DNA from: a virus
Length of the DNA stretch: 40,547 bases
IMG/VR virus record: IMGVR_UViG_3300021083_000286
Location: 1 to 40,547 of that record
Strand: one strand, 5' to 3'
The notes under the pieces were generated by a model. That model searched no databases, was not told the origin of the DNA, and saw nothing but the letters and a program-made list of their open reading frames with translations. This document shows positions 1-40,547 of the stretch, piece by piece (positions within the stretch are counted from its first letter, which is position 1; each line of letters begins with the position of its first letter). A program made the position numbers and the translations under genes.

Positions 1-55
1 AATGAATTATTGAGGCTGATATATGTACTTGAAGAATGTCAGGTTAACAGCGAAG
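1..55. repeat. 55-bp terminal direct repeat, identical to 40493..40547 (circular-assembly overlap or very short terminal redundancy)
   Basis: aatgaattattgaggctgatatatgtacttgaagaatgtcaggttaacagcgaag occurs at both window ends, read directly. Confidence 0.95.
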
Positions 56-144
56 ATGCGATAGATTTCTATGAAACATTATCAGATATAATTGAATCAT
101 TGAAAACAAGAATAAATCATGAACAGGAGAAGATAAATGACTGA
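1..144 (+). CDS. hypothetical protein, 3-prime part of a 51-aa ORF that starts at 40481 and crosses the circular junction
   Basis: Frame 1 is open from position 1 to TGA 142-144. It continues the ORF MMTSNELLRLIYVLEECQVNSE that begins at 40481. Confidence 0.5.
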   Translation, partial: NELLRLIYVLEECQVNSEDAIDFYETLSDIIESLKTRINHEQEKIND

Positions 145-349
145 ACTTGAAAAGCAATTAATGATATACGGTTCACTGGCATTTTCAGCATATAACATGG
201 ATTTAATCCAAGAAGGCTTTTCAGATAAACAAAAGGCTAATGTCAGAGCAATCGTTGAACGCCAATTGTATCGAGTTGAACAGATGTTACAACGAGACCC
301 ATGGGCTGCCTTTGAAGTTGGTCAGAAACATATATACGATTTACTTTAG
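137..349 (+). CDS. hypothetical protein (70 aa)
   Basis: ORF track; GGAG a few nt upstream; start overlaps the upstream stop, as in the neighbouring genes. Confidence 0.6.
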   Translation: MTELEKQLMIYGSLAFSAYNMDLIQEGFSDKQKANVRAIVERQLYRVEQMLQRDPWAAFEVGQKHIYDLL

Positions 350-358
350 GAGATAAAG

Positions 359-517
359 ATGAAGGATGGTTCATGGTGGCTATGTGGTTTTCTTCTTGGT
401 ATGACTTTCATACTGGGAATATTTTGGATGTCTTCTGTTATTACTTCTTTCGATGAGTATTTGGAATGGCATAACGCAAAAATGTGTGAGGAGCTTCAAT
501 ATGAAGACAATCAATGA
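359..517 (+). CDS. small membrane protein (52 aa, MKDGSWWLCGFLLGMTFILGIFWMSSVITSF...), absent from the ORF track (<60 aa)
   Basis: AGGAG at 348-352, 6 nt before ATG 359; one hydrophobic helix; hand translation ends at TGA 515-517. Confidence 0.5.
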   Translation: MKDGSWWLCGFLLGMTFILGIFWMSSVITSFDEYLEWHNAKMCEELQYEDNQ

Positions 518-668
518 CCTTGAGAACGAATTAAAACGCTCTGTGGACGTCTACAAGAAGACCCGCAGTAATGAGACTAGGGTAGCCATGGAGGACGCCA
601 CAAAGCGTTACGTGCAGGCATACAACGAGGTAGCTGGTGCTAAGCCTGGGAGTGATAATCCCCAATGA
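501..668 (+). CDS. hypothetical protein (55 aa, MKTINDLENELKRS...)
   Basis: GAGGAG at 489-494 precedes the internal ATG 501 of track ORF 453..668; the stop overlaps the rusA start (ATGA). Confidence 0.55.
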   Translation: MKTINDLENELKRSVDVYKKTRSNETRVAMEDATKRYVQAYNEVAGAKPGSDNPQ

Positions 669-1069
669 TTCAAGTCTTCATACCAATGGATCCACCAATT
701 GCTAAAGCCAGACCCAGGTTTAACAAGGGGCGCGTTTTTACGCCCAGTAAAACCGTATCAGCCGAGCATTCGATTGCTTATGCAGTTAATATAGAAATGA
801 TAAAACTCAATATCCCAATTATAACTGGCGCAGTTAGCATAAATATCGAATTTCGTTTCAAGAAGCAAAAGACGAAAATATGCCAACGACCATATCACAC
901 TGTTAAGCCGGATATTGATAATTTAATTAAGACTGTTTTAGACTCTTTGAATCGTATCGCCTACAAAGATGATAGTCAAATAGTAGAAATAAAGTCTAAT
1001 AAAACTTATATTGATAATGATAAGGCGGGAATATATATATCAATCGAGGAGGTCCCATGCTTCGTGTGA
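665..1069 (+). CDS. rusA: RusA-family Holliday junction resolvase
   Basis: PPIAKARPRF near the N-terminus and KPDIDNLIKTVLDSLN...YKDDSQIV, the catalytic-core pattern of RusA endonucleases; 134 aa is the typical size. Confidence 0.8.
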   Translation: MIQVFIPMDPPIAKARPRFNKGRVFTPSKTVSAEHSIAYAVNIEMIKLNIPIITGAVSINIEFRFKKQKTKICQRPYHTVKPDIDNLIKTVLDSLNRIAYKDDSQIVEIKSNKTYIDNDKAGIYISIEEVPCFV

Positions 1070-1245
1070 TCGTAGTCAACAACTCCAGAGTAGGAATCTG
1101 CGAACAAGTAGACTTAGTTGAAGTATTGACAGAATTGATTATGCATAACAGATATCTTCCAGATGAAGACTATTTGGAGATAATAACGCCACAGCAATGG
1201 AATGAAAGAGTGGAATCTAAAGTTAAACCAAAGATGAGGATGTGA
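1057..1245 (+). CDS. hypothetical protein (62 aa)
   Basis: ORF track; GGAGG at 1047-1051 before the ATG. Confidence 0.55.
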   Translation: MLRVIVVNNSRVGICEQVDLVEVLTELIMHNRYLPDEDYLEIITPQQWNERVESKVKPKMRM

Positions 1246-1246
1246 T

Positions 1247-1729
1247 ATGCCAATTAACACTAAACAACTTATAGAGCTCATTATTCAGCCAACATTGAAA
1301 GAATTTGATTTATATTCGCCATCAGCTGAGCAGTTATTAGCTGCTACGTGTGCCCAGGAATCATTGATGGGAACATATCTGTCTCAGGTTAATGGGCCAG
1401 CATTGGGGATATTTATGATGGAACCAGCTACTCATGATGATATATGTCTGAATTTCCTTAAAAGGAAGGTTGGTTGGCCAGATTCAAATATGGCCATTAA
1501 TCTTTATCCTTTCGATTGCGAAAGACTGCCTACAGATTTTAAATATGCCACCGCAATGTGTCGCATTCATTATCTCCGCGTTAAAGAACCTTTGCCGGCA
1601 TTCAATGACATTGATGGCATATGGAAATATTACAAGCAGTATTACAATACTCCAGGGGGGGCTGCAACACAAACGCAGTTCTTATTGAATTATTTGAAAT
1701 ATGTTAAACCGTATTATGAGGAGAAATGA
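1247..1729 (+). CDS. SLT-domain lytic transglycosylase-like protein (candidate endolysin)
   Basis: ATCAQES...GPALGIFMMEPATHDD resembles the SLT motif E-S ... GA-GLMQ-P-T with the catalytic Glu in QES. Assigned from motif recall only. Confidence 0.55.
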   Translation: MPINTKQLIELIIQPTLKEFDLYSPSAEQLLAATCAQESLMGTYLSQVNGPALGIFMMEPATHDDICLNFLKRKVGWPDSNMAINLYPFDCERLPTDFKYATAMCRIHYLRVKEPLPAFNDIDGIWKYYKQYYNTPGGAATQTQFLLNYLKYVKPYYEEK

Positions 1730-1730
1730 T

Positions 1731-2030
1731 ATGGAAGAATATGAAAACATAACTATTTTGCCCACCAAGGAATTATCGAATACTGGACAAACTTTAAATC
1801 AATTCCGATATCACGAGGCCAAGATAACTATGGGATGGGCTCCCAATGGAAGAGATGTTGCAACTCATGAAATTACTGCAAGATACATGGTTAATGAAAA
1901 AACAGGAGAGTTTATAGATTTACCAGATTCCGGATGGGAAATAACAGAATATGGTAAGAAAATGGAGAGACGAAAAATGATATTATTTGCTTTGGTTACT
2001 TGCTTAGTCATGTTAATAATGTTTTTATAA
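1731..2030 (+). CDS. tail-anchored membrane protein (99 aa), possible lysis accessory
   Basis: GAGGAG 7 nt before ATG 1731, which lies 2 nt after the lysin stop; C-terminal hydrophobic helix MILFALVTCLVMLIMFL. Confidence 0.5.
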   Translation: MEEYENITILPTKELSNTGQTLNQFRYHEAKITMGWAPNGRDVATHEITARYMVNEKTGEFIDLPDSGWEITEYGKKMERRKMILFALVTCLVMLIMFL

Positions 2031-2101
2031 CTGGACTATAATTATGGGTAACAACACCCATAGCAGGAGCAGAGACCTGCGACTTAATAGGAGAAACCAT
2101 A

Positions 2102-2359
2102 ATGACTACCCCAAATCCCATAAACCCTGGTTTAAAGCCAACGTGGGCTGATAAGTTCAAAACTTTCATCAAGAAGGCCACCATACTTATACCAGCCATA
2201 GTGACCACAGCCAGCGTTATAACGGCCTCAATTCCAGACCCTAACCCTGATAGTACATTGGCTGCGGTGCATCAATTTCTGGACGTCCTTTCTCTTAATA
2301 TTGGACAAAATGCCCACAATATTGGAAACGATACTGGCAATATTGGTATAAGCAATTAA
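2102..2359 (+). CDS. membrane protein (85 aa), holin candidate
   Basis: RBS AGGAGA before the ATG; hydrophobic segment ATILIPAIVTTASVITASI; sits downstream of the lysin. Confidence 0.45.
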   Translation: MTTPNPINPGLKPTWADKFKTFIKKATILIPAIVTTASVITASIPDPNPDSTLAAVHQFLDVLSLNIGQNAHNIGNDTGNIGISN

Positions 2360-2370
2360 TCTTGTATGAT
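2343..2370 (+). promoter_or_regulatory. sigma70-like promoter candidate (TTGGTA - 16 nt - TATGAT) reading into the ORF-free 2371..2596 region
   Basis: Hexamers read directly; no other support. Confidence 0.3.
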
Positions 2371-2596
2371 AAAATGACTTGCCCGGGCTCGATTATGGTC
2401 AGACTCTTCCGCTGTGTGTACACACATGATTTGCCATCATAACTCGCAAGCTTGTCTAGTGGCGATATCCATCTGGCGAACGGGCATTATCTAAATTTGG
2501 TCAATGCCCATTGACTAAATTCATAAGCCCCAGCATGAGTTCATCGGGCATACCAGGGCAACACTGGGGTTGTATCAGTGTTAAATCCATAATATC

Positions 2597-2974
2597 TCAC
2601 ACCCCGTACGTATGCAACCCCACCAGATAAACTTCAATCTCTTTAATCAATTTGTCGCCAGCAGCCATAATATGTTGAGTATCTAAGAAGCTAACCAGGG
2701 TAGTGAATTCCTTGGTAATGAGATTAGTTTTGATTGTCACCTTAATGAGATAAGCAGAGTCATTGGATTCGGACTCTTCTGGCATAAAGTTTGAATATAT
2801 AAATCCGATGGGGTCAATGGTGACATGGGTGCATGTTTCTTGTTTGAAGTGATCGTTAATCCTGTCCTTGATTAGCTTCTGTGGCCAATCTGTTTCCTCA
2901 TTAACCTTATCTATCCTGCTCACACATAGAGCATATACCAAGACCAAGAGTAAGAGCAATATTATAGTTACCAT
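2597..2974 (-). CDS. N-terminally anchored membrane or lipoprotein-like protein (125 aa), lone reverse-oriented gene
   Basis: MVTIILLLLLVLVYALC signal-anchor followed by a soluble domain. It is the only minus-strand gene in the early region and has non-coding DNA on both sides. Confidence 0.6.
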   Translation of the reverse strand: MVTIILLLLLVLVYALCVSRIDKVNEETDWPQKLIKDRINDHFKQETCTHVTIDPIGFIYSNFMPEESESNDSAYLIKVTIKTNLITKEFTTLVSFLDTQHIMAAGDKLIKEIEVYLVGLHTYGV

Positions 2975-3053
2975 GTAAATCCTTATATCCTAGTAATATT
3001 ATATATTGTGCCAGTACAACCTACTAGGCTTAAGAGGATTACATAAGAAACCT

Positions 3054-3117
3054 AGATCTAGATCTATTCTAGAAGATCTGAATGTATTAGAGATCTAATA
3101 TATCTTCTATATCTTCT
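3054..3117. repeat. cluster of four AGATCT palindromes (each containing GATC) plus one TCTAGA, followed by a perfect tandem 9-mer ATATCTTCT x2
   Basis: AGATCT at 3054, 3060, 3074 and 3091; TCTAGA at 3068; ATATCTTCT at 3100-3108 and 3109-3117. Confidence 0.9.
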
Positions 3118-3432
3118 CTATTCCTCTACTACCCCTGATACGCTGGATGGTAGGTTAGCAGAGACATAGCAAGAGCCAGGAATCACATAAAACGTGTGAA
3201 TCGCCCTTGCAATGTCAGACACGCCAGACGGCAGGCCCCTTCGACACTATGATGACTTTCCCTAAGATATCAGTTCCTAGGTGCCCACACTGTTCCATCA
3301 ATTCGCAATCAGTCCGCGCCCATGTAGAGTCTTTCTTGACGCGTTTAAATCAAGGTAGGTCGAAACGTTGAAGAGTCCCCGATAACCTCCTACCCCTTAA
3401 CCATATCTCCCTATAGCCCCGTTTAATTGGCT

Positions 3433-3525
3433 TGATAGATATGACTACCAATGATACTAGCACAACTTATTTCTCTTTTGTGATACTATATTTTTGTTAA
3501 CTGTTTATACTTCTATGTGATAGTA
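3433..3525 (+). promoter_or_regulatory. repeated TGATA(C/G)TA motifs, candidate operators/promoter for the downstream Cro-like gene
   Basis: TGATACTA at 3452 and 3481, TGATAGTA at 3518, related TGATAGAT at 3433; spacings 29 and 37 bp. Confidence 0.35.
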
Positions 3526-3540
3526 AACAACCTTATATTA

Positions 3541-3569
3541 GCCCCAATTAACCCCTGGGGCTTCTTTTT
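3541..3569 (+). terminator. intrinsic terminator-like hairpin (GCCCCA / TGGGGC, 9-nt loop) followed by TTCTTTTT
   Basis: Read directly. It lies inside the GTG-started extension of track ORF 3517..3870, which argues for the ATG 3619 start. Confidence 0.55.
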
Positions 3570-3618
3570 GTCTCAAGTTTGCCTTATGATGTATGACATA
3601 GCTCACCCAGGGAAGAAC

Positions 3619-3870
3619 ATGTCCAGACCAAAGCCTACATCCAAACATATAAAAGCTATAGAAGCTGCCATAGATTACTTTGGTAACCAAACAGAACTAG
3701 CCAAAGCCTTAAGCGTTAGCCGTCAACTAGTCAATGATTGGATCAAAGGACGTATCGTTATATCTGTTGAGCAGGCAAGACGTATAGCCAATATGACTCG
3801 CAATCAAATCACTTTCTATGACCTACGACCAGATGTCAAAATAAAAGATAAAAAAGACTTGCAATGGTGA
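3619..3870 (+). CDS. Cro/YdaS-family helix-turn-helix DNA-binding protein
   Basis: GNQTELAKALSVSRQLVNDWIKGR is an HTH, and ...ITFYDLRPD matches the YdaS/Cro-like tail; internal ATG with GGGAAG upstream. Confidence 0.7.
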   Translation: MSRPKPTSKHIKAIEAAIDYFGNQTELAKALSVSRQLVNDWIKGRIVISVEQARRIANMTRNQITFYDLRPDVKIKDKKDLQW

Positions 3871-3909
3871 AATGAGTATTGTATGATCTACTCATACAAG
3901 GGGGTATAT

Positions 3910-4197
3910 ATGAACAGTGATTACTTTGAAGCACATTACAGAGATGAAGACGAGCGTGTCAGTCCATGGGAAAGCCACATGCGCAATGAGGCTGACAGAA
4001 GAAGGGCTGATGAATATTGTGACCTTATGAAAAGCGACAGGGAGTACGAGCATTTCCAATTTGACAGCACTAAGGTTGAGCTAACTGAAGAGGAAGCACA
4101 GCTAAGTGTTGATAAGCTGTACTTTGCTTTACGCTCAGAAAGAGACAGAGAAAGAATGTCAAAGCTCATCAAAGAACAGTATGGAAGGAAATCTTAA
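3910..4197 (+). CDS. hypothetical acidic/charged protein (95 aa)
   Basis: Track ORF 3883..4197; GGGGG RBS 6 nt before ATG 3910. Confidence 0.55.
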   Translation: MNSDYFEAHYRDEDERVSPWESHMRNEADRRRADEYCDLMKSDREYEHFQFDSTKVELTEEEAQLSVDKLYFALRSERDRERMSKLIKEQYGRKS

Positions 4198-5057
4198 TGG
4201 CCCTACGAGCAATTAAACCAGAATCAGTACAGAAAAGACTTAAATGTCTCTTCTACGGCAATGCGGGTGTCGGTAAAACCACTGCGGCCCTTGCCTTTCC
4301 AAAGGTATACCTAATTGACACCGAAAAGGGTGCAGAGAATTCACAATATACTGAGATGCTATCCAAGAATGGTGGTGTCATATTCCAGACTACAGACTTC
4401 GATGAAATGCTGACGGAAGTGACTTCTTTGCTAACGGAGAAGCATGAATATAAGACTCTGGTGATTGATCCCCTTACAACCGTCTATAACGAGCTTGTAG
4501 AGCGTATTGGCTTAAAGACAGGTACAGAGTTCGGTCGCCACATAAGCGAAGCTAATAAGCAAATGAAGCATCTATGCATGCTGTTATTGAGGCTTGACAT
4601 GAATGTGATTATTACAGCACATGCAAAGAATGAGTATGGAACCAATATGGCTGTGTTGGGTAACACATATGATTGCTATAAGAAGCTTGATTATTTATTT
4701 GATTTGGTTTTTGAGATTCAAAAGCGTGGAGCACAAAGGGTGGCTGTTATAAAGAAATCTCGAATCAGCACGCTTCCTGATGGCGAGTCTTTTGAGTTCA
4801 GTTATGATGCATTGGCTGACAAGTATGGACGAGACGTTTTGGAGAGAGATGCTGTATCTCAAGAGCTTGCTACCAATGAAGAGATAGCCGAATTAAATAG
4901 ATTGATTTCGATGCTAAAGATTCCACCAGAGACTTGGAAGAAATGGCTTGATAAGTCAGATTCTGAGACTTTTGCAGAGATGCCAAGAGACAATATCAAG
5001 AAATGCATACAACATTTGACATCTAAAATACCGCAATCCACTGGAGAACCGATATGA
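4197..5057 (+). CDS. Sak4-like RecA-fold ATPase (AAA_24 family), ssDNA-annealing/recombination protein
   Basis: Walker A FYGNAGVGKTT, then LIDTEKG and TLVIDPLT (Walker B-like), the layout of phage Sak4/AAA_24 proteins; followed by an SSB. Confidence 0.75.
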   Translation: MALRAIKPESVQKRLKCLFYGNAGVGKTTAALAFPKVYLIDTEKGAENSQYTEMLSKNGGVIFQTTDFDEMLTEVTSLLTEKHEYKTLVIDPLTTVYNELVERIGLKTGTEFGRHISEANKQMKHLCMLLLRLDMNVIITAHAKNEYGTNMAVLGNTYDCYKKLDYLFDLVFEIQKRGAQRVAVIKKSRISTLPDGESFEFSYDALADKYGRDVLERDAVSQELATNEEIAELNRLISMLKIPPETWKKWLDKSDSETFAEMPRDNIKKCIQHLTSKIPQSTGEPI

Positions 5058-5515
5058 AATTCACACCAAAGACTAAAGATGAGATTGAATCAATGAACCT
5101 ACTTAAACCTGGTATTTACTCATTCAGAGTGGCTAATGCTCATGAGCATACATCCAAGAGCGGCAATGAAATGATAAAACTTACATTGGAAGTATTCGAT
5201 GATGAGGGGAAGACATATACTATGTTTGATTATCTATTGGAAGCTATGTCTACTAAGCTATTTTCATTCTGCTATGCTACCAATTTAGATGGGCAATATA
5301 GCAATGGTGTAATGACGGCGCAAGATTGCATTGGGAAGTGTGGGTATGTTCATATCAGAATTCAGAAGGGCAAAGAGAGCCCACAGGGTGGAACTTATCC
5401 GGATAAGAATGAAGTCAAGTCTTATATGTCAACGAAGCCTGATGCAAAAAGAAACGCTGCACCATTGATTAGCGAGAGTGATGCCAATGGGTTTGATGAC
5501 GATTTACCATTTTGA
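5054..5515 (+). CDS. DUF669-type single-stranded DNA-binding protein
   Basis: N-terminal LKPGIYSFRV...SKSGNEMIKLTLEV pattern and the acidic SSB-type C-terminal tail FDDDLPF; start overlaps the Sak4-like gene stop (ATGA). Confidence 0.7.
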   Translation: MKFTPKTKDEIESMNLLKPGIYSFRVANAHEHTSKSGNEMIKLTLEVFDDEGKTYTMFDYLLEAMSTKLFSFCYATNLDGQYSNGVMTAQDCIGKCGYVHIRIQKGKESPQGGTYPDKNEVKSYMSTKPDAKRNAAPLISESDANGFDDDLPF

Positions 5516-5529
5516 TATAGAGGTGAAAC

Positions 5530-5736
5530 ATGGATGAGAAAGATATAAGATCTCAGATAGAGAATGGTTCTATCATACAGACTATGGAGCAATTATTTAA
5601 GCATTTAATGACCAGCAATATAGATCTAATGGATTTCTTTCATGGTAGGGTTAGGAAAACTGAGAATCATATCACTATGATATATATTCTTATTGTAGTA
5701 ATTTCCTTACCTAATATTATAAGGTTTTTTCAATGA
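5530..5736 (+). CDS. hypothetical protein with C-terminal hydrophobic helix (68 aa)
   Basis: ORF track; GAGGTG before the ATG. Confidence 0.5.
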   Translation: MDEKDIRSQIENGSIIQTMEQLFKHLMTSNIDLMDFFHGRVRKTENHITMIYILIVVISLPNIIRFFQ

Positions 5737-5742
5737 TACGCT

Positions 5743-5817
5743 TGGCGATTAACTCAGCGGTAGAGTAGGTGACTGTTAATCACTTTGTCTCAGGTTCGAT
5801 CCCTGAATCGCCAGCCA
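5743..5817 (+). tRNA. tRNA-Asn: tRNA-Asn (anticodon GTT), CCA encoded
   Basis: Hand-folded cloverleaf: acceptor TGGCGAT/ATCGCCA, D arm ACTC-AGCGGTA-GAGT, anticodon arm GGTGA-CTGTTAA-TCACT, 5-nt variable loop, T arm TCAGG-TTCGATC-CCTGA, discriminator G, CCA. Confidence 0.9.
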
Positions 5818-5832
5818 AATAGGAGAAATGAT

Positions 5833-6132
5833 ATGAGTGGTGGAAGTTATAACTATTTTTGCTTCGACATAGGCAATTTCGCTAATGCTATTGAAAACCA
5901 GCATACAGATCCAAGGCGTGCCAGCTTCGCAAAATTGTTATTGTTAATTAAAAAAGCTGCTCATGATATAGAATGGGTAGATAGTTTTGATTATGGTAAA
6001 GGTGATGAGCATCAAGCCATAGACGAAGTGTTCTCTTTTTTGACGCCAAATCCTGAGGTATTAATTAAGGCACATGCATATGATGAGTTTAAGACGATAG
6101 TGAAATCTTTTTTAGAAACCGAGGAGAAATGA
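5833..6132 (+). CDS. hypothetical protein (99 aa)
   Basis: Track ORF 5785..6132 overlaps the tRNA; AGGAG at 5821-5825 supports ATG 5833 (MSGGSYNYF...). Confidence 0.6.
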   Translation: MSGGSYNYFCFDIGNFANAIENQHTDPRRASFAKLLLLIKKAAHDIEWVDSFDYGKGDEHQAIDEVFSFLTPNPEVLIKAHAYDEFKTIVKSFLETEEK

Positions 6133-6133
6133 T

Positions 6134-6499
6134 ATGTTTGAACTTATGTTAGATGATGTAAAGAAAGCCAAAGATGATAAGCCAAGAAAGGTTAAGTTTT
6201 ATCTTTTTAAGTCAGAATATGATGATATGTTTTTATTAAAGGCTAAGATAGAAGGAAGTTCATCCAAAGATGCCGTTATATTAACTGTTAAATTTGATGG
6301 AGATGATTTAAAGCTAAATATTTCCACCGATATAAACAGTCCCAATAAAGAGATTGTGATGAAACATAGGGCTGAAAAATCTTATTGTGTTGAACATTGG
6401 GCTCTTGTTGAAAATGAAGATGCTGAAGAAGAGGATGAATATGGACAGAAAGAAAGAGAGAAGTTTGTACGTATGGTCAAATCTATGATGGATAGGTAA
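6134..6499 (+). CDS. hypothetical acidic protein (121 aa)
   Basis: ORF track; GAGGAG RBS; tightly packed against the upstream gene. Confidence 0.6.
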   Translation: MFELMLDDVKKAKDDKPRKVKFYLFKSEYDDMFLLKAKIEGSSSKDAVILTVKFDGDDLKLNISTDINSPNKEIVMKHRAEKSYCVEHWALVENEDAEEEDEYGQKEREKFVRMVKSMMDR

Positions 6500-6523
6500 A
6501 TTTTTAACTTATAGGGGAATGTT

Positions 6524-7231
6524 ATGATATTTGTGGACGGAAACGAATTTAAATATGTGACATTCCCTGATAAGACATGTGATTATATGAAAGACAAAAT
6601 GCGCAGAGTAGACCATATCAAGTGGATCTACGATGGCCGTTTAGAAGAAGTATTTATTTGCTTATCTCTACTCAAGAATCAATTCGTAAAATCATTTGAA
6701 TTTGTCTTTCTTCCTTTCGCGAGGCAAGATAAGCAATTCGAAGGATTTGGAGGCTTATATTCTTTCTTAGACTTATTTCATCAATTTCACCATACTACAT
6801 TTTTAGTTAATGATGCACACAACCCGATTTCTTTACCAAAAGGATGGATTAATATTTATGATCCCTTCTTGGTTCCCAATGATGGAAAATCTATGGTCGT
6901 CTTTCCTGATAAAAACGCCCTATTTAAGTATGGATGCCACTATGAGCATATACCGTATATGTATGCAAATAAAGTTAGAATTCAACATTCTGGAGAAATA
7001 GGACAAATCGTATTATTTGAACCTATCCCTGATAACATAGAATCGATCTATGTAATAGATGATATCTGCGATGGAGGAAAGACTTTCATAGAGTTGTTAC
7101 CTCTTTTACCAGAACATACTGTAAAACATTTAATGACGACTTATGGTATATATAGCAAAGGAAAGCAAGTTTTGTATGATGCTGGATATACTTCAGTGAA
7201 ATGCCAGTACAATATTTTCAACAAGGAATGA
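6524..7231 (+). CDS. compact ribose-phosphate pyrophosphokinase (Prs)-family protein; candidate ADPR-pyrophosphate synthetase (Adps) of a NARP1-type pathway
   Basis: LPFARQDKQ (Prs YARQDR motif), DAHN (Prs DLH), MVVFPDKNA (Prs VVSPDxGG) and PRPP loop VIDDICDGGKT; 235 aa, shorter than cellular Prs. Confidence 0.7.
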   Translation: MIFVDGNEFKYVTFPDKTCDYMKDKMRRVDHIKWIYDGRLEEVFICLSLLKNQFVKSFEFVFLPFARQDKQFEGFGGLYSFLDLFHQFHHTTFLVNDAHNPISLPKGWINIYDPFLVPNDGKSMVVFPDKNALFKYGCHYEHIPYMYANKVRIQHSGEIGQIVLFEPIPDNIESIYVIDDICDGGKTFIELLPLLPEHTVKHLMTTYGIYSKGKQVLYDAGYTSVKCQYNIFNKE

Positions 7232-8553
7232 TTATGATAAATACATTATTACATACAGATGTGTACAAAATGGGTCATATGGAACAATATAACCCTGACA
7301 TAGAATATATTCAATCCCATCTAATAGCCCGTAAAGGCGATAAATTTAGTGATTTGGTATTTTTTGGACTGAGATACTACATTGAGAAATATCTCTCTAA
7401 AGCTCCATCAGTGGAAGATGTTCTAAGATTCATAAAAATCAGAGAAATGATTTTAGGACAACCTATATCCGAAGAATCTAAAGATAAGCTGATGAAACTT
7501 GCCGAAATGAAAGAATGGCCCATTTCCATAAAAGCATATAAAGAAGGAACTATCTGTGGCATCCAACAACCATTACTTGTGATAGAAAATACTGCTCCTG
7601 GCATGCATTTCTGCGTAGGGCTTTTAGAGGGATTATTCCTTAAACTTTGGAATACATGTACTGTGGCCACTTATAGCAGAAAACTTAAAGGTATATTTAC
7701 TGAGTATGCTATTAAAACAGGTTCTGATTTGAGAATGATTCCATTCCAAGTTCATGACTTTGGGTATAGAAGCGTTTCATCGGAGGAGACTGCTGCGTTA
7801 TCTGGGGCAGCTCATCTGGTGAATTTTCTTGGAACAGATACGGTATTAGCTGTAGATCTCCTGTCAAGATATTATGGACCTCACGATGAGCCTATTGGAC
7901 TGAGCGTGCCAGCCAGTGAACACAGTGTCATGTGTTCTTTTGGAGAGTCTCAAGAGATAGATGCATTCAGAAATATGCTTAAGCTTTATCCAACAGGAAT
8001 AGTTTCTATTGTTTCTGATACATATGACTTGCATAATGTGCTTGAGAACTTTTCGGATGAACTGCGGGATGAAATATTGGCGAGAGATGGGAAAGTGGTA
8101 TTCAGACCTGATAGTGGAGATCCGGTGGCTATCAGTATTGAAACCATCCAGATCCTGGACAGAAAATTTGGCCATACATTTACTTCAACTGGACATAAAC
8201 TGTTAAATCCTAAAGTTGGAATGATATATGGTGATGGCATGACAAATGATAGGATTGTTCGGACTCTAAAAGGTCTCGAAGAATTAGGTTATGCATCACA
8301 AAATCTGGTTGTAGGCGTTGGAGGCTTATTGCTTCAACAGCATAATAGAGATGATATGGGATTCTCATTCAAGGCTAATTGGGCCATGATGAAGGACGGT
8401 TCCGAGATGGATTTATACAAGACCCCCAAAACAGATCTATCCAAAAGCTCTAAAGGTGGCTATATCCGTAATGAAGAATTTCAAACATATTATTATAATG
8501 GAATTAAATATAGGCAGAATCTTAAATCCATTAGGCAAATAAGTCAGAAGTAG
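7228..8553 (+). CDS. nadV: nicotinamide phosphoribosyltransferase (Nampt/NadV)-family protein; candidate nicotinamide ADPR-transferase (Namat)
   Basis: TDVYKMGH, FFGLRYY, HDFGYRS, GTDT, PASEHS, RPDSGDP, YGDGM, GVGGLLLQ and KSSKGG are the conserved Nampt blocks. ATG 7228 overlaps the upstream TGA (ATGA); ATG 7234 is an alternative start. Confidence 0.85.
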   Translation: MIMINTLLHTDVYKMGHMEQYNPDIEYIQSHLIARKGDKFSDLVFFGLRYYIEKYLSKAPSVEDVLRFIKIREMILGQPISEESKDKLMKLAEMKEWPISIKAYKEGTICGIQQPLLVIENTAPGMHFCVGLLEGLFLKLWNTCTVATYSRKLKGIFTEYAIKTGSDLRMIPFQVHDFGYRSVSSEETAALSGAAHLVNFLGTDTVLAVDLLSRYYGPHDEPIGLSVPASEHSVMCSFGESQEIDAFRNMLKLYPTGIVSIVSDTYDLHNVLENFSDELRDEILARDGKVVFRPDSGDPVAISIETIQILDRKFGHTFTSTGHKLLNPKVGMIYGDGMTNDRIVRTLKGLEELGYASQNLVVGVGGLLLQQHNRDDMGFSFKANWAMMKDGSEMDLYKTPKTDLSKSSKGGYIRNEEFQTYYYNGIKYRQNLKSIRQISQK

Positions 8554-8616
8554 TGATACTAAACATGGCAAACAGTATATACCCAGGGCGGCAATGTATG
8601 CTGTTTGTTGTGTTTA

Positions 8617-8796
8617 TCACCTACAAACCCTTCTGCTCTTCTCTCTTTCCCATTCCTCCTCATTAACTACTTTGAGCTTATCCACCTTCGGGTCATAACT
8701 TCCTTCTTCCAACATAGTAATAATGAAGGTTATAACCAAATGTGCAGCAACAAGGCTATATAGCTCCCCGTTCTTTAGAATAGCTTTCCTAGGCAT
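8617..8796 (-). CDS. small hypothetical protein (59 aa, MPRKAILKNGELYSLVAAHLVITFIITMLEEG...), absent from the ORF track
   Basis: Hand translation of the minus strand gives 60 codons from ATG 8796 to TGA 8617. It fills an otherwise empty 300-bp gap, but no clear RBS is seen. Confidence 0.35.
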   Translation of the reverse strand: MPRKAILKNGELYSLVAAHLVITFIITMLEEGSYDPKVDKLKVVNEEEWEREKSRRVCR

Positions 8797-8910
8797 AATA
8801 TTCTCGCTCGTTGTGCTTATATACAGTATAGGCTACACTTAAACTAGGTTTTGATAGGCTATATTTGCTTAACTGACCACATCCAAATTAACCCTATAGG
8901 AAAAGACATC

Positions 8911-9765
8911 ATGACAGTATTCGTTCCTCAACCAACCCATTTTTCGGCTATTCCCGATTTCACATCCAATCCCTTCGTTACAGGCTTTAACTTGACAGTA
9001 ACCGGCAATACAACCTTCACGATTCAACCAGGTGGCGCTCGCGCATTAACCAGCGATTATGTTATTCAATATCCAACAGTAACTCCTAATCTTCCTGCTG
9101 TTATCACTGTCAATCTTGCTAACCTAGGTGTTAACGGTGTATTCCCATATCTGATCCCTTCAGCTGGTTTCACAGGTCCAATTGTACTGCCCGTATACAT
9201 TATTGCTGATAGCGCTGGTACCACTAATGGCAGCCTGAATGCACAAGCCAATCAGCCTGGTATTATCGTTGCCACTGGTAACAACTTCTTGCCGGCTGGC
9301 TATGATGCATTCCGTCGCATTGGCTGGATACTTGTTAATAATACTAACTCGGTTATCACACCTTGGACTCAAACTGGAAATGGTAATGAGCGTCAATATC
9401 TACTTCCAAATGCATTAACCGTATTGACAAGCGGAAATGCAACCGTGTTTACGCCTATCGATTTGTCATTAGGCGCAAACGGCATTGTTCCTCCTGGATT
9501 CAGTCAAGTTTATTTGAGTCTGAATTTAACTACAGCTCAAATCAATGCATCTTGTTTTGTGCAGCCTTTTGGTGCCTCATTCAGCGCGCCTTCAATCGGT
9601 TTAACATCACCTGTTGCAGGTATGTTGAGTGTTGATGTGACAGCTTCTGCCTCACCTAATGCATTAGGACATGCGGCAATTCAATATGCTGTTGGCGCGA
9701 GCAACTCAAGCTTGACAATTCAGCTCGATGGATTCGTCGATAGCTTAGAAGCTGCGTTGGTTTAG
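8911..9765 (+). CDS. Thr/Asn/Gly/Val-rich protein (284 aa), paralog A; putative virion-surface/receptor-binding protein of unknown family
   Basis: ATG 8911 gives 284 aa, the same length as the paralog 9830..10684. Shared blocks: NLTVTG-TTFTI-PG-AR, PVYI-A, IVAT-N-FLP, A-RRIG, PW-QTGN-N-R-Y-L, GFVD-L. Confidence 0.6.
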   Translation: MTVFVPQPTHFSAIPDFTSNPFVTGFNLTVTGNTTFTIQPGGARALTSDYVIQYPTVTPNLPAVITVNLANLGVNGVFPYLIPSAGFTGPIVLPVYIIADSAGTTNGSLNAQANQPGIIVATGNNFLPAGYDAFRRIGWILVNNTNSVITPWTQTGNGNERQYLLPNALTVLTSGNATVFTPIDLSLGANGIVPPGFSQVYLSLNLTTAQINASCFVQPFGASFSAPSIGLTSPVAGMLSVDVTASASPNALGHAAIQYAVGASNSSLTIQLDGFVDSLEAALV

Positions 9766-9788
9766 TGGTTGATTGACATAAAAAGATA

Positions 9789-9810
9789 GGGGGCTTCGGC
9801 CCCTAATCTT
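9789..9810 (+). terminator. GC hairpin with TTCG tetraloop (GGGGGC-TTCG-GCCCCT) followed by AATCTT
   Basis: Read directly; near-duplicate of the hairpin at 10698..10722, including the AATCTT tail. Confidence 0.5.
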
Positions 9811-9829
9811 CCCTCTCTAAGGAGTTATT

Positions 9830-10684
9830 ATGGCGTTTTTCACACCTGAACCCATCTCATTCGCTACTACGCCATTTTTTGGGTCAGACGCATATGTCAG
9901 TGGATTAAACTTGACCGTTACAGGTCTAACCACTTTCACAATTGGTCCAGGAAGTGCTAGAGATTTGGTTACTGATTATCCAATAGTTTTCAGTAATGCT
10001 ATTGCAGGAAACCCTCCTGCCATTACAGTCGATATATCCACAACAGGTCTTAATGGATGCTTTCCGGTTCCTCTGGCTTCTTTAAATCTTGCATTTAATA
10101 CTGTCTTTCCCGTCTATATTGTTGCTAATACTGAAGGAACAACCAGTGGAAATCAAAATCCATCAACCAATCCAGCGATCATCGTAGCAACTGCAAATGA
10201 ATTTTTGCCTAAAAACATGAATGCTTATCGTCGTATTGGTTTCATTTATGTGAGCAGTGGTAGCGGCTTCATTATACCCTGGTCGCAGACCGGTAATAAT
10301 AATGATCGCACATATATGCTCGCTGAAGCTGTTGTTGTCTTGGCAGCTGGTGTTGCCGGTGTTTACACCGATGTAGACTTAACTGCATCTGCAGGCCCAG
10401 TTCCACCCAATACACGCTCTTTGGTGTATATCAATACATCAGTGACTTCGGCTGTCCCAGGCGACTCGGTTCAGTTTACAACAGGTAATTTGAGCCCTGC
10501 TACTTACACTACAATCTCTATTGTGCAAACAGGTGCTGCTCCACTGCCTACAATGACGACATTGCTGGCAACACCCGATGAAGTAACAGGTCATGCTGAA
10601 ATTAGATACCGCGTCACAGGTGGTGCAGCTGCAAGCTTACGCGTATCTGGGTTCGTTGATAACCTTGGTCCATCATTGTTTTAA
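9830..10684 (+). CDS. Thr/Asn/Gly/Val-rich protein (284 aa), paralog B of 8911..9765
   Basis: ORF track; AAGGAG RBS; conserved blocks shared with paralog A. Confidence 0.65.
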   Translation: MAFFTPEPISFATTPFFGSDAYVSGLNLTVTGLTTFTIGPGSARDLVTDYPIVFSNAIAGNPPAITVDISTTGLNGCFPVPLASLNLAFNTVFPVYIVANTEGTTSGNQNPSTNPAIIVATANEFLPKNMNAYRRIGFIYVSSGSGFIIPWSQTGNNNDRTYMLAEAVVVLAAGVAGVYTDVDLTASAGPVPPNTRSLVYINTSVTSAVPGDSVQFTTGNLSPATYTTISIVQTGAAPLPTMTTLLATPDEVTGHAEIRYRVTGGAAASLRVSGFVDNLGPSLF

Positions 10685-10697
10685 AATGCCTGAGAAA

Positions 10698-10722
10698 GGG
10701 GGCCTTTGCCCCCAATCTTTTT
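10698..10722. terminator. bidirectional intrinsic terminator between the convergent plus and minus transcription units
   Basis: GGGGGC-CTTT-GCCCCC, followed by AATCTTTTT on the plus strand and TTTCTC on the minus strand; sits between the stops at 10684 and 10730. Confidence 0.7.
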
Positions 10723-10729
10723 AAATGGC

Positions 10730-11296
10730 TTATAACAATTGAATACCAAAACCTGTTCCCAATGGAGTTATCCAATAGTTCGTTGATGAAGTATTTTTAC
10801 TTAAGGAATCGATAGCTATTCCCCATACGCCAGCCGTTAAAGATTGCGTCCATACAAAAGAAATAAAGCTTTGTCCTGAACCATTATATCCGTCAAGCGG
10901 AGTTGCTACTCCATTTATAGTAGCCGTCATCATTCCAATATTGGTACCGGTGCGCATACCCATTGTAAACTGATAAGTTCCATCAATTGGGGCATTAAAG
11001 TTTACTGTTCCGAAAGTCGTATTAGGGGTTCCATCAAATCCAGAACTATTTTGACTCAATGCGGGAGCCCAATAATAATCGCCACCACCACCACCTCCAA
11101 CAAAATAGTTCCAGCTCGTCCATGGAATGATAAAGGAAGTAGGATTGTAAGTTGCTATAGTTGAGAAGCTTAAATTCTTTGCTCCGTCAGTAACCATGGC
11201 CTGCCCTGCAAATCCGTCAACAGTAGGATAATTAATGCCTGCAGCAGTAAATCCATCATTTGCATTAATCATATTATTTACAATAATTTCTGACAT
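10730..11296 (-). CDS. tail fibre protein (188 aa)
   Basis: N-terminal INYPTVDGFAGQAMVTDGAKNLSFSTI matches an internal linker of 13320..15548; poly-Gly hinge; last gene of the fibre locus. Confidence 0.6.
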   Translation of the reverse strand: MSEIIVNNMINANDGFTAAGINYPTVDGFAGQAMVTDGAKNLSFSTIATYNPTSFIIPWTSWNYFVGGGGGGDYYWAPALSQNSSGFDGTPNTTFGTVNFNAPIDGTYQFTMGMRTGTNIGMMTATINGVATPLDGYNGSGQSFISFVWTQSLTAGVWGIAIDSLSKNTSSTNYWITPLGTGFGIQLL

Positions 11297-11327
11297 AATA
11301 ATTTCCTATTAATTAATTTGCTAATAT

Positions 11328-12668
11328 TTAAACTACTTTTTCCCAACATCCACTAATAATAACTTCACCCGATAAATAATCTATTGTTCCTCCGCTATAA
11401 ACCGCAAATAGATTTACGCCGGGTTGCGTTATTGTGTCTAAAGCTACAGATGATGGGAAAGGTACAGATGCGCTTCCCCATCTAGAATTTAAGGATGTTA
11501 TTAGGCTTGCGCTTGGAATAGTTGAATAAATAGTAGTTCCATCGGTAATATTAAGATCTCTATCCCCGCCAAGTAAATTTAAAGAATTATAGTTTAAAAA
11601 TAACTCTCTAACTCGATATTGGCCCCCAAAAAATGTACTAACCAAAGGGACTGATGCCCCACCTGATAACTGAGTAAACGTCACAGTTGTGTCAAAGTAG
11701 ATTAAATTTGACATTGGATCTACTTGTGTCAATTTGCATGGCAATAAAGTAACATTGGCAAAAGCAACATTGGGCAAAGCATGAGATGTCCCTACAGAGG
11801 TAGGCTGATTAGAAATTGATGTAGTTACGTTAGCAAGATTTGCGTTAGGTAAAATCAACATATAGCCAGTATTTGACGATGCAGGATAAGCTTGAACTTG
11901 ACCAAGCGCACCATTAGTTCCTGCAATTAAATTTCCCGCCAAAGCCTGCACATATCCTGTATTAGAAACAACATTACCAGAATTGGAAGTAACATCACCT
12001 TGGGCATAAAGAAAACCACTACTTGCAGAAATATTACCAGAAGTAGAAGTAATATCACTCAACGCAGTCCATGAACCTGATGTACCGGTTATATTAATAC
12101 CAACTACGCCAGCTGCATCTGTTCCGCTTCTTATTTGAGTATTATATAAAACATTGCCACCACCTGCTAAAAGAATATCCCCCTCAAGAGCTATAGATGA
12201 TGTGATTAAACATGCCCCAGCAGGGCCAACATGATTAATTACTGTTCCTGCAGATTGAAGAATATCGATATATCCAAATAATTCACCACCATTATTTGTT
12301 ATAGCAGTTCCAGTTCCAGAATTAGTAATGCCTGCCATCTGAAAAAATATCTTACAATTAAGCCCAATCGTTACTGTATCTCCAACTCCAGAAAAGTTAA
12401 TCTGTGCAGCAGGTCCAAAAAAGAATAAGTTCTCAGTGCTAGGAGCGAAATTTAATTGTTCATCATAAGTAGCTCCATCCATTATATTAATAATTACCGG
12501 AGCAGATGGAGAAGGAGACCCAGCTAAGGTTAGGGCCGCATTCAAAGTTGCTAATGGTGCTCCGAAACTACCTGAATTTAGATCGTTTCCTGTCATCTGA
12601 GAAACGTATATTTCGAATCCATTGAACTTTCCATTATTAATCATGTTATTCATAATAGGATTAGTCAT
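11328..12668 (-). CDS. tailspike-like protein with parallel beta-helix (pectin-lyase-fold) cap motif; putative polysaccharide depolymerase
   Basis: YVSQMTGNDLNSGSFGAPLATLNAAL...GATYDE cap motif. The C-terminal roughly 95 aa (GGDRDLNITDGT...YSGGTIDY) is paralogous to the C-terminus of 16767..18110. Confidence 0.6.
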   Translation of the reverse strand: MTNPIMNNMINNGKFNGFEIYVSQMTGNDLNSGSFGAPLATLNAALTLAGSPSPSAPVIINIMDGATYDEQLNFAPSTENLFFFGPAAQINFSGVGDTVTIGLNCKIFFQMAGITNSGTGTAITNNGGELFGYIDILQSAGTVINHVGPAGACLITSSIALEGDILLAGGGNVLYNTQIRSGTDAAGVVGINITGTSGSWTALSDITSTSGNISASSGFLYAQGDVTSNSGNVVSNTGYVQALAGNLIAGTNGALGQVQAYPASSNTGYMLILPNANLANVTTSISNQPTSVGTSHALPNVAFANVTLLPCKLTQVDPMSNLIYFDTTVTFTQLSGGASVPLVSTFFGGQYRVRELFLNYNSLNLLGGDRDLNITDGTTIYSTIPSASLITSLNSRWGSASVPFPSSVALDTITQPGVNLFAVYSGGTIDYLSGEVIISGCWEKVV

Positions 12669-12678
12669 TATAATTTCC

Positions 12679-12912
12679 TTATGCGACCGTTAGTCCTGTG
12701 GAGAATACATAATCTACTTGCCACGTAGTATTTGCAACAATACAAGTTACCAATACCAAATCTGTATTAGCAGCAGATGTTAATGTTCCGCCTGTAGATG
12801 TTGGTGTAGTTCCTAGATTAATGGTTTGACCACCAGCTGCTTGTAATATCCAGCCTGCAGCACCTTGACCATAAACCTTTACAACAGAACCAATGGCTGC
12901 GGTCGCAGGCAA
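12679..12912 (-). CDS. orphan tail-fibre C-terminal tip domain (77 codons), no in-frame ATG; TTG start, recoding or recombination cassette
   Basis: 63 of 77 positions identical (my count) to the last 77 aa of 13320..15548. The frame opens directly after a TAA. The RBS plus ATGATG at 12937 is one nucleotide out of frame. Confidence 0.5.
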   Translation of the reverse strand: MPATAAIGSVVKVYGQGAAGWILQAAGGQTINLGTTPTSTGGTLTSAANTDLVLVTCIVANTTWQVDYVFSTGLTVA

Positions 12913-12944
12913 TTAACATATTATTCGTAGTCATCATAATCTCC

Positions 12945-13310
12945 TTAGTAGTAAATAGCCCAAGTGTTCACACCTTGGTTAACAAGCCAAAAATTGAAAT
13001 TACTCAGATTTGTTGGCGTTCCAGAAACTGTCACATCTGTATTAGATGCAATTGTAATCATTGCACCTGTGGTATTGCTGACAAATACACTTACACCTTC
13101 ATTCAACCCAATTTTTGGGAACTGAATAGAATAATTTGTACCCGTATCTGCTGTCCAAATAGATGGACCTACTGCTGTATTAGAAAATACCCTGGCAGGA
13201 ATTAAAATGGCATCTAAAGAAACAGTATCAGACACAATCGCTTGCGGTGTCACAGATTCAAATGGAAGCAATGAAGCTTCCGGAACATTTAAAATATTGT
13301 TAATAGACAT
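12945..13310 (-). CDS. small tail-fibre-associated protein (121 aa)
   Basis: ORF track; the C-terminal half follows the same pattern as the tip modules (F-L-VN-GVNTWAIYY); lies inside the fibre locus. Confidence 0.5.
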   Translation of the reverse strand: MSINNILNVPEASLLPFESVTPQAIVSDTVSLDAILIPARVFSNTAVGPSIWTADTGTNYSIQFPKIGLNEGVSVFVSNTTGAMITIASNTDVTVSGTPTNLSNFNFWLVNQGVNTWAIYY

Positions 13311-13319
13311 TTTTTCCCC

Positions 13320-15548
13320 TTAAGCGACTGTTAAGCCTGTTGAGTACACGAAATTAACTTGCCATAAAGTATTAGCAACTAAACATGTCACTTCTACCAA
13401 ATCGGTATTAGCAGCAGAAGTGAGTGTTCCGCCAGTAGATGTGCTTGCAGTACCCAGGTTGATCGTTTGACCGCCTGCCGCCTGCAATATCCAACCAGCA
13501 GCACCTTGTCCATAAACTCTTACAGTGTCACCTACCGCAGACACAGCGGGTAATGTCACAGTTGTTTGAGCAGCATTTGCACAAATATATGCATTGGCTG
13601 CAACAGCAAGCTGTGAAGTTCCGGCAATTGTATTGAATGATAATCCACCACCACCTCCAACTGTCGCGAAACTCAATAGACCGGAACCATTAGTGACCAT
13701 TGCTTGTCCGTTTGTGCCATCAGCTGTTGGATAAGTTAATCCATCAGCAATTAAAGCATTGACGGTGAATGTAGGAGTAGTTGAACCTTCAGGAGTCAGT
13801 CCATTTATATTGCCTGTATTAGTACCACTTCTATTTTGTGCGAAGTAGTTAATAGTTCCAGATCCAGTGGTCAAATTACCCATCAATGCATCAGTAGTAA
13901 TGTTGATGTTGCCAGTGTTTGTAACGATGGGACCAATGATTGCGTTGATATTTAGAATCATCCCTGAAGTGCCAGTACAATGAACGGAATTGAATGTAGA
14001 TGTTCTTACAATTTCACCAACATTTACAAGATTTCCCAATCCAGAAGATGTCGTGCAAGTGATAACATCTCCAGTGGTGCTTGTTAGGACTGCCTGCGGT
14101 GCAACGATACTCACGCCTGTGCTGGCCAATGTGATCGATTCGTTATAGGTTTCTCCATCCAAACCAATAATAACTGTTGGATTTACAGGAGTACCCACTT
14201 GAGAAATTGCGAAGCCGAATGTCGCCCAAGGAGCTTCCAATGTTCCATTTCCTGCAGTATCGTCCCCGGAAATCTGAGACACATATACTGCAAAAGATGA
14301 ACCCGCGAATGCTACATCCCCAGTGATTGTCCATGTATTAACAAATCCATTTCCTGCATCACCTTTTATTGCTAATACAAGCTCACAAATACCAGGAAGA
14401 GTTGCTACTGCATTATTACTGATTACGTCTCCTGCAGCTTGTAAAAAGAATCTTCCGACCTGCCCATCTGATGGTTTGTTAAGCTGATTAAAATACATTC
14501 TGAATCCTTCCTCAATTTGAGGAAAGCTTACAACACTAGGAAGATGTATAGTTCCACCATTGAAACTCATCAGAAGCATTTTGTTTCCCGTGGTTGGGTT
14601 AACAAAATAATCCCCAGCGCTATCAGGAAGCAATTCGTATGATTGTCCGCTGACGGGTCCTGTCAGTAACAATATCCCACCGGAATTGAAGTCTAATCCA
14701 TTTTGTCCAACATATCCTCGTGTTCCGTTATATTCACCAGTATTCAATGTGCTTGCATTTATTACAGATTGTATATAAACATTTGCAATTGCATCTTGCG
14801 TGCCTGCGGATATTGCAGCAGGTCCAGCAGCATTGAGCAAATATAAATCTAGATTTAGAACAGAGTTTGCGCCAAGAGTGAAAGGAATGTTTGCTCCATC
14901 GCCCACTATTGATGCTGCAGGAGCATTGATAGTTACAATAGTATTTGCAGCTACATGGAAAGATCCACTAAGGTTATATACCCCTTCGTCAGGAATATTG
15001 ATAACATTTCTATTTCCAGTAAAAGAAGCAATTGCCTGACCAATAGTCAAAAATGGAGTATCAATTGAATTTCCGGCATTGGAATCATTTCCATTTTGGG
15101 CTACCCACCATGTTTGCTGATATTGAAATCCACCACCGCCCCCGCCATTGGCATTGATAGTTACCGTAGTTCCTGTGCTCGATAAAGTTACGTTAGTACC
15201 CGCTAGTAAAGTTTTTAATTGATACGTAGTTCCTACCAAACCCGCGCCAATTCCTGTTCCACTGCCTACGTTTATGATATTTTCAATAGTGCCGCCTCCG
15301 CTGCCACCTGCAGGGACCAAAGTTAATGTATTGATTCCAGTAACTTGAAGTGTGTAATATTCACTGCCGTCAGATGCATTTGCAAATACGAAATCAGTTG
15401 GCTGTACCTGAACATCTGTCATAGTTTCTAGTTGATTCAAGAAACCTGGGTTTTGAATATCAGAATTGGTTAGGTTTGTTTGAAGCAAAACCATACCAGG
15501 TGATACGCCAACAATACCTGAAAGAACTCGAGTTAAAGTGCTAGACAT
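13320..15548 (-). CDS. large tailspike/tail fibre (742 aa) with two beta-helix cap motifs and a C-terminal tip domain
   Basis: Cap motifs WWVAQNGNDSNAGNSIDTPFLTIGQAIASF and VYVSQISGDDTAGNGTLEAPWATFGFAISQV; poly-Gly hinges; the N-terminal domain (PG..L...PGFLN) is shared with 15573..16757. Confidence 0.65.
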   Translation of the reverse strand: MSSTLTRVLSGIVGVSPGMVLLQTNLTNSDIQNPGFLNQLETMTDVQVQPTDFVFANASDGSEYYTLQVTGINTLTLVPAGGSGGGTIENIINVGSGTGIGAGLVGTTYQLKTLLAGTNVTLSSTGTTVTINANGGGGGGFQYQQTWWVAQNGNDSNAGNSIDTPFLTIGQAIASFTGNRNVINIPDEGVYNLSGSFHVAANTIVTINAPAASIVGDGANIPFTLGANSVLNLDLYLLNAAGPAAISAGTQDAIANVYIQSVINASTLNTGEYNGTRGYVGQNGLDFNSGGILLLTGPVSGQSYELLPDSAGDYFVNPTTGNKMLLMSFNGGTIHLPSVVSFPQIEEGFRMYFNQLNKPSDGQVGRFFLQAAGDVISNNAVATLPGICELVLAIKGDAGNGFVNTWTITGDVAFAGSSFAVYVSQISGDDTAGNGTLEAPWATFGFAISQVGTPVNPTVIIGLDGETYNESITLASTGVSIVAPQAVLTSTTGDVITCTTSSGLGNLVNVGEIVRTSTFNSVHCTGTSGMILNINAIIGPIVTNTGNINITTDALMGNLTTGSGTINYFAQNRSGTNTGNINGLTPEGSTTPTFTVNALIADGLTYPTADGTNGQAMVTNGSGLLSFATVGGGGGLSFNTIAGTSQLAVAANAYICANAAQTTVTLPAVSAVGDTVRVYGQGAAGWILQAAGGQTINLGTASTSTGGTLTSAANTDLVEVTCLVANTLWQVNFVYSTGLTVA

Positions 15549-15572
15549 GATAATTTCTCCTAATAAATTAAA

Positions 15573-16757
15573 TTACGGGCTAACAGTAGCCATATCGCCT
15601 GATACAATCCAAATATTATCTGTATATTTCCACGCATAAATCACAGCGCCCGCGCCTGCAGTTCCTACCGGAAGAGTTTGGTTCGCTATGATTGTAACGC
15701 CTGCGCCTGCTACCAAGCTTACAGCCCCAATACCTAACTGAACAAATGTGATCTGAGTTCCAATAGGAATAGCAACGGATGAAGTCTGAGGCAATGTATA
15801 ATCACCTATGACCGCTGCGTTATAAACGACTCGTGTATTACTATCGACAATGGCTAAAGTACGACCCACTGTTTCAGTGCTTGGAGGCGTTTGATACATC
15901 AAATGATTCAAATATGTAGTATCACCATATACTTGATTCAATGGAGTTCCATTTAATGTCTGAATGCTACCCATGATCGTAGAACCAGTGTCAAATGTGA
16001 AAGTACAATCTATAGCATTCACAATAGTCGGGGAAAATTGACCCGTTGCAGTTATATGTATGTTAGAGGTGATCTGAGCAACTTCACGAAGCACCAATCC
16101 ACCTTCATCATAAATATCTCCCTGAATAACCCCTGCGCTAAGGAACATATTTGAAAGTGCTCCTGAAATGCTCACTGATTTTCCAGATCCATAATTAAAC
16201 AAAGCAGCCACATTAATGACGGCCAAAGTATCGTCACCACTATCATTTATAGTGAGCAAATCACCGGAATTACAATTGATAGAGGCATTAGGCCCCCATA
16301 TTTGTAAGCTATAGGGTAATACCACATTTTCATAGTAGGACCCATCATCAAGAATAATGACGACCCCTTGTTGGGAAGGACTCAACATCAACGCAGAAAT
16401 AGCAGATCCAATTTTTAACTTAGGAAGCCCAATACTTGTTCCTGGATTCAAATCTGAACCGCCTTTAGCAACAAATTGAGTTTGTGTGAATATGAAACTA
16501 TTGCTATTCGGAGAATAAACATTAAGTGAATATACGCCATCAGTAATAGAGACCACAAGCATCGCAAATTCTGTGTTTGCATTAAAAATTGTAAATATCA
16601 CATCATTATCTTGTAAGTCATAACCTGCAAGCGCAACTGTGTTCAAAAATCCTGGAGTAGTGATGGTAGAATAACTTTCATCACTATTCAAAAACCAAAG
16701 GCCCGGACGAACACCAGTTTCTGAAAATGGTAACGGGGTTAGTATATTTGTTGACAT
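15573..16757 (-). CDS. tailspike-like protein with beta-helix cap motif (394 aa)
   Basis: FVAKGGSDLNPGTSIGLPKLKIGSAISAL...DGSYYEN; N-terminal domain paralogous to 13320..15548. Confidence 0.6.
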   Translation of the reverse strand: MSTNILTPLPFSETGVRPGLWFLNSDESYSTITTPGFLNTVALAGYDLQDNDVIFTIFNANTEFAMLVVSITDGVYSLNVYSPNSNSFIFTQTQFVAKGGSDLNPGTSIGLPKLKIGSAISALMLSPSQQGVVIILDDGSYYENVVLPYSLQIWGPNASINCNSGDLLTINDSGDDTLAVINVAALFNYGSGKSVSISGALSNMFLSAGVIQGDIYDEGGLVLREVAQITSNIHITATGQFSPTIVNAIDCTFTFDTGSTIMGSIQTLNGTPLNQVYGDTTYLNHLMYQTPPSTETVGRTLAIVDSNTRVVYNAAVIGDYTLPQTSSVAIPIGTQITFVQLGIGAVSLVAGAGVTIIANQTLPVGTAGAGAVIYAWKYTDNIWIVSGDMATVSP

Positions 16758-16766
16758 CTCAATCTC

Positions 16767-18110
16767 CTAATTGGTTACTCTTTCGTAAACTAGCGTTATT
16801 GCTACCGATCCAGCCGTATAATCTATTGTTCCACCACTATATGTTCCATATATATTTGTGCCTGGAACAGATGCTTGATTTAATGGAATCGAAATAGGAT
16901 ACGGCACAGCCCCACTTCCCCATCTGGCATTAGCTAAAGACTGCAATATAGCCGCAGGGATGGTCGTCCAAACAGAAGTTCCATCTGTTATATCTAAATT
17001 CCTATCACCGCCCCCGGAGAAGTTAGTTCCAAATCCATTTAATTGAATCTCATTAATTTGATAGGAAGCAGTTGTTGAACCGAATGTGACTAGATTAACC
17101 TGGCCAGCGCCCGTTAAGTCGGCCTGATCTACAGTTGTATTTTTGGATACCGTAATAAATCCACCAGAACTACTAATCAAATCATTAAAGGTTTGTCCGC
17201 CATAAACTGTATTGTTGGTATTTCCGGGACCGGTTACCACTTGGATATCTCCAACTATTGTAGAGCCCGGATCAAAAGTGAATGTGCATCCAAGAGCATT
17301 TATCGTTTCTATCGAAAATACTCCTGTTGAGAATATATGGATATTAGATGTAATCGTAGCTACATCATTAAAAAGCAAACTGCCATGGCAATCGATGTTT
17401 CCAAGAAAAATTGGAGAATCTAAGAATAATACTGTTCCTGGATCAGGAATATTTACTGCAAGACCTGGACCACCTTGATTGATATCTCCAATCATTAATC
17501 TAACAACTGTAGTTCCACCACCTGAAACGGTTATCAAATCACCTGACCCTGTGCCATCTAGCTCAGCAGTGGGCGCCCATATTTGCATGCCTTGGGTAAT
17601 TGTTAGATTTTCTGAATATTGGCCTGAATCAGTTACTATAACCAATCCACCTGTAGGAACAATATCGATAGCAGCCTGTATGGTAAGTTTTGGCAAAAGA
17701 AGGGATGTTCCAGAATTTAAATCATTTCCACTTTTAGATACGAATATTGTATTGGTAGAAACTGAATTAACCGGCGTCCATTCTCCATTGCTATATGTTT
17801 CAACAGTATTAGTATCTGAATTAGCTCGAATCATACCAAGAACCGGAGAAGGGTCTCTCTGTGATGTATTCCCAGTAGGAACCGTTATTTGTCCCACACC
17901 TGGAAAAATGACAGCATTGAATAACGAAATGACCGGATTTCCCAATATTCCAGAACCATTGGAAACTACTATCTGGTCAGTAGTTCCTAAAATAGTTCTT
18001 GAACCTAGTTCTATTCCAAGGTTAATAATAGCTTGAGCAGCAGTCATAGCACCCGTACCACCATTCGCTATATCTATCGGGTTCTCAAAGTCATTACTTC
18101 TGTTAGTCAT
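16767..18110 (-). CDS. tailspike-like protein with beta-helix cap motif (447 aa)
   Basis: N-terminal IANGGTGAMTAAQAIINLGI fibre motif; FVSKSGNDLNSGTSLLLPKLTIQAAIDIV...SGQYSEN; C-terminal GGDRNLDITDGT...YSGGTIDY module shared with 11328..12668. Confidence 0.65.
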   Translation of the reverse strand: MTNRSNDFENPIDIANGGTGAMTAAQAIINLGIELGSRTILGTTDQIVVSNGSGILGNPVISLFNAVIFPGVGQITVPTGNTSQRDPSPVLGMIRANSDTNTVETYSNGEWTPVNSVSTNTIFVSKSGNDLNSGTSLLLPKLTIQAAIDIVPTGGLVIVTDSGQYSENLTITQGMQIWAPTAELDGTGSGDLITVSGGGTTVVRLMIGDINQGGPGLAVNIPDPGTVLFLDSPIFLGNIDCHGSLLFNDVATITSNIHIFSTGVFSIETINALGCTFTFDPGSTIVGDIQVVTGPGNTNNTVYGGQTFNDLISSSGGFITVSKNTTVDQADLTGAGQVNLVTFGSTTASYQINEIQLNGFGTNFSGGGDRNLDITDGTSVWTTIPAAILQSLANARWGSGAVPYPISIPLNQASVPGTNIYGTYSGGTIDYTAGSVAITLVYERVTN

Positions 18111-18119
18111 TAATTATCC

Positions 18120-19046
18120 TTAAACTATAGTGAAGGTACCAACAAAGGAGGTTACTTCCCATTCAGTATTTGCTGTAATACAAGTTAATGTAATAGCATC
18201 ATGTGCATCTTGACTGGCTATTGAACCACCCACCCCAATAGTCGAAGTCGCCGTTCCGAAACGTATAACTTGTCCAGCTGCCTGCGCAATAGTATATAAA
18301 CCTGCATCTTTTCCTGTAATTTGTATATATGCTCCAACAGATGATGCTGCTGGTAATGTATAAATTATAGGTGTTGATCCTGCATTACTAGTATAGCCTG
18401 TGTTTACAGCCATAGTGACAGATGCAGTGGTCTGATTTACCCAGGCTGGACTGAAATTTGCAGATTGTTTCTGGAATACGATTGGATCTGTACCAACGAT
18501 AGAAACACTTGGCGAAGTCAGGAACCACCAGCTTAATGCATTTAAAGTCCCAAATAACACAGCTATAAAGTTACCTTGTTGGATTTCACCGTTAGTCGAA
18601 CCATCAAAATCCGGAACCCGTGTCATGACCCAATTGGATGCTAAACTTCCAGCGTTGGTTACCGAATAAACCCCATTTTGAGTTGGGTTAGATTGGAACG
18701 CAACCAGGACCCTTTGGCCAACAGCCAATGTTATTCCATCAATCACCAAGGCAGAAAATGCACCAGCATTAGTTAGAGTTGCTCCGATACCTGGAAATAC
18801 ACCATTTGGACCTGGCAGATAAGAGGCGTTTAGATTTCCAACAGTTCCTACATAGGCGGTTTTTACATCATCTCCAGTAAAGTTATTAACCAAGAAACTT
18901 TGTAGCTGTCCAATAGTATATTTCTTGGTGCTTCCTGATGGACTCTGAGTCAAATCTGTAACATCGACCGCTGCGTAAACATCTGTCACTAAGGTGCCAG
19001 CACCAGGAACAAGTTGCGTGATTGGAGTTGAGTTATATAAGCTCAT
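18120..19046 (-). CDS. tail fibre protein (308 aa)
   Basis: N-terminal PITQLVPGAG...TKKYTIGQLQSF pattern, common in fibre N-termini; C-terminal tip module related to 12679..12912. Confidence 0.6.
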   Translation of the reverse strand: MSLYNSTPITQLVPGAGTLVTDVYAAVDVTDLTQSPSGSTKKYTIGQLQSFLVNNFTGDDVKTAYVGTVGNLNASYLPGPNGVFPGIGATLTNAGAFSALVIDGITLAVGQRVLVAFQSNPTQNGVYSVTNAGSLASNWVMTRVPDFDGSTNGEIQQGNFIAVLFGTLNALSWWFLTSPSVSIVGTDPIVFQKQSANFSPAWVNQTTASVTMAVNTGYTSNAGSTPIIYTLPAASSVGAYIQITGKDAGLYTIAQAAGQVIRFGTATSTIGVGGSIASQDAHDAITLTCITANTEWEVTSFVGTFTIV

Positions 19047-19054
19047 TTTTCACC

Positions 19055-19438
19055 TTAAAATTGTGGTGGAATTCTGTAAGAAATACCGACACCAACGCCC
19101 GCTTGTGTCGTTATAAGCTGCAGCGTCTGTCCAGGTAGTACCAATCTTGCACTCGGATTCAATTCTGCAGTTGTTGCAGCCAACGTAGTAGTTGGGATCG
19201 TCAATGTCGGCGTGGCAGATGGTTGAATAAATACGCCCGGATTACCTGGTGCTGTAGATATGAAATATTTAAAATATGCCACTAATCGCGCATAGTTTCC
19301 TCTAGGAACAGTTACAACAAATGGCGTGTTTGGAGTCAAAAAGAAATATTGATTAGTATCAGTGAACGGGAAAGCTGTTTCAGAACCGGTTGTTGGATAT
19401 CCATTTATATCCCTTACAATTGTTAATGGTGAGGCCAT
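19055..19438 (-). CDS. hypothetical virion/tail-associated protein (127 aa)
   Basis: ORF track; position between fibre genes; no recognisable motif. Confidence 0.45.
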   Translation of the reverse strand: MASPLTIVRDINGYPTTGSETAFPFTDTNQYFFLTPNTPFVVTVPRGNYARLVAYFKYFISTAPGNPGVFIQPSATPTLTIPTTTLAATTAELNPSARLVLPGQTLQLITTQAGVGVGISYRIPPQF

Positions 19439-19447
19439 GGTTATCTC

Positions 19448-21910
19448 CTAGTATCTAATAAATGGGTAAATCGTTGCGTTAACAGGTCTAGTTTCAGTTC
19501 CGCCAGACGTGCCTGTATTCTGCGTTTGAAACAAATAGGGAGTTCCACCCTCCATCGCATTATTAGGCGCAATTTGTGCCAAACTTGTAAAAGTATGGTT
19601 ATGGGCCAAAAATTGTTGATATTCAAAAGTACCAGGCGCATTTCCAAAATTATTAGCAATGTAAGACCATCTATTGACGGCATCTAAATCCCATGTTGCA
19701 TTTGGATCTCCCGCTCTAAAGAACATTCCTCTGAAATCAGGAGCCGAAAATTGATAAGTATTAATAGCCAATTGTGTTTTATTTCTAATCTCTTGAGGAG
19801 TATCTGTAGATAAAATACTAACCCTTATTCCAGTCGTTATTCCCACAGGCATTGGATCTGCCCCAGGAACTGTCAGATCTGAAATATAATACCAAACATA
19901 GAAACTTCTCAATGATGCGGGATTTGAATAGAATGTAAAGTAACTCGAAACTCCTGCTGTAATAGGAGGTGTTCCAGTTATCGTTATATCACTAGCTGCA
20001 AATGTACTCAAAGCCTCTCTTACACAATCTGCAACATCAGCGGCTGAATACGTTGAACTGATATTAACTTGAAAATTTGGACCAACTGCCGGTAGCGTAT
20101 TAGCTCCATCCACATTGAACCACATATAATATTGTGTCGCATTGATACCGATGAAAAAATATCTTCCGCTACCCGCTTTAACTAAGGCTGCCCCAGTGAC
20201 TGTAGTTATAGTGAATGAATTGGTTTGAAATGCTCTCAATGCTGTGGCTGTATCATTTCTTACAATCGTGAAGCCCGTCGCGTTTACTCCAGCTCCATCC
20301 TGCAAAGTATTGGTAAGAGAATTTCCATTCAAACAGACACCTTCTAACGTAGACGTATTATTTATTATATTTGCCTGCAGACCTCTTGAGGCTGTTCCAG
20401 TAAAAACCCCTGTATATGCATATTTGGGAGCAAAAGTGAAACCTGTGGCGTTCGGAGCGAGACCATCAGCGGGCTGCGTAGAACCACCACCAGCAATGTT
20501 ATATACAATTCTCATTGTCGTATTAGTTGCACCCGATAAAGGATATAAACAGCTCACATAATTTGAACCCGTTCCATATAAAGGAAGATTATTAGCTAAT
20601 CCATCGTTCTGGAGATATGCTGCCAAACGCGAAAATGGAACACCATTTGAAGCATGTCCATTTGTGAGATAACTTGATCCATCGCAAGGCATCATGTTAT
20701 GTTGCGGAGCGGGCAACGAAGTAGGGCTAAGGATAGGCATTATTGACATGCCAACTGTCCCAACTTGCGAAGCATCCCAAGTCATTCCTGCTCTAGTCAA
20801 AATAGGAGGAAGGAATAAATCCATTCCATTCGGATCAACTGTTTCAGCCCATCCCATTACTCCACGAGTCATCATATCTTCGTTCGTCTGAACTGGGAAC
20901 GCAGTTACAGTTGTGATGCTTCCTTCTGGTTGAGCTACCAACAAGAAATCTGAAAAATCTATATCGTAAACCATGCTTGTTGGAAACGATATCTCTAATG
21001 CAACATAGTCATTATTATTGACAGTATCAACATTTAAACCATCATTATTTCCAAATGTTAAATTGATATTATATAAAGGAGCATCTACGTTATTCTCAAT
21101 TGTAATAGTCGATAATGCCAATGGCGGAACAACGCTACCATTAGTACCACAATATTTTATTAGATTTATAGTTACAGGAACGCTTCCTAGATTTGAAGTC
21201 GCATAGAAAGCAAATGTATATATACTATTTGGGGTAGAGAATTTATTAACATCAGCCCATTTTACTCTTAATGTTTTCTGTGTATCCAATCCATTTACAA
21301 CAGTGCATGCAACATTTAAAAGATATCTAGGACTCTGAGGAGCTTCTATATTATTATTTTGCACCAAAAATGTAGATGTATTTACTGAAGGAGTACCAGA
21401 GCCTGCAGGAGTGAATTCGAATGTGAATCCTCCCTGAGCCAGAACATTGCTACCAGCAACAATTGCATTGTTAGCCAGATTTGTATGCTCTAAAAGCTGG
21501 CCGTTAGGTATGAAATTATATGGCGAAAATGAACCACCGACTGAACCACCACTTCCATTAGGATTGGGCCATGCCGATCGGGTGAATTGTGGGACGCCCA
21601 ACGAATTCTGAACAACAATATAGTAAAGCTCTTCATTTCCACTAGCATCAAATGGAAAATAATAGATAATCACATCATTGCCATCATTATCTTGCACAGT
21701 GCCAACAGCACTAAGGATAATTGGATTTGGCAAAGGCACATATGTATAGTTCGCCCCATTTCCTTCAAGTTCATATACAGTCTTTGGAGTAGTCCTATTA
21801 ACGTCAGAATAGAAGAATATCTTTCCACCAGCCAAAGGAAGTCCTGAGTCTTTATCTACGAAATATTCCTGTAGATTAGGGGCTGTGACGTATTGTGGGT
21901 TTAGGGACAT
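19448..21910 (-). CDS. primary tail fibre (820 aa) with tail-collar-like C-terminal domain
   Basis: First fibre gene after the internal proteins. The C-terminus FRGMFFRAGD...HNHTF...GGTETRPVNATIYPFIRY resembles the phage tail-collar domain motif (GG-ETRP-N). Confidence 0.65.
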   Translation of the reverse strand: MSLNPQYVTAPNLQEYFVDKDSGLPLAGGKIFFYSDVNRTTPKTVYELEGNGANYTYVPLPNPIILSAVGTVQDNDGNDVIIYYFPFDASGNEELYYIVVQNSLGVPQFTRSAWPNPNGSGGSVGGSFSPYNFIPNGQLLEHTNLANNAIVAGSNVLAQGGFTFEFTPAGSGTPSVNTSTFLVQNNNIEAPQSPRYLLNVACTVVNGLDTQKTLRVKWADVNKFSTPNSIYTFAFYATSNLGSVPVTINLIKYCGTNGSVVPPLALSTITIENNVDAPLYNINLTFGNNDGLNVDTVNNNDYVALEISFPTSMVYDIDFSDFLLVAQPEGSITTVTAFPVQTNEDMMTRGVMGWAETVDPNGMDLFLPPILTRAGMTWDASQVGTVGMSIMPILSPTSLPAPQHNMMPCDGSSYLTNGHASNGVPFSRLAAYLQNDGLANNLPLYGTGSNYVSCLYPLSGATNTTMRIVYNIAGGGSTQPADGLAPNATGFTFAPKYAYTGVFTGTASRGLQANIINNTSTLEGVCLNGNSLTNTLQDGAGVNATGFTIVRNDTATALRAFQTNSFTITTVTGAALVKAGSGRYFFIGINATQYYMWFNVDGANTLPAVGPNFQVNISSTYSAADVADCVREALSTFAASDITITGTPPITAGVSSYFTFYSNPASLRSFYVWYYISDLTVPGADPMPVGITTGIRVSILSTDTPQEIRNKTQLAINTYQFSAPDFRGMFFRAGDPNATWDLDAVNRWSYIANNFGNAPGTFEYQQFLAHNHTFTSLAQIAPNNAMEGGTPYLFQTQNTGTSGGTETRPVNATIYPFIRY

Positions 21911-23859
21911 TATTTACTTTCCTTTCGTTTGGATACAGCTGGAGTGAGCATTTTCACAATGGCATCGTTTAATAATTTTGTATTACCGGTTTGAGATGAT
22001 TGACCTTTGAGCATACTGCTTACAAGAGCTTCCCGAACCTTTTCAGATGTTAGAAATTTATTCGTTATACGGCCTGTAGCTACTGCTCCAGCGCCTAATA
22101 ATGGATTAAATATACTTGCAGCTGCTGTGGGACCATATGTTTTTATGGCTTCCATGGCCTGATTTCTGAAACCTGTCTTAGGGTTGTACATTTGATTAAA
22201 AGCTTCTGGATTCATTCTTGCCAGATTAGAAAGTTGATCCATTTGATTCCGTAAAGTTGCATTCGGAATAAGTTCTTCAATTTGATTCTTGCCAAGCTTC
22301 CCAAGAACTTTAGTAATATTTTGTGCGCTAGCATTTCCTTCGGCATCAGAGAATATCGCAAATCTCAATTTGTCCATCGTTTCTTCATCTAAATGATTGG
22401 TCAGCTGCTTTAGTCTTTTAACTCTATCTTGTTTTGGACCATGTTTAACAAAAGTAGCAATGATATTTTCAGACTGGGTTAGGTTCGGATCGTCAACAAA
22501 CTTTTTAATACTTCTATCATTGAGAGGAACTACATTTTTCTTGTAATATTCTTTAGCTTCTCTGCCGAGATCTTTGAGTTCTGTATTACCACTTTCTTCA
22601 ATTGCTTGATCTATGTCTCTGCTAACTGCTTTGTTCAATGCAGTATATTGACCAGATGTATGTCTTTCTCCAGCCATCAGTTTCTTCCATGCATCATCTC
22701 CCAATTCTCCTCTAAGCAAGCTAAGACTTTCCAGGCTTTCAGGAGCAGCATTAGAATAAAACTCTAAATCAGCTATTAATGCGGGATCTTGTTTTCTGGA
22801 CAATGCAGGACTCTTCCTAAGCTTTTGCAAGATATCCGACGATGTTTGGGATAAATTGGATGTGCTGACATTGATTCCCATGGAATCAGCCAGATCATTA
22901 ATGGCTTTATAGTTTTTACCAGATTGTCCGCGGATGCTTCTTGCAGACTTTTGTAATTGACTTTGTATGTCTTCGGCGATATCAGAATTCTCTAGACTTC
23001 TTCCACCTGATAATCCTTCTAAATTCCCGGCAGCGCGTCTTTCAATTTCTGCGGCTGTTCTTGATTGAGAACCTTTGGCACCTGAACCAGGAAGGTAAGG
23101 CAATATGTTTTCTGATAGATCTCTAAGAAAAGTATCTTCAGTTACTCTTCCCAAGCTTGTTTCTGTTCCACGTGCTGCTTCTAAATTCCTGGCCAGATCT
23201 TCATTTGAAATCTTTCCCCTGAATCCTTGTGCAATATTGGATGGTCTCATGGATGCTATTCCTGCACCAGCCGCACCACCTATACCACCCCCGAGCAATC
23301 CAGATATAGCACTATTCATTAATCTGCTTTCATCTTCGCCTTCATATTGCAAACCACCCATCAAAGCAGATTCAGCAGCTCCATATTTGGCGCCAGTTTT
23401 CCCAGCCTGTGCAATAGCACCTAAATATCCAGCGCCTTTAATAGGAGCCTGAATTGCCCCCCCTGGCATACCTAATCCACCTAAGAGTACATCAGAACCA
23501 ATAGAGCCAGCTAATGTAGATTTTGGATTGACTGCCAAACTGGCTTCATATTCTTGTCTATTAGCCATGGCGCGTCTATCCAAGTTTTCTTTATATTGTT
23601 GTCTATTTTCTTGGAATGGTTGATATTCTTCTGCCATGTCTGGTGCATACATGCCTAATGTTGGATTCATTTTAGACAACATTTGTGCTAATTGCTCTAT
23701 ACCATGTCCATATCCTTTTAAATTGGTTTTAGCGCCTATTCCAGCTGATTGAATATAGCTCGGATTGTTTTGTTCAATAGGTTCAAATTCATCCCAATTG
23801 AAATTATTGGAATTTGTTGGTTCTGATTTTACTTCTTCAAATTGATCCCAATCAAACAC
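21910..23859 (-). CDS. internal virion / DNA-ejection protein (649 aa)
   Basis: Position equivalent to the P22/T7 ejection proteins; Gly-zipper segments (GGLGMPGGAIQAP..., GLLGGGIGGAAGAGIA) next to long charged helical regions. Confidence 0.5.
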   Translation of the reverse strand: MFDWDQFEEVKSEPTNSNNFNWDEFEPIEQNNPSYIQSAGIGAKTNLKGYGHGIEQLAQMLSKMNPTLGMYAPDMAEEYQPFQENRQQYKENLDRRAMANRQEYEASLAVNPKSTLAGSIGSDVLLGGLGMPGGAIQAPIKGAGYLGAIAQAGKTGAKYGAAESALMGGLQYEGEDESRLMNSAISGLLGGGIGGAAGAGIASMRPSNIAQGFRGKISNEDLARNLEAARGTETSLGRVTEDTFLRDLSENILPYLPGSGAKGSQSRTAAEIERRAAGNLEGLSGGRSLENSDIAEDIQSQLQKSARSIRGQSGKNYKAINDLADSMGINVSTSNLSQTSSDILQKLRKSPALSRKQDPALIADLEFYSNAAPESLESLSLLRGELGDDAWKKLMAGERHTSGQYTALNKAVSRDIDQAIEESGNTELKDLGREAKEYYKKNVVPLNDRSIKKFVDDPNLTQSENIIATFVKHGPKQDRVKRLKQLTNHLDEETMDKLRFAIFSDAEGNASAQNITKVLGKLGKNQIEELIPNATLRNQMDQLSNLARMNPEAFNQMYNPKTGFRNQAMEAIKTYGPTAAASIFNPLLGAGAVATGRITNKFLTSEKVREALVSSMLKGQSSQTGNTKLLNDAIVKMLTPAVSKRKESK

Positions 23860-24925
23860 GCTTGCCTCCTGCTTTTATGGCATCTTGAACCCTATCTTCT
23901 GGGACAGATACTACCTTTCCGTTAGGAGCTTGGATTTTCACGAATGACGATCCTTCACGTTTTGCCGTTTTTGGCATATCAACTTTTATCTCATAGGTTG
24001 GATCTTTCAATACTCTCGCAGCATTCTCCGGCACATAGAAATCTTTCCATGATGAATAATCTAGAACAGGATTCTTTTTTCCTTCTTTTAATGAAGGACG
24101 AGAATAATTATAACTAGACCAGAGTTGATTAGTTTGTGTAGGTGAGTAACCTTGGGCCAAACCATATCTTTTGAATTGCTCTTCTTCAGCTTCCCTCTGC
24201 ATAACGGCAGAAAGATTGTTAGATATTGCATCAAAAGATTTCTCATCCAAAAGAGCGCTTGGCAGTCGTTTAGACATTTGTTCATAATCTTGAATATTAA
24301 TATGACCTTTTTGCAATGCTTTTAACATGGATGCTTGCAAAGTCCCAACGTTTTTTTCGAGAATCTGAGCATCAGCACTTTTAAATGCACCCCCAAAAAC
24401 GTTTTGTTTCTGTCCAGCTACTGGGCCTTTCCAATCAAGATTGTCATAGGCTTTTTTAGCTTCAGCTAGCGATGATAATCCAATCTGCGCATCCCTAGTC
24501 TGATCGGGAAGTTCTGTATTTATTTGCTTTCCTAATTCCTGTTCATTTAAGCTTTGTCGTTCATATGCAGCTCTTTCCCAGGGAGGAATTGAAGCCCATT
24601 GAGCCATGGCCTGCTTGTATGCAATGTCATTTCGAGTTATTTGAGGCTCCAATGCAGCCATTTCCCCATAATATGGAGCTTGCGCACCTGATTTCTGAAC
24701 TTTATATTTATTAAGTTGATTAGTGAGTTCAGAATTTAATAAATCTTGCTGAGCCATTTGTCCCGCATATGGAACTTTTGCCTGATTCAATTCATTCTCA
24801 ATTCTTTGTCCTCTTCCCTGAGTCAATCCTTTATAGGTTCCAAGCGCGGCTTCCAGCGCTGTCTGCATTGGATTATAAGGCGCAAAATGTAAATTAGGTA
24901 TTGGTCCAGCCATTATCTCATCCAT
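23852..24925 (-). CDS. internal virion / ejection protein (357 aa)
   Basis: Synteny only; Gln/Ala-rich and helical. Confidence 0.4.
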   Translation of the reverse strand: MDEIMAGPIPNLHFAPYNPMQTALEAALGTYKGLTQGRGQRIENELNQAKVPYAGQMAQQDLLNSELTNQLNKYKVQKSGAQAPYYGEMAALEPQITRNDIAYKQAMAQWASIPPWERAAYERQSLNEQELGKQINTELPDQTRDAQIGLSSLAEAKKAYDNLDWKGPVAGQKQNVFGGAFKSADAQILEKNVGTLQASMLKALQKGHINIQDYEQMSKRLPSALLDEKSFDAISNNLSAVMQREAEEEQFKRYGLAQGYSPTQTNQLWSSYNYSRPSLKEGKKNPVLDYSSWKDFYVPENAARVLKDPTYEIKVDMPKTAKREGSSFVKIQAPNGKVVSVPEDRVQDAIKAGGKRV

Positions 24926-25605
24926 CCATTCTTGCCGTAATTGCCCCAGTCATAATTTATCTGGCTGGAAGGCGCTTGTGGCGTTTGTCCCATACCATTA
25001 GTCAAAGCATCCGCAGCCATTCCACCCATTGGGCCGCCCAAGGCATATCCAGCAGCAGTTAGACCAGCTCCCAAAACACTACCAAACATATTATTTTGAC
25101 TTTGAACATTTCCGTAAGCCAAATCAGCTTGATTTCCGTAAACATTACCCAATCCTGAGGCCAACTGATTAGTAGCATCAAATCCAGTATCAAATAATCC
25201 CTGAGTACCGGTTAAACCTTGATTAAATAGATTCTGATTTCGGTTGTAATAATTACCATAATCTTGATTAGCCAGACCCTGTGCAATCTTCTGCGCTTCA
25301 GTTTGATGCTGATTAGTACCCAACATACCACCCCGCGCGGAAGCCATATCAGCCGCATTCAAGCCCTCTTGGAGCTGATATTGATAGCCTGGCGACTCTT
25401 GGAAACCTTGCCCTAGCATGGCTTGCATTGCCGCAGGATTGCTTAGAAGCTGTGAATATTGTTCTTGTAATGTTGGCATAGCCTCCAATCCGGCATTTCT
25501 ATAGGGATCGTATTGTTCATGCAGCATGGGCTCCATCTGATCTAAATAACCATGGACATCATCCATGTCTTCTTCACCCCAGCTAAACGGGTTATACCAT
25601 GACAT
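24913..25605 (-). CDS. internal virion protein, Gly/Gln/Asn-rich (230 aa)
   Basis: SPGYQYQLQEGLNA...ARGGMLG motif recalled from podovirus internal/injection proteins; C-terminal Gly-rich hydrophobic stretch. Confidence 0.45.
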   Translation of the reverse strand: MSWYNPFSWGEEDMDDVHGYLDQMEPMLHEQYDPYRNAGLEAMPTLQEQYSQLLSNPAAMQAMLGQGFQESPGYQYQLQEGLNAADMASARGGMLGTNQHQTEAQKIAQGLANQDYGNYYNRNQNLFNQGLTGTQGLFDTGFDATNQLASGLGNVYGNQADLAYGNVQSQNNMFGSVLGAGLTAAGYALGGPMGGMAADALTNGMGQTPQAPSSQINYDWGNYGKNGWMR

Positions 25606-25615
25606 AACTTCTCTC

Positions 25616-25921
25616 CTATACCGGCGTCAATGTGAATTTATACAGAACGCCATTGATAAAAATATTCGCAGAATCTGGGTCATTCAAAGTAAAGTTGTAA
25701 AACATATTTGAATTCGATTTGGCAGCTTGTTCTGGTCCCATTGCAGCAATACCCTGTAACTCAGTAATTTGACTCTGTGTCAGCTGAGGAAGCTTATAAC
25801 CCTCATTAGACACATTTAATTGTAGCTCAGTTAATAGCTGCGTCATAATATTTGCCCATTCAGGGGTCAGATTTCCATTCTTGTCAGCTATAGGAGTCTG
25901 TATAAAGTTAGGAATATTCAT
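25616..25921 (-). CDS. hypothetical virion protein (101 aa)
   Basis: Synteny only (directly after the nozzle gene, stop/start overlap). Confidence 0.4.
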   Translation of the reverse strand: MNIPNFIQTPIADKNGNLTPEWANIMTQLLTELQLNVSNEGYKLPQLTQSQITELQGIAAMGPEQAAKSNSNMFYNFTLNDPDSANIFINGVLYKFTLTPV

Positions 25922-27573
25922 TAAGCACTCTCCTGCTGTATAGGTCTAGCCTCGAATACGCCATCAGATACGGTGACACGTGTCTTGCTCCAGAATCTGA
26001 ATTGGCATACCAAATCATTGACCGCACCCATCCGATAGAAAATCATGCGATTCTTACGGTTCCCTTGTGGATTCATGAATTTTGTAATGAAGCTACCGAA
26101 TGTCTGTCCACCATCTTTAGATATAGCCATATCAACTCTGGGGACATAGGGCTGCAATACTGCTTCAGTAGATAAAAACTCTCCCACATAACCTGCGGGC
26201 TGTTCTTCTGAGAGGACTACACCACCCTCGGTTGTTATGTAGAAGAGTGAACTTTCTTGATAAAATGGATCTACACCTTGCTCAATCGTAAACGTCAAAG
26301 CACCACCCACAAATCTACTACTATCAACTTGCCTAAAATGATTGCAATAACGAACCCTGGGGATCTCATATACACCACTAATAGGTAAATTTCCTGGAGG
26401 GACACTAGGTATAGTGTAATCATACTGCGTGAACTGCGAGTCAAGCTGATATATTGCCCCATCAGTTCTTAAGCTTGTGAAGTAATAAGTGTTGTTATAA
26501 AAGGCTACAGCTTCCGCAATATGGAAGTTCATATTCTCATCGGTAACATAAAAGAACTTTTGAGTATTAAAGTCATATATTAAAGAAAAGTTATCTACAG
26601 GATTAAAGAATGTTATTTGATAGAAGACATGGCCATCAATCTTATAGAAGAAGGCATAGGAATCTTGTGGAAATTCGACCGCAGCCAATCTGAAGTCAAT
26701 GCCATCAGTAGATAAATGTTGAAAAGACCCGCCAGATGAAATCATGATGATTGGGCCTGATTTCTCATTAATGCCAAGCCATGCTACATATTCATCCATA
26801 GCAGCGATGGTGGTTGAGCTCACACAGCCATAATCGATAGACACTGAGTTACTGCGCTGATAAGGGAATAGTTGGTTACCGTTGTCATACCATATTTCCG
26901 TGACCGTATTCCCAAATACGTAGACTAGGTTTCCCTTACCAGGCGCACGTAACACGGCTACAGCGTTTGTTGGTTTTGTCTGAATAGATGCAAAGACCGA
27001 TACCCCTCCAGCTCCCCAAAGCCAATTAAGGCCATTGTTGGGCTGTGATAAGAACCAATTAGCAGATTCCTTATTAGGGACAATAAAATATCCATCATGA
27101 TATGTGACATAGGAAGGGACAACCATCAAACCAGTTTCTTGGTCTATTGGAAGCACTGCTATTTGTGCTGACAAAGTTTCCCAATTATAAATCCATAAAT
27201 TCAATCCATCGCATATTGCTATTTGATTTGCTATGTTCTCATCGATTGATATGTCACCTGTGAATGTGTCGAGTGTAAAAATAGCTTCTGCATTTAATGA
27301 TCCGATTGGCCCTGAAACTCTAAATACAGTGTTGGCTATGATGACTATCATGAAGCCACCACGAGCACTCGAATAGATACTCCGCCCCACATTTCCATCG
27401 AGCAAAGTTAATGCTTTCTTGTAACCGGGAGTTTGTACCAACCAATTATCAGAAATCATCATATTGTAGGTTTGTTCTGTATCTATCTTTGGGTTTCTGC
27501 CAAACGTGTTGCTTCCCACTATCTTGAGCGTTGCATCTGATTTAAGCTCTTGCTGGGATGGAAACATTATCAA
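25921..27573 (-). CDS. tail nozzle/hub protein (T7 gp12 / P22 gp10 position)
   Basis: 550 aa; second gene after the coat gene; repetitive beta-rich sequence consistent with a propeller-type nozzle; synteny-based call. Confidence 0.5.
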   Translation of the reverse strand: MIMFPSQQELKSDATLKIVGSNTFGRNPKIDTEQTYNMMISDNWLVQTPGYKKALTLLDGNVGRSIYSSARGGFMIVIIANTVFRVSGPIGSLNAEAIFTLDTFTGDISIDENIANQIAICDGLNLWIYNWETLSAQIAVLPIDQETGLMVVPSYVTYHDGYFIVPNKESANWFLSQPNNGLNWLWGAGGVSVFASIQTKPTNAVAVLRAPGKGNLVYVFGNTVTEIWYDNGNQLFPYQRSNSVSIDYGCVSSTTIAAMDEYVAWLGINEKSGPIIMISSGGSFQHLSTDGIDFRLAAVEFPQDSYAFFYKIDGHVFYQITFFNPVDNFSLIYDFNTQKFFYVTDENMNFHIAEAVAFYNNTYYFTSLRTDGAIYQLDSQFTQYDYTIPSVPPGNLPISGVYEIPRVRYCNHFRQVDSSRFVGGALTFTIEQGVDPFYQESSLFYITTEGGVVLSEEQPAGYVGEFLSTEAVLQPYVPRVDMAISKDGGQTFGSFITKFMNPQGNRKNRMIFYRMGAVNDLVCQFRFWSKTRVTVSDGVFEARPIQQESA

Positions 27574-27580
27574 TCCTCAA

Positions 27581-28306
27581 TTAGGGAATAGAAGTAAAAC
27601 CATGCCCAATATTTGCATCAGCATATTGAATGCCTGTATGTTGGGTGAAATATTCCATCTTGCGCATGGTTAAATCCATAGGGCTTGTATCTCTGATGTG
27701 GTTCTCGAATGCCTGAAGTTGTTTATAAACAAAGGGCGGAGGCACAACTTGGTACCATTCACAGAGATATTCAGCCAAACCATACATGATGTAATCAATA
27801 TAGAATTGGTCGTAAATTAACGATAAATCTTGGTTTAATACTGTGCTCATTAATGAGAATTTTGCGCTCATTATGAATGCATAGTTATCTAATGGTGCGT
27901 AATAGATATATACATTTGCCCCGCCATATACGCGTTCCATATGCCATTGGTAGGGGAGTGTTTGAATATTTTCAACACGGCCAGCACCGAATTGGACTTG
28001 GCGTGTAACTTCTACCATGGGGAAACGTACTGGATCTCCAGAATTCGGTTGATTCAAGAAGAAAGCTAGCGTTTCAACATGAGTCAGATTTGGGAAGAAA
28101 TATTGTTGTTGTCCGGCTATAAAGTTTCCATTAACTACTTGGTAATAGGGAATGAGCCCGGTATCTGCGGATTTCATAGCTAGGAAGCTATTCAATCTGA
28201 ATAATCCATCATTTAATTGTTCGTTGGTAACTGTTTCCAGTCCACGAGAAACAATGCCTGACAAATAATAGGCATTGGTGATCAACATCTGAGATGTATA
28301 AGGCAT
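27581..28306 (-). CDS. head-to-tail adaptor (T7 gp11 / tail tubular protein A-like)
   Basis: AGGAGG 4 nt upstream of ATG 28306 (the track ORF extends to 28351); immediately downstream of the coat gene; N-terminal pattern LITNAYYLSGIV...LNDGLFRLNSFL resembles gp11-type adaptors. Confidence 0.55.
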   Translation of the reverse strand: MPYTSQMLITNAYYLSGIVSRGLETVTNEQLNDGLFRLNSFLAMKSADTGLIPYYQVVNGNFIAGQQQYFFPNLTHVETLAFFLNQPNSGDPVRFPMVEVTRQVQFGAGRVENIQTLPYQWHMERVYGGANVYIYYAPLDNYAFIMSAKFSLMSTVLNQDLSLIYDQFYIDYIMYGLAEYLCEWYQVVPPPFVYKQLQAFENHIRDTSPMDLTMRKMEYFTQHTGIQYADANIGHGFTSIP

Positions 28307-28325
28307 ATTTCCTCCTATAAGGAAG

Positions 28326-28349
28326 GGGCTCAGCATGCAGGCTAAGCCC
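28326..28349 (-). terminator. 9-bp stem-loop (GGGCUUAGC-CUGCAU-GCUGAGCCC in the minus-strand RNA) just after the coat gene; attenuator or RNA-stabilising hairpin
   Basis: Read directly; weak U tract (CUUCCUUAU); position analogous to the post-capsid terminator of T7-like phages. Confidence 0.35.
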
Positions 28350-28365
28350 AAACCCTATAACCCCA

Positions 28366-29613
28366 TTAAACGGGGAATGCGATCTGCATCAAATATTCAC
28401 CAGGAGCTGTTTTACCCCAGATGACGTCATTGACATAGCATAATTGGTTTTGTCCAAGTACCGCACCGTAGGTCAGACGCAATGAAACGCCGGTATCGGC
28501 ATCCATTTCGTTACCTGTATAGAACGGAGATTGGTCAGGCAATCTTGGCATAGCCAAGTACAATGCATCGCCACCAACAATCAAACCGCAACGATGGTCA
28601 GGCAATACTTTCAATTGCATGCCAGCTACCACGTTGAACGAGATGTTTTGGTTTGCATTGCCAACAGTTGCGCACAACGGAGGATTGATGTTAACAACTA
28701 CCAAACCGCCGCCATCAGAAGCATCATCAGCAGTCGCTTGAATTTGCACTTGCAGAGTAGTAGGTTTATGACCAATGAACGTCAAATAACGCATGTTAGG
28801 CTGACCTGTTACACCATCAATGAAATATAGATTGTCATATTGCTTGATTGCATTTGGATCACTTGCAGTTGCACCAGACATAGTTAGTTGCGTAATATTG
28901 TTACCCGTTGGATCGTTAGTCGAAACAACCGTTAAAGTTTGGCCAAGATTACCAACAGTACCTGCGAAATGAGTAGGCAATAGGTTAGATTGATAGAAGC
29001 TTACGCCCATCCAATCACCCACCAACCAGCTATTAGCCATTTCTTCGTTACGATCTAAAACGAATTGATTTAGACCTGAGTTAACGATTTGTGGAACAGC
29101 GATATCTGATAGGTAAACCTTAATTTGATCTTTAGTCACACCGTAGGTGCGGAATTGAGCCAACATATTTGCCAATTGACCAAAGCTGTTGATTTGAGTT
29201 ACGCCATCACCGAAGAAGCGATAAGGTTGTGTTTCTGCTAAACCAGCAACATCAGATTCAACTTCTGTAGCCAATTCCATAACAGCGCCTTTACCAACGC
29301 GCATCATATAGTCTTCTACGTTGAAGATCATTTGTTGCGAGGTGTAAGCGTAGGAAGTATTTTGAGCTTGGTTCACAGTCAAAGATTGAAGTCTTTGTTG
29401 TGTGGGTTGGTAATTAACAACCAGGCCTTGTTGGCTAACGAAGCGAGGTGGTAATTCGAAGTTTACTGTATCACCCAAATTGCCGACCATGTTTTCGAAG
29501 TTTTGGAACTTCTTGTTCGACGTATGGATAAAACAACCGAAGTTTCCCAAGAAGGCCAATTGGCTCATTTGGTAGGTCTGCACCTGTTGAAGAATATTAC
29601 TTGGCACTGACAT
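28366..29613 (-). CDS. major capsid protein, P22-coat-like HK97 fold
   Basis: 415 aa; follows the scaffold gene; N-terminal QTYQMSQLAFLGN...FELPPRF and overall layout resemble the P22_CoatProtein family. Confidence 0.8.
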   Translation of the reverse strand: MSVPSNILQQVQTYQMSQLAFLGNFGCFIHTSNKKFQNFENMVGNLGDTVNFELPPRFVSQQGLVVNYQPTQQRLQSLTVNQAQNTSYAYTSQQMIFNVEDYMMRVGKGAVMELATEVESDVAGLAETQPYRFFGDGVTQINSFGQLANMLAQFRTYGVTKDQIKVYLSDIAVPQIVNSGLNQFVLDRNEEMANSWLVGDWMGVSFYQSNLLPTHFAGTVGNLGQTLTVVSTNDPTGNNITQLTMSGATASDPNAIKQYDNLYFIDGVTGQPNMRYLTFIGHKPTTLQVQIQATADDASDGGGLVVVNINPPLCATVGNANQNISFNVVAGMQLKVLPDHRCGLIVGGDALYLAMPRLPDQSPFYTGNEMDADTGVSLRLTYGAVLGQNQLCYVNDVIWGKTAPGEYLMQIAFPV

Positions 29614-29673
29614 ATATAGGCTCCATCAACTAAGTTGTATAGTTGATAATGAAGCCATAATCAGTTTTTTAGA

Positions 29674-30360
29674 TTAACCTCTAGCCCATGGTTGGCGCTT
29701 GAAGTCTTTCAATGTATTACCGGGCCCATTATCAACGATTCCTGTTGAAGGTTTCATCTGACTTAAGGGCTTCCGTGTATTAACATTTGATACCGCGTCT
29801 TTATTTGAATCGATAGACTTAGAAAACTTCTGCATCTCGATGCGAGCAAGATGCGGATATTCTTTGGCCAATGCTTTCAAAGCCGGAATCTTATAGGGAT
29901 TTTGCGCTAAGTCATACATGATGTCAGCGGTATTGCCTACACTATTCGCGAGCTGCACTATTTCAGGCATAGTACGGATATCAAGTTTACGGACGGCATC
30001 TTCAAAATCTTCATAAGTATCTTTGCCCAAGTCCATCTTGCTGGCAAATTCACCAACAATACGTTCAGCATCCATTCTCATGAGTTGCTCTTGTTGCACC
30101 TTACTGGATTGCTCTTCGATCATTCGTCGAATTTGCTCTTCAGATAATCCACCACCAGGAGCTGACTGTTGCGTTTGACCTTGTGCGGCTAAAGCTTCGC
30201 GTCTACCTTTTTCAGTAGCTTCAGCTCTAACCCTTCCAACCAAATCATTCACCTCTGATTGTGGCAACATCTTCTCTTGTGGAGCAGATTGCGCCATAAC
30301 AGGCGGTGTTTGAACCATTTCTGGTTGCGCGACAGCATTTTGAAGAATATCTTCAGTCAT
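29674..30360 (-). CDS. scaffolding protein
   Basis: 228 aa; highly charged, Gln/Glu-rich and helical; directly upstream of the coat gene. Confidence 0.6.
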   Translation of the reverse strand: MTEDILQNAVAQPEMVQTPPVMAQSAPQEKMLPQSEVNDLVGRVRAEATEKGRREALAAQGQTQQSAPGGGLSEEQIRRMIEEQSSKVQQEQLMRMDAERIVGEFASKMDLGKDTYEDFEDAVRKLDIRTMPEIVQLANSVGNTADIMYDLAQNPYKIPALKALAKEYPHLARIEMQKFSKSIDSNKDAVSNVNTRKPLSQMKPSTGIVDNGPGNTLKDFKRQPWARG

Positions 30361-30523
30361 AAAACCCTCTCATATCTGACCTTTACCCGGTGTCTCGGTT
30401 AGTGCCGAAGTTGTGGCCTTCGTTGCCAGCTATTAAACCTGATAGCTCAGTACATTAAGAATAGCACTACATATTGTGCTTTGCAAATCAACTAAACACT
30501 ATGAAATCCATATCTTGTATGCA

Positions 30524-30539
30524 TGTTCCACGTGGAACA
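30524..30539. promoter_or_regulatory. perfect 16-bp palindrome TGTTCCACGTGGAACA in the divergent region between the scaffold gene and the reverse cassette
   Basis: Read directly. A TTGATA (30562) - 16 nt - TATTTT promoter-like element follows on the plus strand. Confidence 0.5.
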
Positions 30540-30610
30540 CTACACAACTGTCAAGAAATCCTTGATAGTTCAAACTATGCTAATATTTTGATCCTGAGAG
30601 GAGATTTAAT

Positions 30611-30934
30611 ATGACTGAACATGAAGAGATAATTGCTAGGCATACAAAGATATTATTTGAGAAGCTCATAAAGAAATCAAAGAGCGTTATCGAATCAAAG
30701 GAGTTCGAAAAGCTTGATGGAAGCCATAAGGGTGAGATTCTGATAGAAGCGGCTATGAACATGCTCATATATTTTGTTGGTAATAATGTGATCAAAGACC
30801 ATCAGAATGCTATAGCTACAGCATTGGCTGCTCATCTATTGGAGCAATTTGGGTCGCATGAGATATTGGCTGAAGTGAAAAGAGAGTTCATGAATAAAAT
30901 GCTTCATGATACAAATGTGGAGACGATGAACTAA
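30611..30934 (+). CDS. hypothetical helical protein (107 aa), first gene of the reverse-oriented cassette
   Basis: ORF track; GAGAGGAG RBS before the ATG; the opposite-strand ORF 30580..30795 looks like a shadow ORF. Confidence 0.6.
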   Translation: MTEHEEIIARHTKILFEKLIKKSKSVIESKEFEKLDGSHKGEILIEAAMNMLIYFVGNNVIKDHQNAIATALAAHLLEQFGSHEILAEVKREFMNKMLHDTNVETMN

Positions 30935-31158
30935 TGAGTATCAAAATAACTTACGAAGTGGATAATGAATTCACGAAGGAAGAGCTCCAAAGGACTGCAT
31001 TCGCTGAGTCGTATTACTGCGCATTATTGAATATCAAGAGTTATCTGCTTAATCTGGCATGTGATGAATCAGAATCAGAAGATCACCAAGACTTCTGCCG
31101 TGAAATCATAGCCGAAATTAACGATATGACTGAAGAATTGCCATTTATGCAGCTTTAG
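30934..31158 (+). CDS. strongly acidic small protein (74 aa; 17 Asp/Glu against 5 Lys/Arg)
   Basis: ORF track; TAATG overlap with the upstream gene; charge counted by hand. Confidence 0.6.
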   Translation: MSIKITYEVDNEFTKEELQRTAFAESYYCALLNIKSYLLNLACDESESEDHQDFCREIIAEINDMTEELPFMQL

Positions 31159-31214
31159 TAAGATATATCTGAAAAACAACCATGAACTAACCAAAATAGG
31201 GTGGAATTTCGACC

Positions 31215-31379
31215 ATGTCGATTGGACCAGGATGGTATCCCGAAGAAAGGGGCCAGACTGAAAAAGAATATGACGATATTTGCGTTAACCTGCTTAAACT
31301 GAAATTGCAAGAAGTTTGGGATGCTATAGATGAAAACTGGCGCAGAAAAATGGAAGATAAGTCTTCAGGCAATCTTTGA
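31215..31379 (+). CDS. small hypothetical protein (54 aa, MSIGPGWYPEERGQTEKEYDDICVNLLKLKLQEVWDAIDENWRRKMEDKSSGNL), absent from the ORF track
   Basis: Hand translation; protein-like composition, unlike the overlapping minus-strand ORF 31187..31372; its stop abuts the portal stop; weak RBS. Confidence 0.4.
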   Translation: MSIGPGWYPEERGQTEKEYDDICVNLLKLKLQEVWDAIDENWRRKMEDKSSGNL

Positions 31380-33599
31380 TTACTCTTTGATTATTCTTTT
31401 CTCTGCCTTAGATTCCAATCCTTTTAAGTTTATCTCATGACCTCTGTCAGATTCCAGCGCCGATAAGTTACGCTCAAACTCTTTATGAGACATGCCATGA
31501 ACATGCTCTGACTGCCTGATAGCAGCATCGATGACAGTCTCGATTCTGTCATCATCAGCTCTTTGCTGTTCTATGCCCAGCTTCTCTTCTTCTATACGCA
31601 TCTGGGCCAATGCTTTAATTAAATCCATTTGAATACGTTTTTCGTCCATTTGTAGTTCGGCAGCTTTAAGCTGCGCTTTTACCTGCTCTGCTTGCGCCTG
31701 TTGTTGAACCTTCGCCATACCAACTTGTGCTTCTACTTGAACCTGTTGTGCTGCAACTTGTAATGCCTGTTGCTCTATCTTTGGCTTCTGCATCTCTGCT
31801 TGTTGCATCATTTGCTTGGCTTGCATTTGTTGCTTGACCCATCTTTCCACATCTTCTTCGATGACTTCTACACCTCTAAAGCTCATGTTCTTGAACAGAT
31901 GCTTCATACCATCTTCACCAAAGAACTGAGCCATCGCAGGACTTGCATGCATCAACATAGAAATCTGTTGCAATGCTCTCTCTTGTTGCAATCCGAATGA
32001 AACACCTGCTTCCACATTAACCTGAATGGCATCATGGTCATAGTCCAATGATATGCCGCCTTCTTGGTTAATCTTGACATAAGACTTGTTGCCTTGCTTA
32101 TCGATGATTGGAATGGTTCTTGGTGTCGTGTAATACAATGGTATCAAATCAACAATCAGCTGTGCAGCACTCTGTAGCCCACGCATAAACGATACAACAT
32201 AAGGCATTGCAGCCGAGTTAGATAATGTTGAAACTTCTTGAACTGCTTTGCCACTCATTTGGTCTTGCGTCATATGAGCCATCGATGTATCGAATGAGCC
32301 AAGAATGTTGCTAATCATTTTTGTGGCAATCTCAACGCCTGCTGGCACTTCGGGGGGAATGGCTTGACGAGTCATTGGGATTGGGGGGTTCAATGGAACA
32401 TTTGGATCATCATTCCTGAATTGGTTATAAACATAAACAAGCGAATTCTGTGGATTCAAATAGTTCTCAAGATATGCCGGTGGTATACCGTCTTTAGGCA
32501 CAGCTAGCTTAGCAGGCCCAAGATTCTCAACTTCATTACACAATGTTTGCAAGTGATAGTTCAGCATAGCCTGAGCACCCTTCGCATTATAAATGTAAGG
32601 ACGCGTCATTTGTCTTACAACACCAGTTGTGTTCTTCTTGGATAGAATAGAATTGCCATCAATGAAAATGAGGGGGAGACGTTTGTAGTCTGTTTCTTCA
32701 TGCTCTAAAACCTGATCTCCCACCAACCTATACCTTTCCACGGTCACCAAATCAGTAGTTCTGGGCTTTCCAACAGGAATAGGTGCTTGTTCAATCTTAC
32801 CTTCAGCTGCCCAATCTTCCAAGAACTTATCATATTCAGAATTGGTTAATACCTGTCCATCAGATAATTGAATGATGGTTTTGCGTGTCTTCTTCTTCTC
32901 ATAGTAATCAGCAACCAAATACACTTCATCGTCATTCATGTTATATGACCATTGGAAGTTACCCATATGTGGCCCAGGCCCAGTAGCCTTCGTGATACTC
33001 TCAAACTTCACATTGGGATATTCCCTTTCCAAATCAGTTTTGCGCTTAGCAAATATCTCAAAGCAATATTCAGCATCAGCCTTGTCCTCACGCATTGCTG
33101 TTGGATCAAACCCAGTCAACGTAGGGTCATAGCATCGTCTCAAGAAGATATCTAGATGAAAGCTCTTTTCGCCAGAATAATCAGCGTATACCTTCATCGC
33201 TGAGTAACCACCAGACAATGTATCTGTATAGCAATGATACTCAAGACCGGCTTTGTTAGCCTCTTGCAATGTATATCTCACATGGCCTTCGATGATTTCA
33301 ATCAATTGTGGATCTACTTTCTGACCTGGCTTAGCAGACATCTGTATCGAAGGCTCTTGCTTGCTGAACTCACCACGCAACCGGGATATGTAAGCTTCTA
33401 AGATATTAAATTCAATCTGAGGCTTCTGTAATGTGGCCAACACATTAATCTGTGACTGAGTCTGTGTAGTCACAAACACAAAGTTACGAAACTCATTGTA
33501 TCTATCTATGTTCTCTTTGAAGGCATCATGAGCATTTTCTATGTTGTTCTTTAGGCGCTCGAGTTGGTCTCTATGTTTCTTGGCGACATCGATTGTCAT
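31380..33599 (-). CDS. portal protein (P22-type, with long C-terminal coiled-coil barrel)
   Basis: 739 aa; ATGA overlap with the TerL stop; Gln/Ala/Glu heptad-rich C-terminus (QQAEMQKPKIEQQALQVAAQQVQVEAQ...), as in P22-like portals. Confidence 0.85.
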   Translation of the reverse strand: MTIDVAKKHRDQLERLKNNIENAHDAFKENIDRYNEFRNFVFVTTQTQSQINVLATLQKPQIEFNILEAYISRLRGEFSKQEPSIQMSAKPGQKVDPQLIEIIEGHVRYTLQEANKAGLEYHCYTDTLSGGYSAMKVYADYSGEKSFHLDIFLRRCYDPTLTGFDPTAMREDKADAEYCFEIFAKRKTDLEREYPNVKFESITKATGPGPHMGNFQWSYNMNDDEVYLVADYYEKKKTRKTIIQLSDGQVLTNSEYDKFLEDWAAEGKIEQAPIPVGKPRTTDLVTVERYRLVGDQVLEHEETDYKRLPLIFIDGNSILSKKNTTGVVRQMTRPYIYNAKGAQAMLNYHLQTLCNEVENLGPAKLAVPKDGIPPAYLENYLNPQNSLVYVYNQFRNDDPNVPLNPPIPMTRQAIPPEVPAGVEIATKMISNILGSFDTSMAHMTQDQMSGKAVQEVSTLSNSAAMPYVVSFMRGLQSAAQLIVDLIPLYYTTPRTIPIIDKQGNKSYVKINQEGGISLDYDHDAIQVNVEAGVSFGLQQERALQQISMLMHASPAMAQFFGEDGMKHLFKNMSFRGVEVIEEDVERWVKQQMQAKQMMQQAEMQKPKIEQQALQVAAQQVQVEAQVGMAKVQQQAQAEQVKAQLKAAELQMDEKRIQMDLIKALAQMRIEEEKLGIEQQRADDDRIETVIDAAIRQSEHVHGMSHKEFERNLSALESDRGHEINLKGLESKAEKRIIKE

Positions 33600-35131
33600 A
33601 AATTCCGCCTTAATTGTGTCAGTTGCTGAGTTCTGCTCGTAAATGCCTGCATGACTGAATCAGTTTGTGAGTTATCAACAGGTAGTAGAGTACCTTCAAT
33701 TAAAGCACATTGTATAGCGGTTTGCATTGTATCTGCTATATCGTCATGCCTATGCGTATCATTGGCCGTGATTTTGCGCATATGCTCGATGCACATGTCA
33801 GCATGACGTGCCCCCTTGGAGAAAGTAATACGCTTAGCGGAAACGAAGGGTTGGCATTCAAGGAATCGAGTCGTTTTACTGCCACCAGCTTTGGTACGCT
33901 CCACATCAAATATTCGTAGTCCAGGGACTTTCGAGAGGGAAGAGCATAGAGTAACGCCAGTGCTTTTCTTTTCGATGGCGGTGGCTGTTGGCTTAACTTT
34001 GAAACGCATACACCCTGTATAGAAATCATAAAACTCGTTCTCCAAATCCTTTGGCTCACAACGCAATTCTCTACAGTCTATCCAATGTAATCCATATAAA
34101 CCAGAGTCAATCCCCCTAAATTCTATGCGATAAACACCCCAAAATGAAAACACAGTTGCGTCGTTATAGTCCTTGTCAGTCTCAGCAGTGTCCGCAGTAA
34201 TGAATGTAGAAATAATCTTTGGCTCTTCATCAAGCAATGGGAACCACTCTTTCTGGAATATACCGCCCCCAGCAGGCAGAGGATTTTGTTGATACTGGCT
34301 GGCGAACACATAGGGAGATATGCGCTTCATCTCAAGCAATTTCTCTTTGGTATGCATCTCAGGATAGAGGGCATTGTAAGCAGCATCTAATGCAGCAAGA
34401 CATATCACTTCCCATTCAGGATTTCCATTATCATCTTTAACCTTACGCAGATTAGCCAACAGGTCATCTTCATGTAGCATCTGACCAATGGCAACAATGG
34501 GTGTGCTCGGGTCATTCACACGCGACTGGAGCGTATTGTAGAACCAATTATTTATCTTCTCACGAATGGTATCTGAGCTTACTTCTTCTGGCTTATGCGC
34601 ATCATCGATAATGATACAACCACCGAATCGTTCTACCCCCTTAAGACCAGCGCCGCGACCAGTGATAGGACCCCCAGCACCTGCAGCAAATACACGACCG
34701 CCTCCAGTTGTTCTGAAGTCATCTCTCGCTCCTAGGTCTGGGTCAATCTCAACGCCAAACATTGTCTTGTAGTAAGGCGTGCTAATAATATCGCGAATGG
34801 TTTGTGTCTGCATGGCAGATAGAGATTGGGCATATGACGTATAAATGAAATTAGAGTCGGGATAGTTTGCAAGCGACCAAGCAACAAAGTTCAGCATCAA
34901 TTCACTTTTACCATACCTAGGGGGTACGTTAATGATTAGCCGCTTACAATCACCATTAAACACCCGTTTGAGTGCTTTAGCAATAGTAATGAAATGAGAT
35001 TCTCGCCCGATTGGACAAGATAGCTGGAATTCACGACCAGTGCGCAACTCAAAGAATGTGCGTGTAAAGGTCATAAAGCTACCTAGTAGGTGAGCTTTAG
35101 TTAACTCTTTAGTGCTCAGGGATGGATTCAT
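33596..35131 (-). CDS. terL: terminase large subunit
   Basis: Walker A-like PPRYGKSE, Walker B IIIDDAH, nuclease-half pattern (FITADTAETDK...DD) and size of 511 aa, immediately upstream of the portal gene. Confidence 0.9.
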   Translation of the reverse strand: MNPSLSTKELTKAHLLGSFMTFTRTFFELRTGREFQLSCPIGRESHFITIAKALKRVFNGDCKRLIINVPPRYGKSELMLNFVAWSLANYPDSNFIYTSYAQSLSAMQTQTIRDIISTPYYKTMFGVEIDPDLGARDDFRTTGGGRVFAAGAGGPITGRGAGLKGVERFGGCIIIDDAHKPEEVSSDTIREKINNWFYNTLQSRVNDPSTPIVAIGQMLHEDDLLANLRKVKDDNGNPEWEVICLAALDAAYNALYPEMHTKEKLLEMKRISPYVFASQYQQNPLPAGGGIFQKEWFPLLDEEPKIISTFITADTAETDKDYNDATVFSFWGVYRIEFRGIDSGLYGLHWIDCRELRCEPKDLENEFYDFYTGCMRFKVKPTATAIEKKSTGVTLCSSLSKVPGLRIFDVERTKAGGSKTTRFLECQPFVSAKRITFSKGARHADMCIEHMRKITANDTHRHDDIADTMQTAIQCALIEGTLLPVDNSQTDSVMQAFTSRTQQLTQLRRNL

Positions 35132-35265
35132 TCCTCATCCTGCTTGGGGCATGACTGCTCTTCATGCTGTTCTTGTTCGTGCGTATGCTGCATATCGTAT
35201 GAAATAAACGAATGACAGACACTAATCACAATACCGAGGATATGAAGAGCAATCAGCAGAGACAT
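35128..35265 (-). CDS. small membrane protein (45 aa, [45 protein letters not shown]), absent from the ORF track
   Basis: Hand translation; start overlaps the upstream stop (TAATG) and the stop overlaps the terL start (ATGA). Confidence 0.45.
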   Translation of the reverse strand: MSLLIALHILGIVISVCHSFISYDMQHTHEQEQHEEQSCPKQDEE

Positions 35266-35426
35266 TAATAAGGTACTTTTTTGGCCTTGGTCATATCTTT
35301 TTCTTTACGAATGCCGCCACCATCATCTTTCTTGTCAGCAGTAATACGTGGGGGTGCTTTATGGCCCATGTTCTTGGATTCATGTTCCATTGAGCCGCCT
35401 TTACCTTCGTTACAATTGTGATTCAT
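35265..35426 (-). CDS. small basic protein (53 aa, [53 protein letters not shown]), absent from the ORF track
   Basis: GAGGA RBS before ATG 35426; ATGA overlap with the upstream gene. Confidence 0.45.
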
Positions 35427-35566
35427 TTCGATTTCCTCTTTGGTTTAGATTTATCTGCTTTGCTAAATGCAATCGCAATAGCCTGTTGCTCCGGTTTCCC
35501 AGAGCGTCTCTCAATGGCGATGTTCTCACCAATTACTTTCTTACTAGAACCTTTCTTTAGTGGCAT
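35423..35566 (-). CDS. small basic protein (47 aa, [47 protein letters not shown])
   Basis: GGAG 8 nt before the internal ATG 35566 of track ORF 35423..35608; resembles a recurrent small phage/bacterial family (MP-KKG-S...GKPQKQAIAIA), from recall only. Confidence 0.5.
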
Positions 35567-35846
35567 ATTCCAATCTCCATACAAAATTCTTGTAACCTTC
35601 GCTCTCAATCAATTCTTTAGGCTTATCCAATGCATTGAATCGCTCCAGTAGGGACTTAAACAGTATAGTATCTTCGGGCAGCCTGTCATCTTTCCATTCA
35701 TCATATGTAGTGAATACCAAATAGTCATGAAGCATCCATAACAAATAGGACCATCCACCTGGATCCCATTGTTCTTTGCTGTCATCATCAATCATGTCTT
35801 CTAGCACGTTGCGATAGAAATCTATTCTCTTGCGGATGCGCATCAA
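35544..35846 (-). CDS. hypothetical protein (100 aa)
   Basis: ORF track; ATGA overlap with the upstream gene. Confidence 0.55.
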
Positions 35847-36046
35847 TACGCACTCCTCTCTTCTCTAATTCGTTGCTCTTCAGCTGCTTCAGCGATGCCT
35901 TCAGGAGACTCAAGATAGTCTTTCATCATCTTCTGATTGTAGACCAATCTAATATCTTCTGGCTCAATGCCTGTGACATACCGGTAGTATTCAACCAAAT
36001 GCTTATATCCCGCCAACATCAAATCATCCGTGATTCTACGTCTCAA
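35843..36046 (-). CDS. hypothetical protein (67 aa)
   Basis: ORF track. Confidence 0.5.
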   Translation of the reverse strand: MRRRITDDLMLAGYKHLVEYYRYVTGIEPEDIRLVYNQKMMKDYLESPEGIAEAAEEQRIREERSAY

Positions 36047-36047
36047 T

Positions 36048-36266
36048 TTAGATATCCTTATTGGGAGAAATGCCCATCTGAATCATTTCGTTCAAAATAT
36101 CAGCTTCATGCTTCTCTATATTAAACTCGTAATCAAATATATCCCATATCGACTTTATAGACATATTATCTGCACCATCAAGAGAGAAATCACTGCATAT
36201 GTTTTCACCATTTAACGTTCCAACTGCCTTGTATATCCCATCTTCGAGAGTAATCGTAACTATCAT
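36048..36266 (-). CDS. hypothetical protein (72 aa)
   Basis: ORF track; ATGA overlap with the upstream gene. Confidence 0.5.
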   Translation of the reverse strand: MIVTITLEDGIYKAVGTLNGENICSDFSLDGADNMSIKSIWDIFDYEFNIEKHEADILNEMIQMGISPNKDI

Positions 36267-36697
36267 TTGTGAAATATCCCCTTGATTCCATCGATGGCTT
36301 TCTTACCAACAGACTCTATGCCATGCGCTATGTCTTTAACCTGCTTTATTGGGTCTATAGTGACGTCAACCTTAGCAAAGCCTGTATTGATACTGCCTGA
36401 AATTGCAGACGCATGCAGGTCATTTGGTTGCGTTACAGTCGCAGGTTCAACAATTGCCTTTGCTTCAGCAGCTACATCTTGCGCCACTTTCAATATGCCT
36501 TGACCTAATTCGATGTAAGCAGCAATCTTTTCACGCTCATTGCCAAATAAAGAAACAAGCCTAACCCATTCGTCTGCATGATTAGCTTCGATGTATTGCA
36601 TCAAAGCTTCTATTTCTGGCTTAATGATTGGCAAGATGCCTGGTGATGCTGACTCAGCCAATGCTACTGCTTCTTCAATTGTATTCTCTGTTGTCAT
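36263..36697 (-). CDS. hypothetical protein (144 aa)
   Basis: ORF track; overlapping stop/start with its neighbours. Confidence 0.55.
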   Translation of the reverse strand: MTTENTIEEAVALAESASPGILPIIKPEIEALMQYIEANHADEWVRLVSLFGNEREKIAAYIELGQGILKVAQDVAAEAKAIVEPATVTQPNDLHASAISGSINTGFAKVDVTIDPIKQVKDIAHGIESVGKKAIDGIKGIFHK

Positions 36698-37020
36698 ATA
36701 TCGCTCCTTTTAATCTTTGCATCCAAATACTCCTGATTCATCACATAGTCTTCTTTCTTCCAAACATAGCCTTTACATTCTTTGGGCGCAGGTATCGCTG
36801 ATTCAATCTTATTCCAATAATGAGTCGCTTCATGCATTGGATCGAACATGAGTCCATTCCTATCAATTCTCAAGTGTGAAGGAATATCATTGCTTTTAGT
36901 GCTATCAAGTAGCATAGCCGTATAATGCAATATGACTTCATTCGGAACAGGCTTATGCTCACGCTTGGCAGAGGAGCTATTGATTAGATATTCATCTGTG
37001 GCATCAATCATATATTCCAT
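36694..37020 (-). CDS. hypothetical protein (108 aa)
   Basis: ORF track. Confidence 0.55.
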   Translation of the reverse strand: MEYMIDATDEYLINSSSAKREHKPVPNEVILHYTAMLLDSTKSNDIPSHLRIDRNGLMFDPMHEATHYWNKIESAIPAPKECKGYVWKKEDYVMNQEYLDAKIKRSDI

Positions 37021-37023
37021 CTC

Positions 37024-37299
37024 TCAATTCATGAAAAGCCAAGGATTCCGATTCTTTTCTTGCTCAATGATCTTTCTGCATTTATTGATGCTAGCCGCAT
37101 GCTTATATTTAGAGCTCCAGCGATTCCATCTATAGGCCAACGAAGGCGATAGTTTGTTAAGCATGATATTAAATAGTCTTTTTGCCCTACTGACAATGAT
37201 ATGACTCAGCTTGGAGTAATTCCGAATATGGTACTGTCTCCATTCATCGAATCCAGCTTCAATAGCTCTCATTTCATCATAGTACTTTGGTCTTTTCAT
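37024..37299 (-). CDS. hypothetical basic protein (91 aa)
   Basis: ORF track; ATGA overlap with the terS stop. Confidence 0.5.
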   Translation of the reverse strand: MKRPKYYDEMRAIEAGFDEWRQYHIRNYSKLSHIIVSRAKRLFNIMLNKLSPSLAYRWNRWSSKYKHAASINKCRKIIEQEKNRNPWLFMN

Positions 37300-37775
37300 A
37301 TCTCACTCTCCTTGTGCATCTTCTTAACAAGCTCAGCCACTTTATCGCTATCAGCTTTGTCACTCACATTAACAGTAATACCTGCATCCACTTTCTTCTC
37401 TGATGCACCAAATTCAAATTGCTTCTGGGCTTTCCATATCTCAGTACGGAACATAGGCTCAGGTTCCCCACGGACTTTCTTGTATTCTAGATTATCGTTA
37501 GCCTTCTTATCCCACCAAGACTCAGACAAAGTCTTAGCTGCCTTGTAAGCCAACCCAAACTCTTCTATCTTCTTTGTCCAGCTAATCAATGTCTCCTTGC
37601 ACACCCCGCAAGCCGCAGCCATCTGAGCCAACGTAGCGCCTTCTAAACCCATGTTCATAACCACATCACAATATTCAGGCTGATATGAGAAATTCAGGGA
37701 CCATTTCTTTCCCTGTTCCTTTGGTGGTAAATCTGTACGTCCATTCGGAGTTCTATCATCAATGCAAACTGTCAT
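37296..37775 (-). CDS. terS: terminase small subunit (HTH type)
   Basis: YQPEYCDVVMNMGLEGATLAQMAAACGVCKETLISWTKKIEEFGLAYKAAK matches the N-terminal HTH pattern of many small terminases; first gene of the late strand. Confidence 0.6.
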   Translation of the reverse strand: MTVCIDDRTPNGRTDLPPKEQGKKWSLNFSYQPEYCDVVMNMGLEGATLAQMAAACGVCKETLISWTKKIEEFGLAYKAAKTLSESWWDKKANDNLEYKKVRGEPEPMFRTEIWKAQKQFEFGASEKKVDAGITVNVSDKADSDKVAELVKKMHKESEI

Positions 37776-37804
37776 AAACTACCTTCTGTTGTATGTTAAT
37801 GAAA

Positions 37805-37813
37805 ATGATAGCA
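37805..37813 (-). promoter_or_regulatory. extended -10-like element (TGCTATCAT on the minus strand) upstream of terS
   Basis: Read directly; about 30 nt upstream of the terS ATG; no convincing -35. Confidence 0.25.
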
Positions 37814-37921
37814 CAACCTATCGTTTTATGCTCTGCAACTAATAAGTCAGGACTTAGTCTAGCTTATTGACTTATTCTATATAAGACAACGACACCAACT
37901 GGTTACAAAGTATAACCGGTT

Positions 37922-37994
37922 GATTGATATATGCGCCAACTCCAACATGATTGATATAGCCATCATATATTGACCTACGACCATATTATCAATC
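37922..37994. promoter_or_regulatory. three copies of GATTGATA(T/A)(T/A) (two direct, one inverted) in the divergent early/late control region
   Basis: GATTGATAT at 37922 and 37949; inverted GATTGATAAT at 37985..37994; nearby imperfect hairpin CAACTGGTTA/TAACCGGTTG. Confidence 0.4.
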
Positions 37995-38022
37995 ATCTGT
38001 CGACTTTTCCAACCGAAAACAC

Positions 38023-38051
38023 TTGTAATCAACACTAATCTACGCTATTCT
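38023..38051 (+). promoter_or_regulatory. sigma70-like early promoter candidate (TTGTAA - 17 nt - TATTCT)
   Basis: Hexamers read directly, about 40 nt upstream of the first plus-strand ATG (38090). Confidence 0.3.
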
Positions 38052-38089
38052 TACTTTATCGAAACCACATAACGTTCTAGGGGAACAAT

Positions 38090-38260
38090 ATGACAGACAC
38101 ACAGAAAGAGCTAACAACAGAATATTTCATGAAGCTGCATGATGAAGTCATGAACAGAGTCAAAACATGGGTTGAGGGCCCTGATGATTCAAGGCCAATC
38201 ACTATAAGTGAATCATCACTGGCTGAAATCTTGCTAGAACTAAAGTCACTGGGAGAATAG
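38090..38260 (+). CDS. small hypothetical protein (56 aa, MTDTQKELTTEYFMKLHDEVMNRVKTWVEGPDD...), absent from the ORF track
   Basis: Hand translation; GGGGAA before the ATG; followed by tightly packed same-strand ORFs; the overlapping minus-strand ORF 38077..38373 is low-complexity. Confidence 0.5.
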   Translation: MTDTQKELTTEYFMKLHDEVMNRVKTWVEGPDDSRPITISESSLAEILLELKSLGE

Positions 38261-38262
38261 CA

Positions 38263-38460
38263 ATGAGCACAAGTTACGAAATAGGAGCATGTATCAACAA
38301 TGAATCTTTTGGATCTACATGTGATGTTTGTAAGTATCCAAAGCATGAACATATTTACGTTCAATCGGAGCATTCACAAAATACATTTTTGATATGCCGC
38401 GAATGCATAGAGGAAACATTGAGTTCTTTTGTATCGAAGCTAGAAGCGATGGGAGAATAA
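38263..38460 (+). CDS. small Cys-pair protein (65 aa), possible zinc ribbon
   Basis: CDVC ... CREC pairs; GGGAGAATA RBS. Confidence 0.55.
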   Translation: MSTSYEIGACINNESFGSTCDVCKYPKHEHIYVQSEHSQNTFLICRECIEETLSSFVSKLEAMGE

Positions 38461-38462
38461 TC

Positions 38463-38615
38463 ATGAGTAAAGACATTATCGAATTATCCGTCAAGGGTGC
38501 TGAGATGATACTTTTGGCACTCAAGATTGGTCTCATTAATCACGAACAGGCTTCACGGATGTTAGATGATTGGGAAGCAGAGTTTCATCGTAAATTTGAT
38601 GGAGAAAAGAAATGA
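38463..38615 (+). CDS. small hypothetical protein (50 aa)
   Basis: GGGAGAATA RBS before the internal ATG 38463 of track ORF 38394..38615. Confidence 0.5.
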   Translation: MSKDIIELSVKGAEMILLALKIGLINHEQASRMLDDWEAEFHRKFDGEKK

Positions 38616-38830
38616 ACGACAAAACTAAAGTATTCACTTTGCCTATGACTGCAAAAGTTGGAGAAACTTTTGAGATTAATGGTTCAGGTCCATGGATTCT
38701 GAAGCAGCCTGAAACTGTAACCATCACTGACAAAAGGATACCTTATCCACCATGCGATAAAGACATGTCGGTTACTAGAAATGAAGATGGAACGTTTAAC
38801 ATCATCGAGGAGCTAAATGATGACCACTAA
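38612..38830 (+). CDS. hypothetical protein (72 aa)
   Basis: ORF track; ATGA overlap with the upstream gene. Confidence 0.55.
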   Translation: MNDKTKVFTLPMTAKVGETFEINGSGPWILKQPETVTITDKRIPYPPCDKDMSVTRNEDGTFNIIEELNDDH

Positions 38831-38981
38831 CGAAGACATGCAGTTATTCACCACATCTCTCTTAGAGCACATCTGGTTACTGGAGAGCAGAATAGATGAG
38901 CTTGAAGACAGATTGGAATGGACTGTTAAGTATTTTATGAAGACCAAAGCTACGAGCAGGGGGAACAGAGATGAAGCGTAA
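38817..38981 (+). CDS. small coiled-coil-like protein (54 aa, MMTTNEDMQLFTTSLLEHIWLLESRIDELEDRLEW...), absent from the ORF track
   Basis: Hand translation; GAGGAG before the ATG; fills the gap between the track ORFs. Confidence 0.45.
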   Translation: MMTTNEDMQLFTTSLLEHIWLLESRIDELEDRLEWTVKYFMKTKATSRGNRDEA

Positions 38982-39156
38982 ACCAATGGCAATACCCAAA
39001 CCAAATTACTGGCGCGTGGCAGCAGAGAATGTGGCAATATTGTTCTTAGTTCTAATTGTTACAGCTGCATTCACTATTGGACTTTGTTACTTGCCGGAAT
39101 ATCTTGAGATGAGAGATGGAACATACCGTGAAAGCATATATGGAATTAGGGGATAA
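38971..39156 (+). CDS. small membrane protein (61 aa)
   Basis: ORF track; hydrophobic helix VAILFLVLIVTAAFTIGLCYL. Confidence 0.55.
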   Translation: MKRKPMAIPKPNYWRVAAENVAILFLVLIVTAAFTIGLCYLPEYLEMRDGTYRESIYGIRG

Positions 39157-39159
39157 GGG

Positions 39160-39390
39160 ATGAATATTTTTACTATATTTGATATGGCTAGAGAAAAGCG
39201 TAGACAATATCTAAAACTTAAGAATGATGCAAATAAAAAGAGCGCCAATGATGCTGGATATTTCCAAATTAAGTTCGATTCATTTTTGAAGGAACTGGTT
39301 TCCGAAGCTTCTGAAATGGGATATTCAGACATATTTGTTGATCACAATATTGTTCACGTCGTATGGGAGAAAGATGATGAAACTATCTAG
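39160..39390 (+). CDS. hypothetical protein (76 aa)
   Basis: ORF track; GGGGATAAGGG before the ATG. Confidence 0.55.
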   Translation: MNIFTIFDMAREKRRQYLKLKNDANKKSANDAGYFQIKFDSFLKELVSEASEMGYSDIFVDHNIVHVVWEKDDETI

Positions 39391-39637
39391 CTGCATGCAC
39401 GATGGAGAAGTATATCAATTTGATTCAGACCGAGTGCAGTACTTCGGATATAACGAGGCAGAGGAATGCAATGAACTGAGCTTTGTATGCCATGACATTG
39501 ACGGAGAATCATACAGAGTGGAATTCAAAGTGGATGGCGATAAAGACTTGGCACGTTCAAAGAGAGCCATTCACTTGCAGTTAGTAGAACCATTTGATGT
39601 GATAGCCATGAAGAACCGCATGAGAGAAATAGAATGA
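39374..39637 (+). CDS. hypothetical protein (87 aa)
   Basis: GGGAGA before the internal ATG 39374 of track ORF 39335..39637. Confidence 0.5.
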   Translation: MMKLSSCMHDGEVYQFDSDRVQYFGYNEAEECNELSFVCHDIDGESYRVEFKVDGDKDLARSKRAIHLQLVEPFDVIAMKNRMREIE

Positions 39638-39792
39638 CAATTGGTGTGTATATAATTACATGGATTTGTTTTTCTTGCCTGTTAGGATATTACAACATTG
39701 AACACAATATACTCATGTCTTATTGTATCTGCACAGTATTGGAATGCATAAATAATATTGGGAACAGAGACAGGAACAGATTCGATGATTGA
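39634..39792 (+). CDS. small membrane protein (52 aa, MTIGVYIITWICFSCLLGYYNIEH...), absent from the ORF track
   Basis: Hand translation; ATGA overlap with the upstream stop. Confidence 0.4.
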   Translation: MTIGVYIITWICFSCLLGYYNIEHNILMSYCICTVLECINNIGNRDRNRFDD

Positions 39793-39958
39793 GGCTGCAT
39801 TCTGGATATTTGTGACATGGGCATTAATATGCACGCCGATTGTAATATATTTGCTAATTGATATGTTCAGTCACAAGATGTTAAATGCAAGGGCAATCAT
39901 CACCCAGAGAATATGTGAAGCATATAAATATGCTATGGAGAATTTGAAGGATGAATAA
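39785..39958 (+). CDS. small membrane protein (57 aa)
   Basis: Internal ATG 39785 of track ORF 39758..39958; helix AAFWIFVTWALICTPIVIYLLIDMF. Confidence 0.5.
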   Translation: MIEAAFWIFVTWALICTPIVIYLLIDMFSHKMLNARAIITQRICEAYKYAMENLKDE

Positions 39959-39960
39959 AT

Positions 39961-40134
39961 ATGGAATTGGATAAAAATAGAGATTGTCGGTTTTGCAATG
40001 GTAAAGCACCTGATGTGATAGTACATTCTGATGACTTTATATGGGATTATTATTTCTGTGATGGCGTTTGTTTGACATGCATGAAAGGATTTATATCTAA
40101 GGCTGAACAGATTATCAAAGAGGATAGCCAATGA
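39961..40134 (+). CDS. small Cys-rich protein (57 aa, MELDKNRDCRFCNGK...CDGVCLTCMKG...), possible zinc ribbon; absent from the ORF track
   Basis: Hand translation; CRFC and C-x3-C-x2-C; ATGA overlap with the next gene. Confidence 0.45.
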   Translation: MELDKNRDCRFCNGKAPDVIVHSDDFIWDYYFCDGVCLTCMKGFISKAEQIIKEDSQ

Positions 40135-40316
40135 TTGACAAAGATTATATGACACCCGCTGAAGTATGCGAGTATTTACAGATATCACGGTGGACATTAA
40201 ATGACATGATTAGACGTGGACAGTTCGCCAAAGAAGTTGTCATATCCTGTCGTGTTAGAAGATGGCGCAAAGATGATATAGATGCATGGTCTAAATTAGG
40301 AGGAAGTGATGATTGA
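40131..40316 (+). CDS. AlpA/excisionase-family (HTH_17) DNA-binding protein
   Basis: MTPAEVCEYLQISRWTLNDMIRRGQF...RRWRKDDIDAW matches the AlpA/Xis-type winged HTH pattern. Confidence 0.65.
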   Translation: MIDKDYMTPAEVCEYLQISRWTLNDMIRRGQFAKEVVISCRVRRWRKDDIDAWSKLGGSDD

Positions 40317-40491
40317 AATTACCACAGGTGATGAATACAAATGTGCTTTATGCAATGAAATATTTACATCAACTTGGTCACATGAAGATGCAATAGAGGA
40401 ATTTATTCATTCTAAATTCTTTATGGAAAATGAACCCTTGAGAGTAGTTTGTGATGATTGTTATAAAATCATGGGAGGAAATGATGACTAG
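40306..40491 (+). CDS. small zinc-ribbon-like protein (61 aa)
   Basis: CALC ... CDDC pairs; ORF track. Confidence 0.55.
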   Translation: MMIEITTGDEYKCALCNEIFTSTWSHEDAIEEFIHSKFFMENEPLRVVCDDCYKIMGGNDD

Positions 40492-40547
40492 TAATGAATT
40501 ATTGAGGCTGATATATGTACTTGAAGAATGTCAGGTTAACAGCGAAG
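40481..40547 (+). CDS. 5-prime part of the junction-spanning 51-aa ORF (continues at window position 56..144)
   Basis: GGAGG at 40474-40478, then ATGATG; the frame is continuous with window frame 1 across the 55-bp overlap. Confidence 0.5.
   Translation, partial: MMTSNELLRLIYVLEECQVNSE
40493..40547. repeat. second copy of the 55-bp terminal repeat (identical to 1..55)
   Basis: Direct comparison of the two ends. Confidence 0.95.

What the first reader, a model, noticed from the sequence alone, without database searches (positions are those of the whole stretch)
6524..8553. Prs-like + Nampt-like coupled gene pair with NARP1 (Adps-Namat) architecture: candidate NAD+-reconstitution counter-defence module
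Seen: a compact 235-aa protein keeps the Prs hallmarks: LPFARQDKQ for YARQDR, DAHN for DLH, MVVFPDKNA for VVSPDxGG, and PRPP loop VIDDICDGGKT. Its TGA overlaps (ATGA at 7228-7231) the start of a roughly 441-aa Nampt-family protein with blocks TDVYKMGH, HDFGYRS, PASEHS, RPDSGDP, GVGGLLLQ and KSSKGG. No NMN-adenylyltransferase-like ORF is visible anywhere in this complete genome. Established (from memory of the 2024 description of phage NAD+ reconstitution pathways): NARP1 pairs a Prs homologue (ADPR-pyrophosphate synthetase, Adps) with a Nampt homologue (nicotinamide ADPR-transferase, Namat). It rebuilds NAD+ from ADPR and nicotinamide and overcomes NAD+-depleting defences such as Thoeris, DSR and SIR2-HerA. 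NARP2 and KVP40 NadV-NatV instead pair Nampt with an Nmnat. Inference: this pair is NARP1-like rather than ordinary salvage. The unusually short Prs-like partner may be a minimal variant. The two unknown genes (5833..6499) and the tRNA just upstream in the same operon may belong to the same counter-defence block.
Basis: partly seen in the sequence, partly recalled or inferred. Interest (0 to 1): 0.85.

Follow-up and report, generated by a model that had tools for sequence, protein, structure and literature searches.

The report
Compact NARP1-like NAD-rebuilding gene pair
A small uncultured phage carries two overlapping genes that most likely rebuild NAD+ after a bacterial defence has destroyed it, but the second enzyme sits on an undescribed branch that lacks the adenine clamp published as the hallmark of such enzymes.

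Summary
A 235-aa Prs-like ORF (6524-7231) ends in an ATGA overlap with a 441-aa Nampt-family ORF (7228-8553). The genome is complete (55-bp terminal repeat) and has no Nmnat, Nudix, NadR or Macro gene.

The Prs-like protein is an Adps-type enzyme. It has every catalytic and acceptor residue of ICP1 Adps and the Adps-specific PP loop DDICDGGxTF (canonical Prs has DDMIDTGGT). It groups with Nampt-adjacent Prs-likes, apart from the three canonical Prs included.

The partner is not a canonical Namat. It lacks the published selectivity clamp (GGLLLQQHNRD instead of GS[FY]T[FY]Q[FY]xTRD) and has a short clamp loop. It belongs to a third lineage, here called class C. Class C is Adps-linked in 46 of 50 cases and never NadM-linked. 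It occurs in uncultured phages and in nrtR-prs-nadV loci of Pedobacter and other bacteria. None appeared among the best matches in 50,697 phage records.

The window's subclade is further miniaturised in both proteins.

Best reading (about 0.55): a compact NARP1-type ADPR + nicotinamide to NAD+ module with non-canonical or relaxed donor recognition. Main rival: PRPP to NMN salvage completed by the host.

The upstream ORFs and the tRNA show no link to the pair.

New variant of a known kind; moderate interest.

The parts
6524..7231 (+). Adps-type (Prs-like) gene, 235 aa; putative ADP-ribose pyrophosphokinase, miniaturised
   Evidence: ORF. phrog_619 at 7.8e-22. It aligns end to end with ICP1 Adps. 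ICP1 F18/R87/D89/F92/H121/D161/K185/R187/D212/D213/C215/D216/G217/F221 correspond to window F14/R67/D69/F72/H99/D129/K150/R152/D179/D180/C182/D183/G184/F188. The PP loop DDICDGGKTF is the Adps type. The NJ clade with Nampt-adjacent Prs-likes against canonical Prs has 86.5% support. The AF2 model has pLDDT 93.6 and a PRPP-synthetase fold.
7228..8553 (+). Nampt-family transferase gene, 441 aa, 'class C' (Adps-coupled, clamp-less, insertion-less subclade); putative nicotinamide ADPR-transferase with non-canonical donor recognition
   Evidence: Pfam NAPRTase plus NAMPT_N, and NCBIfam PRK09198. The catalytic core is intact: D11, Y13, F178, R181, D204, A229, H232, R293, D295, G335, D336, R374, D375. 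The clamp-helix segment is G365-G-L-L-L-Q-Q-H-N-R-D375, which lacks the Namat aromatics.
7228..7231 (+). ATGA stop/start overlap coupling the two genes
   Evidence: Read directly in the sequence. The same overlapping arrangement occurs in relatives L006, L173 and L174.
8586..8606 (+). terminator-like hairpin with a T-rich tail, 33 nt after the stop; possible 3' end of the transcription unit (weak)
   Evidence: Consensus scan. Five such sites were found against 2.8 expected, so this alone is not significant.

Best explanation
The two overlapping genes form a compact NARP1-type NAD+ reconstitution module.

Step 1 (inferred from sequence): the 235-aa Adps-type enzyme transfers the beta,gamma-pyrophosphate of ATP to the distal ribose of ADP-ribose. 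This makes ADPR-PP.

Step 2 (inferred from partnership and context): the 441-aa Nampt-family enzyme replaces the pyrophosphate with nicotinamide and regenerates NAD+ directly. No NMN adenylyltransferase is therefore needed. The module would let the phage replicate in hosts whose SIR2, TIR or SEFIR-type defences cleave NAD+ to ADPR and nicotinamide.

The transferase belongs to a third lineage of the Nampt family, class C. This lineage is coupled to Adps genes but lacks the aromatic adenine clamp of characterised Namats. Its recognition of ADPR-PP must therefore be built differently or be less selective, and it may also accept PRPP.

The window's subclade has in addition lost the IICGDP... insertion and several loops in both proteins. 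It is a miniaturised cassette that moves between unrelated phage backbones.
For: Shown by sequence:
- The Prs-like protein keeps every residue reported as essential or substrate-contacting in ICP1 Adps (PMC13586617; mapping).
- At three PP-loop positions, partners of class A have C/G/F in 71, 70 and 72 of 72 sequences. The three canonical Prs included have I/T/(L or I). The window has C182, G184 and F188.
- Pairwise phmmer of the window Prs-like hits 113 Nampt-adjacent Prs-likes, including a Felix-O1-like Adps at 57 bits. It misses E. coli and Sulfolobus Prs.
- The NJ clade separating these from canonical Prs has 86.5% support.

Nampt family:
- The split (class A + class C) against class B has 100% bootstrap.
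- The IICGDP insertion is shared by A (91/91), C1 (35/35) and most of C2, and is absent from B (0/22).

Context:
- Class C has a Prs-like gene within 1.5 kb in 46 of 50 unique loci and NadM in 0 of 50.
- Class B has 1 of 20 and 17 of 20. Fisher p = 3e-12 and 1e-13.
- Every relative in the window subclade with a recovered gene neighbourhood has a short Adps-type gene overlapping upstream. These sit in several different phage backbones.
- No Nmnat, Nudix or NadR gene occurs in the complete 40.5-kb genome.
- Bacterial class C loci are nrtR-prs-nadV. The NrtR anti-repressor is ADP-ribose (PMC2330246).

Against: - The transferase fails the published Namat signature GS-X-Phi-X-Phi-X-Phi-TRD, which has aromatics at positions 3 and 7 (PMC12774641). 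The window has L367 and Q371 there.
- It also has the Nampt state (G, G, G) at the class-A-specific S190, S362 and S391.
- Its clamp loop is short, with D38 where Namats have R or K.
- In SpbetaL1 Namat, double clamp mutants lose up to 16.6-fold of ADPR-PP-dependent NAD+ synthesis while keeping NMN synthesis.
- The window protein scores higher on a class B (Nampt) profile (456 bits) than on a class A (Namat) profile (411 bits).
- It matches Xcc Nampt (268 bits) slightly better than SpbetaL1 Namat (259 bits).
- No class C member has been assayed.
- The Prs-like protein is a long branch. E. coli Prs scores higher than it does on an Adps-family profile, so its clade placement rests mainly on the PP-loop motif, pairwise hits and synteny.
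- The trees are NJ, unrooted and have few canonical Prs outgroups.
Confidence: 0.55

Rival explanations
1. Ordinary nicotinamide salvage boosted by a dedicated PRPP supply. The Prs-like enzyme makes PRPP from ribose-5-phosphate. The Nampt-like enzyme makes NMN. Host enzymes (NadR, NadD or NadM, or PncC then NadD and NadE) finish NAD+. This would be a NARP2-like route without its own Nmnat.
For: - The transferase has Nampt-type residues at every position that distinguishes Namat from Nampt.
- It lacks the IICGDP insertion, like class B.
- It scores higher on the class B profile than on the class A profile.
- Its AF2 model matches human NAMPT (TMq 0.92) at least as well as Namat 9w5x (0.90).
- Bacterial prs-nadV operons were originally read this way (PMC2330246).
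- Even true Namats make NMN from PRPP in vitro.
Against: - The Prs-like partner carries the Adps-specific donor-site loop (C182, G184, F188) rather than the DTGGT loop found in the three canonical Prs compared here. By prior knowledge that loop binds the ribose-5-phosphate phosphate.
- The SpbetaL1 homologue of this family made ADPR-PP from ADPR and ATP, and no PRPP synthesis was detected.
- Nampt homologues that work through NMN almost always bring their own NadM (17 of 20 here; 94% in Osterman). Class C never does (0 of 50).
- The single canonical Prs found next to a Nampt (L022) comes with NadM and a class B Nampt.
Confidence: 0.22
2. A bispecific or differently specific module. The clamp-less transferase accepts both PRPP and ADPR-PP. 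Alternatively the pair handles a modified acceptor, for example 2'-phospho-ADPR to rebuild NADP+, which an aromatic adenine clamp would disfavour.
For: - Class C has its own conserved features at the clamp. His or another aromatic occupies SpbetaL1 position 397: C1 has 26 H plus 8 W/Y/F of 35, and C2 has 13 H of 15. In C1 an Arg replaces Q395, and the clamp-loop position 40 is basic (K or R in 32 of 35).
- KVP40 Nampt, which has no clamp, still makes some NAD+ from ADPR-PP.
- NrtR of S. oneidensis responds to phospho-ADPR as well as ADPR.
Against: - No direct evidence exists.
- His at position 397 also occurs in the NadM-linked B1VFA enzyme, so it is not specific to Adps coupling.
- The window itself has D38, not a basic residue, at the clamp-loop position.
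- The NADP+ idea is pure speculation.
Confidence: 0.15
3. A decaying or non-functional remnant of a larger NARP1 operon. On this reading the shortening reflects gene erosion.
For: Both proteins are shorter than family norms: 235 aa against about 280, and 441 aa against about 475-490. The block is GC-poor, at 36.3% against 40.1% for the genome.
Against: - All catalytic residues are intact.
- The same trimmed architecture is conserved in a 99%-supported subclade at 58-81% identity across several phage backbones.
- The AF2 models are confident, with pLDDT 93.6 and 85.6.
- The deletions fall in loops.
Confidence: 0.03

Closest known systems
NARP1 (Adps + Namat) of phages Bas63, SpbetaL1, Fado and ICP1 (Osterman et al. 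2024; bioRxiv 10.1101/2024.02.11.579819)
   Same: - A two-gene cassette with the Prs-homologue first and the Nampt-homologue second, tightly coupled, and no Nmnat in the genome.
- The Prs-homologue has the Adps-type PP loop and all Adps catalytic and acceptor residues.
- The Nampt-homologue lies on the Adps-associated side of the family's deepest split.
   Different: - The transferase is outside the 100%-supported clade that holds all assayed Namats.
- It lacks the aromatic selectivity clamp, the longer clamp loop and (in this subclade) the IICGDP insertion.
- Both proteins are about 10-15% shorter.
- No biochemical or plaque data exist for any member of this lineage.
Namat of SpbetaL1 (PDB 9W5X/9W5W; Lan et al. 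2026, PMC12774641)
   Same: Nampt fold and an identical catalytic core. SpbetaL1 D13, Y15, F189, R192, D215, A242, H245, R306, D308, G360, D361, R399 and D400 correspond to window D11, Y13, F178, R181, D204, A229, H232, R293, D295, G335, D336, R374 and D375.
   Different: The adenine-contacting residues F392, Y396, T398 and R40 correspond to L367, Q371, N373 and D38 in the window. S190, S362 and S391 are all G in the window. The phmmer score is only 259 bits, whereas true Namats score 423-666 bits to 9W5X.
Adps of Vibrio phage ICP1 (Liu et al. 2026, PMC13586617)
   Same: PRPS-like two-domain fold. The residues F18, R87, F92, H121, D161, K185, D212, D213, C215, D216 and F221 are all conserved. 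The C-terminal alpha11-alpha12 regulatory module is absent.
   Different: - 235 aa against about 280 aa, with several trimmed loops and a shorter C-terminus.
- About 27% identity.
- F223 corresponds to E190, and A218-A219-S220 correspond to G-K-T.
NARP2 / KVP40 NadV-NatV (Nampt + NadM-Nudix)
   Same: The transferase resembles these Nampts at the clamp helix (GGxLLQ..RD), in the short clamp loop and in lacking the insertion. The best hit among cultured phages is the NadM-linked Nampt of Rhizobium phage B1VFA (41.7%).
   Different: There is no Nmnat or NadM anywhere in the genome. The partner is an Adps-type Prs-like protein. The NJ split from class B has 100% support.
Bacterial nrtR-prs-nadV operons (Rodionov et al. 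2008, PMC2330246)
   Same: The closest cellular relatives, at about 50% identity, are Pedobacter, Mucilaginibacter and other loci with NrtR (NUDIX + NrtR_WHD), a Prs-like gene with DDICDGG and a class C Nampt-like gene. The gene order prs then nadV is the same.
   Different: The phage has no NrtR. The bacterial proteins are full-length (279 and about 483 aa) and carry the variant motif GVGG-ILRNHSRD. They are chromosomal and ADPR-regulated, and presumably have a housekeeping role.

Membership tests
NARP1 (operational definition of Osterman et al.) | A Prs homologue that falls in the Adps clade, separate from cellular Prs | tested here: met
   The NJ clade of all Nampt-adjacent Prs-likes against E. 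coli Prs, Sulfolobus Prs and a NadM-linked phage Prs has 86.5% support. The PP-loop positions are C182, G184 and F188. Pairwise hits go to Adps-type proteins only. Caveats: the window protein is a long branch and only three canonical outgroups were used.
NARP1 (operational definition of Osterman et al.) | A Namat/Nampt homologue within ten genes of the adps gene | tested here: met
   The genes are adjacent, with an ATGA overlap at 7228-7231.
NARP1 (operational definition of Osterman et al.) | The transferase lies in the Adps-associated clade, distinct from the Nmnat-associated (NARP2) clade | tested here: inconclusive
   It lies on the Adps-associated side of a 100% split from class B. It is, however, outside the 100%-supported clade that holds all assayed Namats. 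The tree is unrooted, and the profile score is higher for class B than for class A.
NARP1 (operational definition of Osterman et al.) | No Nmnat in the same genome | tested here: met
   The genome is complete. Pfam scans of 42 ORFs and a NadM-Nudix HMM were negative.
NARP1 (operational definition of Osterman et al.) | ADPR + ATP gives ADPR-PP, then with nicotinamide gives NAD+; rescue from NAD+-depleting defences | not testable with these tools
   This needs enzyme assays and plaque assays.
Namat (Lan et al. 2026 signature) | Conserved Nampt-like catalytic core including the phosphorylatable His | tested here: met
   D11, Y13, F178, R181, D204, A229, H232, R293, D295, G335, D336, R374 and D375 are present.
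Namat (Lan et al. 2026 signature) | [quoted passage not shown] | tested here: not met
   The window has G-G-L-L-L-Q-Q-H-N-R-D (residues 365-375), with L367 and Q371 at the two aromatic positions. Of 91 unique class A sequences, 89 have F or Y at position 3, and 78 have Y or F (plus 10 H) at position 7.
Namat (Lan et al. 2026 signature) | Clamp loop (beta1-beta2) that contributes a stacking R, K or Y residue | tested here: inconclusive
   The loop is 2 residues shorter than in SpbetaL1 and has the length seen in Nampts. The aligned residue is D38, flanked by K36 and K39. Loop alignment is ambiguous.
Adps (Liu et al. 2026) | PRPS-like two-domain fold | tested here: met
   AF2 pLDDT 93.6 and pTM 0.89. 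Foldseek top hits are all PRPP synthetases with TMq 0.66-0.74. The profile against the PDB gives 7e-32.
Adps (Liu et al. 2026) | Acceptor-groove residues R87, H121, D161, D212, D213, D216 and catalytic K185 | tested here: met
   R67, H99, D129, D179, D180, D183 and K150.
Adps (Liu et al. 2026) | Remodelled PP loop and donor site (C215-S220, F221), conserved across Adps homologues | tested here: met
   C182-D-G-G-K-T187 plus F188. The consensus of 116 Nampt-adjacent Prs-likes is DDICDGGxTF, against DDMIDTGGT(L/I) in canonical Prs.
Adps (Liu et al. 2026) | Loss of the C-terminal alpha11-alpha12 filament and regulatory module | tested here: met
   The protein ends about 20 residues before ICP1 Adps in alignment A1.
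Canonical PRPP synthetase (Prs) | Passes curated Prs models and has the ribose-5-phosphate loop DxxDTGGT | tested here: not met
   Pfam Pribosyltran scores 15.1 bits against a cut-off of 26.3, with no Pribosyltran_N hit. NCBIfam Prs scores 11.9 bits against a cut-off of 484. The single sequence gives no PDB Prs hit at E<10. The loop is DDICDGGKT.
Canonical Nampt / NARP2 | Membership of the Nampt clade (class B) and linkage to an Nmnat (NadM or NatV) | tested here: not met
   The 100% NJ split separates it from class B. NadM is linked in 0 of 50 class C loci against 17 of 20 class B loci. None occurs in this genome.

The most novel reading that the evidence does not exclude
Class C is a third, functionally distinct lineage of Adps-coupled Nampt-family transferases. 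It may be an evolutionary intermediate between Nampt and Namat, or an independent solution. It would rebuild NAD+ from ADPR-PP without the aromatic adenine clamp, or it would have a broader or different donor range (PRPP plus ADPR-PP, or a phosphorylated ADPR-PP giving NADP+). If so, the published clamp motif would not be the universal determinant of ADPR-PP use. The window's 235 + 441 aa pair would be the smallest natural NARP1-type module.
Probability: 0.35. Interest if true: 0.65.

Novelty: new variant of a known kind. Interest (0 to 1): 0.5.

Why it matters
NARP1 is an established phage counter-defence, so one more instance would be routine. The added point is that about 30% of the Adps-linked Nampt homologues sampled here (50 of 159 classified unique sequences, in a sample biased towards this query) lack the selectivity clamp that was published in 2026 as the signature separating Namat from Nampt. 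These sequences were not among the best matches in the phage genome collection searched here, a later release of the collection on which NARP1 was defined.

If they do make NAD+ from ADPR-PP, three things follow:
- The clamp rule for annotating NARP1 is incomplete.
- NARP1 is under-counted in uncultured phages.
- The bacterial nrtR-prs-nadV operons, whose second prs paralogue was called unexplained in 2008, gain an explanation as ADPR-induced ADPR recycling.

If instead they make NMN, then an Adps-type PP loop does not imply ADPR chemistry, which matters equally for annotation.

The miniaturised pair is also a convenient minimal scaffold for structural and engineering work.

Tried and rejected
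- Megablast of the locus against 50,697 phage records found no match.
- phmmer of the single Prs-like sequence against the PDB gave only a spurious hit. A family profile was needed.
- PADLOC gave no hits on the pair or on seven neighbouring ORFs, including 5833-6132 and 6134-6499.
- Foldseek of the Nampt-like model cannot separate Nampt from Namat (TMq 0.92 against 0.90).
- Class-profile scoring gave a result opposite in sense to the tree. The window scores higher on class B than on class A, and E. coli Prs scores higher than the window on the Adps-family profile. I therefore do not use profile scores for clade assignment, and I flag the window Prs-like protein as a long branch.
- I tested whether position 22 of Adps (E to T) is diagnostic. 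It is not.
- His at clamp position 397 was considered as an alternative adenine-stacking residue. It was weakened because the NadM-linked B1VFA enzyme also has it.
- I tested whether the ~230-aa Nudix neighbours in bacteria are ADPR pyrophosphatases feeding a Prs. They are NrtR regulators (NUDIX + NrtR_WHD).
- I tested whether class C exists among cultured phages, using a Pedobacter query. The top hits (Gordonia BrutonGaster, and the crAss-like DAC15 and cr85_1) are all class A.
- I tested linkage of ORFs 5833-6132 and 6134-6499 to the pair. None was found.
- Rooting with NAPRTase was considered and not attempted because the sequences are too divergent for NJ.
One family scan failed on wrong coordinates.
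Full report
**1. Observation**

The two ORFs are exactly as described. ORF 6524..7231 (+) encodes 235 aa with LPFARQDKQ, NDAHNP, MVVFPDKNA and VIDDICDGGKT. Its TGA (7229-7231) overlaps an ATG at 7228, forming ATGA. That ATG opens a 441-aa Nampt-family ORF ending at 8553. Public gene callers used an earlier in-frame ATG at 7201 (450 aa), and ATG 7234 is also possible. tRNA-Asn(GTT) is at 5743-5817.

The second ORF is a Nampt-family protein well beyond chance:
- Pfam NAPRTase 3e-43 plus NAMPT_N.
- NCBIfam PRK09198 1.5e-135.
- phrog_448 4e-134.

The first ORF is below the Pfam and NCBIfam Prs cut-offs but matches phrog_619 'ribose-phosphate pyrophosphokinase' at 7.8e-22. A profile of its family hits PRPP-synthetase structures over the full length at 7e-32. 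Its AlphaFold2 model (pLDDT 93.6, pTM 0.89) superposes on PRPP synthetases with TMq 0.66-0.74 at 12-18% identity.

**2. Genome context**

The contig has an exact 55-bp terminal direct repeat (1-55 = 40493-40547). It is therefore a complete circular or circularly permuted genome of 40,492 bp.

Pfam scans covered 42 ORFs: 38 ORFs of at least 90 aa plus the four at 5833-8553. Apart from the two genes of the pair, the only hits were RusA, a YdaS/Cro-type HTH, AAA_24, DUF669, a P22-like portal, a weak terminase hit and two weak HTH matches. No cytidylyltransferase-type Nmnat, Nudix, NadR or Macro domain was found. A NadM-Nudix HMM built from viral loci finds nothing in the window.

The portal is at most 25% identical to any cultured phage, and the locus has no megablast match. 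The phage is a deep uncultured lineage with an unknown host.

**3. The Prs-like protein is Adps-type**

It aligns end to end with ICP1 Adps and with the Prs-like genes of Felix-O1-like, Kayvirus and mycobacteriophage NARP1 operons. Every residue that Liu et al. (PMC13586617) report as contacting ADPR or ATP, or as catalytic, is conserved:

| ICP1 Adps | Window |
|---|---|
| F18 | F14 |
| R87 | R67 |
| F92 | F72 |
| H121 | H99 |
| D161 | D129 |
| K185 | K150 |
| D212/D213 | D179/D180 |
| C215 | C182 |
| D216 | D183 |
| F221 | F188 |

I compared 116 Nampt-adjacent Prs-likes with three canonical Prs: E. coli, Sulfolobus 4TWB, and a phage Prs that sits next to NadM and a canonical Nampt. Three PP-loop positions separate the two kinds. 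Among the 72 partners of class A, the residues are C, G and F in 71, 70 and 72 sequences. In the canonical Prs they are I, T and L or I. The motifs are DDICDGGxTF against DDMIDTGGT. The window has the Adps states.

An NJ tree with 200 bootstraps separates all Nampt-adjacent Prs-likes from the canonical Prs at 86.5%. Pairwise phmmer of the window protein hits 113 Nampt-adjacent Prs-likes. The canonical phage Prs comes last (E = 5e-5), and E. coli and Sulfolobus Prs are not hit at all.

One caveat applies. The window protein is a long branch, and E. coli Prs scores higher than it does on an Adps-family profile (148 against 79 bits). The assignment therefore rests on the PP-loop motif, pairwise similarity and synteny rather than on profile scores.

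**4. The Nampt-like protein is not a canonical Namat**

Lan et al. (PMC12774641) define Namat by a conserved catalytic core plus a selectivity clamp. The clamp has two parts:
- A helix motif G-S-X-Phi-X-Phi-X-Phi-T-R-D, with aromatics at positions 3 and 7 (SpbetaL1 F392 and Y396).
- A beta1-beta2 loop that supplies a stacking R, K or Y (R40).

Double clamp mutants lose up to 16.6-fold of ADPR-PP-driven NAD+ synthesis but keep NMN synthesis.

The window keeps the whole catalytic core: D11, Y13, F178, R181, D204, A229, H232, R293, D295, G335, D336, R374 and D375. Its clamp helix, however, reads G365-G-L-L-L-Q-Q-H-N-R-D375, so L367 and Q371 replace the aromatics. S190, S362 and S391 of Namat are all Gly, as in Nampt. 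The clamp loop is two residues shorter than in SpbetaL1 Namat and about as long as in Xcc Nampt, with D38 at the R40 column.

Against the PDB, the window scores 268 bits to Xcc Nampt, about 254-267 to eukaryotic (human and other mammalian) Nampt, 259 to SpbetaL1 Namat and 226 to 9KE8. True Namats (ICP1, Staphylococcus phage A5W) score 423-666 bits to SpbetaL1 Namat and only 133-229 to Nampts.

**5. Three classes of the family**

I collected 80 IMG/VR loci and 80 GTDB loci around relatives, plus reference phages. I called ORFs and searched the neighbours with HMMs. The clamp-helix motif sorts the family into three classes.

| Class | Motif | Members | Typical neighbour |
|---|---|---|---|
| A | G[IV]GS[FY]TYQ[YFH]xTRD | SpbetaL1, ICP1, Felix-like, Kayvirus, DirkDirk, crAss-like DAC15 and cr85_1, Gordonia BrutonGaster | Prs-like gene within 1.5 kb in 71 of 89 unique loci |
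| B | G[MS]GG[GA]LLQKxxRD | Xcc and human Nampt, Rhizobium phage B1VFA | Full-length NadM-Nudix in 17 of 20; Prs in 1 of 20 |
| C | GVGG-ILRNHSRD (C1; Pedobacter, Mucilaginibacter, CPR, Bdellovibrionales) or GVGG[LI]LLQQHNRDD (C2; the window, Nitrospiraceae, Pirellulales, viral contigs) | as listed | Prs-like in 46 of 50; NadM in 0 of 50 |

The difference between C and B is significant by Fisher's test (p = 3e-12 for Prs, 1e-13 for NadM).

NJ trees with 200 bootstraps give these supports:
- (A + C) against B: 100%.
- A monophyletic: 100%.
- C as a clade: 64%.
- The window's seven-member subclade: 99%.

A 12-13-residue insertion (IICGDPxA...KG after RPDSGDP) is present in A (91/91), C1 (35/35) and most of C2. 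It is absent from B (0/22). It is secondarily absent from the window's subclade, whose members are 418-453 aa.

In raw profile score the window is nearer to B (456 bits) than to A (411 bits), and far nearer to the rest of C2 (597) and to C1 (527). Class C thus lies between Nampt and Namat in the unrooted tree. It shares synteny and the insertion with A, and the clamp region with B.

**6. Class C appears absent from the cultured-phage record**

The best tblastn hit of the window protein in 50,697 phage records is the NadM-linked B1VFA enzyme at 41.7%. A Pedobacter class C1 query returns Gordonia and crAss-like phages at about 45%, and all of them carry the class A motif.

The NARP1 and Namat analyses of Osterman et al. 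and Lan et al. were based on INPHARED phages, plus bacterial hits to SpbetaL1 Namat. This probably explains why the published logo shows no class C state. I found no paper assaying a class C member.

**7. Bacterial counterpart**

In Pedobacter and many other genomes the class C gene is preceded by a 279-aa Prs-like gene with DDICDGG, and upstream of that by a ~235-aa protein. The latter is an NrtR regulator (NUDIX 6e-20 plus NrtR_WHD 1.7e-21). It matches only the Nudix half of NadM-Nudix.

These are the nrtR-prs-nadV operons of Rodionov et al. 2008. There ADP-ribose relieves NrtR repression, and the dedicated second prs paralogue was left unexplained. An ADPR-induced, ADPR-consuming Adps-Namat-like pair would explain that. 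This is an inference. Class A bacterial loci have the same NrtR linkage.

**8. Mobility and miniaturisation**

Every relative of the window subclade for which a gene neighbourhood was recovered has a short Adps-type gene (233-273 aa; the PP loop DDICDGGxTF was checked in L006, L173, L174 and L175) overlapping the start of the Nampt-like gene. The flanks differ:

| Locus | Flanking genes |
|---|---|
| L006 | between ERF and SSB |
| L173 | after RecT, YopX and DUF6847 |
| L174, L175 | in a DNA-polymerase A / DnaB backbone |
| Window | after AAA_24, DUF669 and a tRNA |

The pair is therefore a self-contained mobile cassette. In the window it is GC-poor, at 36.3% against 40.1% for the genome, which places it in the lowest 5% of windows. 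Both proteins are trimmed in loops, yet they fold confidently in silico. This argues against decay.

**9. The upstream genes**

ORF 5833-6132 (99 aa) belongs to a widespread family of about 95-100-aa phage proteins, with 133 clusters (itself included) at 32-63% identity. In other ~39-kb phage contigs they sit in arrays of small early genes with no Prs or Nampt nearby.

ORF 6134-6499 is an ORFan, with one distant relative among 1.84 billion representatives.

Neither ORF has a homologue in any of the 168 Nampt loci other than copies of this same phage. Neither has a Pfam, PHROG or PADLOC hit. They share the low GC of the pair, but nothing else ties them or the tRNA to it.

**10. Mechanism and verdict**

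Most likely (about 0.55), the pair is a NARP1-type module:
- The Adps-type enzyme makes ADPR-PP from ADPR and ATP.
- The class C transferase joins nicotinamide to it and gives NAD+ without an Nmnat.
- This counters NAD+-depleting defences.

Shown here:
- The Adps-type sequence signature.
- The conserved coupling of the two genes.
- The absence of Nmnat.
- The family placement of both proteins.

Inferred:
- Both chemistries.
- The counter-defence role.

The main rival (about 0.22) is PRPP to NMN salvage finished by host enzymes. It is favoured by the Nampt-like clamp region. It is disfavoured by the Adps-type donor loop and by the complete lack of NadM linkage. A bispecific or altered-substrate enzyme (about 0.15) is not excluded.

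The finding is a new variant of a known kind. It is ordinary as another NARP1-like cassette. It is interesting because it exposes an Adps-coupled lineage that breaks the published Namat signature.

Noticed in passing
window 1-55 and 40493-40547: An exact 55-bp direct repeat at the two contig ends. This is the usual mark of an assembled circular or circularly permuted genome, so the unique length is 40,492 bp.
   Followed up: yes
window 5833-6132 (+): This 99-aa ORF belongs to a large family (133 clusters including itself, 32-63% identity) of ~95-100-aa phage proteins with no Pfam, PHROG or PADLOC hit. In other ~39-kb phage contigs (L176-L178) it lies in an array of small early genes. Four genes downstream there is a weak Acb2/Tad1-hairpin match. 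It is possibly an anti-defence-island resident, but its function is unknown.
   Followed up: partly
window 6134-6499 (+): This 121-aa acidic-tailed ORF is an ORFan. It has only one distant relative (32% identity, E = 2e-8) among 1.84 billion representative proteins.
   Followed up: yes
window 8851-9765 and 9830-10684 (+): Two tandem paralogous ~300-aa proteins (phmmer 4.5e-54 to each other), with a homologue in the related contig L006 (8663-9514). They have no Pfam hit and lie just after the NAD pair, at the junction with the opposite-strand structural block.
   Followed up: partly
window 12677-12883 / 13318-13524 and 11376-11423 / 16818-16865: Diverged direct repeats (207 nt at 78% identity; 48 nt at 75%) around and inside large minus-strand ORFs with no Pfam hit. 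They suggest duplicated modules in these genes.
   Followed up: no
window 10730-30360 (- strand): None of the 17 consecutive large ORFs scanned in this stretch has any Pfam hit at E<0.01. The portal is at most 25% identical to any cultured phage. This is a very deep uncultured phage lineage.
   Followed up: partly
window 5833-8553: A GC-poor block (32-38% against a genome mean of 40.1%; GC3 26-32%) covers the two unknown ORFs and the NAD pair. This is consistent with an acquired accessory region.
   Followed up: partly
L093 3344-6455 (Pedobacter sp. HMWF019) and about 20 similar GTDB loci: Chromosomal nrtR (NUDIX + NrtR_WHD), then a Prs-like gene with the Adps-type loop DDICDGG, then a class C Nampt-like gene. 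These ADPR-regulated operons may be bacterial NARP1-like ADPR recyclers that lack the Namat clamp.
   Followed up: partly
L022 (IMGVR_UViG_3300025161_000004) about 3000-6443: A viral contig with a canonical Prs (DDMIDTGAT loop), NadM-Nudix and a class B Nampt side by side. This is a self-sufficient PRPP to NMN to NAD+ three-gene set, and the only Prs-linked class B case.
   Followed up: no
PDB 9KE8/9KEO (seen) and L005 3078-3986 (Staphylococcus phage A5W): 9KE8 is deposited as 'nicotinamide phosphoribosyltransferase'. It is Namat-like (532 bits to the Kayvirus enzyme) but has Q and R at the two aromatic clamp positions (GAQTYQRNTRD). The A5W Adps homologue has a deviant PP loop (DDLTSYGGTF). 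Both show that the published motifs vary even inside class A.
   Followed up: no
L003 3001-3147 (Vibrio phage ICP1 MZ292654): The annotated ICP1 Namat ORF starts about 50 residues into the protein, although tblastn similarity extends upstream. This is probably a mis-called start or a strain-specific lesion.
   Followed up: no

What the first reader, a model, noticed from the sequence alone, without database searches (positions are those of the whole stretch)
11328..18110. Five beta-helix cap motifs across four consecutive tailspike genes: a multi-depolymerase host-recognition arsenal in a 40-kb podovirus
Seen: the motif (V/Y)V(S/A)..G.D.N.G....P..T(I/L)..A(I/L) ... G.Y.E occurs five times. It appears in 11328..12668 (YVSQMTGNDLNSGSFGAPLATLNAAL), twice in 13320..15548 (WWVAQNGNDSNAGNSIDTPFLTIGQAIASF and VYVSQISGDDTAGNGTLEAPWATFGFAISQV), in 15573..16757 (FVAKGGSDLNPGTSIGLPKLKIGSAISAL) and in 16767..18110 (FVSKSGNDLNSGTSLLLPKLTIQAAIDIV). 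Established: this is the N-terminal cap pattern of right-handed parallel beta-helix (pectin-lyase fold) domains, typical of phage capsule/LPS depolymerase tailspikes. Inference: together with the other fibre genes, about 11 kb (roughly a quarter of the genome, 10730..21910) serves host recognition. This suggests a branched multi-spike adsorption apparatus able to address several surface glycans. One protein carrying two such units in tandem is unusual.
Basis: partly seen in the sequence, partly recalled or inferred. Interest (0 to 1): 0.65.

Follow-up and report, generated by a model that had tools for sequence, protein, structure and literature searches.

The report
Modular mini beta-helix tailspike gene array
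A complete 40-kb P22-like phage genome from a metagenome carries four adjacent tailspike-like genes built from five copies of a compact beta-helix module that no Pfam or NCBIfam model detects; related phages shuffle, fuse and split this module, the set is normal for this phage sub-clade, and nothing yet shows the modules are enzymes.

Summary
The motif occurs exactly five times, in four consecutive minus-strand genes, and marks five true paralogous modules of about 170-200 aa (leave-one-out E 3e-10 to 2e-28; 0 hits in shuffles).

The beta-helix reading is supported. AlphaFold2 models are confident for three units and for the first half of the fourth. Foldseek matches tailspikes, pectinesterases and pectate lyases. 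The best solved match is the long tail fibre gp015 of Agrobacterium phage 7-7-1, which has the same layout (anchor, beta-helix, jelly roll).

The depolymerase claim is not supported. There is no Pfam or NCBIfam hit, each helix has only about 6-8 rungs, and family-wide conservation stops after the cap and first rungs.

"Two units in tandem is unusual" is wrong for this family: 63% of 157 relatives carry 2-6 cap-containing units. The 742-aa protein is an in-frame fusion of two complete helix-plus-tip modules.

Related phage genomes carry 0-6 units, and 4-6 is typical in this sub-clade. Units and tips move between genes (70% identity across different contexts), and a 77-codon tip-domain scar lies at 12679..12912.

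Verdict: a real, modular receptor-binding array. It is a new variant of a known kind and of moderate interest.

The parts
19448..21910 (-). 820-aa protein that heads the fibre block. It is conserved in the whole clade and is probably the primary or proximal tail fibre or adaptor.
   Evidence: It has orthologues of 34-53% identity in L001, L002, L005, L007 and 67 IMG/VR contigs, always directly after the ejection-protein genes. No Pfam, PHROG or phage-record hit was found.
19055..19438 (-). 127-aa conserved small protein of the fibre block.
   Evidence: Orthologues of 33-41% identity occur in L001, L002 and L005 at the same position.
18120..19046 (-). 308-aa fibre protein without a beta-helix unit. 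It has a conserved N-terminus (1-55), an inserted middle domain (56-200) and a C-terminal type-B tip domain (207-305).
   Evidence: The tip is 36% identical to the C-terminus of the 742-aa protein. Short 162-164-aa versions in L002 and L005 lack the middle domain. PHROG hits fall on residues 90-250.
16767..18110 (-). 447-aa tailspike-like protein: N-terminal anchor (1-115), beta-helix unit (116-314, window 17169..17765), C-terminal jelly-roll tip (324-447, window 16770..17141).
   Evidence: In the AF2 model the unit has pLDDT 73-90. The best Foldseek PDB hit is 7-7-1 gp015 (E 6e-8), followed by the AM24 and K2-2 tailspikes. BFVD returns 37 hits, including pectinesterase, tail spike and DUF1565 proteins. 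The C-terminal tip is 45% identical to that of g11328.
15573..16757 (-). 394-aa tailspike-like protein: N-terminal anchor (about 1-88, shared with the 742-aa protein), beta-helix unit (90-290, window 15888..16490), type-C beta-sandwich tip (296-394, window 15576..15872).
   Evidence: The unit is 42% identical to the g16767 unit (E 1e-36) and the N-terminus matches residues 14-70 of the 742-aa protein. The tip hits the C-termini of PHROG 8780, 18179 and 6953 tail and structural proteins.
13320..15548 (-). 742-aa double module: N anchor plus Gly-rich linker (1-142); unit 1 (143-~320, window ~14589..15122; profile match 143-340); internal type-C-like tip (323-411); unit 2 (416-601, window 13746..14303); connector motif (597-630); type-B tip (644-742, window 13323..13619).
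   Evidence: The unit profile gives two domains. AF2 gives unit 2 pLDDT 85-96, residues 143-237 of unit 1 pLDDT 70-89, residues 238-417 below 50, and the C-terminal tip 64-92. The internal tip is supported by an iterated profile, by reciprocal phmmer and by HHalign (92%, E 6e-7, against controls of 0.2-0.5%). The 429-aa protein of L002 equals this protein without residues ~84-420.
12945..13310 (-). 121-aa stand-alone tip domain (type D).
   Evidence: All 7 homologues found are the C-terminal ~105 residues of long unit-bearing proteins, for example L005 931-aa residues 827-931.
12679..12912 (-). 77-codon fragment of a type-B tip domain, probably a recombination scar or decayed mini-gene. An out-of-frame 39-codon ORF (12818..12937) lies upstream, starting MMTTNNMLI after GGAG.
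   Evidence: The fragment is 81% aa-identical to residues 666-742 of the 742-aa protein. A 207-nt direct repeat, 12677-12883 and 13318-13524, is 78% identical. The sequence was read directly.
11328..12668 (-). 446-aa tailspike-like protein: short N-terminal peptide (MTNPIMNNMINNG), beta-helix unit (18-214, window 12027..12617), middle region (215-325), jelly-roll tip (326-446, window 11331..11693).
   Evidence: The unit is 31% identical to unit 2 of the 742-aa protein. Residues 15-247 are 70% identical to the third unit of the 3-unit 921-aa protein of L005.
10730..11296 (-). 188-aa small fibre protein: N-terminal NNMIN peptide, connector motif (14-47), type-E tip domain (48-188).
   Evidence: The connector is 53% identical to residues 597-630 of the 742-aa protein. 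The C-domain has homologues at the C-termini of unit proteins (P0132, P0041, P0104) and as small ORFs in L002 and L004.
10698..10713 (+). GC-rich hairpin (GGGGGC-CTTT-GCCCCC) plus a T run at the convergent junction that closes the fibre block.
   Evidence: Found by the terminator scan. This is a pattern match only.

Best explanation
The window is a complete, circularly assembled genome of about 40.5 kb from an uncultured podovirus with a P22-like portal and lambdoid-type early genes. After the ejection-protein genes comes a two-part tail-fibre region. The first part is a conserved core (820-, 127- and 308-aa proteins). The second is a variable array of receptor-binding proteins assembled from interchangeable modules. 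These modules are: short N-terminal docking peptides or domains (three kinds); a compact right-handed parallel beta-helix of about 170-200 aa and 6-8 rungs with a canonical cap (five copies); a Gly/Gln-rich connector motif; and small beta-sandwich or jelly-roll tip domains (five kinds, types A-E). Each helix-bearing protein has the architecture of the tailspike-like fibres Milano gp124 and 7-7-1 gp015: anchor, beta-helix, distal beta-sandwich. The 742-aa protein is two such helix-plus-tip modules fused in frame. The inferred mechanism is as follows. The proteins form (probably trimeric) spikes on the tail, each presenting a different helix surface and tip. This gives the virion several alternative or cooperative receptor specificities, and recombination at module boundaries changes the set. 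What is shown: the paralogy, the beta-helix fold prediction, module mobility and copy-number variation among relatives. What is inferred: virion location, trimerisation, binding function and the absence of catalysis.
For: Genome type: P22_portal at 1.9e-76; large terminase, major head protein, head-closure (P22 gp10-like) and DNA-ejection PHROG hits; the gp10-like orthologues in relatives carry PF11134; RusA and a Cro-like HTH; a 55-nt terminal overlap. Fold: AF2 gives pLDDT 73-96 for the units. Foldseek matches 9rkv at E 6e-8 plus tailspikes and lyases, 37 BFVD hits, and pectin methylesterases at probability 0.99. The unit profile hits the N-terminal caps of pectinesterase, GH136, 7-7-1 gp015 (188-219) and Milano gp124 (189-220). 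Architecture: gp015 and gp124 are described as anchor, beta-helix and jelly roll; the g16767 C-domain matches jelly-roll proteins. Modularity: all-against-all BLASTP gives a mosaic pattern. P0015 combines a g16767-type helix (56-58% identity) with a different N-terminus and tip. The g11328 unit is 70% identical to the third unit of a 3-unit protein in L005. The g12945 and g10730 tip domains are fused to long proteins in relatives. The internal tip in the 742-aa protein scores HHalign 92%, and a tip-domain scar is present. Copy number: 0, 2, 4(+1 truncated), 5 and 6 units in five genomes; in IMG/VR, 26 loci have none and 8 have 1, 1, 1, 4, 4, 5, 6 and 6.
Against: There is no direct evidence that any of these proteins is in the virion or binds anything. 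The AF2 models are monomers built on shallow alignments (15-17 sequences), with mean pLDDT 58-62. The N-terminal anchors and residues 238-417 of the 742-aa protein are not confidently modelled. Foldseek TM-scores are low (0.1-0.3) because the matches cover single domains within multi-domain models. The case for no catalysis rests only on negative evidence. D49, Y53, E55 and D79 in the first rungs are conserved family-wide and could be functional. The small ORFs and the scar may mean part of the array is decaying rather than functional.
Confidence: 0.7

Rival explanations
1. This is the first reader's reading: each of the five beta-helix units is an active glycan depolymerase (glycosidase, lyase or esterase). 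The phage would then carry five enzymatic specificities, two of them on one polypeptide.
For: The pectin-lyase-like fold is the usual scaffold of phage depolymerases. BFVD matches include proteins named endosialidase, pectate lyase superfamily and pectinesterase. PDB matches include the AM24 and K2-2 capsule-degrading tailspikes and a PL6 alginate lyase. Acidic residues D49, E55 and D79 are conserved.
Against: There is no hit to any Pfam or NCBIfam model at E<=1. 79 full-length relatives gave no beta-helix enzyme family, and 49 isolated units gave only sub-threshold Pectinesterase and DUF1565 hits. PDB sequence similarity is confined to the cap and first rungs. The helices have only about 6-8 rungs and no long loops or insertions in the models. 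The helix body conserves only glycines. One of the closest solved homologues, Milano gp124, was judged unlikely to be enzymatic by its authors. The best enzyme matches have Foldseek E of only 1e-3 to 3e-2.
Confidence: 0.2
2. The array is partly a graveyard or reservoir of cassettes. Only one or two of the helix proteins are assembled on virions. The rest, together with the small ORFs g12945 and g10730 and the 77-codon fragment, are leftovers of past module swaps or donors for future recombination.
For: A clear scar lies at 12679..12912, with a 207-nt direct repeat. g12945 is a displaced C-terminal domain. L004 has a truncated 193-aa unit protein. Copy number ranges from 0 to 6 among relatives.
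Against: All four helix genes are long, intact ORFs, tightly packed with 9-31-nt spacers on one strand. Orthologues of three of them (g16767, g15573 and the 742-aa protein) are intact at 42-65% identity in other genomes. g11328 has no full-length orthologue among the genomes examined, only module-level matches. Small tip ORFs recur as intact genes in L002 and L004.
Confidence: 0.1
3. The motif recurrence is a compositional artefact of Gly/Asn/Thr-rich fibre proteins, and the domains are not beta-helices.
For: The fibre proteins have a strongly biased composition: 8.5% Asn, 11-12% Gly and only about 8% charged residues. HMMER's bias filter rejected one leave-one-out hit. The cap alone also resembles the non-helix N-terminal extension of AsnRS.
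Against: There are 0 motif matches in composition-preserving shuffles. All leave-one-out E-values are 3e-10 or better with filters off. 1775 relatives were found in an exhaustive search. AF2 units are confident and have consistent beta-helix matches.
Confidence: 0.02

Closest known systems
Tailspike-like fibres of Agrobacterium phages Milano (gp124, PDB 8fqc) and 7-7-1 (gp015, PDB 9rkv)
   Same: They share the three-part layout of N-terminal tail-binding module, middle right-handed beta-helix and C-terminal jelly-roll. 9rkv is the best Foldseek PDB match of the g16767 model (E 6e-8, probability 1.0). The unit profile hits the start of their beta-helical domains. Milano gp124 lacks strictly conserved residues and its authors judged it unlikely to be enzymatic.
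   Different: Those phages are myoviruses with baseplates and one such protein each. Their helices are longer (about 245-275 aa against about 170-200). Sequence similarity is marginal (E 0.009-0.015, cap only). Here there are five helices in four genes, one protein has two helix-plus-tip modules, and the virus has a P22-like portal.
Multi-tailspike systems: CBA120 TSP1-4, G7C gp63.1/gp66, K1-5/SP6, Klebsiella KP32 (two RBPs) and PhiK64-1 (own knowledge)
   Same: Several adjacent genes for beta-helix receptor-binding proteins with exchangeable N-terminal anchors. The 742-aa model's best PDB hit is the N-terminal part of CBA120 TSP4, residues 1-335 (E 3e-3, probability 1.0).
   Different: Those tailspikes are long (500-1000+ aa per helix domain), match known enzyme families, and have demonstrated depolymerase activity. 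Each polypeptide carries one helix. Branching here is not shown, and the region of the model that matched TSP4 is not known.
P22 gp9 and Sf6 tailspikes (classical P22-like podovirus RBPs; own knowledge, Sf6 cited)
   Same: The context is a podovirus with a P22-like portal and a gp10-like tail protein, and the receptor-binding protein is beta-helix based.
   Different: P22-like phages carry a single tailspike gene with a 13-rung endorhamnosidase helix. There is no sequence similarity to it here, and no phage-record hit for the 742-aa or 820-aa proteins.
Cap region of CE8 pectin methylesterases, DUF1565 (PF07602) and GH136 beta-helix enzymes
   Same: They share an N-terminal pattern '..TIq.Ai.a......I.i..G.Y.E.l.i'. 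Pectinesterase 5c1e aligns over profile positions 26-142 (E 1.7e-3). The structural matches have probability 0.99.
   Different: All scores are below Pfam thresholds (best 0.0012 for DUF1565 and 0.018 for Pectinesterase among 49 units). I did not see the CE8 catalytic motifs when reading the unit sequences and the 5c1e alignment, which extends only to profile position 142; this was not tested formally.

Membership tests
Right-handed parallel beta-helix (pectin-lyase-like fold) | N-terminal cap: a short strand, a Gly/Asp-rich loop and an amphipathic helix that cover the first rung. | tested here: met
   All five units have the strand-loop-helix pattern; the models show helices at 144-150 (g16767) and at 169-174 and 444-451 (742-aa protein). 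The profile aligns to the N-terminal starts of pectinesterase, GH136, 7-7-1 gp015 and Milano gp124.
Right-handed parallel beta-helix (pectin-lyase-like fold) | A stack of repeated three-strand rungs, recognised by structure comparison. | tested here: met
   The AF2 units contain about 15-20 short strands at pLDDT 73-96. Foldseek matches tailspikes, PL6 lyase, pectin methylesterases and pectate lyase, plus BFVD proteins named 'Parallel beta-helix repeat', 'Pectate lyase superfamily' and 'DUF1565'. The second half of unit 1 of the 742-aa protein is not confidently modelled.
Right-handed parallel beta-helix (pectin-lyase-like fold) | Membership of a curated sequence family (Pfam Beta_helix, Pectate_lyase_3, DUF1565, Pectinesterase, NosD). 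| tested here: not met
   The window proteins give no Pfam or NCBIfam hit at E<=1. Among 49 diverse units there are only sub-threshold hits, and 79 full-length relatives gave none.
Phage tailspike depolymerase | Homology to a characterised glycan-degrading family, or conserved catalytic acidic residues in the helix groove. | tested here: not met
   No sequence similarity to solved enzymes beyond the cap. Family-wide conservation ends at about position 82 of the unit, after which only glycines are conserved. This is negative evidence only, since unit-specific sites cannot be excluded.
Phage tailspike depolymerase | Encoded in the tail or late structural module. | tested here: met
   The genes follow the portal, capsid, gp10-like and ejection-protein genes on the same strand. 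The arrangement is syntenic in L001, L002 and L005.
Phage tailspike depolymerase | Trimeric virion protein that produces halos or cleaves host glycan. | not testable with these tools
   The host is unknown. No multimer prediction or experiment was possible.
Milano gp124 / 7-7-1 gp015-type tailspike-like fibre | Domain order: N-terminal tail-binding module, beta-helix, C-terminal jelly-roll. | tested here: met
   The g16767 model has residues 1-115, the helix at 121-293 and a beta-sandwich at 320-447. The whole chain matches 9rkv chains M, N and O (E 6e-8 to 1e-5), and the C-domain matches jelly-roll proteins.
Milano gp124 / 7-7-1 gp015-type tailspike-like fibre | Significant sequence homology. 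| tested here: inconclusive
   Only 32 residues of the cap align, at E 0.009 (9rkv) and 0.015 (8fqc).
Branched multi-RBP complex (CBA120 / G7C type) | Several RBP genes with distinct N-terminal adaptor modules, including T4 gp10-like docking domains. | tested here: inconclusive
   There are three kinds of N-termini, each shared by two proteins. Foldseek matches the 742-aa model to CBA120 TSP4 residues 1-335 (probability 1.0) and, weakly, to T4 gp10, but the aligned region of the model is not reported.
Branched multi-RBP complex (CBA120 / G7C type) | Physical attachment of one RBP to another on the virion. | not testable with these tools
   This needs cryo-EM or pull-downs.

The most novel reading that the evidence does not exclude
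The units define an uncurated domain family: a compact beta-helix of about 180 aa with a conserved cap and first rungs. It has no Pfam, NCBIfam or annotated-phage counterpart. Nature uses it as a concatenable helix-plus-tip cassette, with 1-4 cassettes per receptor-binding protein in a new clade of ~40-kb podoviruses with a P22-like portal (0-6 units per genome), and six or more cap-containing matches in giant proteins of up to 5.5 kaa on other contigs, some of them bacterial. If each cassette is an independent binding or cleaving head, a single polypeptide would carry two or three receptor specificities in series, a 'poly-tailspike'. I found no description of this for phage RBPs in the paper library.
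Probability: 0.3. Interest if true: 0.65.

Novelty: new variant of a known kind. Interest (0 to 1): 0.45.

Why it matters
Receptor-binding proteins set phage host range, and modular exchange of their parts is the basis of host-range engineering. This locus and its relatives give a natural series in which the same small beta-helix and tip modules occur singly, fused in twos and threes, split into separate ORFs, or absent. The module boundaries and junction motifs can be read directly from that series. It also shows that a family with 1775 detectable members is invisible to current curated domain libraries, so multi-RBP arsenals in metagenomic phages are likely under-counted. Finally, it warns against equating 'beta-helix cap motif' with 'depolymerase'.

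Tried and rejected
(1) Nucleotide similarity of 11000-22000 to 50,697 phage records gave no match. tblastn of the 820-aa and 742-aa proteins also gave none. g16767 gave only E 2e-3 hits to hypothetical proteins of Synechococcus myophages.

(2) Pfam, NCBIfam and PHROG scans of all block proteins gave nothing informative for the units. PHROG 4577 'tail protein' matched the cap only.

(3) Word-indexed homologue searches found very few relatives (3, 2 and 11 hits). AF2 alignments therefore stayed shallow, and the anchors and residues 238-417 of the 742-aa protein remain unmodelled.

(4) A plain sequence search of PDB hit only the AsnRS N-terminal extension. I first read this as evidence against a helix cap. 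I rejected that reading after the fold searches and the profile search.

(5) An iterated type-B tip profile did not reach the internal domain. The link was found only through the type-C profile and was then checked by reciprocal phmmer and HHalign. Internal versus type B remains unsupported (HHalign 5%).

(6) g12945 and the g10730 C-domain could not be related to tip types A, B or C (HHalign below 1%).

(7) Promoter and terminator scans of the block were at background level, apart from the hairpin at 10698.

(8) Host identification gave only one relative in bacterial genome bins: a 40.3-kb contig in a Coxiellaceae MAG. This is binning evidence only, and that contig has no unit.

(9) A literature search for tandem beta-helix or dual depolymerase domains in one RBP found no relevant precedent. 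It returned KP32, which has two separate RBPs, and Bdellovibrio triple-beta-helix fibres.

Full report
OBSERVATION. They lie consecutively on the minus strand, and the five quoted peptides are present. A regular expression for the motif matches five times in the six-frame translation (four strict, one relaxed), only in these genes. It never matches in 200 shuffled windows or 2000 composition-preserving shuffles of the fibre proteins.

The motif is the first ~30 residues of a ~170-200-aa paralogous module. Units match each other in BLASTP at E 1e-5 to 1e-37. A profile built from any four units detects the fifth at E 3e-10 to 2e-28. One leave-one-out hit was first lost to HMMER's bias filter. 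No sixth copy exists in the window.

GENOME CONTEXT. The window starts and ends with the same 55 nt, so it is a circular assembly of about 40.49 kb. It is identical to a 40,547-bp JGI metagenome contig.

It encodes a P22-like portal (1.9e-76), a large terminase, a major head protein, a head-closure (P22 gp10-like) protein and DNA-ejection proteins, all on the minus strand upstream of the block. The plus-strand early region holds RusA, a Cro-like regulator, an AAA_24 ATPase, DUF669, tRNA-Asn and a NAMPT gene. No phage record is similar at the DNA level, and the portal is only ~23% identical to those of Vibrio and other podoviruses. The fibre block therefore sits exactly where a podovirus with a P22-like portal keeps its tail accessory genes.

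FOLD. None of the ten block proteins hits any Pfam or NCBIfam model at E<=1, so the beta-helix claim needed a structural test.

With a 15-sequence alignment, AlphaFold2 models the g16767 unit (residues 121-293) at pLDDT 73-90, as one helix followed by about 20 short strands. With 17 sequences, unit 2 of the 742-aa protein (420-585) reaches pLDDT 85-96 and the first 95 residues of unit 1 reach 70-89.

Foldseek gave the following matches:
- The g16767 model best matches the long tail fibre of Agrobacterium phage 7-7-1 (9rkv, E 6e-8, probability 1.0). Next come the AM24 and K2-2 tailspikes, a PL6 alginate lyase and the phi297 tailspike.
- Against viral models it gives 37 hits at E<=1e-3, including proteins named pectinesterase, endosialidase, DUF1565, pectate-lyase superfamily and tail spike.
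- The 742-aa model matches pectin methylesterases (probability 0.99), 9rkv, pectate lyase A and GH136 enzymes.

A profile of 49 diverse units also hits, weakly but specifically, the N-terminal starts of solved beta-helix domains. These are pectinesterase 5c1e (E 1.7e-3, positions 19-129), 7-7-1 gp015 (188-219; its helical domain is 177-453), Milano gp124 (189-220) and GH136 (17-49).

TM-scores are low (0.1-0.3) because the matches cover single domains within multi-domain monomer models.

ARCHITECTURE. [quoted passage not shown]

The block is a mosaic:
- g16767 and g11328 share a jelly-roll tip (type A, 45% identity).
- The 742-aa protein and g18120 share a type-B tip (36%).
- g15573 has a type-C tip that matches the C-termini of PHROG tail and structural proteins.
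- The 742-aa protein and g15573 share an N-terminal domain.
- g11328 and g10730 share an N-terminal 'NNMIN' peptide.
- A connector motif (G-L-x-Y-P-T-x-D-G-x-x-G-Q...) follows unit 2 of the 742-aa protein and opens g10730.

THE TWO-UNIT PROTEIN. Between its two units, the 742-aa protein has a domain (323-411) that an iterated type-C tip profile detects. As a query, that domain finds equivalent internal domains of other multi-unit proteins. HHalign relates the internal domains to the g15573-type terminal tip at 92% probability (E 6e-7, 83 columns), against 0.2-0.5% for the jelly-roll control.

The protein is thus anchor, helix and tip (a g15573-like spike) fused in frame to helix, connector and tip. 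The 429-aa orthologue in L002 is the same protein without residues ~84-420.

IS TANDEM UNUSUAL? No, not in this family. An exhaustive HMMER search with the five-unit profile finds 1775 proteins at E<=1e-3. Among 157 of the best, 99 carry two to six cap-containing matches, with a median cap-to-cap spacing of 315 aa. Sister phages have 2-unit and 3-unit proteins, and L044 has a 4-unit protein. Distant multi-unit members include giant proteins of up to 5.5 kaa; one lies on an 870-kb contig and another belongs to a Coriobacteriales MAG. I found no paper describing tandem right-handed beta-helix modules in a phage RBP. The arrangement is therefore uncharacterised rather than rare.

COMPARATIVE GENOMICS. 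Four relatives share the structural module and the 820/127/308-aa core but differ downstream:
- L001+L004 (one 39.2-kb contig) has 4 full units plus a truncated one.
- L002 (42.5 kb) has 2.
- L005 (38.9 kb) has 6 in three genes.
- L007 (a 40.3-kb contig binned in a Coxiellaceae MAG) has none.

Among 34 IMG/VR loci with at least 6 kb downstream of the 820-aa gene, 26 have no unit and 8 have 1, 1, 1, 4, 4, 5, 6 and 6. Apart from one locus (L044, 32% identity, 4 units in one gene), the high counts occur only where the 820-aa protein is at least 42% identical. Five units is therefore ordinary for this sub-clade.

Modules move between contexts:
- g11328 residues 15-247 are 70% identical to the third unit of the L005 3-unit protein.
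- P0015 joins a g16767-type helix (56-58% identity) to another N-terminus and tip.
- g12945 (121 aa) is homologous only to the C-terminal ends of long unit proteins (7 of 7 homologues), and the g10730 C-domain behaves in the same way.
- The only large 'intergenic' gap (12669-12944) holds a 77-codon fragment that is 81% identical to the last 77 residues of the 742-aa protein. It forms a 207-nt direct repeat around g12945, which is a footprint of tip replacement.

ENZYME OR NOT. The evidence for catalysis is the fold alone. Several points count against it:
- There is no match to any curated enzyme family.
- Each helix has only about 6-8 rungs and no long loops.
- Across 49 diverse units, conserved positions stop at about residue 82 (V12, G16, D18, P28, T31, A35, D49, Y53, E55, P68, A70, G78, D79, T82), and after that only glycines are conserved.
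- The Milano authors used the same argument to call gp124 unlikely to be enzymatic.
- The block proteins have only ~8% charged residues, against 21% elsewhere in the genome.

I therefore rate binding or shaft modules as most likely (0.7) and the five-depolymerase reading at about 0.2. The conserved D49/Y53/E55/D79 cluster remains an open question.

BRANCHING. Three kinds of N-termini, each shared by two proteins, and a Foldseek match of the 742-aa model to the N-terminal part of CBA120 TSP4 (residues 1-335; probability 1.0, E 3e-3) are compatible with a branched complex. However, the aligned region is unknown and the anchors are poorly modelled. This remains inference.

VERDICT. The finding is real, and the fold assignment is right. 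The functional label (depolymerase arsenal) is unproven and probably overstated. The 'unusual tandem' remark is wrong for the family, although the tandem protein turned out to be more interesting than stated, being a fusion of two whole spike modules. The system is a new variant of a known kind, namely modular multi-RBP arrays, built from a compact beta-helix family that no curated library covers. Interest is moderate (0.45).

Noticed in passing
window 12679..12937 (-): The only large gap in the fibre block contains a 77-codon fragment that is 81% identical to the C-terminal tip of the 742-aa protein. Just upstream is an out-of-frame 39-codon ORF with a GGAG ribosome-binding site that starts MMTTNNMLI, like the N-termini of g11328 and g10730. 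A single +1 frame change would join the two, so this is either a decayed mini tip gene or an assembly indel.
   Followed up: partly
window 8851..9765 (+) and 9830..10684 (+): These are two 40%-identical paralogues with no Pfam or PHROG hit, convergent on the fibre block. Homologues sit in the same place in L002 and L004. In the distant relative L007 the single homologue lies directly between the major capsid gene and the next tail gene, which suggests a capsid decoration or head-fibre protein that was duplicated and relocated. BLAST alignments start at residue 21 of the first protein, so its true start is probably the ATG at 8911.
   Followed up: partly
window 19448..21910 (-), residues ~405-430 and ~724-811: The conserved 820-aa protein has motifs 'MPCDG..Y' and 'PDFRGMFFRA...HNH...GG.ETRPVN'. 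From memory these resemble phage tail-collar type domains, split here by a ~300-aa insertion. Many residues of these motifs are invariant in four orthologues, but no Pfam model hits at E<=1.
   Followed up: no
cap of each unit, e.g. 742-aa protein residues 420-471 (window ~14136..14291): The cap (strand, Gly/Asp loop, helix) resembles the N-terminal extension domain of eukaryotic asparaginyl-tRNA synthetase (PDB 4zya). Foldseek aligns 45 columns at rmsd 1.5-1.7 A and 33% identity; the profile E-value is 7.6e-3. This could be an isolated 'cap' fold or convergence.
   Followed up: partly
window 5743..5817 (+): The phage encodes a tRNA-Asn (GTT). The fibre block is Asn-rich (8.5% against 5.9% in other genes) and mostly uses AAT. 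The listed TTG-start ORF 5785..6132 overlaps the tRNA, so its start is probably mis-called.
   Followed up: partly
window 1..55 and 40493..40547: The first and last 55 nt are identical, the signature of a circular assembly. The genome is complete at about 40,492 bp.
   Followed up: yes
window 10730..21910 (-): Fibre-block proteins have very few charged residues (Lys+Arg+Asp+Glu about 8.5%, against 21% in the other 22 genes) and are rich in Gly, Thr and Asn.
   Followed up: partly
window 17212..17478, 17479..18036, 20244..20561, 21587..21847 (+): Plus-strand ORFs of 86-185 aa lie antisense inside fibre genes. They have no support and are most likely spurious products of the biased composition.
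   Followed up: no
L007 (CAZTDR010000018.1, 40,319 bp): The only relative found in the bacterial genome collection is a phage-sized contig binned into an uncultured Coxiellaceae MAG (42% GC; the window is ~40%). This is a weak hint that the clade infects Legionellales-like bacteria. That contig has the 820-aa gene but no beta-helix unit.
   Followed up: partly
window 7201..8553 (+): A nicotinamide/nicotinate phosphoribosyltransferase (NAMPT-type) gene sits at the end of the early region. It is an auxiliary NAD-salvage gene.
   Followed up: no
P0095 (5541 aa), P0147 (4786 aa), P0103 (2108 aa, on an 870-kb contig): Distant relatives of the unit occur 6 or more times per protein in giant proteins on large, partly bacterial contigs (one from a Coriobacteriales MAG; one named 'pectin methylesterase-like acyl-CoA thioesterase' by its source). 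The cassette is therefore not confined to phages.
   Followed up: partly
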